Shown: in pieces, positions 1-64,000 of the stretch
How positions within the stretch are numbered: the stretch's first letter is position 1
Layout: each line of letters starts with the position of its first letter
NCBI GenBank assembly: GCA_951406725.2
Contig: OX597822.1
Span: 45,632,001-45,696,000 of the forward strand
Length of the DNA stretch: 64,000 nucleotides
Origin: Octopus vulgaris
Lineage: Eukaryota
Direction: 5' to 3'
The notes under the pieces: generated by a model
Databases searched by the model: none
Told to the model about the DNA's origin: nothing
The model's input: the letters and a program-made list of their open reading frames with translations, nothing else
Made by a program: the position numbers and the translations under genes

Positions 1-60
1 TACATACATTTATAACCAGTAAAAAAATATATATATAAAACTAATTTTATGTGTGCGTGC

Positions 61-115
<55 letters not shown>

Positions 116-559
116 ACTAGTAAAAGTCTATGTAGTACATCCTTTCGTACTTTTATGCTACAATATTTGGTAGGGAAGGAGGTGGAGAGCTATCCTCTTT
201 CTCCCCCCCTCTCTCTCTCTCTCTCCTCTTTATACACAATGACTGTTTCCAATACTCACTTAATATCCACAACCTCCACTTACTCTTTACGTCTTTAACT
301 TCACTTCCTCCTCCTCCACCTCCCCTTCCTCTTCTCCCTCAAACAACCATGGGCCATCAAATAATACATCTCCCCTATGTTCGCGACAACCGATTACTGT
401 TAGCACTTACTTGTGTCTATATTAACAATAATTATAACATCAATACCGTTACGCTGCAACAGTTTTGGTGCTGCAACAGGTCTACTTTCGTTTCCTGTCG
501 TGTTACAACCTGGGTTCTAGGATAAGAAGCATTCTTGTGCTCTCCCCGATTAAGGTCCT

Positions 560-1530
560 TACATAATATTTATGTCTGTCCTAACTTTGTATCGAAGTCT
601 TGAAGTTCCTCTTGTAGATGTCTCCAGTCATCCTGGTTGTGAGCATTGTCACCCGCATCTTCTTAGGTGATGCTACGTTGCTTCAGATCTTCATTGAATG
701 TGACACACCATGTCGCCTTGGGTCTCCCTCTATTCCTGCATTTCACTGATGCTACCCAGTGTAAAGGCCTGTAGATGTCTCCAGTCATCCTGGTTGTGAG
801 CATTGTCACCCGCATCTTCTTAGGTGATGCTACGTTGCTTCAGATCTTCATTGAATGTGACACACCATGTCGCCTTGGGTCTCCCTCTATTCCTGTATTC
901 CACTAATGCCACCCAGTGTAAAGCTGCCTTGCATAATCAACCAGTCGAAAAACATGACCTGCAGGTCTCACTCTCCACCACGATCTCCTACGGGTTGCGC
1001 GGATTGCCTCTTCTCTGAGCTTCAGAGTCTGTGATTCTGTTACTGTAGGTAATCTTGAGTATTCTGCATAAACACAGTTGGTGGAATGCATTCAACCTCT
1101 GAATGACCTTGGCTGTCATTTCCCATGTTTTTCCTGTTGGCGGGACAATGCTCTGGTACTGCAGGATCTTCATACGGTTGTTAATCGAAAACTTACAGGC
1201 TAATTCCGGTTTATCTAAGTTCTCTGTGCAACTCTCACACTTACGATTATCCAAATGCCCAATTTTTACTCTCAAATTCTTCGTCACACCTCCCAACGCA
1301 CCACTTAGCATTGGCAAGAACATTATTGTGTCAACTTCACTGCAGCCTTTCAGAACTTCGTGCTTCAATATTCTAGCTGTTCTTGTCTTCAGCAACATCC
1401 TCCTTATTTTACTCAATTTATTTTTCTTCGGTGTGTATGAAAGCATTTCAGTAACACTTCACCACATCGTTCTCAAGAACGTTTATTTCTGTTCCCACAA
1501 TTTGACCATAGCTTTTAGATAAACACCAGT
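560..1530 (-). mobile_element. Degenerate RTE-clade LINE 3' fragment with an internal 157-bp tandem duplication (613-766 / 770-923)
   Basis: Minus-strand remnants LNAFHQLCLCRILKI...RNRGRPKATW...DDWR typical of the RTE C-terminus; stops and frameshifts. Confidence 0.7.
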
Positions 1531-1592
1531 GAATTATTGCAGCAATTTTATCTTCACTTCCCCCCACCCCGGTGCCTTGTTGTACCAATAGC

Positions 1593-1854
1593 ATTAATAA
1601 AATAGGAGATGGAATGTGTAATAAACTTTATTGGATACAACACGTTTCGACCCGTTCTGGGTCTCTTCAGGTACATCAATAAAAAGTCCCACTAAAGATC
1701 TTGAGTTGGCTTACGTACTGCTATATATATCCATCAAATTCGAGAATCTCTAGTGAGACTTTTTATTGATGTACCTGAAGAAACCCAGAACGTGTCGAAA
1801 CATGTGTTGTACCCAATAAAGTCTATTACACATTCCATCTCCTATTTTATTAAT
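1593..1854. repeat. Fold-back palindrome (about 110-bp arms) carrying a minimal hammerhead in each arm; Penelope pLTR-like
   Basis: 1593-1704 is the reverse complement of about 1742-1854. Confidence 0.85.
1635..1674 (-). ncRNA. Minimal type I hammerhead ribozyme motif
   Basis: gtac CTGAAGA gaccc agaac gggtc GAAA cgtg TT gtat: core boxes, 5-bp stem II, short stem III, GUU site. Confidence 0.7.
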
Positions 1855-2448
1855 ACTGTTACCCCAACCGCCACTACGAAGTTCCTGCAATAAATCTACG
1901 GATAACAACAGGTAATCGAAACTGTGCCGATGCTTTACTCATAATCTATTTATACATTTTGTAAAATTCCTCCATTTTATGCATGTGTGTGCGTGAACAT
2001 ACACACGCGCACACATAAAACTGGTTTTTAAAATATATTCTTTTAAGATAACTGTAGACATTCTGACACAATAAAAGCTCTAGTCTCATCTGTGTCGTCA
2101 CTCGTTCTATATTTGGATGGAAAATTCTTTTGATCTCTCATTCTCTTTGTCCATTTCACTCTCAGAACCTGTCTCTGCGCTGATAAAAGCAATTTCGCGA
2201 TCTCTTTCTTCAACACGTATTTCTTTAAAGATAATCAACCATTTTGGCTCCACCTATCTGGCGTCGTTGGTTCGACGCGGACTTAGTTGTTTTTAGGTAT
2301 TTTATTGGTTCTCTCATTCTGTCCCTCGCTCCCCACTTCTGCGTTTGTGTGTGTGTGTATGTGTGCGCGCGCGCGCGTGTGTGTGTGTGTGCGTGAAAAT
2401 GGGAAAAGTGTTTGTGTCACTCGTGTTCAATTAATAAATTATAACCTG

Positions 2449-2531
<83 letters not shown>

Positions 2532-2914
2532 GTGTGTTTACCAGTAGCCAAAACAAGCTGAATGTTCAGATAACCGCACCAAATCGTCAACGTCCAAACA
2601 GCTGCGCCCGATCGTCTCATTCCGCTACTTTAACCAATACCAACGTCGTTATCTCTCTTTCATCTCGTTTGTAAAAATTTTGACTCGAACTTTTTGCCTT
2701 CAATTTTTGACTTCATTTTTCCCCACACATTCCTATTTTTTGTTTGTTTTGTTTTCCTGCTGATTTATTTTTTTCCTTTGGACCCTAAACAACTTTTTAA
2801 ATAACCCTTCACTTATAACCCTTCACTTACCATCACCTAAAGATCCTCTTCCTCTCCAAAAAAGAATCCCGGATTTGTTTTCTCTAATTCTTCAACATTT
2901 CTAACACCCTTTAC

Positions 2915-3377
2915 CAGTAGCGGACTGACCAGTTTGTCAGCTTTCTCGATGGCAAGTGGGCCCCTGCGTTATTAGAATCCATATATGGGGACTCATGTTA
3001 ATATCTAAGGGGCCCATCCCCTCAAGTTTGAGAATTTTTTTATTCACTCTTGGAAGAATGCATAAATTACTCCAGCCTAGCTGTGTTTGTAGACAGTTGA
3101 AAAGAATATTTTTAACAAAAAAATTAAATGATAGCATTGTAGCTGCGGGTGGCCCCCCTTGTAGTTGCGGTTGATCCCCCTTGTAGTTGCGGATGGGCTC
3201 CCTTATAGCTGCCTGTTGGCTCCCTTGTAGTTGCGGGTGGGCTCTCTTGTAGCTGCGGGTGGGCCCCCTTGTAGTTGCGGGTGGGCCCCCTTGTAGTTGC
3301 GGGTGGGCCCTCTTGTAGTTGCGGGTGGGCCCCCTTAGTCGCCTGGTAACCAATATTTTAGACCCAGTCCGCCACTG
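2915..3377. mobile_element. Non-autonomous hAT-type element containing a 22-bp minisatellite (ttgtagttgcgggtgggccccc, about 9 units, 3138-3345)
   Basis: TIRs cagtagcggactg / cagtccgccactg; 8-bp TSD ccctttac / cccattac (1 mismatch). Confidence 0.8.
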
Positions 3378-3684
3378 CCCATTACCTCCATTTTCGTTCT
3401 ATTCCTTTCCAGGATAACTGGTTCACTTCTGAGTGGGGAGGCACGCTTCTCTGTAAGTGGCATCTTTATCTTTTTGCTGATATCGTTTCATTCACCCTTC
3501 CTCCACGCATTGGTTCCTCCTCATCACTTTATTATTGATACTGTCCTCGAGTTCTCATTGCTTGTATAATATTTCTGGCATACCGAATGAGATTTTTTAC
3601 TGTTAACTCTATGGAAATAACCTTTACTGAGCAAGTCTTTCATTCTGTATTTTGAATGTTATCTTTTCCAGTATTCCTCTGTGT

Positions 3685-3764
<80 letters not shown>

Positions 3765-3891
3765 TTTCAAATCCTGCCGAGCTCAGCTTTATTGACGCCG
3801 TTCAAGTACTGGAATCAATTTAATCGAATAACCTCTACACCACACTCAAGATTAACCTAGTTTGCGTTGGTTTTATGCCTAAAATAGAAAC

Positions 3892-3892
<1 letters not shown>

Positions 3893-3933
<41 letters not shown>

Positions 3934-4083
3934 CGTCTTTCAGTTTTGTCTCTATTTCTTGTCGAGTGTCTTCCCAACACCCAAGGCAAAGAAACTCACT
4001 GTATACAGTGGTAGGCCATTAAAATAAACACACCAGATTGTTCATTTTCAAAGTCATGAGATAGGAAAAAAAGGAAGGAAGGA

Positions 4084-4139
<56 letters not shown>

Positions 4140-4769
4140 AGAAAGAAATCAGGAAATAAAGGGGAAAAAGGAAACAAAATACACAGTGACAATGTTCTTC
4201 TCAGTACGTGTGACGTACCAGTTAAAACAATCTTTTTCACTTCTGGCATAGATGGTAAGCCAGGGATCATTCTCAAATAATCTTCAGTTCCTTTTTTGAT
4301 CATTCCAAGTGATCCTATAATAATTGGTACTGTAACCGTCTTGTGATACCACATCTTTTCGATTAGCAAATCTTTATATTTTCTGAGCTTATCAAATTCT
4401 TTTGCCGATATATTATGATCCCAAGGTATGCTCATGCCAATCAATAAACAGACTTTATTTGTTTTGGTCTTTTACAACAATATCTGGTTTATTAGCTTTG
4501 ATGGCCTAGTCTGAATGTATTGGAAAGTCCCAAAGAATCGTTACATTTTCTCCCTCGGTTTCAACCTCAGAATGGTGCTTGTACAATTTGACAGCAGTTT
4601 TGGTTTTATGATGCGGACACATTATTCAATGTATTAATTAGCCAACTCTGTCATGTCTTGATTTATTCTCTGGTGTGTTTATTTTAATGGCCTACCAATG
4701 TATACAGTGAGTTTCTTTGCCCTAGGTGTCGGGAAGACACTCGGCAAGAAATGGAAACAAAACTGAAAG

Positions 4770-4817
<48 letters not shown>

Positions 4818-5402
4818 GTTTCTATTTTAGGCGTAAAACCAGCACAAACTAGGTTAGTCTTGGGTTTGGTGAAGAAGTTATTCGATTAAATTGATCCCAG
4901 TACTTGATCGGTATCAATAAAGCTGAGCTCGGCAGGATTTGAAATTAGATAAATATGTATGTGTGTGTGTGTGTGTGTGTAGGAATACTGGAAAATGATA
5001 ATCGCTGTAGGGGCACTTAGGGTATATTCCATTTTTTATCACATTTGCTTGGTAGTTACAGGTCAATAGGCTCTGATCTTGAGCGACTAAGATAAAGCCT
5101 TCGCTTTCTGCTTTAGCCCTGAACTCCGTAGATATTGATGAGTGTGCTTCTGATCTATATCAGCTTGCTTGCTACGGCCATGTATTTGTTAAGCAGAGGT
5201 TTTTGTTCTCAACTATCAGCCAATTGTTCAAACATTTTTTGCTCTACCATTGATTTCACCTTATTCGTAGCAACAGTTTCCGCACTTCCATCATTCTGTT
5301 CAACATGAATATTATGCATGAACTCATTAGCAAATTGTTTGTTCTCCTTCAAGATAGAATGAAGCTTCTTACGTCTCTCGTGGTTTTCAACGAGTTTTAT
5401 TC
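3893..5402 (-). mobile_element. 5'-truncated R4/Dong-type LINE (RLE endonuclease) inserted in (AAT)n, interrupted by an inverted duplication at 4669-5000
   Basis: 5400-5000 reads ...SSGLK/ESEGFILVAQDQSLLTCNYQANVIKNGIYPKC; 4660-4190 reads RHDRVG...ILWDFPIHSD...NKPDIVV...FDKLRKYKDL...VPIIIGSLG; (AAT)n on both sides. Confidence 0.8.
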
Positions 5403-5434
5403 TTGCTATTATTATTATTATTATTATTATTATT

Positions 5435-5645
5435 GCGAACTGGCATAGTCGTTAGCTCGTCGAGCAAAATGCTTAGCGGCTTTTCGTCCCGTCTTTCCGT
5501 TCCCAGTTCAAATTCTGCCGAAGTCGACTTTGCATTTCATTCCTTCGGGATCGATAAAATAAGTACCAGTCAAGCACTGGAGTCGAAGTAATTGATTTAC
5601 CCCTGCCCCCGAAATCGCTGGCCTTGTGCCAAAATTTGAAACCAA
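5435..5645 (+). mobile_element. tRNA-derived SINE, family C. Other copies: 35325-35650 +, 47960-48165 -, 55440-56290 - (cluster), 61915-62440 +
   Basis: Recurrent sequence ctggcagaatcgttagc...gttcaaattccgccgaggtcgactttgcctttcatcctttcggggtcgataaa... with an AT-rich tail. Confidence 0.75.
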
Positions 5646-5673
5646 TATTATTATTGTTATTTGTTTATATATA

Positions 5674-5733
<60 letters not shown>

Positions 5734-5933
5734 GTATATGTATGTATAAATATAACATATAATATGTGTATATATATATATAACATAATGTATGTATGTA
5801 TGTATGTATGTGTGAGTGTATACGCGTATGTAAGTCTGTGTGCGTGTGTAAGTGCATGCTGCCCAAGGCATTCTTTATGCTATCAAACCTCAATATTTTC
5901 GTATTAAATGCCCTTGTGGTTGATAATAATGAA

Positions 5934-5964
<31 letters not shown>

Positions 5965-7006
5965 GTTGTTGAAGGTGGTGGTAGTGATGGTGGTGGTGGT
6001 GAGATTGGAATGAATGGAAGTTGATTATAAAGAGTATGGGTAGAGTAAATGGAAAGATTAAATTAAGCTTTCAGAGGTGAAGAGATGGTGGTAAGGGGCG
6101 AATATTAAAATCAATAGGATGGGAATATTTCAGCAAGGGGTGATAACTTGTATCGCCCTCTTTTGCTTTTGTTTTGCTCGTATATCAGTGATACCTTTTA
6201 TATTATGAAAGGCAGGCAGCATTTAAGTAAATCACCTCCTATTTATGGATGAGTTGAAACCGTTCACCAAGAATGAAACATCAAATAGGCTCTTTAATGT
6301 AAACAGGAGTTGGACTTAATGGGATGGAATCGGTGGAGTTTTAATAATGAAAATATGGAAGCTAATGGGATACAATTACGAAGATGAGGAAATCATAAAA
6401 TTAAGTAGACATAGAAGGTTATAAATATACTTATGTGCTATAGGGCTAGATTAGATAAAGTGAAATAACACGAAGGAACCTTTTAGAATGAAATACTTCT
6501 CGACGTTAAAATCGGTTCTTAAAATTAAGATAAATGGTAAAAACGAAAAAGAAAATGAATAATCTCGCATCAATAAACCCATGAATGATATTTCTTTTGA
6601 GATGTGGAGGCGGGGGATAATCCTAAACAAGAATGGAGAAATTTAGTTTCGTTAGGGGAAAAGAATCGAAATATAATGATCATTTATGAAACATTATGCT
6701 CTTAAAGTGATATTAACTTGATGCAAGTAACTGTGTATGTGTTGTTGTTGTTGTTGCTGCTGTCGTTAGCTTGTTTTCACTTTGATTCGGTTACCATTTT
6801 TAAACCGATTTCATTCCCATTTCATCTTTGCTTCATTGTAATTCAAGATTCGGAAGAATGGTAACGAAAAGGGATAAGCATCCTGTAAATGTTGATTCAT
6901 CTGAAAAAGAAAAAAAACTTGCGTGGCACCATGAGCAAGTTTCTTGTACTAGGCCGACCAAAGGTTTGTGAGTGAATTTAGCAGACAGAAACTGTCTGGA
7001 AGCCCA

Positions 7007-7051
<45 letters not shown>

Positions 7052-7254
7052 GGTGTGTGCGTGTCCCTCTGTCTGTCCCTCTGTCTGTATTTGTGTGTGT
7101 GTTTATGGGAGTAGTTTTTTTACAACCTACCGCCGCCAGACAACCGGTGTTAGATTGTTTATGTCCCCGTAACTTAGTGATTCGGCTATAGAAACTGATT
7201 GAATAAACATCAGATTTTTTTAAAAAAACAGAAAGATACTTAGCTCGATTTCAC

Positions 7255-7772
7255 AGTTCTATATTTGAGAGATGATGAATTATGTAAATTATTTACATTT
7301 GATGGATATTTGTCCTCATCTTGTTAGTTGTTAACACAACGTTTCGGCTGATATACCCTCCAGCCTTCATCAGGTGTCTTGGGGAAATTTCGAACCTGGG
7401 TTCTCATTCCTAAGGTATTTTTCGATGTTATTATTATTCAGGTCACTGCCTGGAATCGAACTCGGAATCTTGGGGTTAGTAGCCTGCGCTCTTAACCACT
7501 AGGCCATATCCCGTGGGCGTATGGCATAGTGGTTATGGCCCACGGGCATATGGCGTAGTGGTTAAGAGCGCGGACTACTAACCCTAAGATTCTGAGTTCG
7601 ATTCCAGGCAGTGACCTGAATAATAATGATAATAATAATCCCCATGTTCGAAATTTCCCCAAGGCACCTGATGAAGGCTGGAGGTTGTATCAGCCGAAAC
7701 GTTGTATTAATAACAAACAACATGAGGGCAAATATCCGTCAAATGTAAATAATATAAATAATGTAAATAATG
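7255..7772. mobile_element. Fold-back tRNA-head/(AAT)n/hammerhead element (Penelope pLTR-derived), copy 1, inserted in a SINE
   Basis: Inverted arms meet at the tRNA-like head; HHR at 7334-7377 (-) and 7664-7707 (+); TSD ttagctcgat on both sides. Confidence 0.85.
7544..7616 (+). promoter_or_regulatory. tRNA-like Pol III internal promoter (A box 7551-7561, B box 7594-7605)
   Basis: TGGCGTAGTGG...GAGTTCGATTCC at tRNA spacing; anticodon-like loop ctactaa; acceptor stem not paired, so not a functional tRNA. Confidence 0.75.
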
Positions 7773-8517
7773 TTAGCTCGATATGTTCGACTAAATCCGT
7801 CAAGATTATTCTCCAGCATGGCTGCAATCCAGTAACTTAAACAAGTAAAGAGAAAATGTGTGTGTGTGTGTGTGATAAAAAAAAACAGGCAGAGAAATTA
7901 TAGGAATTGTAAGTTGTGAAGAATGTATATGAAAGATACTTTATTGTGATGTGATAGAAACATTGTCGGCGTTTCGTTGTATAATATTTTGGAAAACAGA
8001 AATATGTAAGGAATGTTTTAGGATTGTATACATCTCCGAAATACAAGGATCATATTTTCTGAAGTCATTAATGTAAGCAGACATGTTTTGAACAATGGAC
8101 CTATTTTATATAGCAAATATCATCATTTAAATTCAAGATATATTTAGAGATTGGTGTGGTGTGGCATCTTACGTATCTAAATGTATGCATATGTTGTGCA
8201 AGTCTTTTAAAGGGAGTTTCAGTAAGCCCTATACAGTTATTTGTTTTTTCTATTATTTGCAAGAGAAAGACCTTAACTCGATAAGCTAGTGTTTGGTAAA
8301 GGTGTATGCCATCCAGTGGGCAAATATTAGGGAGGTTGAAGTTACAATATAAAATATGATAGTAACAGAAAGTATCTTGAAAACAAAAAAAAAAGACACA
8401 GAATGGTAAGAAAAATATAAATGGTGTTATTTATTGGGAGGTGGATAAATATGTGAATGCAAATAAAAAAAATAGACTTACGAGACTATGTAATTGTTAT
8501 TACTCTAAAATCTATCA

Positions 8518-9813
8518 GTTCTATATTTAAGAGATGAGGAATTATGTACATTATTTACATTTGACAGATATTTGTCCTCATCTTGTTTGTTGTTATACAA
8601 CGTTTCAGTTGATATACCCTCCAAGCCTTCATCAGGTGTCTTGGGGAAATTTCGAACCAGGGTTCTCATTCCTAAGGTATTTTTCGATGTTGTTGCTGCT
8701 GCTGTTATTGTTGTTCAGGTCACTACCTGGAATCGAAGACGGAATCTTGGGGTTAGTAGCCCGCGCTCTTAACCACTACACCATATGCTCATGAGCAATT
8801 ATGGAGTGAATTTTAGGGCTTATAAATCTAATATTCTCCTGTCCTCCCTTAATGCCGGTTCCCATATGCTGTTCATGTCGGCACTCAGTCTGCTTAGGAG
8901 GTTGTTGTGTCCTAGCATATGTGCTGCTTCTTTTAGTTTTCATATTTTCTAGTGGTGTTCTCTGTCTATTATTTTAAGCAACAACTACCCCAAAAGCATA
9001 CTATCCACTCCAATTATGAAGAAAAGAGGGGATGAAACCGATTAACTGTCCAGTCTGTCTACCCTATGTGAAAGGCCTCTCCGAAAAGAGACAAAATATA
9101 TACGGCCCATATGACATCAGGACAGTATTCAAGAGCAATACAACACTTCGCAAATATCTCATTCGAATAAAACCACCAATAGAAGAGAATATGACTAAGA
9201 ACTGCGTGTACTCCATCCCATGCATTTGTGGTAGGTTATACAAAGTTGAAACATGCCGTCCCTTCAAAATAAAGGTAGAGGAACATCGCAAAGCTGTGAC
9301 ACGGGGAGATATTGATAAATCGGGTATAGATAATCATGTGTGGAAAAATGGAAACCACCTCCCCCTGTGGGATGAAGTTAAAATAATAGACAGAGAACAC
9401 CACTGGAAAATATGAAAACTAAAAGAAGCAGCACATATGCTAGGACACAACAACCTCCTAAGCAGACTGAGTGCCGATATGAACAGCATATGGGAACCGG
9501 TATTAAGGAAGGACAGGAGAATATTAGATTTATAAGCACTAAAATTCACTCCATAATTGCTCATGAGCATATGGTGTAGTGGTTAAGAGCGCGGGCTACT
9601 AACCCCAAGATTCCAGACAGTGACCTGAATAATAATAATAATAATAATAATAACAACAACAACATCAACATCGAAAAATACCTTAGGAATGAGAACCCAG
9701 ATTCGAAATTTTCCCAAGACACCTGATGAAGGCTGGAGTGTATATCAGCCGAAACGTTGTGTTAACAACAAAGATGAGGACAAATATCCGTCAAATATAA
9801 ATAATGTAAATAA
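8518..9813 (+). mobile_element. 5'-truncated Poseidon-type Penelope element with inverted pLTR (copy 2 of the fold-back family); GIY-YIG remnant 9032-9540
   Basis: LPYVKGLSE...CVYSIPCICGRLYKVETCRPFKIKVEEHRK...HHWKI*KLKEAAHM; 8518-8975 is the inverse of about 9378-9813; TSD tctaaaatct(a/g)tca. Confidence 0.88.
9719..9762 (+). ncRNA. Minimal type I hammerhead ribozyme in Penelope pLTR
   Basis: acac CTGATGA a ggctg gagtgtatat cagcc GAAA cg TT gtgt; palindromic stem III AACGTT. Confidence 0.75.
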
Positions 9814-12800
9814 TCTAAAATCTGTCATCGCAGACCATATGTCTTTTCTAAAGTACTGGGTTTTGGGTTTTGTTTTGTTTTGTTTGTTTCGTTTTTTGTT
9901 GTTTTTTTTTTTGCCTTCTCTCGCAAGTAACAGCAATATGGAGGCATACTGAAAATTCGTTTAACAGTAAATTATCATAACATACGTATATATGCAGGCA
10001 CCTGGAAAGAAGCTTCATCGCCTCAATCTCTATTCAAATCAATCTGGAACTTACAGGATTATAGTATTAAGAATTAATGGTTCCAGAAAGTGTGATTCTT
10101 ATCCCTCGAGTAAATATAACATAATTCAATAAGAGATGGAAATTCGTAAAGTCTTGCAGACGCTTCCATCAATATTAGTAGAGAAGTTTCCAAATACCAA
10201 CTCACGAAAGTAGATTATTTTCCATATAGTAGGACAGGGTGGCCACATATTGAAGATAAATCATTTAGTTACTCATCAACATAAACTGCAATAGGTATAT
10301 TTCTTGTTTTCATGAGTTTTACACGTTGTGAAGGTATGAAAACATTACGTGGTTTTTTGCATAAGAACAGAAGAATGCATCATGTGTCCTGCATCTAGCA
10401 ATTGAAGACATGAATACGAGATACATTTTCTAACGGTTCGGGAGTCGCAACAAGTCAAATTTCGATAATTGATATTTTGATATTTGTAAATATTGTTTCT
10501 TATATATTTTCACGCTACTTCTCTTCAAATATATCAATAGTCGGCGACCTGAAATTCTAACAATTGAAGAAGCTTCAGCTTCTAATAAAATGCACAAATT
10601 CCATTTTGTACTTTTTACTTCGTTTCTAACCGCAGCGTACATCAGTCCACGCGTGTGGTGTATATCTCTGTGTGTGTGTGCATGTTGGGAAACCTATATG
10701 TATTTAAAGGTGTGACTTCCGTCCGCTGTGATTCTGGGATTGGCCGTTCAACTTTTCAATGAGACTGGTATTACATATCAAGCATTTATGTTTGTGTGTC
10801 TGTGTTGTCCCCCCACCCCCACCCCCAACATCGCTTCACAACCGATGCTGGTGTATTTACGTCCCTGTAACTTAGTGGTTCGGCAAAAGAGACCGATAGA
10901 ATAAGTACTAGGCTTACAAAGAATAAATCCTGGGGGGTCGACTTGCTCGACTAAAGGCGGTGCTCCAGCATGGCCGCAGTCAAATTACTGAAACAAGTAA
11001 AAGAGTATGCAAGCTCATTCAACGTTTGCATAAATGATAATAAAACAATAGTTTGTTCTAAAACGCGTTTATGACTGAAGTGTAGTATTTATTTTTCGGT
11101 CGCTTGTGCCGAACCGCTAACTTATGGGAACGTAAACAAACCACCACCGGTTGTCAAACGGCAGCGGGCAACAGCCACAAAGACACACACACACAAAGAT
11201 AGATAGATACATACATGCATACATACATGCATACATACATACATACATACATACATACATACATACGGGTTTCTTTCAGTTTCTGTCAACCAAATCCATT
11301 CTCAAGGCTTTGGTCGGCCCGAGACTATTGTAGAAGACACTTTCCTAAGGTGCCATGCAGTGGGATTGAACCCAGAACCACGTGCTTGGAAAGCTAACCT
11401 CTTTCGTCATAGCCACGCCTGCGCTTTAGAGATGTTTGCCTTGCCTTTGTACCTACATATAAACGTAATCTCTGACTTTCCGGTTTAATATTTAATACGT
11501 TTGCGTTAATAATGATTATATTTTTCGGCATTTGTGGTGTTGGCAGTGATGGAAGTGATTTTGTTGTTTCATTGTAGTGGTGTAGAAGTGGGGTGATGGA
11601 AATAGATAATGATTAAAATTATCAGTAATATGGCGAGAAAGGTGGTGGCGCTGGTGGTGGTTTGTGGTAGTGAAGAAAGTCAGAGGTGATTTAATGTTGT
11701 GGGGACGGCGGAGAAGAGAATTTAGCTGTGGGGGGGAAAGGATGAGGAGGTAGTGGAGTGGGAATGATGATTGGAATTGGTGATAGTAGTGGATATGAAG
11801 AGCTGCAGAAGGTATTTGGAAAGACAGGCGATTATGCAGGGGTCTGGTGGTAACAGCGGCGGTGGTGGGGTGGCTAGGTGTGGTTGGGAATAGGTGTGGT
11901 TAGGGATAGAGGTGGTGGTTGACAGTTCGAATCAATCAATCTACTTCCTCACAATTTTTCAAAAGGTGCCTGAGCGAGATGGAGCGGGGATTGGTGAAGA
12001 ATCGATCTCATGGATTGTTATTAATTAATGGGGTCTTTTAGGGTAGAGCAGGTGTAGGGTTTGTTGGAGTGGGACAAAAAGGAAAAGGGAGAAAGAAAAT
12101 GTTTGGAGAAAAATTTGAGGGAAAGTTTCTGTGTGGTGGGGGAGTTGAGATAATGACATTTCAAATAAGTGCAGGTGTGGGAGTGAAGTGGGGTTGGGGG
12201 GGGAGAACTCAGATTCCATCCTCATCACCATCATTATCATCATTGCAATTATTAATGACAATAACAAAACAGCAATAAGAAGAAACCGAAATGCCAGAAC
12301 TCAAGTCTACGTGTACGTATGAAAGCAAATATCTTTTAAACAATTTCAACTGCACACGAGGTAGCGTTTGATGAACATATTAAATAGATTTGTGACATTA
12401 GCATGAGATATTTTCTGCACGCTCGTGAGCGCGCGCGCGCGTGTGTGTGTGTGGTCTTACTGGCGAAACATAGCAGCCATAGTTACAGGTGTGTGCCCAA
12501 ATCAACAGCAGTTGCCAAGCAGTAGTGGGGACAAACAGACACAATGACACCTATACATACACAAGTGTGTGTGTGTGTGTGTGAGACGGGCTTCTTTCAG
12601 TTTCTGTCAACCAAATCTACTTACATGGGTTTGGTGGCCCGAGGCTATAGTAGAAGATACTTGCCCAAGGTGCCACGCGGTGGAAATGCATCCAAAATCA
12701 TGTCGGAGGAATTTCAACCGTGTTTCGTGGTCTGCTACCACAACAGCTCCTTTATAGGATCCAGTTAGCTCAAGACATCATCAGGAGGAACCACGTCCGG

Positions 12801-13019
12801 TTTCGGCCTCTAATCCTCTACCGTTTTGACGTTGCAGGCCCCCCCTCCCCTTCGGAGGTGTCTTCAGCTCTGGTGTTGGGTGCATGTCTTCTTTCTTCTT
12901 CTTTCTTCTGTTCCCTGACTTCTTCGCTGTAGCGTCAACGAGTGTCAGCGGGCGACTGACTGTCTTGTTAATTTTTTTCCTTTAAATACCTGCTGCTAGG
13001 CTCCAGCAGACAGCCCCAG

Positions 13020-13560
13020 CAAGTTGTCCTTCCCAACCAATTGGTTCCGAGTTCAATCCCACTGCGTGGCACCTTGGGAAAGTGTCGTCTTCTATAGCCT
13101 CGGGCCGACCAAAGCCTTGTGAGTGGATTTGGTAGGCGGAAACTGAAAGAAGCACGACGTATATATGTATATATACGTATGTGTATATGTTTGTGTGTAA
13201 GTAGCTTGCTTACCAACCACATGGCTCCGGGTTCAGTCCCACTGCGTGGCACCTTGGGCAAGTGTCTTCTACTATAGCCTCGGGCCGACCAAAGCCTTGT
13301 GAGTGGATTTGGTAGACGGAAACTGAAAGAAGCCCGTCGTATATATGTATGTGTGTGTATATGTTTGTGTGTCTGTTTGTCCTCCTACCATGGCTTGACA
13401 ACCGATGTTGGTGTGTTTACGTCCTTGTAACTTAGCGTTTTGGCAAAAGGGAACGATAGAATAAGTACCAGACTTACAAAGAATGTCCTGGGATCGATTT
13501 GTTCGACTAAAGGCGGTGCTTCAGCATGGCCGCAGCCAAAGGACTGAAACAAGTAAAAGA
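13020..13560 (+). mobile_element. tRNA-derived SINE, family A (partial copy followed by a near-complete copy)
   Basis: gggttcagtcccactgcgtggcaccttgggcaagtg...ctgaaagaagcccgtcg...(TG)n...ccagcatggccgcag...ctgaaacaagtaaaaga. Confidence 0.85.
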
Positions 13561-14313
13561 ATACTCACACAGACATTAAAGCAAGCAGCTAAGGGAGAGT
13601 GGGGTGATGATTTTTCTACAGTGCGCATGCGCACAAAATTTGCTAGCGAACTACTACAACAAAGAGTGCTTGCGTGGGAGGCAAGTGCAGTGAGGTAGAG
13701 AAGTTAATAGGGAGTTAATGAAACAGAAAGGGAAAAAATAATTATGTCATTAGCTATGGCGACGCATAAAAACAAAGGATAGGAATGTGTGTCAATATGC
13801 GCATGCGCACATTAGTTTTAACATTTGCAAATTTAAGGAGACAAAAGAGGATAGAGATCTGAAAGGGGAAAAGAATTAAGAAAAAGAAAACGTCCTTTTG
13901 TTACCATATTTCCATTGAAATAAACAGACCTTTGTTTCAAAGCATTTTGGAAATAATTTAATAAAGTCGCTATTAGATTTATGCTTGGAAGAAAATTTTA
14001 ATAGAATTTTAATGAAAGGTTTTGACTTTGCTCAATCTGAAACAAGAAGTTTATATCGTAGAATCAGAAGTGAACTCAGGCGGGATGGTTTGAAGAGTTA
14101 ACCCTTGTTGGAGAAGCCGTATTTGAACCTAGTTTGTGTCTGCTTCCTCGTTAAGCTTCCTCGGTCAAGTGAAGGCGAGCCTAGGGGTGAATGGGAGTGT
14201 GAGTTAAGACTGTTGTTTTTAACCCACTTCTTGGCAGAATATTTTACTGATATACTCCGAGTACTGATAGCTGAACGAATCCTACAAAAGTTCTCATTGA
14301 ACATAAAATAGTG

Positions 14314-14355
<42 letters not shown>

Positions 14356-15427
14356 TTGGGGGAAGCGAAGAAAGAATGTGTAAGAGGGAAAAGAAGAAGG
14401 AAGGCGAAAGAGAGAACCGAAGAAAGAAGGTGAAGGAGAGAACTGAAAGAAGTAGAATAAATGAGGAGGAAAGAAATCAATGAAAAGCAAAGGTAGGAGG
14501 AACGACAGAAAGAGTAGGAAAAAAGGAAGAAAATACTAGGAAAGATGAAAGACATTCATATAGTCAAAAACAGTACGAAAATTATATTATGAAGTAAAAC
14601 AAAAAATATATAACTCTTTATATTTTTTCATGGGGGAACATTAAATAAGATGGGAGCATTAATACTCTAAGAACAACCACTATGCTGGTGCCACAGGCAG
14701 CGGCAGTATCAGCGGCACCACCAACAACAATAACAAGAAGAGCAATGGGCCATAAAAGGAACGCTATCAACAAAACAAAACTACAAACACAACGAAAGAG
14801 AGAAGAGGCCGAGTCAAAATGGCGGCTACGTGTTGCGAGGAAGTTTATCAAAAGAACGTCGACGGAAATCATCGACAATTACCGAAGATCTAACTCGTCG
14901 TCTGCTAACAATGGAAGGAAAAAAATTTTGTCGATTTATTTTTACTTTTTCATAGAGTTGTTTTTCATTTTTCCTTTTTTACTTGCATTTGTTTAATTGA
15001 TTGATTAGTTCTATTTTTAAGGTAGGTATTGTTTGTTAAATGGTTGCATTGATTGGTTATTGTTGATAAAGTCGTTAGTGTTGTTGTTGCTATTGTTGAT
15101 GGTATTTTTATTGTTGTGAGCCGGTTATTATTTCCTCTTACACACATATACAAAAACAAACATACATGCACGTACATAAAAAGTATGTACATTAGTACAC
15201 CTACGCACAAATATACATTTACATACATATAGACATATATACAAACACGCGTAAACATATACATGTATACAGGCATACACATTCCTACATATACATATAT
15301 CTTAAACACAAAACTATCTTTCATACAATCACAAGCACATCCTCATTCCTTATATTTTCCTGAATTATACTTGTAACATTCACCCACACTATATAAATAC
15401 ATGTATACTATATAACGTAGTAAAGTG

Positions 15428-15745
15428 GAGGCACAATGGCCCAGTGGTTGGGGCAGCGAACTCGTGGTCGTAGGATCGCGGTTTCGATTCCCGGACTGGG
15501 CGTTGTGAGTGTATATTGAATGAAAACACCTAAAGCTCCACGTCGCTCCAGCAGGGTGTGGTGGCGAACCCTGCTACATTCTTCCACCACAACGTTCCCT
15601 CACTCTTTCTTTCTGTTTCTGTTCTACCTGAATCTCCCCGAGAACTACGTTAAGGGTACACGTGTCTGGAGTGCTCAGCCACTTGCACGTTAATTTCACG
15701 AGCAGGCTGGAACCTTCGTCGTCGTAACCGATGGAGTGCTTAGTA
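15428..15745 (+). mobile_element. tRNA-derived SINE, family B. Other copies: 28640-29015, 52493-52865, 54900-55203
   Basis: A box tggcccagtgg, B box ggtttcgattcc; shared body gaatctccccgagaactacgttaagggtacacgtgtctg. Confidence 0.85.
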
Positions 15746-15848
15746 AAACAAACACTAGTTATACTAGTCAACCCCATTAATAAATTTGTTCTAACATTTC
15801 AATACGAGTGAAAAATAAATTATAACTAACTCCTCTAATATACCATGC

Positions 15849-15879
<31 letters not shown>

Positions 15880-15903
15880 TGCATGGTATATTAGAGGAGT
15901 TAG

Positions 15904-15943
<40 letters not shown>

Positions 15944-16732
15944 AAACAAGTGAAAAAACAAAAAATAGAAAATGCTAAAATAATTTTATAGTGAACATTT
16001 CAGTACCGGTTTCGGTCATTTTGAGACCTTTTCAACTGTAACGATTAAATAATTAAATTTAGAAAAATTAGAAGAAAAGTTTTTTTAAAAGAATATTTCT
16101 ATAGTAGTGTTCAGATTTAAGTGGCATTCTGCCTTTCTCTGACTCCCTTGTTTGCACTTGTGTGTTCGAGGTAGTTGTGAGTTCTTGGTAGGGTAGAAGA
16201 GGGAAGGCTGGTGAGGAAAGGGGGTGGGAGAATCTGGGAGTGCCCTGATGGTCGTATTTTGAATGGTCAGTGGCGGCTGGCAGTCTGCAGTTCAATTCAG
16301 GAGAATATTTATATTGAGAGGTTTGTTTATAGAATTAGCGTAGGTGTTATACTAAAAAACATTAGTGACAAACTTAAGGGGTAGGGGGTGGAGAAGAAGA
16401 AGAAGAAGAAGAAGGAGAAGGAGAAGATGATGGTGATGGTGGTGATGATTATGACGACGATGATGATGATAACGATGATGATGAAGAAGAAGAAGAAGAA
16501 GGAGGAGGAGGAGAAGGAGAAGATGGTGGTGATGATGGTGGTGATGATGATGACGCCGATGATGATGATAACGATGATGATGAAGAAGAAGAAGAAGAAA
16601 AAAACAGAGAAGGGAGAATATGAATGGGTGTAAATATAGCTATGAAGGGGCTGATTAGTAATGGATTCTATGGAATGTAGTATTTGTGTGTGTATATATA
16701 TTTTTTCTTTTATTCTAAAGTTGAGGTATATT

Positions 16733-18850
16733 AATTGTTTGTCGTAGACCCGTTAAGAAGTGGCCTGTATTTTGTAATAAAGAGATTTTCTTTACTTATT
16801 CTTTGTCTCGAGGTTGTATCGTCCCTAAATTGGTAGAGGGGGAAAATTCTGAAGTTGGTGTTTTTTGTTGGCGCAAGTATCTATGTGTTGGCTGAAAGCT
16901 ATTTTTCTGTTTTGGGGAATTTTTATCTGGGATCTGTGCAGGGCCATTCGTTTACGCAAACCATTTTTTGTTTGGCCTATGTACTGCTCTTGACACCCGG
17001 AGCAGGTTAGTGAGTATATTAGGTTCTCCGAAGCACATGTGAAGTTGCTTTTCACTGTAAACCGTTGTCCCTGTTTGAAGGAGAACTCAGAACCCTCGAT
17101 TAGATAGTCGCATATCCCGCAATTGGGTCTTCCACATTTTTTTACTGTCGGCTTCTGTGTTGAAGAGTGAATTCGGGCTTGTGTTAGATGGAGGTGTGTT
17201 CATTCTGTGGTCTTTTTTTAGGAGGGGTATGTTGTGGAGGATGGTGTCGAAGGCTTCGTTATTGAGAGGGTTGTGTGTGGAGATGTATGGTAAGGCTTTT
17301 GGTTGTAAGTTTTTCTTTGATTTGGGATGTCTCAGTTCCTTGATGTTAAGTTGAAGGGCACGTTGAATGCACTTGTCTGTTCTGGTGATTAGGGTATCTT
17401 TTAGTTCTTGTAGTCGTGTGTCTCTGGTGTTTGCGTTAGAGACTATAGTGCATATCCTTTTTGCTAGATTGAAGGGGATATTCATCCTGGTGTGTCTGGG
17501 GTGGCATGAATTGAATGGAAGATATTGCTTAGAGTCTGTAGGCTTATAGTATATGTCTGTTTCTATTATATTATTAGCTTTCTTAATGAGGATATCGAGG
17601 AAGGGGAGTTGTTGTTGGCTATATTCCATCGTGAATTGGATGTTTACGTCCAGTCCGTTTAAAATTTTCTGTAATTCTATGAGTTTTTCTATATTTTTAT
17701 GCCAAAGGATGAAACAGTCATCTAGATATCTCTTCCAGTTGTTTTCTATGTAGATGGAGAAAGGGCTGCCATATCTTTCTAGAACCTTACGATACAGACT
17801 GATCTCTAGGTATCCTATGACTAGGTTGGCAAAGGAGGGGGCCATTCGTGTACCCATCGCAGTCCCCGATTTTTGTCGGTAGAAGTTGTCATTGAAGGCG
17901 AAGAAGTTATTTTCCAGGATGAATTTAACCCCTTCTATCACAAATTCTTTTTTGATGCGGTGTGGTAGTTCGTTGGCGTGATTCTCTAGCCAGAATTGGA
18001 TTGCCTCTAGTCCTAGGTTGTGGGGGATATTGGAGTAGAGGTTGACTACATCGAAGGATACCAGTATGGTGTTTTTGTTTATAGTATTCGGTAGGTGATT
18101 GAGCATATCTAAGTCGTCCCTTATATAGCTTTTGACATGTTTGAGGAGTGGTTTTAACAGGGTGTCTAAAAAGTTACTGAGGCGGTGGGTTTCGCATGCG
18201 GGACCTGCTATTATGGGTCTCAATTTGAGGTCATTAGGATTAGGGACTTTAATTATTTTGTCTGTAGCTATCTTGCATGCGTTGCTTATTTTTTCACTTT
18301 TGTGGATCTTAGGTATACCGTAGAATTGGCTAGTTTTACTTGTGAAATTGGTCATATAATCATATTCTTTGTCGGTGAGCCCTGCTTTGTATGGGTTTAA
18401 TATGGATTTTAGTTCCCTCATTATTTTTTGTTGACTGTAGTTTTGTGCCTTTTCATAGTATGTTGTGTCTTCCAGCATAGAAAGTACCAAAGTTATGTAA
18501 AATGTCGTATCCATTAAGACAACAGCACTCCCTTTATCGGCCTCTTTGATTGTTATTGTTTTATCTAGTTTTAATTTGTTCAACTCAGCCCATTCTTTTT
18601 TGCTGAAGTTTGGTTTGTGTTTTTGTTTGTGCATATGTTGATATGGGTAATTTGATATGTGGTCACAGAAATCATCAAGTGTTTTATTCTTACCTTTCGA
18701 GGGGGTGTAGTTACTCCTATTTCTGGCTAACGATTCGTCCTCGTTGTATTTATCGTATAGCTCCTCAAGTAAGTCTTAATTTTCTGCAGAATTCTGCGAT
18801 GTCTTCTTTCATTTCATTGTAGTTGGGGTGTTGTGGGGTGGGTGTAAACT
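16733..18850 (-). pseudogene. Penelope RT-GIY-YIG polyprotein, disrupted (main open segment 17087..18634)
   Basis: RT motifs LRPIIAG, SFDVVNLYSNIP, QKSGTAMGTRMAPSFANL, WKRYLDDCF, FLDILI; linker KKCGRPNCGICDY; endonuclease NLIYSLTCSGCQEQYIGQT; frameshifts near 17170, 16855 and 18650. Confidence 0.92.
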
Positions 18851-19678
18851 TGAGAATTTTCCCCCTCTACCAATTTAGGGACGATACAACCTCGAGACAA
18901 AGAATAAGTAAAGAAAATCTCTTTATTACAAAATACAAGCCACTTCTTAACGGGTCTACGACAAACAATTAATATACCTCAACTTTAGAATAAAAAGAAA
19001 AAATATATATATACACACACAAATACTACACTCCATAGAATCCATTACTAATCAGCCCCTTCATAGCTATATTTACACCCATTCATATTCTCCCTTCTCT
19101 GTTTTTTTCTTCTTCTTCTTCTTCATCATCATCGTTATCATCATCATCGGCGTCATCATCATCACCACCATCATCACCACCATCTTCTCCTTCTCCTCCT
19201 TCTTCTTCTTCTTCTTCTTCTTCTTCTTCTTCTTCATCATCATCGTTATCATCATCATCGTCGTCATAATCATCACCACCATCACCATCATCTTCTCCTT
19301 CTCCTTCTTCTTCTTCTTCTTCTTCTCCACCCCCTACCCCTTAAGTTTGTCACTAATGTTTTTTAGTATAACACCTACGCTAATTCTATAAACAAGCCTG
19401 TCAATATAAATATTCTCCTGAATTGAACTGAGACTGCCAGCCGCCACTGACCATTCAAAATACGACCATCAGGGCACTCCCAGATTCTCCCACCCCCTTT
19501 CCTCACCAGCCTTCCCTCTACTACCCTACCAAGAACTCACAACTACCTCGAACACACAAGTGCAAACAAGGGAGTCAGAGAAAGGCAGAATGCCACTTAA
19601 ATCTGAACACTACTATAGAAATATTCTTTTAAAAAAACTTTTCTTCTAATTTTTCTAAATTTAATTATTTAATCGTTA

Positions 19679-19716
19679 CAGTTGAAAAGGTCTCAAAATG
19701 ACCGAAACCGGTACTG
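19679..19716 (+). ncRNA. Minimal hammerhead with U3-A8 core variant in Neptune pLTR; identical copy at 16001-16038 (-), mutated copy at 19960-19997 (-)
   Basis: cag TTGAAAA ggtc tcaaaat gacc GAAA ccgg TA ctg; palindromic ACCGGT stem III; GUA site. Confidence 0.72.
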
Positions 19717-19799
19717 AAATGTTCACTATAAAATTATTTTAGCATTTTCTATTTTTTACTTGTTTTTTCATATATATCAACTCGTGTGTTCCTTTTCAC

Positions 19800-19874
<75 letters not shown>

Positions 19875-20409
19875 AGGGTGAAAAGGAACACACGAGTTGA
19901 TATATATGAAAAAACAAGTCAAAATAGAAAATGCTAAAATAATTTTATAAAGAACATTTCAGTTCCGGTTTCGGTCATTTTGAGACCTTTTCAACTGTAA
20001 CGATTAAATAATTAAATTTAGAAAAATTAGAAGAAAAGTTTTTTTAAAGGAATATTTGTGTAGTGTTCAGATATAAGTGGCATTCTGCCTTTCTCTGACT
20101 CCCTTGTTTGCACTTGTGTGTTCGAAGTCGTTGTGAATTCTTGGTAGGGTAGAAGAAGAAGAAGGCTGATGAGGAGAGGGGGTGGAAAAATTTGGGAGTG
20201 CCTTGATTGTTGTATTTTGAATGGTCAGTGACGGCTAGCAGTTGCAGTTCAATTCAGGAGAATATTTCTATTGAGAGGTTTGTTTATGGAATTTGCGTAG
20301 GTGTTTTACTAAAAAGCATTAGTGATAAAGTTAAGAGGTAGAAGGTGGAGAAGAAGAAGAAGAAGAAGAAGAAGATGACGATGTTGATGATGATGATGAT
20401 GAAGAAGGA

Positions 20410-20469
<60 letters not shown>

Positions 20470-21158
20470 GGTGGTGGTGGTGGTGGTGGTGGTGATGATG
20501 ATGACGACGATGATGATGATAATGATGATGATGAAGAAGAAGAGGGGGAAGAAGAAGAAAACAGAGAAGGGAGAATATGAATGGGTGAAAGTAGTGAGGT
20601 GTTGTATGACTTGAAGTTGGCATGTTATGGATTATAGCTGTGATTGGGGCTGATTAGTAATGGATTTTTTGGAATGTAATATTTGTGTGTGTATATTTCT
20701 TTTATTCTAAAGTTGAGGTATATTAATCGTTTGTCGTAGACCCGTTAAGAAGTGGCCTGTATTTTGTAATAAAGAGAGTTTCTTTACTTATTCGTTGTCT
20801 CGAGGTTGTATCGTCCCTAAATTGGTAGAGGGGGAAAATCCTGAAGCCTGGTGTTTTGTTGTTGGCGCAAGTATCTATGTGTTGGCTGAAAGCTATTTTT
20901 CTGTTTTGGGGAATTTTTATCTGGGATCTGTGCAGGGCCATTCGTTTACGCAAACTATTTTTTGTTTGGCCTATGTACTGCTCTTGACACCCGGAGCAGG
21001 TTAGTGAGTATATTAGGTTCTCCGAAGCACATGTGAAGTTGCTTTTCACTGTAAACCGTTGTCCCTGTTTGAAGGAGAACTCTGATCCCTCAATTAGATA
21101 GTCGCATATCCCGCAATTGGGTCTTCCACATTTTTTTACTGTCGGCTTCTGTGTCGGC
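19875..21158 (-). mobile_element. Second, diverged 5'-truncated copy of the Neptune Penelope (GIY-YIG ORF 20723..21049 plus pLTR)
   Basis: Colinear with 15938-17160; uninterrupted GIY-YIG frame; between (TA)n/(TG)n tracts. Confidence 0.9.
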
Positions 21159-21184
21159 TATATATATATATATATATATATATA

Positions 21185-21712
21185 AGAAAGTTTGTTTGGT
21201 AAAGCACGTGGGTGAATATATAAGAAAATAGTAAAGAGTGAAAAAACGACAGAAGGCTTAAATGTTAAAAAATATATATATTTGTGTCAAAATGTCTGGA
21301 GAATATTGGAAAAATTTTTTTCCTTTCCTTAAAATGACATAATTTCATAATTTTTAAAGAAATACCGGTTTCGCGTGTAGCTTTTCAAATTTCTTGTGAC
21401 GTTATGTTTATATTGCATGAAGTTATCGTTGTGTTTATTTTCAGGAGATTTCTAAATAAGGGGAGGTAGCGAGTGATTTCTTCCGGTGTAAGGGAGATAA
21501 TCGCTTAAAAATTTTTTTCCTTTCCCTTGTTAATTTCTCTGTGTCAGTATGTTCAGATGGTTGAGTCTGGGTTTGTACTTTTCAATGAAGAATGTTTCCT
21601 TGTTCAGTCTCATTTGTGTTGATGATCCGAAAGCACATTGGTAAAATGGGAAGATTAAAAATTGTGGCAGTAGTTGCTTTGCGCATTTCTCAATGTGTTC
21701 ACTAAAAGATAG
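21185..21712 (-). mobile_element. 3' fragment of a related Penelope family (GIY-YIG C-terminus plus pLTR with HHR-like motif at 21359-21393)
   Basis: FSEHIEKCAK...FPFYQ...RLNKETFFIEKYKPRLN parallels FSQHIDTCAN...FPLYQ...KETLFITKYRPLLN; TTGAAAA gc tacac gc GAAA ccgg TA. Confidence 0.75.
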
Positions 21713-21720
21713 AATGATAC

Positions 21721-22006
21721 ACACGTTCGCGCATGCGCACGCACACGTTCGCACATGCGCACGCACACGTTCGCGCAGGCGCAGTCACACTTTCGCGCAT
21801 GCGCAGTCACACTTTCACGCATGCGCAGTCACACTTTCACGCATGCGCAGTCTCAACTTCGCGCATGCGCAGTCACACATTCGCGCATGCGCAGTCACAC
21901 GTTCGCGCATGCGCAGTCGCACCTTCGCGCATGCGCAGTCACACTTTCGCGCATGCGCAATCACACGTTTGCGCATGCGCAGTCACACTTTTGCGCAGGC
22001 GCACGC
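21721..22006. repeat. 13 x 22-bp CpG-rich minisatellite, consensus acacNttcGCGCATGCGCagtc
   Basis: Units counted directly. Confidence 0.92.
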
Positions 22007-22060
22007 ACACGTTGCCGCACGCACATATATGTGCGCATATAGCATAAGACCATATATATA

Positions 22061-23476
22061 TCTATATATATAAAACTCTAGTCGTGTGAGTGTCTGTCCC
22101 CTTCGATTTAGATTCCTAACACCTCCCACATTTTGCGGTGCAGTTTAACCAAATTCGGGTATCTTATAGTCGTGATTCATATCAAGCCCGTCTGGCTATT
22201 AGCGCGCGTCAACGGTGAGTCTACGATTTTAAAAATAATTTAACATCATTTTTTATTCCATTTTAATGCATAATTTTTCGTGTGTCGATGGCGGCGGAGT
22301 TGGCGTCCACGCTCACAGCTGCACCTGTTTGCTTCTCCCCCTTCCCTCCCTCGTGAAGCTGTGGGGAAGGGAGTGTAAAGAAATCAACGTCGTAATGCGT
22401 TGTCAAGGAGACCAGCGTTCTTTTAGAACAACGACTTCATGGCTTGAAGACACCAAAACAGAAATGGCTAAGAAAGCCCGAATTGGCATCTATAAGGGAA
22501 GTAACTCTCTAAAAATGCTTATATAGTTATTTCCCTTACAAATCCGAGCAACGCCGGGCGATACTGCTAGTCTATATATAAAAGTAAAGTTGTGTGAGTG
22601 TCTGTCTCCTACGATTTAGATTCCTAACTACTCCCACATTTTGCGGTGCAGTTTAACCAAATTCGGATCTCTTATAGTCGTGATTCATATCGAGCCCGTC
22701 TGGGTATTAGCGCGCGTCTACGATGAGTCTACGATTTTAAAAATAATTTACCATAATTTTTTTCCATTTTAACGCATATTTTTTCGTGTGCCGATGGCGG
22801 CGGAGTTGGCGTCCATGCTCACACCTGCACCTGTGTTGCTTCTCCCCTTCTTCCCTCCCTCGTGAAGCTGTGGGGAAGGGAGTGTAAGGAAATCAACGTC
22901 GTAAAGCGTTGTCAAGGAGACCAGCGTTCTTTTAGAACAACGACTTCATGGCTTGAAGTCGCCAAAACAGAAATCGCTAAAAAAGCTGAAACAGATCCAC
23001 AAAAACGGCAAAAATGCCACACAGGGCAGGTTTCCTGTGCAAACAATTTGCATAACCGAATGTTTTAGTTGTTGCACAAATCTTTATATATAAAAGTGAA
23101 GTTGTGTGTCTGTCTCCTACGATTTAGATTCCTAACTACTCCCACATTTTGCGGTGCAGTTTAACCAAAACCGGGTATCTTATAGTCGTGATTCATATCG
23201 AGCCCTTCTGGGTATTAGCGCGCGTCTACGATGAGTCTACGATTTTAAAAATAATTTACCATCATTTTTTTCCATTTTAATGCATTTTTTTTGCTATTAT
23301 ATAAGGGAAGTAACTCTCTAAAAATGTCTACGATGAGTCAACGATTTAAAAAATATTTACTATAATTTTTTTTCCATTTTTAATGCATTTTTTTGCTATT
23401 TTTTGGCTATAACTCTCTAAAAATGCTTTATAGTTATTTCCCTTACAAACCCGAGCAACGCCGGGCGATACTGCTA

Positions 23477-23477
<1 letters not shown>
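22061..23477 (+). mobile_element. Head-to-tail array of non-autonomous Helitrons (22061-22570; 22571-23080 lacking its own 3' end; 23081-23477)
   Basis: 5' TC after A; 3' hairpin ccgagcaacgccggg followed by CTAG|T; no TSD; inserted in AT/TA context. Confidence 0.85.
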
Positions 23478-23520
<43 letters not shown>

Positions 23521-23523
<3 letters not shown>

Positions 23524-24070
23524 TGGCGACTCCGACACGCGGGTTGTTCGGGCTTAGCCCGAGTATAATTTTAATAAAGTGAACGTGTATTTGCAAGTTG
23601 ATTTAATTTCTGTTAACACTAACTTCAAGTATGTAATTGCAGCCAATAACTCGATCTCCTTTTATCGAGCCTGCTCGCAGTTCATTTATTTTTGTTCAGC
23701 GTCTGGCAATCGTCTTAGGGGTGCCCTGTGTCAGAAAATATCATTTGTAGCTGACGTTCTCTCGACATCGTTCACACGCGCCTGACTCGGGCTCAGAAGT
23801 TACAGCCCGAGTTGTTATCTATAATCGTAAAAATCAAAAGTAATTCAAATTCAATGTTTTCTTGAAACAATAAATGTCTATAGAGATTAGGATTTAAATT
23901 CCAATCTATGAAAAGCTTCCACTCTACAATATTTTTAAAGAAACGAAAACTTATCCAGCAACTCGGGCTAATACGAATGACTAACTTGCATCTCTTGTCA
24001 AGAGTACAGGTGACCGTCAGATTGCTTATGTTTGTTGCGCACTCCGTTGTCATTATTTGATTGCTGTTAT
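23521..24070. mobile_element. Probable hAT-like element left end
   Basis: Starts cagtggcg after (TA)n; repeated subterminal cccga/tcggg motifs; matching right TIR not located. Confidence 0.35.
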
Positions 24071-24439
24071 TCTGTTACCGATAGAATACGTACTAGGCTT
24101 ACAAAGAATAAATCCTGAGGTTGATTTGTTCGACTAGAGGCGGTGCTCCAGCATGGCCGCAGTCAAATGACTGAAACAAATAAAAGAATAAAAAATATAT
24201 ATAACTGCCTTAGGGCCGAATTAAGACCCCCTAAAGACTCTAAGCACTTAAAATAATTTCGTGCCCCTATATATATGTACTTCTAAAACAAACAATAATA
24301 AACCACAAAATAAACTTTTATTTTTCAAAATGAAAGAGAACCAACCAACAGTGAGAGGGAGAATTCTCTACTGTTTGTTTTTCTGTATTTCTACTTTATC
24401 TCTATTTGAAAATTTTTCTCCTACTTTTTTTTTAATTAC

Positions 24440-24832
24440 TCCTTTACTTGTTTCAGTCATGTGACTGTGACCATGCTGGAGCACCGCCTTTAGTCGAGCA
24501 AATCGACCCCACGACTTATTCTTTGTAAGCCAAGAACTTATTATATCGGTCTCTTTTGCCGAACCGCTAAGTTATGGGAACGTAAACACACCAGCATCGG
24601 TTGTCAAGCGATGTTGGGGGGGGGGGCGACAAACACAGACACACAAACATATACACATACATTTATATACATATATACGTCGTGCTTCTTTCAGTTTCCG
24701 TCTACCAAATCCACTCACAAGGCTTTGGTCGGCCCGAGGCTATAGTATAAGACACTTGCCCAAGGTGCCACGCAGCGGGACTGAACCTGGAACCATGTAG
24801 TTCATAAGCAAGCTACTTACCACACAGCCACT
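24440..24832 (-). mobile_element. SINE family A, near full length
   Basis: Reverse complement of the 34172-34612 copy. Confidence 0.88.
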
Positions 24833-25114
24833 ATAGAGATTAGGATTTAAATTCCAATCTATGAAAAGTCTTTGATCAGATCTTCACTTCAAACACTTCA
24901 AAGTTATATTTCCTATCATATAAAACATTTCGAATATTATTTTAACAAGTTTAAAGTGATTTTTCTTTTGTGCCGTAAACTATTTACCATTTCTGTGGTT
25001 CCCCCATTCCTTTGATGCTCTGAGTACGTTCTTATTTTGCTTAATGGTTAATCCAGCGCTGAACTGCCTCGGCATAAATCTTGAGAAGCTTGGCTTCATA
25101 AAACCAAAGGTAAA

Positions 25115-25322
25115 AATAAAGTTACCTCCTCGAGTCATGCCGAGTCATAAGGACCGGTTTCCTGGTCGCCATATATATTCCCCACCTGTCGCAGGGTTAC
25201 TCATTTTCGCCAGCTGAGTGGACTGGAGCAACATGAAATGAAGTGTTTCACTCAAGAACACAACTCGAAATCACAATCTTACGATCATGAATCCAACACC
25301 CCAACCACTAAGCCACGCGCCT
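25115..25322 (-). mobile_element. tRNA-derived SINE with central ttgctccagtccactcagctg...taaccctgcga domain; related pieces at 30552-30800 and 49550-49760
   Basis: Minus strand starts aggcgcgtggcttagtggtt (A box). Confidence 0.6.
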
Positions 25323-26105
25323 GCACAAAACCACAGGGGACATGACTAATTAAGAAATTACAATCCGAAGCCATTAACGGATCTGTAAATATATGTAAGA
25401 CATTCCAGAGGTTTGTCGTTTAAAACATACATGCACACACGTGTATAGATATGCGTGTGTGCATGTGTGTGTGTGTGTGCGTGTGTTTGTATGAGACAGA
25501 TATATATATATATAAACACCCATATATAAATAAAAACATTGATTCACACATTGTCATGTATACTAGCAGATTTATTTACGCAGATGCATACATATGTACA
25601 TACATAAATGGTGGTTCTCGAATTGTTTAGGTGACAATCGCTGACAAATTATCTTGTTTCAGAAGAGTGAAGACTTGTTATTCGCTTTTTTTGCTTTTTT
25701 TTTTTTTTTGTGACCATCAGACCTACAATGGTTTTCTAAAACTTGCAAACGGCTTGCATTTCTGTTACAGATGCGGCATTCATATTCATATGTTGTAATT
25801 GCGCGCTCATTCTGTGCAGCTGTGTACTTTTATGTGCCTTGTGAGTCCAGACCGAACGGAAAATTCCCGATCGCATAGATTGCATAATGAGGAGATTTAC
25901 TGCCAGAAATTAGTTGTATTCATACAGAGAGAGACGAGAATGAGAGAACTTTTTATTAGATGGCTGTGAAACGTGGGTATTATAGAATGTTTGTTGGTGG
26001 TGGTGGTGGTGGTGGTGGTGGTGGTGGCGGCGGCGGCGGCTACGGAGAACCGACAGCAACATGAAAATATTCCACCAGACGCTTCTGTTCCTCTATAGCA
26101 CTACG

Positions 26106-26149
<44 letters not shown>

Positions 26150-26213
26150 TCTCTCTCTCTCACTCCCTCTCTCTCCCTCTCTCTCTCTCTCACTCCCTCT
26201 TTCTCTCACTCCC

Positions 26214-26297
<84 letters not shown>

Positions 26298-27491
26298 TAG
26301 GTATTAAGTAAATGTAATAAAGCTGTGTTCGATAAGGCTATCATGTTTGACTGTGTTGTAGGCATGCGAGTATTGACGCAGATGTGTAGATGTATGTATG
26401 CTATATATATATGTGTGTGTGTGCGTGTGTGTGGAGAGCAAGAGACCTATATACATATACAATGAATTGCCTGGTCTGAATTAAACACATATATGCCATA
26501 TAACTACTGTTCTTCATATATATGAACACGCATGTATTTGCTTGTATACAAATAGAGTCGTACACAAGCGAACGTATAAACGTGTTTGTGTGTATATGTG
26601 CACATACCTGTATACATACATGTATTATGTATATGTCTGTGTGTGCGTGGATTCACGGAGATTGTATTTGCAAATATATGTATGTGTGCACACGCGCACA
26701 CATACACGCAGACACGTGACAAATGAGACAAAATTAGAGGAGACATTTCAATGTAGAGAGTTCAATGGATTGATTCACGCCTGGTTTAGCTGAAAATTTG
26801 GTGTAACAACATCGAAGTCGACAACAATCCTACGTTTCCCCTTTATTGCTGTTGTTAACGATGTTTTTTGATGAGGTAATATAAAAACAAAGAGAATACA
26901 ACGCGACACAGCTGAGAACAAGTAATATATGATTGTAAATAAAATGGAGTCTTAAGTGGCAGACGATTTTTTATCGCATTTATTTATTCTACTTTTTACA
27001 AAAGATTTCAAGTAGGGACCGCTCTCTAATTTAAAGTGAAAGTGGAAAACAAAATGAGTTTATGAAATGAAACTTTTTTAAGAGACATTTTTGTTTGCGT
27101 ATATGTGTGTGAATTTGTGTATGTAAACGAAAGGGGAAGCGAAGAAGAGACGTGGTGAGGAAGCTTGTAGAAAATGGCGCTGGTCGCTGGTGGCTTGGAA
27201 GCTGCTTGGTAAATGGAGACTTGTGTGTGAGTGTGGGTTGGGTGTGTGCACGCGCGTGTTTATTACTGTGTTTGCTGTTAAGTCACGAAGTTAATAAGGA
27301 ACCTTCGCTGCGTTGGCCTCCTCTGAAAGGGAAAGATGCATAAATAAACAGATCAAGAGGAAAATAGATACACAAGTTAGATAGTGAAAGGCAAAGAGAG
27401 AGAGAAACAAAGAAATGCACTGAGGAAGAAGTAAATCGTATGCATACATATATACATAGCAAAAAATTACAGTCACATACTCATAGATACG

Positions 27492-27542
<51 letters not shown>

Positions 27543-27589
27543 GTATGTATGCATGTATAGAAATGTTTGTGTGCGTATTTTATTTTCTC

Positions 27590-27743
27590 TCCTGCTTATT
27601 TCTGTGTTCCTTTCCGTCGAAGAGCGTAGGCTCGAAACGTGAACGACTTTCTCACTTCCCGAGCGTTAAACTAATGCATCTGTTTGTTGTTTACACACCT
27701 GACTTCGTCTTCAGTTTTTTTTTTTTTTTTTGTAAATACTCAC

Positions 27744-27815
<72 letters not shown>

Positions 27816-29020
27816 CCACAGTGAAGTTTTTGCTTTTATTTATAATTTCTGCGACTCTACTCTCTGTTCCCTTTCTTTCTTTCTCTGTATCCTTCTATAA
27901 TCCTCTTTATTTTCCGTTTCTCCCCTCCTTCTTTGCTGTCCCCTGTCTATCTTTCTTCCACTCCCTACTATCTTATCTTCTTTCTCCCGTCTCCTAATTC
28001 CCTTTGTTTCTTTCCCTCATCCTCTCTCCTGTCGCCCTTCTCCTCTGCCTATTTGTTCCTATGTGACTACAGGCCATTTTTGTCTCACCTCTCTCTTTTT
28101 TTTTTTTGGACGCTACGCGTACTTAGCTGGACGTCATTTTTCCTCGCCTCCCGACATTTTTCTCTCTTTTTCTCTCTTCTACTATTTTCTTCTCTTGTAT
28201 TTATTCTATATAATTTCAAAATTTCTCCCAGGCGTTGCCCATTACAATGTGCTCTTGGCCTAACGGCCCTTAATGTTTGTCTTCGTCAATTGTTTACTCT
28301 GTACGTCCACCCTGTCATTGTTTGTTCGTTCGAAGATCTAACTCTCCAGAAATCTTATACTTTTAAAATTTTTTGGATGCTGCTATTTTATGAAGTGTTC
28401 CTATCTTGTCGTTAAAAGCTCGAAATAGGGAGTAATTAAGTCGACAGCTGAGGAGGGGTTAGACTTCTTTTGGTATTTTGTTCCGTACTTGTCTCTCATT
28501 ATGTGTTTACGTATATTTCACTCGTTGGTGATGTCTTGTTCTTATTGTATATTTTTGGTAATCCGCCTGTACTTATCGCTCGTGTGTCTACGTAATTTTC
28601 ACTCGTTGGTGATGTCCTGTACTTGATGTATTTTATATATGCGCAATGGCCCAGTGGTTAAAGCAGTGGACTCGCGGTCATAGGATCGCGGCTTCGACTC
28701 CCAGACCGAGGCTTGTGAGTGTTTATTGAACAAAAACACCTAAAGCTCCGTGTCGCTCCGGCAGAGTATGGTGGCGAACCCTGCTGTACTCTTTCACCAC
28801 AACTTTCTCTCACTCCTTCTTCCTGTTTCTGTTGTACCTGTATTTCAAAGAGCCAGCCTTGTCACACTCTATGTCACGCTGAATCTCCCCGAGAACTACG
28901 TTAAGGGTACACGTGTCTGTGGAGTGCTCAGACGCTTGAACGTTAATTTCACGAACAGGATGTTCCGTTGATCGGTTCAACTGGAACCCTAGTCGTTGTA
29001 ACCGACGGAGTACCACGACG

Positions 29021-29083
<63 letters not shown>

Positions 29084-29262
29084 TGAAATTTACAGAAAAA
29101 AAAAGATGAAGACAGGTGTATGAATAACAAGCAGGTGTATTAGTTTGATGCTCAGGAAAGTGAGAAAGTCTTTTACGTTGGGAGCCTACGCTCTTCGGCA
29201 GAAAGGAATAAGAGGAAATAAACAGAATTTTAAAAAACTTGTGGGTTGAGCGATCAAGCATG
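27590..29262. repeat. Inverted pair of a pLTR-like repeat (27590-27745 + / 29080-29262 -) with a degenerate HHR-like motif
   Basis: ttt(c/t)(c/t)g(t/c)cga a gagc gtag gctc gaaa cgt in both arms, each with core mutations. Confidence 0.6.
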
Positions 29263-29843
29263 TATATATGTATCTTTTATTTTTTTCTTTATTTCAGTCA
29301 TCAAACCGCGACCATGCTGAGGCACCGCTTTCAAGAATTTTAGTCTAGCGAATCGAAACCAGTGCTTATATTTATTTTTCAGAGCCTGCTACTTATTTTA
29401 TCGGTTTCTTATGCCGAACCGCTAAGTTCTATGAACGTAAACACACCAACACGTGATGTTGGGACCTCAATACGTCAAGTGATGTTCACACACACACACA
29501 CACACACACATACACACGACAGGCTTCCAGGTTCCGTCTACCAAATTCATTCACGAGGCTATAATAGAAGATACTTGATCAAGGAGTCACAGTTAAACTT
29601 TAAGTCTAGTCCAGTTTGATAACAGGACCTTGTCCTGGTGGATACATTTTGTAAAAATGTTTGATATCGAATTTAGAAAGCCAATGCAGTTCTTCGATCT
29701 AATATGAATATGTTCTTTTAGCTACACAGAGCCTGAACGCTTTTAACCGCTAATGTATGATTTAGATTGGTATGTATGTATGTATGTATGTATGTATGTA
29801 TGTATGTATGTATGCATGCATGCATGCATGCAGACAGACACAG

Positions 29844-29884
<41 letters not shown>

Positions 29885-29966
29885 CAAACACAGAGATACA
29901 AACAACAATGAATAAAGTAAAGAAAGGCGAAACTAATATATTTTTATGTATATATATATATATATA

Positions 29967-30018
<52 letters not shown>

Positions 30019-31087
30019 GCTGCATAACTTCTGACGTTTGCAACTGATTTTCTCCAAACTGAGAACATACATTGCTTATGTTCCAAAGATGGTTTTCGAT
30101 TATTAAAATTTTTCACGTAATGAATAATGGGGCCTCTCGGGGCAGAAAACCCCTTTTTCTGTGGTACGTACGATTACTGTGTTTCTTCACTTACTCTTGT
30201 TTCTTCACCGTTGTTCAGATGTTACACTGTTGCTCTAAGTTTCGTGTTACCGATATTTTCGACAAGACTCCAAATGGTATCGACGAAAGACAGCGAAATG
30301 TGGAGACGGAATAAATTCTTGATTTTAATTGCTGTTTTAATCTTAGGCTCTTCATGTTTTGAGTTCAAGTCCTGCCGAGATCAATATGGCCATTCGTTCT
30401 TTTGGGGTCGATAAAATAACGTATTAATCAAGTAGTGTATTTGATGTAATCGATTAAACTCCTCCCCTTAAAATTACGTCTTGTACCTAAAATAGAAGCA
30501 ACTGTTGTTGTTGTTATTGCTGTTGTAACTATGATATTCATTCGAAAGTGTAGGCGCGTGGCCAAGAGCTTATCGTTGTTTCGATTCTCAAACCGAGTGG
30601 TGCGTTGTATTCTTGAACAAAATGATTCATTTCACATTGCTCTGCGATCACTTTGCATACCTGATTTATGGCACCCCTGTACACCTGTACAGGTAATATC
30701 AATTTGATGGCGAGATTGAGCGAATGTCCAGCATACACATTCCATTGCCATAAGCAAATCGTCTTTGCAGGTTGTTCGACAAGAAACTGCAGATCCTTCA
30801 TCTATCGACTACGGTATGAGAGTCCAGCGTTTGGTCATAATTAGTTCTTGTTATTGTTTGACCCAAGGTAGAGTTCAAAGGCATTCCAGCCGTGAACGTC
30901 CTGTAGTTTTATTTGTATCAAGCACTAGTTTAATATAGTAAGGTGTGATCTGATGAAAATGTTATTTTTCTAACTTATCAAGCGACTACTTTTGGAGTTT
31001 CATTGTTGATTTCAGTTTGACAAATATTAATGATGGCATGGTTTTACCTTCTACAAATCATTCCGTTAGAATTATATAGAATTTCTC

Positions 31088-31135
<48 letters not shown>

Positions 31136-31138
31136 GGG

Positions 31139-31527
31139 GAGCAATAAAAAAAAATGGAAGAGATCAATAGGTGGTATTCATCAACTTTTAGACATTATAT
31201 TATGTCAATTTATTTATTTATTTACTAAAGTGACAATTACAACAATATACATACATGTATAACATATCCTTTACATGTACAGTATATAAAGATACCAGTA
31301 ATTATTAAAATATATAACATATTCCTGTATGTTATATATTTTAATAATTACTGGTATCTATATATTGTATATGTAAAGCATAATATGTTATACATGTATG
31401 TATATTGTTTTAATTGTCAATAAATAATTGTCAGTAAATAAATAAATAAATAAATAAATAGACATAATATAATGTCTAAAAGTTGATGAATACCACCTAT
31501 TGATCCTCTCCATTTTCTTATTGCTCT
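31139..31527. repeat. AT-rich fold-back palindrome, about 185-bp arms, centre near 31325
   Basis: gagcaataa...ggtggtattcatcaacttttagacattatattatgtc versus its reverse complement at 31462-31527; inner arms ataccagtaattattaaaatatataacata / tatgttatatattttaataattactggtat. Confidence 0.85.
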
Positions 31528-31695
31528 ATAAATTAAAGGTAAAATATCTCTTTACCTTCACCCATTTATTACACTCGGTAATGTAATTGCAATGCAATAA
31601 AAAGAACACAGGTGTATTAATAATTGGGTATTCTACCAGCAATATAATGGTTAGATATTATCCCTTGGTTGGATTCACAACCTCTAACTTTCTTG

Positions 31696-31741
<46 letters not shown>

Positions 31742-31851
31742 TTCATTTTATAAAAATATTTTTTATTTGTTATTTGTGTTTTGGTTTATGTCTATCATTG
31801 TTTGAATTGCATAATAGTGGTTTTATCTCTAATTTATATTATATATATATA

Positions 31852-32243
31852 CTAGCAGTATTGCCCGGCGTTGCTTGGGTTTGTAAGGGAAATAACTATA
31901 TAAGCATTTTTAGAGAGTTATAGCCAAAAAATAGCAAAAAAATGCATTAAAAATGGAAAAAAAATGATGGTAAATTTTTTTAAAAACCGTTGACTCATCT
32001 TAGACATTTTTAGATAGTTACTTCCCTTATATAATAGCGAAAAAATGCATTAAAATGGAAAAAAATGATGGTAATTTTTTTTTTAAATCGTAGACTCATC
32101 GTAGACGCGCGCTAATACCCAGAAGGGCTCGATATGAATCACGACTATAAGATACCCGGTTTTGGTTAAACTGCACCGCAAAATGTGGGAGTAGTTAGGA
32201 ATCTAAATCGTAGGAGACAGACACACAACTCTTTTATATATAA

Positions 32244-32246
<3 letters not shown>
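31852..32246 (-). mobile_element. Non-autonomous Helitron, same family as 23081-23477
   Basis: TC...hairpin...CTAG on the minus strand, between (TA)n tracts. Confidence 0.85.
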
Positions 32247-32297
<51 letters not shown>

Positions 32298-32302
<5 letters not shown>

Positions 32303-32673
32303 TGTGTGGGCACAGGACTTCAGGAAATGTGTACAACAAAAAATACGAAGTACGAGTACATGGAATATGAACTATTTTTTCGATCAACGAAAGACACAAA
32401 TGGAAAACAAGACAAACAACATAAAGCTCGACCCTTCATCAGTTGTTGGCTGTTTTTCTACTCTCGTATTTCGAGCATTTAACAATAGTATAAGCTTTCG
32501 ATAAAACAGTTGCTCCCAACAACTGATGAAGCAGGGTCGTTCTTTATGTTGTTTGTTTTGTTTTCTATTTGTGTCTCTCGTTGTTCGAAAAGAAATAGTT
32601 CATATTCCATGTACTCGTACTTCGTATTTATTTGTTGTACACGTTTCGTGACGTCCTGTGCCCACATATGCAT
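32298..32673. repeat. Fold-back palindrome (about 150-bp arms), pLTR-like; related single copy at 37200-37440
   Basis: atgcatgtgtgggcacaggac...cttcatcagttgttgg versus ccaacaactgatgaag...gtcctgtgcccacatatgcat. Confidence 0.8.
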
Positions 32674-32810
32674 ATATATATATATACACGCATAGATGTA
32701 TGTACATATACGTATGTATATATGCATATATATATTATTTATATTATTATATGATTGAACGCCACGCATCCTCTTCCAAGTAAGTTATATATATATATAT
32801 ATATATATAT

Positions 32811-33330
32811 ACACGAAGTCTGATCAATAAGTATCCGGACTGTTTGCATAGTAACGAAACAAAAGCACACAGAGTGAAGTCGCTTGGCAAAGATTGACCT
32901 TAAACTTTGCTGCGCCTACACACTAAGTTTTAACATTCTAACTCACTTCCGCTGTTTACAGTTGTGCTTGGAAGGAAGGTGTGTAGCATGTGATCGTCGC
33001 ATTGATCATGACAGAGAAAGTTGTCATGGTGATACCTGCTCAGAGGCCTACGCAAAGTTGCAAAAAGTGTATGGAGAGGAGTGTATGAGCCGCACACAAG
33101 TGTACGAGTGGTTCGGACGTTTCCAACATAGCCGAAAAAATGTCGATATTGATGAATATCCCAAATCTTCAATGATAATGGACGGAACTGAACCGTAACT
33201 AATCTGTATATTCTCTGATAACTCAAGGATGGGGATTCGACAATTTTCCCTCATAATTGCACCACATCTGCGATGTTTTATCAGTTCTGCTGGTTGTGGT
33301 TCTCTCAGAACATTCATCAATATCGACATC
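32811..33330 (+). mobile_element. Mariner 5' fragment (TIR plus HTH region) whose continuation is inverted at 33160-33330
   Basis: TA then cacgaagtctgatcaataagtatccggac; AYAKLQKVYGEECMSRTQVYEWFGRF. Confidence 0.8.
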
Positions 33331-33711
33331 ATATATATATATGAGTGGCTGTGTGGTAAGTAGCTTGCTTACCAACCACATGGTTCCAGGTTCAGTCCCA
33401 CTGCGTGGCACCTTGGGCAAGTCTCTTCTACTATAGCCCCGGGCCGACCAAAGCCTTGTGAATGGGCTCGTCGTATGTATGTATATATATGTGTATGTGT
33501 GTGTGTGTGTTTGTATTTGTCCCCCACCCACCCACCAACATCGCTTGACAACCGATGGTGGTGTGTTTACGTTCCCATAACTTAGCAGTTCGGCAAAAGA
33601 GACCGATAAAATAAGTACTAGGCTTGCAAAGAATAAGTCCTGGGGTCGATTTGCTCGACTAAAGGCGGTGCTCCAACATGTTCACAGTCAAATGACTGAA
33701 ACAAAAGAAAG

Positions 33712-33789
<78 letters not shown>

Positions 33790-34171
33790 ACAGACGGACA
33801 AAGAATCATCAGTTTTACGTCTTCTAAAAACATCGACGATATACTCACTATGACCTCCATAACGTACCTCTGTCCTCCATCTCTCTCCTTACTTTCTATC
33901 TACTGGTTTATTACACTGCTTGCTCTCCACCTTTCCTGTACTTCCACTATCCCCACTTCCTTCCCCAATGATTTCTTTTACCTTCTCGTTCCCATACTGA
34001 TACTTATCATTGGCCACAACTTCTCCATTGTACAACATTCATTTCTCCCTTGATTTCAAACCAGCTGTCACTCTTCTCTAACACTCATACGGTCTGCCTT
34101 GTTTGTCTATTTTTGGAGATGACAAAAACTCCATCTCCTGGGCACTAGCAACATTTCTTAACAAAAAGCAA

Positions 34172-34341
34172 TAGGCGTAGGAGTGGCTGTGTGGTAAGTA
34201 GCTTGCTTACCAACCACATGGTTCGAATTCAGTCCCACTGCGTGGCACCTTGGGCAAGTGTTTTATACTATAGCCTCGGGCTGACCAAAGCCTTGTGAGT
34301 GGATTTGGTAGACGGAAACTGAAAGAAGCCCGTCGTATATA

Positions 34342-34386
<45 letters not shown>

Positions 34387-34612
34387 GTATGTGTGTATAT
34401 GTTTGTGTGTCTGTGTTTGTCCCCCCACCATCGCTTGACAACTGATGCTGGTGTGTTTACGTCCCCATAACTTAGCAGTTCGGCAAAAGAGACCGATAGA
34501 ATAAGTACTAGGCTTACAAAGAATAATTCTTGGGATCGATTTGCTCGACTAAAAGGCGGTGCTCCAGGATGGCCACAGTCAAATGACTGAAACAAATAAA
34601 AGAAGTAAAAGA
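34172..34612 (+). mobile_element. SINE family A, full-length reference copy. Others: 10800-11005, 11085-11425, 29285-29580, 33342-33710, 35700-36045, 46325-46650, 50975-51335, 56370-56580
   Basis: aggcgtaggagtggctgtgtggtaag head, internal (TA/TG)n, 3' aaatgactgaaacaaataaaaga. Confidence 0.9.
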
Positions 34613-35016
34613 GATGATTAGCAAAGATTTACAACTACCCCTCACCTCTAAAACACCTTTCCACTAGCAGCTTTTTATTCTGTACAAGTATGAAATCCTG
34701 ATCCTCACAAGATTTGACTTGTGTTTTATTATTTCCTGAAACCAACAATTTCTTTCTCTCTCTCCATTTTGTTTTTAACAATAGGAAATTCACAAACATG
34801 ATAATGTAACTGTGGATTAGTAATGGATGCTGCTTAGTCATTATACATTATTCAAATTTGTGTCTCTGACTTATCAGTCACAGACACACAGATCAACATT
34901 TAGCTTTCACTTTTTCATGCTTGCATGGATCACCCAATTTATTGAGGTAGATTTTCTTCAACTGCTTGACCATCCTGTCACCTAACCTCACTTGTTTTCA
35001 AGCAGTATACATACAA

Positions 35017-35312
35017 TTCTATATTTAAGAGATGAGGAATTATGCACATTATTTACATTTGACAGATATTTGTCCTCATCTTGTTTGTTAACACAACGCG
35101 GGCTACTAACCCCAAGATTCCGAGTTCAATTCCAGACAGTGACCTGAATAATAATAATAGTAATAATAACAACATTGAAAAAATACCTTAGGAATGAGAA
35201 CCCTGGTTCGAAATTTCCCCAAGACACCTGATGAAGGCTAGAGGGTATATCAGCCGAAATATTATGTTAACAAGCAAGATGAGGACAAATATCAGTCAAA
35301 TGTAAATAATGA
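35017..35312. mobile_element. Fold-back tRNA/HHR element copy 3 (short left arm)
   Basis: Same terminus ttctatatttaagagatg; TSD tatacatacaa; degenerate HHR at about 35224-35267. Confidence 0.8.
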
Positions 35313-36301
35313 ATATACATACAAGGCAGCGAGCTGGATAAATTAAGTACCAGTTGCATACTGGGGTCAATGTAATCGATTGGCCACTTCCCCAAAAGTT
35401 TCAAGCCTTATGCCTGGAGCAGAAAAGAATATATGTACACAGCAGCAAGCTAGCAGAAACATTAGCACGCTGGGCAAAATGTTTAGCGGTATTTCGTCTG
35501 TCTTTATGTTCTGAGTTTAAATTCTGCTGAGGTCAACTTTGCCTTTTATCCTCGATAAATTAAGAACCAGTTGCGTACTGGAGTCAACCTAATTGACTAG
35601 TCCCCACCTCCCTAAAAATTTCAGGCTTTGTGCCTAGAGTAGAAAAGAATATACGTACATATTCACACAGTTTATGTAAGTATGTACATATATGTATGTG
35701 TAATAAAAAGCTTGCTTCCCATCCACATGGTTCTGGGTTCAGTCTCACTGCGTGGCGCCTTCGGCAAGTATCTTCTAAAGCCTCAGGCTGACCAAAGCCT
35801 TGTGAGTGGATTTGGTAGACAAAAACTGAAAGCCCATCTTATATATTTATGTATGTATCTATGTGTGTGTCTGTGTCCCTCCATCACTGCTTGACAATCA
35901 ATGTTAGTGCCTTTATGTCCCCGTAACTTAGCCATATGGCAAAAGAGACTGATATAATAAGTACTAGGTTTAAAAAAATAAGTCCTGGGGTCAATTTGAC
36001 TAAAATCCTTCATGGCTGCAGTCAAATGACTGAAACAAATAAAACACACACACACACATATATGATGGGCTTCTTTCAATTTCCATCAACTCGGAGCTGG
36101 ATTGAACCTAAAATCATGTAGATGGGGACCAAACTTCTTAACCACAGAGCCACAACTGTGCCTTTTGGTTATATATATAACATACACACAGGAACAAATA
36201 TGTCCACAAAAAAAAAAAAATTAAGCAACGTAAAGAACAAAAACACAAAGTAAATGTATATACATATGTGTATATATATTTGATATATATATATATATGT
36301 C

Positions 36302-36307
36302 TTTATT
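36302..36307 (-). promoter_or_regulatory. Candidate polyadenylation signal AATAAA of PSMC5
   Basis: tttatt on + strand about 360 nt past the stop codon. Confidence 0.5.
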
Positions 36308-36668
36308 ATTGAAACAGTTTTTTTTGTTGTTTTCTTGTTGTAGTGATATAATAAGTTCTAAAAGATGAAGACAAGATGAAGGGAAGAAAACAGCAGTCAC
36401 CTTTCACATCACCAGTGTCTGGTGTCAACAATTATAATAAAACATATGTGAATGTGTTTATAGACACACATTTTATATAGATATATATATTACACATAGC
36501 TATGCACTAAGATCTTTAATATATATATATCAAACACATCCACAGACATCCACCACCATTCAGTACAAGAAAGTTTGGTTGCTGCTGCTTCTGTTGTGAT
36601 GCACAATAATTATAATGATGGTACTTAATAGTAACTGCAACTGTCGAAGATGCTTCATCATGAGTGAT

Positions 36669-36722
36669 TTATTTCCACTGTTTCTTGATGGACATATTCT
36701 TTTCGGAGTCCTTCTGCATCAC
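36669..36722 (-). CDS. PSMC5: PSMC5 terminal coding exon (VMQKDSEKNMSIKKQWK*)
   Basis: tttcag acceptor; TAA stop at 36671-36669; Rpt6 C-terminal tail. The exons from the ATG sum to 1200 bp. Confidence 0.96.
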   Translation of the reverse strand: MMQKDSEKNMSIKKQWK

Positions 36723-37560
36723 CTGAAATATATATTATACAATACATATGTAGAGATTTTTAAAAAAGGTGTTGAAACCACAATGGTATCCAATTGGCAG
36801 CTGATGAGGGAGGTCCCTCAATTAGGTTAAATTTTTTTTCTCTTGTTTTGTTAACCTAGGATAGTGTAGGTTCTTATTTTTTATTGTTCCCTGACAACGT
36901 ATGCATTAGGACTTAATGTGGAAATCTTACGAGAGGATGATACTATTTTTGTTAACAGCTGTAGTTTATCACAATTAAAAATATAGTTACATGGCAAGCA
37001 GTTGACAGTAACCTCAAAGTTTTGGCCTGCTAGCTTCCATCGGACTGCCTGACAAAGGTTAGCAGACCAAAACTTTAGCCACTCCCCAAGTAAAAAGATA
37101 ATATAGATTATCCAAGAAGTAGAGCAATTCTTTTATGTCAAATTGCTTTTCCTGTAACTCTACACAAAAACAAACATTGATATATATATATACATATATA
37201 TATGGGTACAGGACATCAACAAAATGAAATACGTAGACAAATGAGTTAAATACATAAACGAAAGAAAAAATGGAAATCGGGACAAGTAAGCACAGAAACG
37301 ACCCTTCATTAGTTGTTGACTGTCTATCTACTCATCATTTCAAGCATTTAATTACAATATGAGTCTTCATAGACAGTTGCTCCCATTAATTCTAAAATAA
37401 AATTTAGGATTTATGGAGGATCAAAGTTGGGAACAATACTTTGTTCACTCAAAACAAATTCTTGCACAGGAATTTCTTGAACTCTCAGATCATTTACATG
37501 GACTTACTGAGTTCAGGAAGTGGTCTTATTCAGTCACTAGTTCTCTTCCACCATTTACAC

Positions 37561-37815
37561 CAGTGGTTCCCAAAGTGAGTGGTGTTACCCCCAAAGGGTT
37601 GGTGAAAAAAAGTTGGGTGATAATGGGGTAACAATTCATGTAAAAACAACAAAATAATGGGTTTGTTAGGTTAAGTTTTATTTGTGAAATACAGTTGCTT
37701 TGAATTTACTTCAGAAAGAGGTCTATGTTTGTGATGGTAAGTTGGGGGTAGGGGCACTAGGAGTGTGGCCTGAGTGTCAAGGGGGCAGCAGCCCAAAAGA
37801 GTTTGACAACCCTTG
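37561..37815. mobile_element. hAT-Charlie-like MITE
   Basis: cagtggttcccaaa ... tttgacaacccttg degenerate TIRs. Confidence 0.5.
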
Positions 37816-38014
37816 ATACACACACACAGTGGTGAATGGTGTGGCTAGAGGTGACTGCTATGTGGTCACCATTTGATAGTCTTCTCAGTGTGAAGCATGG
37901 CATGGAGTATAGTGATAAGGAAGATGGTCAAGAGAGTATAGTGGAGATGGTGCAAGAATGATATCCTTCCACTTTACTGACACTGGAGTGGTGGGAAGAG
38001 GTGGTATCCATCTA

Positions 38015-38392
<378 letters not shown>

Positions 38393-38443
38393 TTAGCATC
38401 TACACTGGCTAACTACACACATGCAGTTTTGTGTGTGTGTATG

Positions 38444-38519
<76 letters not shown>

Positions 38520-38921
38520 ATATATATATATATATATACACACACACAAGGTTATGTGTGTGTGTGTACATACATGCACACACATGTCAAAATACATGGT
38601 TACATGAATACACAGTACTTCCATATAATTTCCCACATATACACACATGGTTTTCAGTGAGTTTTAATAACATGTTAAAAACTAATGGTATACTAATTAG
38701 TTGCTCCAGTTCTGTGAAGCTACCAGATTTGATGTGTATATAAACAGGATCACTACTTGTTTCTCTGTGACTGGTCAAGTGATGTAAACACCCCTGATGA
38801 GATCCCAATAAAAGTTAAAAACTGATTAAGGCTATTCATCATTTTTATACAATCTGCAGAGATACAGTTACAATTGACGTGTTTCTAAGTCTACTATGTA
38901 GATTTATGTTATATTGATTTA

Positions 38922-39104
<183 letters not shown>

Positions 39105-39215
39105 TTACAAATAGCGAAATGAGTACCAAGGATTTTCTAAGCATTTTGGCAGATCACGTCCACCCTATGGTAGAAACATTTTTTCCTGATGGTAGAGCAA
39201 TCCAGCAACAATGTA

Positions 39216-40098
39216 CAGGCATACCTCAAGGCTAGGCCAAATTTACTTGTCTCTAGGCTAAACTGATAATAACCATTCCCAGTTCTGTACTTAAATCTCA
39301 TGAACTATCTTTGACTTGCCTTGAACTCTACATCTCTCTCATTTGGATATTTTTTCTTTGGGTCCTCAAATAAAGACAACACTTTCTCTTGAATGATTTC
39401 TTGACTAATAGTAGCATGCTGACAATTCAACCTAACAATCCAAAGAGAAAGAAGACTTTCCATTTCTTCAAAGATTTTTGCTTCTTATTCATAACAGTGC
39501 TCTTCGTTCCCGGGGGCTTCAGATTTGATATGTACTAAAATCTTGTCCTTATTATGTACAGTCATCAATAGAGTTATCCAACCCATCCCAAAAGATCATG
39601 CAACTGCTACCACTTTTTCACCTTTATCATGGCATTTTGTCATAGACGCTTAGTACTTTCACTATGAATTTTCTTAGGAGTCATGGGGACAAAAAATAAA
39701 GTCACAAATGAATGAGAAAGTAGCCGATAAACACATGTAAACAAATCCCAATTCAAAACAATCACTAGCAGTAGATATTGGAACTACAGTGCAATATGAG
39801 CACCGAAAGACCGATAAATAAGACAACACAGCTGATTTCATGATTTCATCCACTAAGCTACACTACTTTATGTTGTCTATCTTAACATTTACTGTACTTA
39901 TTTTAATATGATTTTATATGCTATCATTGTACGGTAACATGATTTTATGTGCTTTTAATGGTTTTCTAGTGATTTTATGATTCCAATATCTGTGGTATAC
40001 AGACGTAAAGTCGAGTAAAATGACTGGACTTATTTTTGAAAACCGATGTATCATTGAGAACGACTTAAATCGAAACAACTTAAGCCGAGGTATGCCTG
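39216..40098. mobile_element. Tigger/pogo-like non-autonomous DNA transposon; adjacent Tc1 transposase remnant at 39110-39210
   Basis: TA-caggcatacctc ... gaggtatgcctg-TA; remnant reads FLSILADHVHPMVETFFPDGRAIQQ. Confidence 0.7.
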
Positions 40099-42481
40099 TA
40101 TATCCCTTTAGCATTCAGATTACTCCGTTAAATGCAGTGCCTGTTTATTCACATTGATTTGAATTAATCAGGGATTACCTCAGAATTTTCAATGATGTGA
40201 TTGTTTATTTTTTTAGAATGATAATGTAGGGTAGACGTGAGAGGCTGGATCTGGCCAGTTTCAACATCAAACTGGTAAAATATTTAGACCGGATATGGCT
40301 GGTTTGAATGGCAAAGGGGTATACATGTTAGAGGGGATCAGAGAGATAGAGACAACAAAGGGCCCAGAGGGAAGGAAATGACATCATTAGAGCTAAAGAT
40401 GTTGGGCTCTACAGACGAAATGATGCAAGGGGATTAACATAAAAAGACTGTGTGTGTGTGCATACACATGTGCTGCAGACCAATGAAACTTAACAACTGG
40501 GAAAATTAACAAGAGAATGGAAAGGTAATAAAGATTAAGATGATGATGGTGAGGGCACAGGTAATTACCATGGTGATAATGATGATAGTGGTGGTGGTGG
40601 GGTGGAGTAATGCAAGTCCAAGATCTTAACTGTGTGCATATACGTATGTGTAAATTATAACACATATTTACACATGGGTGTATATATATATATGTGTGTG
40701 TGTGTATGTGTGTGTGTGTTAATAGATCCACACATAACCATACAATCATCCTATTATCTCTAATGAGATAACAAGTCCAACAAAACAAATAAAAAATAGA
40801 TTAAAAAATTTAAACATTGTGATGGTTGTTGTTGTTGCTGATAGTGGCTACCTTTATTATTGTTGTTGTTGTTACAGCTGTCATTACAACTGCTGTCTTT
40901 GTTGTAAAGGTAATCAATAATGTAATTAATAAAATATAATATCTGGAAAATTGAAAATCAATCTTGCCAATACAACACTTATTTTATCTTCTGTATATAT
41001 ATGTGTGTGTGTATGTACATGTGTGAAGAAAATGCTTTTTACTAGAGAAACTAGAGCTGTATATGTAACAGCAACAATATGAAGTACCTCCTCCAGCTAT
41101 GGAGTGTTGTCACTTCATCACTATCACCACCTGTCCCCCACCGCACACACCATAAAGTGCTGTCACCTTTCCATCACCATCACTCCTCCATCCACAACAC
41201 ACTGACACCTCTCACCACTACTGACACCTCTCACCACTACTGCCACTCCTCCACCAACCATAAAATAGAAAAAGGGTTTCAAGATGGCAATTTCATACAT
41301 GATATTTGATATTTCAAGAGAGGGGAGTCACCAATGGAAGAGATCTGTTCTTTATCCAGGAGAATTCTCTCATTTGGTTGCCCTCCCTAACAACAATCTC
41401 ACCCAAAAATTTTTTTTCTTGCTCATTATCCTTTTCATATTATTATAACAGTCACCAGATGTGACAGTGTGGTTAAGCTTGCTTCCCAACCATGTGGTTT
41501 TGGGTTCAATGCCCCCACGTGACACCTTGGGCAAATGTCTTCTACTATAGCTACAGACTCACCAAAGCCTTGTGAATAGATTTAGTAAACTGGAAGACGC
41601 CTAGAAGGGGCAGGGCTTGTCTTGATATCATGTGCTGGTTGTAAATAACTATCACCATCATACAAGTGATGCTGTTCATTTCCAGTTTTCTGTGAAAAAC
41701 AAGTCTGGCCATGAAGAAATGTCTCCTTACCTGGAAATAAGTGAAAGTTGATGATGGGAAGAGCATCCAGCCACAGAAAATCTGCCACAACACATTCCAT
41801 CTGATCCATGCAAATGATGATGATGATGATATCATTGCTTTAGCATCTATTTTTTCTTCCCCCATGTTAGCTGAGTTCAAACTTGACTCACTGAGGCTTC
41901 CCAGTAAGGGTAGCACTTCCCACGATCTTTCAAACAATGAACAGTTCAAAAGCCAAACATGGCCTGCAGCATGTACACAATATCAAGACAATGGGCAGCC
42001 ACAAACACACATGCATATGAATGCACACACACACACACACATGAGATATGGCTGAGTAGGTGACAAATTTGCTTTTGATATTATAATAGTCACAGATGTG
42101 GCATTGTGGTTAAGAAGCTTGCTTCCCAAACATGTGGTTTTGAGTTCAATGCCCCAAAGTGAAACCCTGGGCAAATGTCTTCTACTATAGCTACAGACTA
42201 ATCCCAGGTTCAGTCCCACAGCACACTTTGGACAAATATCTTTTCCAATAGGCCCTGGAAAATATCTTTTCCAATCTAAGCCTTGATGAGTAGATTTAGT
42301 GAAAGAAGCTGAAAGATACCCATACACAATCATCCAATCTTCCATGCCGTCATGGGTTGGCTGTTTGAACAGGATCCAATGGATCAGAGAACCATGTCTT
42401 GCTCCGGTGCCTCAGTTTTAGCAACAATAAAAACAACAGGAAGGAGAAATGACCATGAAGTAAAGAAATGTACAGACTGAC

Positions 42482-42580
42482 CTCTTCATTGGGTGGAGGG
42501 AACTCAATCTTTCTGTCGATACGTCCAGGACGCAACAAAGCAGGGTCCAAGATGTCAATTCTGTTGGTAGCCATGATGAC
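42482..42580 (-). CDS. PSMC5: PSMC5 coding exon 9 ([33 protein letters not shown]), second region of homology/Arg finger
   Basis: gattag/gtcagt boundaries; 99 bp; ORF 42350..42574. Confidence 0.97.
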
Positions 42581-43349
42581 CTAATCAGAAAAATACAAAC
42601 ACGACATTGAACATATTTATATAACACATTAATATAACACATACACACTTGATATGTAATTTGTATTTATATATTTACAAATGAGACATACATATATAGA
42701 TTGATAGATACATAGATAGACAGACGGCCATCAGCTCTGCTTTTGTGCCCATATACTTTGGAGGGTTGTGGATGTGTGTATATATAGAGAGAAACTAAAT
42801 GTAACATCATTATTATCGTTTAACATCTGCTTTCCATGCTGGCATGGGTTGGACAGTTTGAATGTGATCTGGAAAGCCAGTGGCTGCGCCAGGCTCCAAT
42901 CTAATTGGGCAATGTTTCTACAGCTGGATGCCCTTCCTAATGCCAACCATTCCGAGAGTGTAGTGGGTGCTTTTTACATGCCACCAGCACAGGAGCCAGT
43001 CAGGTGACTCTGGCAACGGCCATGTTTGGATAGAGCTTTTTACATGCTACCAGCATGGGAGCCAGTCAGACAGCCCTGGTACCAGCCATGTTCAGATAGT
43101 GCTTTTTACACGTCACCAGCAGAGAAGCTAGTCAAGGTTCGACTGTAAAAGGTTTGATCAAAATGTATCAAGACTGATACTATAAAAAGAAAACTACTAA
43201 TCCCCCTTAAAATACTTTCCTTCTAAAGCCACACACTTTATCTATCATCATCCGTGTTGATGGAAGCATTCCTGCAACTCCTTTTTTGGGGACAGTGAGT
43301 AGCTGCCTTGTTGCATTCCCATGGATTTTCTCTCAACATCTTGGAATGC

Positions 43350-43900
43350 TAATTCATACTGGACAGATGTGTGTCCTCATCTTGTTTGCTGTTACCATGT
43401 TTCAGCTGATTTACTCACCAGCCTTCATCAGGTGTCCTGATAGAATTTTGAACAACAATCCTGGGTTCTCATTCTTAAGGTATTTTTTGCTGATGTAATT
43501 ATTACTATTTATTCAAGGCATTGCCTGGAATAGAACTCGTCAATTATAGAGTGAATTTTAGGGCTTATAAACCTATTAAGACTGGTTCCCATTTTCTACT
43601 CATATCTGCACTAGGTCTGCTTAGGAGGTTACTGTGTCCTAGCATACGCGCTGCTCCTTTTAGTTTTCATATTTTCCAGTGGTGTCCTCTGTCTATTATT
43701 TTAATTTCATCTCGCAGAGGAAGGTGGTCTTCACTTTTCCATACATGATCAGCTATACCCAGGGTTGGATTCAAAAATTCTACCAGGACACCAGATGACT
43801 GCTGGAGAGTAAATCAGCTGAAATGTTGTGGTAACAATAAACAAGACGAGGACACATATCTGTCCAATGTAAATAATTCTTCATCTCTAAAATATAGAAC
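43350..43900. mobile_element. Fold-back tRNA/HHR Penelope derivative copy 4, with GIY-YIG C-terminal remnant (43560-43760, -), inserted in a mariner remnant (to about 44212, -)
   Basis: TSD aacatcttggaatg; terminus aaatatagaac; mariner motif VITGDRPWV and TIR tacgaggtctgatg. Confidence 0.8.
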
Positions 43901-44687
43901 ATCTTGGAATGTTGTTCCTTTCAAGTGGGATTTCATTTTCGCCTTAGTTTCAGGGTTATGGCTGTGTACCCATGGTCTGTCACCTGTTATGACTGTTTTC
44001 AAGACGTTTATGTATTTCTTGACACAATCAATGAGATCCTGCACAACTGAAAGCCAATCTTTCTCAAACACTGATATAAACAACAGAAGTGAGCAAGAAG
44101 GATAGAACAGTGTGCATGCATTCAAGGTCAATCTGTGCCAAGCGTCTTCACTCAGAGTACTTTAGCTCTGTTACCATAGTAACAGTTATGATACTTTTTC
44201 ATCAGACCTCGTATATGTAGATGCAGATATGTGGTAAGAAGTTTGCTTCCCAACCACATGGTTCCGGGTTCAGTCCCACTGCATAGCACCTTGGACAAGC
44301 ATCTTCAACTATAGCCCTGGCCCAACAATAATCTTGAGAGTGGACTTAGTAAACAGAAACTGAAAGAAGCCCATCGTGTGGGTGTGAGTTTGAGTCTATA
44401 TGTATGTGTGTGTTTGTCTTGTTGACATGACATCACTATTCCATGCTTGCATGGGTTAGACAGTTTACTGAAGCAGATTTTCTACAGCTGGATGCCCTAC
44501 CTGTCAGCAACCCTCACCTGTTCCCATGTAAGATAATATTCCCCCACAACCAGAAATATTTTCACAGAATATTGGAAACAAACAACACTGCTTGCATTAC
44601 GATACTTGCTTACAACTATCACATGATGTCAGGGCAAGAAAACTCAATAACACAAGCATATATGTGGAGGGGCGGGGGGGGGCTTAC

Positions 44688-44764
44688 CTTTATGTTTTGT
44701 TTTGGCTCAAACCCATCAAGTTGGTTCAGTAATTCCAACATGGTTCTCTGTACTTCACTGTCGC
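44688..44764 (-). CDS. PSMC5: PSMC5 coding exon 8 ([26 protein letters not shown])
   Basis: ttacag/gtaagc boundaries; 77 bp, phase 1 to 0. Confidence 0.97.
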
Positions 44765-46223
44765 CTGTAACAGAAACACACAACAACATCAACATTAAAT
44801 CTATGCTGGCAATAGCAGCTAAATCACTTTGACATCACACTCTACCCTTTTAAATTAAAAAATCTACTTAAATTCCATCTGACCCTGTTTGGTTGGAAGA
44901 CATTTATAAAGAACTGCTGCTCTTCCTCTCAACTGTTAAAGTACACATACACTATCAAAAACCTTCACTTCTTGTACTCCCTTCTAGTTATCTCTATGTC
45001 ACATTCATCTACCTATTAAAAAGTATCGCACAATTCTACTTGCCCACCCAATTCTATATCTCACTCAAAAATTTCCATCTTTTTTTCTCAAGAAACATTT
45101 TCCTTTAGAACCTTCTTCTACATCGGTGGAAGGGTTAATTTAACGGATATTTGAGGCAATGTGACTGCAGCCAATCCGAAAATATTGCTAAACGAAATGT
45201 CAAAAACAGGAGTAGCTTCCCTTACATCATACATTTATTTTTTTTTTTATGCTTTCCAAGGGGAATAATTTGTATGTGATAAAATATACAACGCGATGGT
45301 AACAACACAAAATAAGCAATGTTCAACGGTTGTGACAACGAAATATTTAAAAATAATGTTACTTCTGTTTCTTCTTCAAGGCGATGAATAATTAAAAAAA
45401 AAAAAGTACACTAAATTTTGATACCTCTTTCGTACAGTGGAGTGCCAGACAGTAGTACTTCAAAATAGAGTTATGTCCCTTTATGTTCCGAGTTCAACTC
45501 CTCGTGGATTCAACTTTCACGTCTTTTATTCTTCTGGCGGTGTCAAGAGTATGAAACGATTTGGCCCGCTTATTGACGTTGCCGATTTGACATCAGCTTC
45601 TTTCACAGACGTTTTAATATTTCGTGGCGATGCGCCGTGCGTGAGAAAACCCATCAAGCCAAGTGAGATTGTAGTTGTCGCATAACTGGCACGTAAAAAG
45701 CACTCTTCAGACGTTAGGCGATATGCTGTACTTGAGAAGACTTGTCAGGTCAAGTGAAACCATAGTTGTGGTCGATGCTAGTGCTGTCTGACGAGTACTT
45801 GTGCTAGTGGCATGAGGGCGACTTTGCCTTTCATCCTTTCAGGGTCAATAAATTAAGTACCATTTGAGTACTGGGGTCGATCTAAACGACTGACCCTCTC
45901 CCCAAAAATTTCGGGCCTTGTACCTAGAGTAGAAAAGGGTATACCGTGCTTGCGTAGACCTGTCAAGCCAAGTGAGATCACGGTCCTGACCAATGGTGTC
46001 ACGTCAATGGCATCTGTGCCAATGGGATGTGAAAGGCACCCTCTACACTCTTGGAGTGGCTGGCGTTAGGAAGGGCATCCAGCTGTAGAAACCATGCCAA
46101 ATCAGAATGTAACCTGGTGCAGCTCCCTCGCTTACCAGTTTTCAAAGCGTCCAACCCATGCCAGCATGAAAAACAGACGTTAAGCGACAATGATGATTCT
46201 CTCCCTCCCCATTTCTTTGACTG

Positions 46224-46296
<73 letters not shown>

Positions 46297-46700
46297 ATAT
46301 TTCCGATTGTGTTTTCTGTTTATCATTTACTTGCTTCAGTCATTTGACTGAGGCCATGCTGGGGCACTGCCTTCAGGAATTTTAGCCAAACGAATCAACC
46401 ACAGTCCCTTTTTAACTTTTTAAACCTGGTACTTATTCTGTCAGTCTCTTTTGCCGAACTGCTGAGTTACAGTGATGTAAACACACCAACACCAGTTATC
46501 ACATGGACACACACACACAAAGTTCCTTTCAGTTTCCATCTACAAAATCCACTCACAAGGCTTTGGTCAGCCCAAGGTGTCACACAGTGGGACTGAACCC
46601 AGAACCATGTAGTTAGGAAGCAAACTTCTTACAACACAGCCATGCCTGCCCCTTTGTGAATGAGGAAAAGGAAAGTGTTTATGTTAATCATATTCAATTA

Positions 46701-46943
<243 letters not shown>

Positions 46944-47117
46944 CTAAAAAAAATAAAGAAACTCTTTTTTTTTTTTTTGAAGGGTGAATAGAAAAAAATA
47001 TCAGGTAAAGGTATAAAGTATCACAAAGAAAAGAACCATTAGGACAGCAGGATGATGAAGGCAGTGATGATCATATGAGGAAGAGGATAATTATGTGATG
47101 TACCAAAGATATCCAAA

Positions 47118-47495
47118 GTAAAGATCATTTGCCAAAATAAGATGGCAGTCCTGGTTTAGGACGAATGTTGCTGTAATTTAGCCCCAGGAGACATTGTCTC
47201 CAGCTGGCTATACAACACAATCTGTGTCCTTATATTTTCGAATAAAGGCATTTAGTAACCCCACTCAGCTCAAAACAATATCTGTGTATCACGATTCCTG
47301 GGTTATTTCCCTTTTTGACCTGGAATACACAGATATTGTTTTGAGTCAAGTTGGGGTGATAAATGCCTTTGTTCAAAATATAAGGACACAGATCGTGTTG
47401 TATAGCCAGCTGGATACAATGTTTCCTGGGGCTAAATTACAGCAACATTAATCATAAACCAGGACTGCCACATTATGTTGGCAAATAATCTTTAC
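47118..47495. repeat. Palindromic MITE-like element, about 170-bp arms, in PSMC5 intron
   Basis: tggcagtcctggttta...aaaacaatatctgtgtat versus atacacagatattgtttt...taaaccaggactgcca. Confidence 0.88.
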
Positions 47496-48497
47496 TCGAG
47501 AGTACTGTTGCTGAATATCTCCCACTGAGTAAGGTATCCAATAAGAGATAAAGTAACAAGTGTGGTTATATCTCATTTACCCTAGATGTTGTGGCTTTCA
47601 TCTCTTAGCAGACTCCATCAAACATCAAGAAAACTTGGTCGTATTAAACAAGAAACCATATGGGTGGTCGCTTGAAGTGCTAGAAATAACAGCTATATCT
47701 ACAAGCTAAAAAATATACACACACATACCCACACCCACACATTACAGGCTCATTTCAGTTTCCATCAATCAAATTCACTCCTAAACCTTTGGTTAGCTTG
47801 GGACCCAATTCCACAGAAGAGTGTCTTGGACACTTGTACAAGATACTGAATATTTATTTCTTTATTGCCCACAGGGGATCTAAATATAGAGGGGACAAAC
47901 AAGGACAGACAAAGGCATTAAGTCAATTACATCGACTCCAGTGCATAACTGGTTCTTATTTAATCTTTTCTACTCTAGGCACAAGGCCCGAAATTTAGGG
48001 GGAGGAGGGGCCAGTTGATAAGATTAACCCCAGTATGCAACTGGTACTTAATTTATTGACCCCGAAAGGATGAAAGGCAAAGTTGACCTCGGTGGAATTT
48101 GAACTCGGAACATAATGGCAGACAAAATACTGCTAAGCATTTCACCCGGCATGCTAACTCGCCACCCTGAATATTGACCAAATATATCAGCATAGGAGTC
48201 GAATTTTACAGCAAAAAAAGAGGGGAGGGGATAGGTAAGGGTCGACTTATACACCAAGACAATTTTGGAGGACCAAAAATTCCAGGTGAAATGCAGCAGG
48301 ATTTGGAAAGATAATGATAATGTTTAAATATTTACACTATATACTACATCGACTTGTATGTCGGAAAGTAAGATATGTATAGAAAAATTGTTGTTTCCAG
48401 TCATTATATTTTTGTTTTAACATTTGATCAATAATTTCTCTTCGATGGTGGTGGAGGGGTTAAATCAAACACAGCTCTAAGGGACAACAGAATCTTA

Positions 48498-48674
<177 letters not shown>

Positions 48675-49778
48675 TCAGACATTTTTTAGTAATATACACA
48701 GATTAACAAAATTTATTCATCTAATTTCTTACACAATTATTAAAACTTCTTCTCTTCTGGAGAGATTGCCAGAACCATTAGAATTTTAGACAGAAAAGCC
48801 CTTGCAACATTTCTTCCAGCTCTTTTAGCTTTGAAGTTAATTTCTGCTATCATCATCATCGTTTAACATCCGCTTTCCATGCTGGCATGGGTTGCATGGT
48901 TTGACTGAGAGTTGGCAAGCAAGAAGGCTGCACCAGTCTTCAATCTGATCTGGCAAAGTTTCTACAGCTGGATGCCTTTCCCAATGCCAACCACTCGGAG
49001 AGTGTAGCTATGTGGTTAAAAAGCTCACTTTACAAACACATAGTTCCAGTTGCAATGCCACTATGTGACACCTTAAGCAGAGGCAATGGCAAGTGACTAA
49101 GACCTTTGGTAAAAGCTGTGCTTGAGAAGACTCGCCAAGCAAAGTGAAATCGTAGTCGTGGCCATTGCCGGCATCATGTAAGTGACACCCAATACACACT
49201 GTAAAGTGGTTGGCATTAAGAAGGGGATCCATCCATAGAAACTATGCCAAATCAGACTGGAACCTGGTGCAGCTCTCAGGCTTATCAGCTCCAGTCAAAC
49301 TGTCTGACCCATGCCAGCATGGAAAAGTGGACATTAAATGATGATTATGATGACAGGCATGGGTTGATCTAAGCCTTCAATATGAAAACAAGCCAACAAA
49401 CTTTGTGTAAACTTGTTATATCAATAAATAGCAAAAACACATTAAGGTCTGCTATTCCAAACAGATATGATCCTTAAACATTTTATTACCTGACCAGGAA
49501 AACTTAACTCTCCATTACAAGGTTGACAAAATAGTAAATACATTTATATGAGGGCACATGGCCTTGCCATCATAGGATTGCGCTTATGATCACGAGATCA
49601 TGATTTCGATTCCCAGACCAGAAGGTACAAAGTGTTCTTGAACAGAACATTTCACATTGCACCAGTCCACTCAGCTGTCAATGGGGTGACCCTACAATGG
49701 ACTGCCATTTCAGTCAAGAGGGTTGTTGGCCTGGCCAGTGGGGGAAGCATCATTCAAAACTGGTTGATACAGTTACAA

Positions 49779-49809
<31 letters not shown>

Positions 49810-50281
49810 GCAATTAAGGACAACTACTTAATAAGGAAAACTTAACAAGAAATTGTCAGGTAGATAGCGTGAAAACCTCATAAGAGAAAAAATTTCGAAA
49901 ATAATTATTTCTTATTGAACATATTAATTTATATATAGAGGGCATTATACATACATGCCAGATGGCATTATACATACATGCCACACGCTAAGAGGGACAA
50001 TTAGTCATTTCTACCAAAAATATTACTAAAATTTTTTCTCTTATGAGGTTTTCACGCTATCTACCTGACAATTTCTTGTTAAGTTTTCCTTATTAAGTAG
50101 TTGTCCTTAATTGCTAAATTTTTATTCCGAAAAAACTTTTCCTTTCCTGAAATGCAATTCGTAAAAAGTCTGACATTTACAGGATGTAATATATGTAAAC
50201 TCACCCATGTGCTTCGCTGATGTTGATCAGTTAGCTGATCGGCTTAGGCGAGGCAGGGTCGTTTATGTATGATATATCCAG

Positions 50282-50325
50282 GCCTGCTGATGAATACGTA
50301 AGTATGAAATCACTGTGATACAGGT
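50282..50325 (+). ncRNA. Type I hammerhead ribozyme, copy 1; predicted cleavage after A50320
   Basis: gcctg CTGATGA atac gtaa gtat GAAA tca ctg tga TA caggt: perfect core, three stems, AUA site. Confidence 0.88.
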
Positions 50326-50755
50326 ATATTTTTTTAAATGTCTTACTTTGAAAAATTGCATTCGGTGGGATTAGTAATATTTTTGGTAGAAATGACTAAT
50401 TGTCCCTCTTAGCGTGTGGCATGTATGTATAATGCCATCTGGCATGTATGTATAATGCCCTCTATATATAAATTAATATGTTCAATAAGAAATAATTATT
50501 TTCGAAATTTTTTCTCTTATGAGGTTTTCACGCTATCTACCTGACAATTTCTTGTTAAGTTTTCCTTATTAAGTAGTTGTCCTTAATTGCTAAATTTTTA
50601 TTCCGAAAAAACTTTTCCTTTCCTGAAATGCAATTCGTAAAAAGTCTGACATTTACAGGATGTAATATATGTAAACTCACCCATGTGCTTCGCTGATGTT
50701 GATCAGTTAGCTGATCGGCTTAGGCGAGGCAGGGTCGTTTATGTATGATATATCC

Positions 50756-50807
50756 AGGCCTGCTGATGAATACGTAAGTAAGTATGAAATCACTGTGATA
50801 CAGGTCT
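50756..50807 (+). ncRNA. Type I hammerhead ribozyme, copy 2; predicted cleavage after A50800
   Basis: aggcctg CTGATGA atac gtaagtaa gtat GAAA tca ctg tga TA caggtct: 7-bp stem I; 4-nt insertion confined to loop 2. Confidence 0.88.
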
Positions 50808-50942
50808 ATTTTTTTAAATGTCTTACTTTGAAAAATTGCATTCGGTGGGATTAGTAATATTTTTGGTAGAAATGACTAATTGTCCCTCTTAGCGTGTGGC
50901 ATGTATGTATAATGCCATCTGGCATGTATGTATAATGCCCTC

Positions 50943-50974
<32 letters not shown>

Positions 50975-51411
50975 GGGGCAGGATTGGTTGTGTGGTAAGC
51001 TTGCTTCCCAACCATATCGTTCTGGGTTCAGTCCCACTGCATGGCACCTTGGGCAAGTGTCTTCTACTATAAGCCTCAAGTTGACCAAAGCTATATGAGT
51101 GGATTTGGTAAGCAAAAACTGAAAAAAGCCCATCGTGTATGTGTGTCTCCCCACCATTGACTGACAACCGATGTGGGTGTGTTTACATCCCTGTAACTTA
51201 ACAGTTCAGCATAAAAGACCGATTAGAATAAGTACTAGGCTTACAAAGTCCTGGAGGCGATTTCTTCAACTACCCTATAAAGTGGTGCTCCAGCATGGCC
51301 ACAGTCAAATGGCTGAAACATGTAAAAGAATAAAAATGTACGTGTGTGTATACACACACACAGGATGGAAATGAGATGAGACAAGGCACCATCTAGACAT
51401 GGAAAATATTA

Positions 51412-52035
<624 letters not shown>

Positions 52036-53176
52036 TATTATTATTGAATGAGAGAGCAATGCATGCTATAAAAGTAACATTGGGATACAAATAGACAAAG
52101 TCCAATATAGCCATCATGACTACCTGCCTGATAAGAGTGCACCAGGCACATGCATCACTACCACATGTGTGCGACATGGTGATCTCATATCATGATAAAC
52201 TGCTCATGACCTTGCAGGTGGGGGCCCAGTTAGAATTTTCTTCAGGCCAAGTAGCCCATCCCACTCAAACAGTCCCTGAATAAGAGTTGTTTAAGGATGT
52301 TGAACAAAACAACCATGTCTCCAGAGGTGAATTATTCAAACCCCAAAGAATTACTCTCAACACATGGCTACTTCTGCACGTGAACAAAGATGCACATATC
52401 GTCAGCCACCAAGGGACATGTTCAACTGGTTACGGTCAAACAAATAACAAGCAAATCTGTAGTATTGAGCAGAATATTTGCTGCATATATGTGGAGGAAC
52501 AATGGCCCAGTAGTTAGGGCAGTGGACTCATGGTCATAGGGATCGTCATTTCAATTCCCAGACCAGACGTGTTTGTTGAGCAAAAACACCTAAAGCTCCA
52601 CGAGACTCCGGCAGGGGGGTTAGCGAACCCTGCTGTACTCTTTCACCACAACTTTCTCTCACTCTTTCTCCCTGTTTCTGTTCTACTTGTATTTCAAAGG
52701 GGCCAGCCTTGTCACACTCTGTGCCATGGTGAATCTCCCTGAGAACTACATTGAGGCTACACGTGTCTGTGGAGTGCTCAGCCACTTGCACGTTAATTTC
52801 ACAAGCAAGCTGTTCCATTGATTGGATCAACTGGGACCCTCGTCATCATAACCAATGGAGTGCCACATTTTATATACATACATATATATATATTATATAT
52901 ATATGACAGGCTTCTTTCAGTTTCCGTCTACCAAATCCACTCACAAGGCTTTGGTTGGCCCAAGACTATAGTAGAAGACAGTTGCCCAAGATGCCACACA
53001 GTGGAACTGAACTCAGTACCATGTGGTTGGTAAACAGGCCACTTACCACACAGCCAATGCTTATACATTTAAATACAGACATACATAAATTTTTTAAATG
53101 TTTCTATACATTACGATGATGATGATTATAGTGAAAAGAAAAAAAGAAAAGAAACAAGGAAACAGTGGTCACTTAC

Positions 53177-53302
53177 TTTATTGGGTAAGATTTTGTGCAG
53201 GGTGTAACAGTCGTTGCGCAGGGCAACTCTGCTGTTTGCAGTGACATCATTGATGTCGATGTTCTTGTCCACATCGACAACAAACTTTCCCTCGGGGTGT
53301 AC
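53177..53302 (-). CDS. PSMC5: PSMC5 coding exon 4 ([42 protein letters not shown]), OB fold
   Basis: ttacag/gtaagt boundaries; 126 bp. Confidence 0.96.
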
Positions 53303-53552
53303 CTGTAATGTTAAGGAAGGTAATTCAGTAATGCATGCATGTGTGCATATGCATAAATGTGTGTGTGTGAGGAGTTTTGGTATCCAGAAGATCCAAAAGG
53401 CAGGTAAGGCTATGTAAGTGCTACAGAAGGACCGTAGTTAGACTCCCGGTTCGATAGTATGAGTGAGGAGTCTAATGCATGTATACGTTAAATAAGATGA
53501 GACAACAAAGCCAAGGCTGTGTGAAATTTCTAGGACATTTATAAAGAGAGAT

Positions 53553-53606
53553 ATCGTCTTACAGCTGTTTCAGGGATATGAGGGATATCCCTTCATCAGA
53601 GATGAT
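53553..53606 (-). ncRNA. Minimal type I hammerhead on the PSMC5 sense strand (intron between coding exons 3 and 4)
   Basis: atcatct CTGATGA agggata tccctca tatccct GAAA cagctg TA agacgat: 7-bp stem II, palindromic ACAGCTGT stem III, GUA site. Confidence 0.82.
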
Positions 53607-54228
53607 ATGAGAGTTAAATAGAAAGAAATAGTAGAGTTCAATATAAGGAGTTATTTTAGAAAGGGAGAGATATAGAAAGTATAAAGGGAAATTAAGAGAA
53701 TAAAAATATAGGTTGGATGTTACAATTGCAGTTCCATTACCCAAGGAATGTGCTGTGTAGAATGGGGTAGATAGGCGGCTTGTCCATGGTATGTAAACTC
53801 TGACAGGAGTTCATATTTTGTTATTACAAATGGATAGTGTGGAGACATTAATTCCATGTGCTGTTCATTCAATGGAGTCTTGACATATTTTTATTCTCTT
53901 ATTTCTCTTTATAATTGAGGAGGCCTATTGAGTCAAGTACATCAACATCAAAATAAAAATCAAATGGATATTGTAGTTGTGATACCTGTGCCAGTGGCAC
54001 GTTGGGTCTCACAGAGGCAATGGCGAAAGACCAAGACCTCTGAGATAAACATCACCTGTGGTCTCTCCACTGTGGCCCTTAACAATTCAGAGCCAACTTT
54101 TGACTAAGCAACTACAATAATACTCTCCCTACTGCGGCCCTTAATAAATAAGGGCCAACCTTGGACTACACAAGTTCAACAACACTGTTCTCACACACTA
54201 ACACATAGAGAGGTGTTAAGAAAGACTA

Positions 54229-54348
<120 letters not shown>

Positions 54349-55851
54349 TCAAGGGACCAATGTTACTGTACAACAACAACAACAGTATAGCTGAGTCAAA
54401 GGAGAAGTGGCTGTAAGTGACCAACCTGCTAAAAATAGCAGCCTAATTTCCTGCAAATCACACCCTTCTCTACACATAAGAAAAATCTGGATAATTGGAG
54501 CTGGAATGCCCTTGTTCAAAAATTTGCTCAATCAAAGTTGACCAGAGTTTAAATAACATCTCGGTTGACATGGGGCTCAGCAACAGCAATCAATGAATGT
54601 TCTTAGCTCCACCTGCTGCCAGAGAAAAGCAATTACCTCAGCTGTCAACTCCAAAAGTCAAACAACCATCAAAGAGGTGGAGGTAAAAATTAACCTCTTA
54701 CTATTTATGATAATAGTAATAATGGCTGCATGGTCAAGAAGTTTGCTTCCCAACCACATGGCCTCAGGTTCAGTCCCATTGTGTGGCATCTTGGGCAAGT
54801 GTCTTCTACTATAGCCCCAGGTCAATAAAACCTTGAGAGGATTTGATAATCAGAAACTGAAAAAGGCCCATGGCATGTGTTTCTTTGTTTTAACAGTGAA
54901 AGGAGGTGGCTTAGTGGTTAGGGTATTTAGCTCATGAGTGTAAGGTCATGAGTTCAATTCCCGACGGTATGTTGTATCCTTGAGCAAGACACTTCATTTC
55001 ACATTGCTCCAATCCAATCAGCTGACAAAAATGAGCTGAACCTGTAATTCAAAGGGCCATGTCACACGGAATCTCCCAGACAACTACATTAAGGCTATCC
55101 GTGTCTCTGGAGTCCTCAGCCACTTGCATGTTAATTTCACAAGCAGGCTGTTCCATTGATCGGATAAATTGGAACCCACATCATCATAACCGACGGAGTG
55201 CCAGTTTGTCTTGACAACCTATGAAAGTTGTACATAAATGATTGTCAATCATACAATATTCTACATAAGTATGTCTGGCCATGGGACATATAACCCTGCT
55301 TAGAAACAGGTGAATATTGGTGACAAGAAGGACACCTGGCTGTAGAAAATCTGCCTTAATAAATCCAATTTGACCCATGCAGGGAAGGAAAAATGAATGT
55401 TAAAATGATAATTACAATTCATAATAATTATTTCATATTTTTGCCACAAGGGCAGCGAGGGTGATGTGGGGATGAGACAATCACATCAACCCCAGTGTTC
55501 AACTGGTACTTAATTTATCGACCCCGAAAGGATGAAACGCAAAGTCGACCTCAGCAGAATTTGAACTCAGAACATAGTGACAGGTGAAATACCAGTAAGT
55601 ATTTCATCTGGCATGCTAACGATTCTGCCAGCTCACTGCCTTTTAACAATGTTTTCAAATTTTGCCACATGGGTAACTTTTGGTGGGGGAGAGGGAATGA
55701 GTCAATTACATCAACCACAGTGTTCAACTGGTACTTATTCAATCAACCCTGAAAGTCAACCTCAGCAGAATTTGAACCCAGAACGTAATGGCAGATGAAA
55801 TACCACTAAGGATTTTACCAGGTGTGCTAACAATTCTGCCCAATCACTGCC

Positions 55852-55893
<42 letters not shown>

Positions 55894-57196
55894 GATGATG
55901 ATGATGATTTCAAATTTTGGCACACAGTAGTTTCTGAAAGGATGGGGAAGTCAAGCATATCAGTCCCAGTACTTGACTGGTATTTATTTTATCAATCCCT
56001 GAAAGGATGAAAAGTGAAGTTGACCTCAGTGGAATTTGAACTCAGAACATAAAGACAGACAAAATTCTGGTATACATTATGTCTGGCACGCTAACAGTTT
56101 TGCCAGCTCATCACCTTGATAATAATAATAATAATAATAATAATCATTTCTACTACAGGCACAAGGCCTGAAATTTTGAGGGCTGTGATAGTCAATTACA
56201 GTGACCCCAGTGTTTCACTGGTACTTAATTTATCGATCCCCAAAACAATGAAAGACAAAGTCAACTTTAGCAGAATTTGAACTCAGAACAAAGACTTTTC
56301 AAGGCCACCAATTTGGACGAATATAGTCAGGCACCAGTGTTGTTGCAGACATTACATGTCTCTGTGTGTGTGTGTGTGTGTATGTATGTCCCCCAATACT
56401 GCTTGACAACTGGTGTTGGTTTGTGTATGTTCTTGTAACTTAGCAGTGCAGTAAAAGAGACTGATAGAATAAGTACCAGCCTTAGAAAAAAAAAAAAAAA
56501 GAAATACTGGATTGATTCGTTCGACTAAAAATTGTTCAAGGTGGTGCCCCAGCATGGCCACGGTCAAGTGACAAACAAAGTATAAAGCGTATCATGAAAA
56601 TTGTTCAGAAACAATTATTCACAAAACAATTTTTCGAAATATATATAATTTGTGTACTAGATTTTTGATTTTATCATTTTTGCTTAAATAATATTAAAAA
56701 AAATTTAGAAATAATTAACGTTTAGTATAATTGTCCTTTTGAATAATTTTCATTCATATAATTTTCCATTCAAATAATTGTTTTCAAACAATGTTCTCAT
56801 AATCAGATAGAGTGGTTTAAAATACCATTCACAGAGTGCAGTTTTTTAGGATTTTGGTTTTTATTTTGGTTTTTATTTTTTTTTTTTTAGGAGTGGGTGT
56901 TTCTTTACTTTAGATAATACAGACTGGATGGTGTTTTTTTCTAACTGGCAGATATTTGAGAATTGAAGATGGGAGTGAAAATTTTTTGGGGGTACATTTA
57001 TACATCTTGATCAGAGACAAAGCACAACTGAGATAGAAGACAACGAAATGAGAGATGACAAGGATTGCCTTACAGGAATGTCTACGGCAATAAGAACAAA
57101 ATCCTTTTATGAAACATTGGATTCATTATGTACAGCTGAGGCCAATAATTATAAAGATAACACAATAGACACACCTATCACAAACAATTGACATAC

Positions 57197-57266
57197 CTTT
57201 AGCATTCAGTTCATTCCGCTGAGCTTCCAGTCGGCGCAAATTTTGCGTCTTTTCTGTTACAATCAA
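57197..57266 (-). CDS. PSMC5: PSMC5 coding exon 2 (LIVTEKTQNLRRLEAQRNELNAK+G)
   Basis: ttttcag/gtatg boundaries; 70 bp, phase 0 to 1; coiled-coil motif QNLRRLxAQRNELNAK. Confidence 0.95.
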
Positions 57267-57849
57267 CTGAAAATATAATTGAGGAATAATTAGACAACAG
57301 GAGTCACTTATTCAGCTGTAGAGATTGAGGTGAAGTTATTTTAGAATTATTATACAATAGGCATAGTTGTTGAGTGTTTAAGAAGTTTGCTTCATGACTG
57401 CAAGGTTTGGGGTTCAGTCCCAGAACACAGCACCTGGAGTAAGTACTTTCTATTATAGTCCTAGATTGAATAGATGGAAACTGAAAGAAATCCATCATGT
57501 GTGTGTGTATGCACGCTTGCATATGTGTGTGTGTGTGCGTGTCTGGTACCATGTAAAAAGCACTCAGTACACTCCATAAAGTAGTTGGTATTACGAAGGG
57601 CATCCAGCTGTAGAAACCATGCCAAATCAGACAACTGAAGCTTGGTGCAGCTCTCCACCTTGCTAGCTCTGGTCAAACCATCCAACCCACGCCAGTGTGG
57701 ACAACGGACATTAAATGATGCTAATGATGATATTCATCATCATCATCATTGTTTAACGTCCGCTTTCCATGCTAGCATGGGTTGGGCGATTTGACTGAAG
57801 TCTGGCAAACCAGATGGCTGCATGAGACTCCAATCTGATCTGGCGGGTC

Positions 57850-59183
57850 GTCCCATAAATTACACGTTTTTTTATATTTCTGTTTTTCAAAATTAAAATA
57901 AAGTTCTTTTTTAATCTAAAATAAACTCTCTTCCATTTTCTACAATGCTCTTCCATCTATCTGATGGACTTGCAGGGTTCCTCTTCCAAAATTCACTTGT
58001 TCATGATGAAAAATACTTCTCCACTAAGTCATCTACAGAATTCATATTTTTTTCATCCAAATGATTTTAAAGACTGCGGAATAAAATAACAGATGGGGCA
58101 TTACATTATTTACAATTGACGGATATATGTCCACATCTTGTTTGTTGTTAACACAACGTTTCAGCTGATATACCCTCCAGCCTTCATCAGGTGTCTTGGG
58201 GAAATTTTGAACCCGAGTTCTCATTCCTAAGGTACTTTTCGTTGTTGTTATTATTCAGGTCACTGCCTGGAATCAAACTCAGAATGTTGGGATTAGTAAC
58301 CCGCGCTCTTAACCACTAAGCCATATGCCTGTGGGCATATGGCGTAGTGACCTTAATAATAATAATAACAACATCGAAAAATACCTTAGGAATGAGAACC
58401 CAAGTTCAAAATTTCCCCAAGACACCTGAAGAAGGCTAGAGGGTATATCAGCCGAAACATTGTGTTAACAAACAAGATGAGGACAAATATCCGTCAATTG
58501 TAAATAATGTACATAATTCATCATCTCTTAAATATAGAACAGATGGGGCATTGTCTGGTGAATATGGGGGGTGGGACATAATTTCCCATTCAAACTGCTC
58601 CAGCCTTTCGAATGTCATCCCCGCTGTATGCAGCCAATGATTATCTTGATAGAACACCTTTCGTCTTGAAACCAAAGATGGTCACTTTCCTTCAAGCGCT
58701 GACTTGAATGACAGGTTGAATGACCAAATGCAAGCATCTCTGCTAGTTCCTCAACAGTTATGATGGGATTTTGTTCCACCAGGGTTTGCAGGACATCCTC
58801 GTCAAGCTCTGCACATCTTTCAGGACAAGGCTCATCTTCTAGGCTGTAGCTTCCAGGTTGGAATTTCTGGAACTCCCATTCACACTGGCTTACGCATATT
58901 GTCTGACCCTTATATACTGCATTAATATACCTCACACTTTCTGTTGTATTGTCGCCTTTATTGAACTCATAAAGCAAAATATGCTGAATATGCTTTGTCA
59001 CTTTCATTATAGCTTTCAAAAATAACTTAAAAATTGAACAGCACTCTTCAAAACTTGCACAAAGAATAGGGACATGGTAAAATTACTACCTGCTTTTATA
59101 GCAAGTTGATGCAGGTAGTTTATCCCATCCCACCCCGGCTTCTAGTTCATGCAATTGAAAAGGACCACATTATTTATGGGATA
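57850..59183 (-). mobile_element. Degenerate mariner element (transposase pseudogene) interrupted at YSPDxAP by fold-back element copy 5
   Basis: TIR-like tcccataaat / atttatggga; HILLYEFNKG...INAVY...SLEDEP; WEIMSHPPYSPDNAPS; RWKSIVENGREF. Confidence 0.85.
58103..58540. mobile_element. Fold-back tRNA/HHR element copy 5
   Basis: Flanking duplication aacagatggggcatt (58088-58102 / 58538-58552); HHR at 58151-58194 (-) intact and 58422-58465 (+) mutated; fold-back centre at the tRNA head, about 58330. Confidence 0.88.
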
Positions 59184-59224
59184 ATATATATATATTATCC
59201 CATATATATATATATATATATAAA

Positions 59225-60782
59225 CAGCGTGTGAAAGAGAATCATGATGTCATGGGTGAGAAATATCTGGCGGTGTAGGCTATAGTCTAGTCACCCATAT
59301 AGTCAACCAGGTGATACATGAAGGAGTCATACCCAATAACTGGTGTAGCAGCGCCATAGTCAATTGCTACAAAGGTAAAGGTGATGCATTAGATAGGAAT
59401 AATTATAGAGGTATCAAATTGTTGGATCAGGTAATGAAAGCCACAAAGAAGGTCATAGCCAAACTAATTAGGGAGAGAGTTAGTTAAGAGATGCAGTTTG
59501 GGTTTGTGCCAGGAAGAAGCACCATTGATGCTATATTTTTGGTAATACAGCTGTAGGAGAAATTCCTAGCCAAAGATAAACCTCTGTACTTGGGCTTTCG
59601 TTGACATGGAGAAAGCCTTTGACAGGATCCCCTAATCCCTTATCAGGTGGTCAATGTGGAAACTAGGGATAGATAAGTGGTTGGTGAGAGTTGTACAAGC
59701 CATGTACAGGGATGCTGTCTATAAGATGGCAATGAGTATAGTGAAGAATTCTGTGTAGCAGTAGGGGTTCACCTATGATCAGTTCACCAATAAGAATAGC
59801 CGGGCAAAGTTCAGGAAGTTCCTACCACTTCTGATAACAAAGGGCCTCTCACTCAGAGTGAAAAATAGACTGTATGATGCATGTGTGCGAAAGGCCATGC
59901 TACATGGCAGTGAAACAAGGGCCATGACTGTTGAGAACATGCATAGGCTTGAAAGAAATGGAGCTAGTTTGATCTGCTGGATATGTAATGTCAGTGTGCA
60001 ATAACGACAGAGTGTAAGCACCCTGGGAGAAAAGTTGGACATAAGCATCAGATATGGTGTGCAAGAGAGACGGCTGTGCTGGTATGGTCATGTGTTGTGT
60101 ATGGATGAGGACAGCTATGTGAAAAAGTGTCACATCCTAGAAGAGGAGGGAACCTGTGGAAGTGGTAGACCCAAGAAGACCTGGGATGAGATGGTGAAGC
60201 ACAACCTTCAAACGTTGGGCCTCACAGAGTCAATGACAAGCAACCGAGACCTTTGGAGATATGTTCTACTTTGAGAAGACCCTGAAAGCCAAGTGAGATC
60301 GTAGCCTTGGTTGATGCCAGTGTCACATAACCGGCTTGTTTAAAAATACCCTTCAATCATCAGGCAGTATGCTGTGCTTGAAAAGACCTGTTGAGTCAAG
60401 TGAAATCATTGTTGTGGCCGGTGGCATGTAAAAAGCACCAGTTGAGCATGGCCAATGCCTATGCCGGTAGCACATAAAAAGCACTATTTGAGGGTGGTTG
60501 ATGCCAGTACCACCTGACTAGCTTTCATGCCGTTGGCACGTAAGAAGCACTATTCGAGCTTGGTTGATACCAGTGCCACCTGACTGGCTCCCATGCCGCT
60601 AGCACATAAAAAGCACCCACTACACTCTCAGAGTGGTTGGCATTACGAAGGGCATTCAGTTGTAGAAACCTTGCCAAATCAGATTGGAGCCTGGTGCAGC
60701 CTCCCAGCTTACCGGTCCTCAGTCAAACCGCCCAACCCATGCCAGCATGGAAAGCAGATGTTAAACAATGATGATGATGACA
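59225..60782 (+). mobile_element. Degenerate RTE-clade LINE with internal deletion, long 3' UTR and (GAT)n tail
   Basis: YKGKGDALDRNNYRGIKLL, MQFGFVPGRSTIDAIF, VDMEKAFDRIP, RRLCWYGHV, GRPKKTWDEMV. The 3' end recurs at 42807-43140, 45620-46197, 48850-49350 and 57540-57840. Confidence 0.85.
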
Positions 60783-60977
60783 CATTTTACTGTCCACTTT
60801 TCAAAGCTTCCATGGAAAGAAAAGAAACCACCCACAAGGTTACCTCGTAAGACAGGCACCTGAAGAAAGCCAGAGGATACAACAGTTGAAATGTGATTAT
60901 AACACCTTTGATTCTAAGCCTGCTGAATCAGGGCTGACCTGGAGCTGTACAACAACTAAAATAAATCTGAAACTTAC

Positions 60978-61055
60978 TTGAAGCTCTTCAGTTTTGCTGA
61001 TATAATATGACTTTATCCCATCCTGTTGGATAGGAACCTCATCAATCTCCATTTT
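60978..61055 (-). CDS. PSMC5: PSMC5/Rpt6 coding exon 1 of 12 in window (KMEIDEVPIQQDGIKSYYISKTEELQ); ATG at 61052-61050
   Basis: tttgtag acceptor and gtaagt donor; 78 bp; matches the N-terminal 'MEL...YYLSKIEELQ' region of Rpt6. The acceptor implies a further upstream exon. Confidence 0.88.
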
Positions 61056-61184
61056 CTACAAAGAATACAAAATTATAATTAATAGTATTAGACATGTATG
61101 TTAGAAGAGTACTTTATTCTGAAAGGGTTTCTCTTTTTTTCACATCACCATATTACTTAAAGAGCAAATCTTCTGAAACCTGGT

Positions 61185-61229
<45 letters not shown>

Positions 61230-64000
61230 AGGACACCCCCCTTCAGTCATGAATGACCAATGGATTGCACCTAGAAAGTTCCCCTCCGAAGCACAAGTCC
61301 AGACAAGGCTATTTATGGAAGACCAGCAGTCGCCCATGTAAACCAGCCTCCCCTCTTCACACCACCAATATTATCCAAGGGAAAGGCAAAGGCCTGTACA
61401 GCTTGACATCAGTGATGTCACAACTCATTTCAACAGAAACATTTTTAGTAGTACTTGGCGTGGGGGGGTGTCACAGCTTTAAATAAATTAATGAGCTCTT
61501 AATACATACACTGAGTGCCTTTTTTTTTTCTCAGTCTCATTTATTTAATTTAAACACGGTTCTCATAATCTTTTTGCAGGATCACTAAGTCTGAGCAAAG
61601 GAAGTTGGACCCAAGATATGGCTCAAATGTATGCAAGAGAGTAAACCGCAATAAAATCGCACAAAAGCAAGGAGATGGAGGGTGTCCACCAACCAAAGTG
61701 AAAATAATGAAGAAACGACAAATGATGAGTTACCACAGAATCTATCATCAGACCTGATCTAAGTACTTGAAATAAAGTGTACTTCGTCTGAGGCTCCTAA
61801 GGGAAAAAGGAAGTCCTGCAGAACTAGCATTAGCATTTAATGTGACAGAGACAATAAGGATCAGATAGGCCTAGAGAGACATGGTATATTATCATTATTA
61901 CCATTATTTCTAAGACAGTAAGCTGGCAGAATCGTTAGTCTAATAGCATTGTCTGTCTTTACGTTCTGAGTTCAAATTCCACCAAGGTTGACTTTGCCTT
62001 TCATCCTTTCAGGGTCGATAAAGTAAGAACCAGCTGCGTATTGGGATCAGTGTAATCGACTTACACCCTCCCTCAGAATTTCAGGGTTAGGGTCCATAGA
62101 AGAAAGGAATATTATTACTTATAAGGTAGAGAGCTGGCAGAAACATTAGTAGTCGTAAGTAAACACACACCTGGTGTTTAGGGTTAGGGGTTAGGATTAA
62201 GATTTTTGTTACGCCGAAAACGGGTGGTGTACATATGCTTTACCTCTGTTCATTAGCATGCCGGACAAAATATTTAACAGCATTTTGTTTGTCTTTATGT
62301 TCAGAGTTCATATTCAGCGGTGCTCGTCTTTATCTTTGTGACTTGGGGTCAATAAAATAAATACCAGCATAGCACCGAGATCGATGCAATCAACTTTCTC
62401 TTCCCCCGAAATCGCTGGTCTTGGGCCAAAATTTACAACCATTATTATTTATGTTCTTTGGAGAAACAGAGGCCACTGCAGTTGTGTCAGAGGTAGAAAG
62501 GGTAAACAGTGATTCAAAGCCAGTTGCTGTATGTAATACGTTGGCGAAGGAGTTACCGCTAATCAGTCATATAGCATTCTTTCTCACTCAGTCAAATAAA
62601 CAGTTCTGACACATCAACCATTACAAATTTCACTGATCAATTAATTAGCAGCTGTTCACATGAGAATGTGCCTTAACGCGGTCACACTACTTTGCTAGAA
62701 ATAACAGACAACTCTTTAAATTACACACTGTTAAAAAAAAATGGAAACACTAGCTAATGTAGTCCCAGGTACATTGTCTGGAAAAAGACGGAATAATCAA
62801 GGTTGGGATGTATTTGAGTCAAGATATGCTGGAACACGCTTCCGTCTTAACAAAAACAGGGGAAGGAAAAGACCGAATCTAATCCTGGGCATCATATCTG
62901 AGGAAAAAAGTGGGATGGCTGCAACTAGAACATATATGGGGTCTGTTGGATAATGAATGAACTGGAGGCAGGGGAAAGATAAATAAGAACAAAGGCAAGA
63001 ACCACAGGGGGTGATTGTCAAATGATTCGATAGGCTCAAATTAAAAAGAAACATAAGGAACAGCAACAAAGGAGTCGCTATGCAGTACTTGGCCGGTGGT
63101 AGAAATAGCAGACAAGTCACATCCTGCCATCTTTAAAAAAGGAAACAAAGGGAATGATATAGTAGAGAGTGCGACTATAGATATACACAAAAACAGGGTG
63201 GTCACAACTGGAACGTCTTTGACTATAGGTGTGTGCTCAAGCGGGAGTGAGCAGGAGTTAAATACCGGTACAAAACAAAACACATCACAGTGACTTGCAC
63301 TTCTGAAATGATGGAACTGATGTCCCTCTTTTAGCGTAGAAAAACAAACCGTGATAATATAAAAAACACTGTTGTTTTTATATTTTCAAAGACAACCGTC
63401 CCTGCACAATGCGTGCATATACATATGTGTCTCTGTTTATCGCCAGAGTATTTGCTATTATTGTAATATTAACCAGATGTTTCTTACCTGTTCAGACATT
63501 TTCGTCATGTTTCTGGTGAATGGAATTCTGGGAAATATCTTTAGCTTCCGTCTTCCGAAGACAAACAGAAAAAGTTATGAGAAGGAGAATCTACGGATGG
63601 ATAGAATTGATACAATTTTATACAATATTATAAGGATGGAGATATTTCAGTGGGTGTATATATTTTTATATACGAAATTATGGCGGTAGTTAACAAAAGA
63701 AACCCAGAGTATCCGGCCAAAAATATCTTGGAGTATTGAGTTACTTCCCTTCACGTTATAAGTTCGAATCCCGTCAGAGTCGATTGGTGAACTTTCAGAA
63801 TAGCTATCATGATTAAGATTAATCTTTTTTATTTTATTTTGCAGCGTGGAAGGTGTTTATAAACCATGTAAGAAACACAAAATCCATTTGATTTTTTTTC
63901 TTTGGGATTTTTTTGTGTTATTGTTATTTCTTCTTAGTATTTTTCGTTATTTTCTAGTGTCCTACATACTGAAACACTTGTAATTCGCATTCAGAAATTA

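Follow-up and report, generated by a model that had tools for sequence, protein, structure and literature searches.

By the usual view Pol III makes no other RNAs of this kind than short, non-coding ones, and published accounts assign autonomous LINEs and LTR elements to Pol II and SINEs to Pol III (PMC3531059; PMC10886601). Penelope-like elements (PLEs) of the EN+ Penelope/Poseidon type, as described for Anolis PAc (PMC11167929), Adineta (PMC3846280) and elsewhere (PMC8557442), possess a single ORF for a reverse transcriptase (RT) with a C-terminal endonuclease, and a pLTR that is composed of a short UTR and the start of this ORF, with a hammerhead overlapping the ORF start and a palindrome at the pLTR 5' end. 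Their copies are reported to be inverted and 5'-truncated, with direct duplications (TSDs) and a one-sided tail from two priming sites, and this insertion structure, like the hammerheads, is established (PMC4209133). The tail, 30–40 nt at one end (PMC8557442), has been explained in PAc by two internal priming sites, ribozyme cleavage being dispensable, and in PAc, the sole PLE studied in vitro, the template is reported to require RNA past the insertion end (PMC11167929). The promoters described for EN+ PLEs in these accounts are Pol II-like (Inr/DPE/TATA).

A tRNA-derived Pol III head combined with a hammerhead has already been described in the schistosome element Sm-alpha (PMC6765202, PMC2770079), and Sm-alpha and Sj-alpha of Schistosoma are, according to these descriptions, non-coding, often tandem and furnished with a canonical cleaving ribozyme. 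The TRIMp3 elements Cassandra, Helenus and Ajax carry a small-RNA-derived Pol III promoter in the terminal repeat, for which an origin by SINE insertion has been proposed, but they are portrayed as short non-autonomous LTR elements whose autonomous partners are argued to require Pol II (PMC10886601). Non-LTR retrozymes are non-coding hammerhead sequences related to pLTRs (10.64898/2026.07.22.740005; PMC7761336), which are head-to-tail tandems by definition and for which these sources describe no promoter.

In the current study, we analysed a family that is represented by five insertions in a stretch of 64,000 nucleotides of the Octopus vulgaris genome (contig OX597822.1, positions 45,632,001 to 45,696,000; hereafter the window). 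PLEs are already known for the inverted arms, single-sided tail, TSDs and minimal hammerhead that these insertions show. In contrast to the described EN+ PLEs, the UTR of the octopus element is a tRNA-like sequence with A and B boxes followed by (AAT)n, and its sense strand is devoid of T-runs. It differs from Sm-alpha and Sj-alpha in that the module here forms the 5' end of an element that codes for protein and the inserts do not stop at the cut site, from TRIMp3 in that the head sits on an autonomous element, and from the non-LTR retrozymes in that its non-coding copies are not head-to-tail tandem units: they are dispersed stubs with the same sequence as the parent, and most of them are head-to-head or consist of a single arm. 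Among literature titles and abstract openings, none described a PLE that has a tRNA head and is free of T-runs, and the available text of a recent octopus repeat annotation, whose repeat library may contain the family, mentions no such arrangement (PMC13282606). New here is that no TTTT is common to the copies anywhere in the ORF of a tRNA-headed PLE.

Anatomy of the family and its insertions in the window

The five insertions are members of one PLE family. Its coding unit is approximately 2.7 kb long; it opens with the head and (AAT)n, continues with the AUG, the hammerhead, the tail and the remainder of the ORF for RT and endonuclease, and closes with the stop, which 26 nt separate from the next head. 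Continuity between head and ORF was seen in locus L261, where the sequence runs on beyond the tail into the ORF, and was confirmed by nine further loci found with that stretch; L328 starts at the head, passes (AAT)n, hammerhead and tail and enters the ORF, while L334 and L335 begin further inside the unit. An AUG located 124 nt from the 5' end of the head opens a reading frame across the hammerhead, the encoded peptide matches the N-terminus of a relative, P0012 (847 aa), and the ORF stop lies ahead of the next head. Since the head runs into the ORF, the AUG frame matches P0012 and the stop precedes the next head, the pLTR, like that of Anolis PAc, is made up of UTR and ORF start. The head therefore serves the element itself as 5' UTR, of a length comparable to that reported for PAc (126 nt; PMC11167929).

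The ORF, for which 644 homologues were retrieved, matched the RVT_1 domain with an E value of 3e-6, short of the curated cut-off. By its architecture the octopus element would belong to the Penelope/Poseidon clade; the quick tree included no named reference. The candidate hammerhead was recognised from three sequence features, the core motif, stem II and a palindromic helix III; a search of Rfam gave no match for the module and folding z-scores of the region were unremarkable.

The original prediction placed inverted-arm insertions at 7255–7772, 8518–9813, 35017–35312, 43350–43900 and 58103–58540 (insertions 1 to 5 in Table 1), each with its own direct duplication and a shared terminus. All five were found, with their arms head-to-head, private TSDs of 10 to 15 bp and the shared terminus, here termed the tail, on a single arm of each. 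The order proposed for insertion 2 was likewise recovered, the ORF remnant with its stop at 9533 being followed by the head, (AAT/AAC)n at 9628–9663 and the hammerhead core at 9723–9755. That remnant, assigned to GIY-YIG in the original prediction, shares 54% identity with the C-terminus of the PLE protein P0012; it yields no Pfam GIY-YIG match. The fold-back centre coincides with the 5' end of the head in insertions 1 and 5, as had been claimed. The A and B boxes are not complete in every insertion: an A box is present in three of the five, insertions 3 and 4 being without it, and a recognisable A and B pair in only two, the B box of insertion 2 having been removed by a 12-bp deletion in the right arm and mutated in the left.

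Table 1. Coordinates of the PLE insertions, their component parts and neighbouring features (window positions unless L337 is named)
Feature	Position	Strand	Description
Insertion 1	7240..7782	.	two head-to-head pLTR copies without ORF body; tail on left arm
Insertion 1 TSD	7240-7249 and 7773-7782		10 bp (pair 7240/7773)
tRNA-like head, insertion 1 right arm	7544..7616	+	A box 7551-7561, B box 7596-7604
Near-palindrome	7538-7547		10 bp; spans 5' end of right-arm head, insertion 1
tRNA-like head, insertion 1 left arm	7441..7513	-	A box 7506-7496, B box 7461-7453
Predicted ORF start codon, insertion 1	7399..7407	-	about 124 nt from head 5' end, upstream of hammerhead
Putative minimal type I hammerhead motif, insertion 1	7330..7380	-	core 7373-7341; within ORF start
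Putative second hammerhead motif, insertion 1	7668-7700	+
Insertion 2	8504..9823	.	inverted ORF-end and pLTR arm joined to sense arm; TSD pair 8504/9814 (10 bp)
Insertion 2 inverted arm	8516-8977	-	ORF end and pLTR, tailed
Insertion 2 sense arm	8978-9813	+	untailed end
Decayed PLE ORF, C-terminal endonuclease part, insertion 2	8978..9535	+	in-frame stops; sense strand without TTTT
Downstream pLTR, insertion 2	9559..9813	+	A box 9572-9582, B box deleted, ATG 9689
Insertion 3	35006..35324	.	short tailed minus arm without hammerhead core, and sense arm; TSD pair 35006/35314 (11 bp)
Insertion 3 sense arm			begins inside head, hence no A box
Insertion 4	43335..43911	.	more diverged copy, 71-80% identity; TSD pair 43335/43898 (14 bp)
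Insertion 4 arms			minus arm with ORF end, most of head deleted; plus tailed arm
Insertion 5	58088..58552	.	fold-back centre on head palindrome, about 58320-58345; TSD pair 58088/58538 (15 bp)
Insertion 5 right arm			tailed; internal deletion in head
Mariner-type transposase remnant (HTH_48)	58618-59082	-	adjoins insertion 5
L337, intact tandem PLE from a metagenome	L337:2829-3190 and 5620-5741		A/B-box-like head, (AAT)n, hammerhead; ORF almost free of T-runs
Second PLE, distant clade	15953-19764		334-bp inverted arms
ORF of second PLE	17090-18775	-
Minimal hammerhead cores, other families	1635-1800, 50287, 50763, 53599 (minus), 60860
Inverted arms	49799-50601		231 bp
22-bp tandem repeat arrays	3115-3358 and 21676-22069
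Resident tRNA-type SINEs	12995-13567, 33334-33719, 34171-34610, 41448-41582, 44212-44436, 50970-51345, 54712-54846		others also present

Fourteen 100-kb blocks of the 2.8-Gb genome, thirteen of them picked at round coordinates and the fourteenth next to the window, contained 13 clusters corresponding to about 10–11 insertions, from which the family is extrapolated to roughly 20,000 copies. One 33-nt hammerhead motif has 2,166 exact matches in the genome, and two variants have 639 and 409. A search of viral contigs gave no locus and one of prokaryote genome contigs two. L401, a PLE ORF located on a contig of 2 kb in the assembly of a bacterial symbiont, is probably host contamination.

The tRNA-like head and the ends of the copies

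Consensus-type A and B boxes are positioned 45 nt apart in the head, a strict pattern that was encountered in 0 of 3,000 simulated units. Rfam and ARAGORN at default settings made no tRNA call for the head, and ARAGORN under relaxed settings returned mixed isotypes; the head, which like the hammerhead was identified by its motifs, is not a folded tRNA. According to the caution given in SINEBase, A and B boxes amount to an indication and no more (PMC3531059). No source tRNA was found with one degenerate pattern (0 matches), and RF00005 was listed at 34 places.

In the predicted direction, an intact B box is present in 58/89 arms that start at the head as opposed to 8/25 unselected ORF-linked arms (15/52 of all ORF-linked arms), yet this excess in short arms is not specific because a control hexamer in the ORF start follows the same trend (48/72 versus 9/23). 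The 12-bp B-box deletion stood at 2/20 against 1/101 (P 0.07). Arms linked to an ORF showed more C-to-T changes at CpGs in TCGA context (reference positions 681, 733 and 765) than arms starting at the head; at the remaining CpGs the two groups were equal.

Breakpoints were mapped in 119 insertions, that is, 130 loci anchored on the hammerhead motif less eight that were seen twice through both arms and three that were long. A 5' breakpoint peak had been forecast at the head and is indeed located there: 65/119 arms start within 60 nt of the head 5' end, 41/119 further 3' and 13/119 further 5', and the stop hazard amounts to 3.0 per 100 nt at the head versus 0.04–0.44 elsewhere, with the A and B boxes held at an exact distance from the peak. 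Part of bin 700–719 (17 arms) reflects a break in the alignment at the microsatellite. The tRNA-like segment is present in most copies, 80/119 insertions extending to the A-box region, and by deepest reach 73/119 start at the head and 15/119 include the ORF end. The notion of a Penelope element that bears a tRNA-type A/B head is supported. The peak marks the RNA 5' end and not the polymerase, since sharp pLTR 5' ends with palindromes are also described for PLEs without tRNA heads (PMC3846280). One pair of the breakpoint loci has common flanks and another a common TSD; the two pairs, L172/L208 and L193/L194, suggest duplication after insertion.

The 3' ends cluster at two positions approximately 30–40 nt apart, about 50–95 nt downstream of the predicted hammerhead cut site. 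Exactly one arm is tailed in 69 of 75 head-to-head inserts, and a TSD of at least 8 bp is present in 41 of the 75 (control, 1). The family also offers a quantitative genomic picture of PLE integration, with a fixed 5' run-off point and a single tailed arm. As the insert ends lie downstream of the cut site, an RNA of approximately 200 nt ending at the GUU site, which the original prediction had proposed as the template, cannot have served for these inserts.

The same prediction regarded the short copies as a stand-alone, self-propagating SINE, a view that the comparison with the coding unit does not support: the head continues into the ORF and the short copies bear no SINE-specific variants. 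Comparison of 57 ORF-linked with 113 head-start arms yielded no diagnostic column, the differences representing decay or gaps in the ORF-linked arms, although the sample of arms is small and compatible with a minor SINE lineage. Given the lack of a diagnostic column and the continuity of head and ORF, the short copies are most readily understood as run-offs from the RNA of the element itself. Measured against SINEBase (PMC3531059), the copies are short, interspersed and at least 100 in number, and where SINEBase specifies at least 60% tRNA identity over 60 nt, the comparison was with the resident tRNA-type SINE heads only, to which the head is 62–68% alike over 56–67 nt. The family is not a SINE by two defining tests, for it is not a non-autonomous family distinct from its partner, the head continuing into the ORF, and its copies end at two PLE-type sites inside the ORF and not in a simple-repeat 3' tail.

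T-runs in this and other elements

It was predicted beforehand that a coding unit made by Pol III should have a sense strand without TTTT (T4). There is no TTTT in the 2.1 kb of L326, and among 105 fragments of the family (58.5 kb) 17 scattered TTTT were counted, any one site occurring in at most two copies. ORF pieces of the family contain 3 TTTT in 22.8 kb, an observed/expected ratio (O/E) of 0.06, as compared to 64 in 32.9 kb (O/E 0.95) for 29 LINE/LTR control ORFs selected by Pfam from 78 candidates, 7 in 3.0 kb (O/E 0.99) for three other PLE-type ORFs of the octopus genome, and 413 in 66.3 kb (O/E 1.52) for 43 metagenomic PLE relatives, which were drawn from 65 loci by retaining long matches and excluding near-duplicates. 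Of those relatives with an expectation of at least 3, 0/29 were free of T4. One control ORF contains no T4 over 1.58 kb. Because the copies descend from one ancestral sequence the test amounts to a single observation, and the probability of no TTTT in one ancestral unit is 0.005 at the control rate of the genome itself and 0.004 by base shuffle, but 0.07 when dinucleotides are modelled and 0.12 when the codon usage is that of the element, so that these latter null models partly absorb the signal.

A short distance upstream of the hammerhead, 6/28 query-selected ORF-linked arms carry a T4, as does the window's own copy; the frequency was 2/26 in unselected ORF-linked arms versus 11/202 in short arms. 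If inherited from a source element, this T4 would halt Pol III ahead of the sites of priming. Among the indexed runs, no RNA set was listed as containing the family. In three raw RNA-seq runs (unstranded) under a related label 82–87% of the matched reads continue into unlike sequence, and the reads consequently show embedded copies and not a start site.

Among the 43 metagenomic loci, many of whose contigs do not span the UTR, the only one with A and B boxes on the sense strand was L337, an intact tandem PLE with a unit of 2,791 bp. Its boxes (chance 2e-4 per interval) directly follow the ORF stop and precede (AAT)n and the hammerhead; Rfam made no tRNA call for this head. Two T4 occur in the first 360 nt of the unit and none in the remaining 2.43 kb, where 5.3 are expected (P 0.002; whole unit, P 0.048). 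In the quick tree headless elements fall between L337 and the octopus family, with support just below the starred level. The second PLE of the window gave no A/B pair in a relaxed scan, and its ORF has three T4.

Proposed transcription and copying of the unit

From the observed order of the unit, the breakpoint peak at the head and the lack of a shared TTTT on the sense strand we infer the polymerase, the priming and the translation. The best explanation, to which we assign a probability of about 0.52, would be that the insertions are 5'-truncated PLE copies, that the A/B-box head is the 5' UTR and that the whole unit of about 2.7 kb is transcribed by Pol III, the last of these standing at roughly even odds. 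Pol III, having initiated at the head, would find no T-run to halt it and would read across the ORF into the next repeat, and the element's protein would prime reverse transcription internally at two sites some 120 and 150 nt into the ORF (compare the account of PAc in PMC11167929). Priming near the RNA 5' end would produce run-off cDNAs ending at the head, which would be most of the copies, whereas priming in the downstream repeat would produce the ORF-linked copies. If both target strands prime, one per site, head-to-head inserts with a single tailed arm would be expected, and the near-palindrome of the head probably aids the joining of cDNA ends.

It is conceivable, though unlikely in our estimation, that this is an ordinary Penelope transcribed by Pol II, in which a tRNA or SINE relic happens to lie at the start of the pLTR, the lack of T-runs is a compositional chance and the breakpoint peak reflects a Pol II start or a palindrome prone to fold back. 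Such an element would accord with the fixed, palindromic pLTR 5' ends reported for headless PLEs (PMC3846280), with the internal LINE-like promoter described for the D. virilis Penelope (PMC2377424), with the P values of 0.07–0.12 under the richer null models and with the unspecific outcome of the B-box comparison; it is hard to square with boxes kept at an exact distance from the peak, with the absence of T-run depletion in nearly all control ORFs and with L337, a second and distant PLE that couples the same two traits. Two polymerases could alternatively be at work, Pol III RNA from the head templating the short copies and the mRNA arising where Pol II reads through from promoters that lie upstream or belong to the host. 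This arrangement, which we rate a little lower, accounts for the peak and sidesteps the problem of translation, and it agrees with the two T4 near the 5' end of L337, which could terminate a short RNA, and with the T4 that some ORF-linked arms have ahead of the hammerhead, yet it provides no reason for T-run avoidance over the whole octopus ORF or 2.43 kb of L337.

The proposal of the original prediction, that the short copies make up a SINE of their own, which is mobilised by Penelope, transcribed from solo insertions and then copied again, appears improbable. The high copy number and the prevalence of short, non-coding insertions that start at the head (73/119) are what it would lead one to expect, solo pLTR sequences of Adineta are reported to be able to act in trans (PMC3846280) and non-autonomous PLE derivatives have been described (10.64898/2026.07.22.740005; PMC8557442). 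Nevertheless, the short copies have no diagnostic variant, the head is also the 5' end of ORF-bearing copies, the ends correspond to PLE priming sites and not to a simple-repeat tail or the ribozyme cut, and solo copies lack the downstream sequence which PAc is reported to need in vitro (PMC11167929).

Were the 2.7-kb coding unit, with its A and B boxes and no T-runs, made by Pol III as we favour, it would break the division between Pol II and Pol III retroelements and raise the questions of how an uncapped RNA is translated and what role a hammerhead plays downstream of the AUG. A wider scenario, which we put forward tentatively and hold to be somewhat short of an even chance, would comprise at least two acquisitions of a tRNA or SINE promoter by PLEs, the purging of Pol III terminators, end-to-end transcription by Pol III, translation without a cap, run-off stubs resembling SINEs and a path that may lead to hammerhead SINEs, Sm-alpha among them. 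Some resident SINE heads of the sampled blocks may, to go by their likeness, share the origin of the PLE head; tRNA-type SINEs are abundant in the window (Table 1).

Follow-up and report, generated by a model that had tools for sequence, protein, structure and literature searches.

Animal non-LTR retrozymes are described as tandem, non-coding, AT-rich units with one type I hammerhead each (PMC7229834; 10.64898/2026.07.22.740005). The preprint regards two consecutive units with complete motifs and a motif fold below -5 kcal/mol as the criterion for a retrozyme, and argues that animal retrozymes derive from Penelope-like elements (PLEs) (10.64898/2026.07.22.740005). PLEs were proposed as retrozyme partner from shared ribozymes and co-occurrence, with the mechanism left unresolved (PMC7229834; 10.64898/2026.07.22.740005). 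PLE insertions characteristically combine an inverted arm and a tail confined to one end (PMC8557442). The protein of a lizard PLE cuts and extends both strands in vitro, and two internal start sites bound the tail (PMC11167929). For cephalopods, the giant squid genome paper lists 235 hammerhead matches, with no analysis in the text at hand (PMC6962438).

In the published literature we found neither a cephalopod retrozyme nor PLE-type retrozyme ends; supplementary tables may list a cephalopod family. As far as these texts go, the retrozyme class and its link to PLEs are already in print, and the insertion ends reported here give unusually clear genomic evidence on the copying.

The locus

The window, i.e. 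the whole stretch of DNA analysed, comprises 64,000 nucleotides of Octopus vulgaris (contig OX597822.1, positions 45,632,001 to 45,696,000). The array has the order (TA)n, inverted arm 49808-50029, direct arm 50029-50952, (TA)n, with the following features:

49786..49809, no strand: left (TA)n target tract (sequence)
49808..50029, minus strand: inverted arm of 222 nt, unit positions about 272 back to 51, without ribozyme, with the downstream fixed end E2 (...CCTTAATTGCTA) as its 3' terminus
50029..50952, plus strand: direct arm of 1.9 periods, with the upstream fixed end E1 (...GCCCTCTATATATAAAT) as its 3' terminus
50282..50325, plus strand: type I hammerhead 1 with a 5-bp stem I; cleavage predicted after 50320
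50321..50800, plus strand: single complete cut-to-cut monomer, 480 nt, non-coding
50385..50541, plus strand: conserved structured domain (alignment of 12 relatives; mostly invariant pairs)
50464..50475, plus strand: E1, upstream fixed 3' end of insertions, putative start of reverse transcription
50476..50590, plus strand: 'tail' from E1 to E2 (distance of the two sites about 122-128 nt)
50591..50596, plus strand: E2, downstream fixed 3' end of insertions, putative start of reverse transcription
50756..50807, plus strand: type I hammerhead 2 with a 7-bp stem I; cleavage predicted after 50800
50943..50974, no strand: right (TA)n target tract (sequence)
51427..51585, minus strand: PSMC5/Rpt6 exon upstream of the host intron (protein match)

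The spacings between units are 476 and 480, and in the alignment the two periods differ only by a 4-nt insertion and one substitution. The inverted arm matches the unit over 231 nt at 99%. Thus, the two near-identical units of 476/480 bp and the inverted partial unit ahead of them in (TA)n, described in an earlier note on this DNA, were found again. The 480-nt monomer proposed there is correct for this copy, the only complete one in the 1.9 periods and the inverted arm, but not for the family: most monomers have 474-481 nt, and the length of 480 goes back to a private insertion.

The element sits between two PSMC5 exons. The exon at 51427-51585 resembles 26S proteasome subunit 8 (E 4e-28), and the next one carries GPPGTGKT at 48647. 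The gene lies on the minus strand and the hammerheads on the opposite one, so that the antisense position stated before is right. The idea of an RNA released from the PSMC5 intron is misleading, because the pre-mRNA strand has no ribozyme and release would require antisense transcription. The intron is a mere landing site, with the element on the strand opposite the gene. The effect on the host gene, a long intronic hairpin without ribozyme on the pre-mRNA strand, is likely small.

Hammerhead motifs and predicted folding

CUGAUGA cores were located at 50287 and 50763, each with GAAA and an AUA site, and cleavage is predicted at H17 (50320 and 50800). Both motifs have a stem II of 4 bp and the stem III AUCA-cug-UGAU. 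Stem I is shortened in hammerhead 1 by a private C-to-A change (5 bp in copy 1 versus 7 bp in copy 2), and loop 2 has 4 nt in copy 1 versus 8 nt in copy 2, which carries the private 4-nt insertion. Both type I motifs are therefore complete, and both differences between them stand as first noticed. Two consecutive complete units with a motif fold below -5 kcal/mol are thus present, as the preprint asks of a retrozyme. A descriptor scan of the whole window yielded both hammerheads and one further candidate; a hammerhead-like motif with palindromic stem III and without loop 3 is seen at 1639-1670 on the minus strand.

In the predicted fold, stems I and II form with a probability of 0.74-1.0 and stem III with about 0.03, because the core pairs with the 5' strand of stem III. 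By itself the stem III hairpin has +0.8 kcal/mol, and the inactive fold wins. Between two molecules the near-palindromic stem III is predicted at -10.1 kcal/mol, far better than within one; no cross-pairing between the two ribozymes occurs in the predicted fold of the genomic transcript. Stem II is closed by A-U at this locus, whereas the larger sister subfamily has G-U and several older subfamilies have G-C; PLE hammerheads conserve G10.1-C11.1 in this stem (PMC4209133). Stem III of 4 bp differs from the minimal or 1-2-bp palindromic form of PLEs (PMC4209133).

The suggestion that stem III (ATCA-ctg-TGAT) closes intramolecularly and makes monomer activity plausible consequently holds for the pairing but not for its strength, in view of the values above and of the A-U pair in stem II. 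Activity of the monomer is possible, since relatives retain a 4-bp stem III with non-palindromic loops; dimer- or protein-assisted cleavage appears at least as likely. Eight of nine Xenopus retrozymes were inactive in vitro (10.64898/2026.07.22.740005). As a circle, the monomer 50321-50800 is predicted to fold at -137 kcal/mol (z -8.3 versus 100 shuffles). In the consensus fold of alignment A1, columns 38-42 pair with 148-152, which joins the CUGA core to UUCGG, a conserved sequence further downstream. This pairing could possibly act as an off-switch; stem I is misaligned in A1.

The repeat family

Searching the genome with the monomer gave at least 183 matches (39 scored of 1,387 candidates). 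An exact 21-mer of the ribozyme occurs 120 times and its reversed control not at all, hence the motif is not a chance one. A wider hammerhead pattern was found at 544 places and a pattern with long stem II at 1,429 (control 0 for both); the motif of the tail in older relatives was counted 710 times. For mapping, 150 stretches were taken by best match or listing order (L001-L120 and L181-L210, some overlapping), which represent a fraction of the family.

Monomers of 474-481 nt prevail (38 of 39, one of 455). The largest insertion (L076-L077, G000 C1:64639650-64655250) spans about 15.6 kb, with an inverted arm, 31 tandem ribozymes and the ends E1 and E2; its 30 monomers vary at only 10 columns. 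Units differ by 2.3 substitutions inside one insertion (33 pairs) versus 11.9 across insertions (708 pairs). Copy number, dispersed copies, independent tandem arrays and this low divergence bear out the young non-coding hammerhead repeat assumed in the earlier note.

Eight natural periods, 60-100% identical to the local one, measure 472-504 nt. The longest ATG reading frame has 29-76 aa across eight relatives and 39 aa in the local subfamily. All eight fold better than their shuffles (z -1.4 to -11.2; below -3 in six). The catalytic core is retained in relatives of 60-74% identity, while stems I and II vary: stem I reads CCTG/CAGG, CTTG/CAAG, TCTG/CAGA, TGCA/TGCA or TTCA/TGGA, and 9 of 15 distinct 4-bp combinations pair versus 24 of 170 mixed ones. 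From the alignment of 12 relatives, a long-range helix of 50385-50389 and 50410-50416 with 50529-50541 is predicted, enclosing a hairpin and the E1 site. Two-sided changes concern 5 of 44 consensus pairs and the covariation term is near zero, so the fold around E1 rests mainly on conservation.

A DNA satellite, a MITE-like repeat or an assembly artefact with a chance hammerhead-like motif would agree with inverted arms that resemble terminal inverted repeats. It would also agree with the outcome of the Rfam scan proposed earlier, which missed the motifs: the hammerhead models gave zero matches here at gathering score and likewise at E up to 5. We regard this explanation as hardly credible. Stem I covaries, the inverted arms have another length at each locus with their ends at two distinct fixed sites, the two local copies are told apart by private changes, and the joint between units occurs in contigs of four of four public sequencing runs.

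By these measures, the local array is one young copy of a dispersed, non-coding, hammerhead-bearing superfamily. One type I hammerhead per unit, dispersed dimers to arrays, lack of coding capacity and a self-paired predicted circle were all found, and on these sequence features the repeat is a new member of the already described retrozyme class. With animal non-LTR retrozymes it has in common the AT-rich tandem units, the range from dispersed monomers to long arrays, the highly self-paired predicted circle and PLEs in the same genome. Cleavage and circles were demonstrated there for coral, mussel and axolotl, whereas here they are predictions from sequence. Xenopus retrozymes resemble pLTRs of named PLEs; in contrast, the local unit matches no autonomous element examined. 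As in plant LTR retrozymes (PMC7229834; 10.64898/2026.07.22.740005), a ribozyme-bounded non-coding RNA is thought to circularise and to be moved in trans, but those elements have a type III hammerhead, LTRs, a primer-binding site, a 4-bp target duplication and Gypsy partners.

Anatomy of the insertions

After six duplicate stretches had been dropped and two neighbouring ones joined, L001-L090 gave 86 insertions. Two positions account for their 3' ends, E1 and E2, which are separated by about 122-128 nt; beyond them (TA)n follows. Two arms are present in 60 of the 86 insertions. Among these, 47 combine E1 with E2, one has E2 twice, none has E1 twice and 12 have one end truncated or untyped. One end of each kind is thus seen in 47 of 48 fully typed insertions (p 1.7e-13). 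Animal retrozymes can have large target-site duplications; with (TA)n on either side of the insertions, one would not stand out here.

In 24 of 26 testable insertions the two arms share the same or nearly the same variant (midrank 0.08 or lower), the exceptions being L020 and L067. The arms differ from each other by 0.8% on average over all, versus 2.8-5.4% from other loci. Common variants could also stem from fold-back copying or later gene conversion.

These features resemble the pLTR and tail architecture of PLEs (PMC8557442; PMC11167929) with its partial tandems, inverted 5'-truncated arm, tail at one end and microsatellite targets. Three hallmarks of PLE insertions were found: the inverted, 5'-truncated arm (60/86), the tail at one end (47/48) and the microsatellite target, (TA)n. 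As in the lizard PLE (PMC11167929), the hammerhead lies upstream of two internal start sites. Unlike PLEs, the local unit has no ORF and is circularly permuted, and its tail of about 125 nt is about four times longer than the 30-40 nt of PLEs. Non-autonomous Chlamys PLEs such as MRC1 (PMC8557442) are likewise non-coding parasites with pLTRs and head-to-tail multicopy insertions; unlike here, they generally resemble autonomous partners at their 3' ends and belong to a clade mostly without canonical hammerheads. Inverted arms, two fixed ends and (TA)n targeting were found here and are not described for retrozymes in the text at hand of PMC7229834 and 10.64898/2026.07.22.740005.

The 5' ends of the arms were compared with the cut site, leaving out five family C stretches and the six duplicates. 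None of 137 lies within 3 nt (2.0 expected); within 10 nt there are 5 versus 6.0 expected, and within 20 nt 17 versus 11.8 (p 0.08). A pile-up as sign of cleavage in vivo is hence absent. A cleaved linear template, for which arm ends should gather at the cut site, does not fit, and the template was presumably a circle or a wholly uncut multimer. Of 94 arms, 47 are longer than one period.

Copying from long uncleaved tandem transcripts, as a non-autonomous PLE parasite with a weak or rarely used ribozyme, without circle and with arrays grown by unequal recombination, would account for the read-through of the cut site and for arms above one period. The weak predicted fold would suit it, as would the repeated variant patterns (a-b-b-a-b-b in L066, recurring linked variants in the 30-unit array). 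The lizard PLE offers a precedent: unprocessed RNA was the main substrate and no reads ended at the cut site (PMC11167929). However, ribozyme pairing kept over relatives of 60-74% identity is hard to explain if the ribozyme never cuts. The period length is conserved, too, and any one array, inverted arm included, is homogeneous for a variant of its own. We therefore judge this explanation rather unlikely. The circle is favoured over the uncut multimer because the ribozyme is conserved across such divergence.

With somewhat better than even confidence we hold that the local repeat is an animal non-LTR retrozyme, likely cut, circularised and copied in trans by a PLE, probably of Neptune type. 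This reading draws on the dispersed copies and arrays, the lack of an ORF, the conserved ribozyme, the (TA)n flanks, the inverted arms, the one E1 and one E2 per insertion, the match of arm variants and the read-through of the cut site. The ribozyme would likely cut the monomer from tandem transcripts, probably aided by dimer folding or a protein, and the monomer RNA would likely close into a circle. A PLE-like reverse transcriptase-endonuclease would nick both strands of (TA)n and copy the RNA into these sites in trans. Each nick would prime at E1 or E2, about 125 nt apart on one RNA, and both polymerases would travel round the circle for a variable distance. Joined tail to tail, the two cDNAs would give the inverted arm.

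Tentatively, and with a doubt that outweighs our confidence, the family can be pictured as a long-lived, viroid-sized lineage of RNA circles that has diversified in this genome without surviving parent transposon. It would have retained its ribozyme, its length and a folded priming element of its own, which offers two starts about 125 nt apart to a dimer of a Neptune-type enzyme. Every insertion would consist of two rolling-circle copies of a single circle, primed from opposite target strands; the sense RNA may be heavily A-to-I edited. If true, such a lineage would explain the 'tail plus inversion' structure of Penelope and directly show retrozyme circles as substrates of PLEs. The ends of the insertions are a direct pointer to priming by a PLE and place both putative start sites with a precision of a few bases, and the rule of one end of each kind constrains how PLEs form inverted insertions.

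Some insertions are fusions of the unit with other non-coding families. At L031:2060-3270 (G000 C1), a second tandem family with a period of 360 nt, a minimal hammerhead with CUGACGA core and a palindromic CUCGAG stem III is fused to the 476-nt family in one insertion. At L014:700-1440, an arm of the family is joined via a short common word to another inverted, pLTR-like non-coding element. From these sequences it appears that more than one RNA can supply one insertion.

Penelope-like elements and candidate partners

No ORF-bearing element recurs with the unit in the 150 stretches (L001-L120, L181-L210), and an ORF with RT and GIY-YIG between pLTRs was not found there. Upstream extensions of the arms lead back into the unit, and a same-strand PLE ORF adjoins in three of the 150 stretches (L083, L111, L205). 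In L083 it adjoins the unit across a short TA run. In L111 and L205, older relatives are fused on the same strand to the 3' region of Neptune-type ORFs, without (TA)n; the junction occurs in 1 of 30 copies for L111 and, by match coordinates alone, in 1 of 40 for L205. Such fusions fit template switching within one insertion, or might have arisen by chance where PLEs are as abundant as in this genome. The Neptune-type ORFs concerned were rejected as parents, as the unit is absent from their other copies. C1:70534500, by its spacing a candidate for pLTR-ORF-pLTR, proved to consist of two insertions plus another ribozyme repeat. Loci with one ribozyme were rejected as autonomous parents as well, and so were the diverged families (C, E and later ones), all being non-coding in the fetched stretches.

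An autonomous Penelope-like element with ORF-bearing copies outside the fetched stretches might be the source, the copies seen here being its 5'-truncated pLTR tandems. In favour of this, every hallmark of the insertions is that of PLEs, ATG occurs in the ribozyme core as in the lizard PLE, a GTAAGT resembling a donor and a tract resembling an acceptor are present in the local subfamily, and only part of the family was fetched. Yet the arms wrap into the unit, two of the three PLE ORF neighbours were tested and are one-off, and arrays reach 31 ribozymes. Retention of an intron, with the donor in loop 2 and the acceptor near 50411, was rejected: the donor is missing in relatives, and no GT-AG joint occurs in the contigs of four runs. 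This origin is thus very improbable, and the independent tandem family claimed in the earlier note agrees with the PLE-type insertions and the long arrays.

A candidate enzyme for the copying of the retrozyme, intact and active, is present in the same genome. The PLE at 15905-19837 of the window belongs to an active family, which matches 40 places at about 100%. This Neptune-type element occurs in tandem full-length copies, one with an intact frame of 784 aa with RT and GIY-YIG domains; its linker C-x4-C-x2-C is of the Neptune/Nematis kind (PMC8557442). It uses (TA)n targets and has two ends of its own, about 32 nt apart. A sequence match between the unit and this element was not found. The copying enzyme is likely of PLE type and probably of Neptune type. 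Dependence on a Penelope RT, as assumed earlier, agrees with the insertion structure.

Further observations concern the same very young family (window 15905-19837 and 19872-21184, L211-L212), which has a tandem period of 4.4 kb. An open frame of 446 codons precedes the 784-aa RT-EN frame, and a variant hammerhead with the core UUGAAAA is present. By eye, E1 of the family and its relatives (CCCTCTATA..., 50464-50475) resembles the downstream end of the active element (CCCTTATACA, L211-L212).

Contigs of putative RNA runs

Contigs of four runs from four studies, taken by guess as RNA, cover the entire unit and the joint between units; a tandem and a circle look alike in them. At 50326, contigs of three runs (X1, X2, X3) have the letter of the family instead of the private local one. 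This is not informative on silence of the local copy, since contigs drop rare variants. In run X6, a strong strand-biased excess of A-to-G was seen over 50126-50601, with 33 places versus at most 5 of any other kind (3 T-to-C). For ten of 12 sites examined, G was never seen in 76-79 genomic loci, and the other two are subfamily variants; the genomic spectrum has no A-to-G excess. This hints at A-to-I editing of the ribozyme strand in X6, a run labelled as another organism. Neither of two motifs taken from loose ends in X6 occurs in the genome, with up to 2 mismatches allowed.

Apart from the array, the window contains 22-nt minisatellites at 21720-22013 (13 copies) and 3137-3336 (9 copies).
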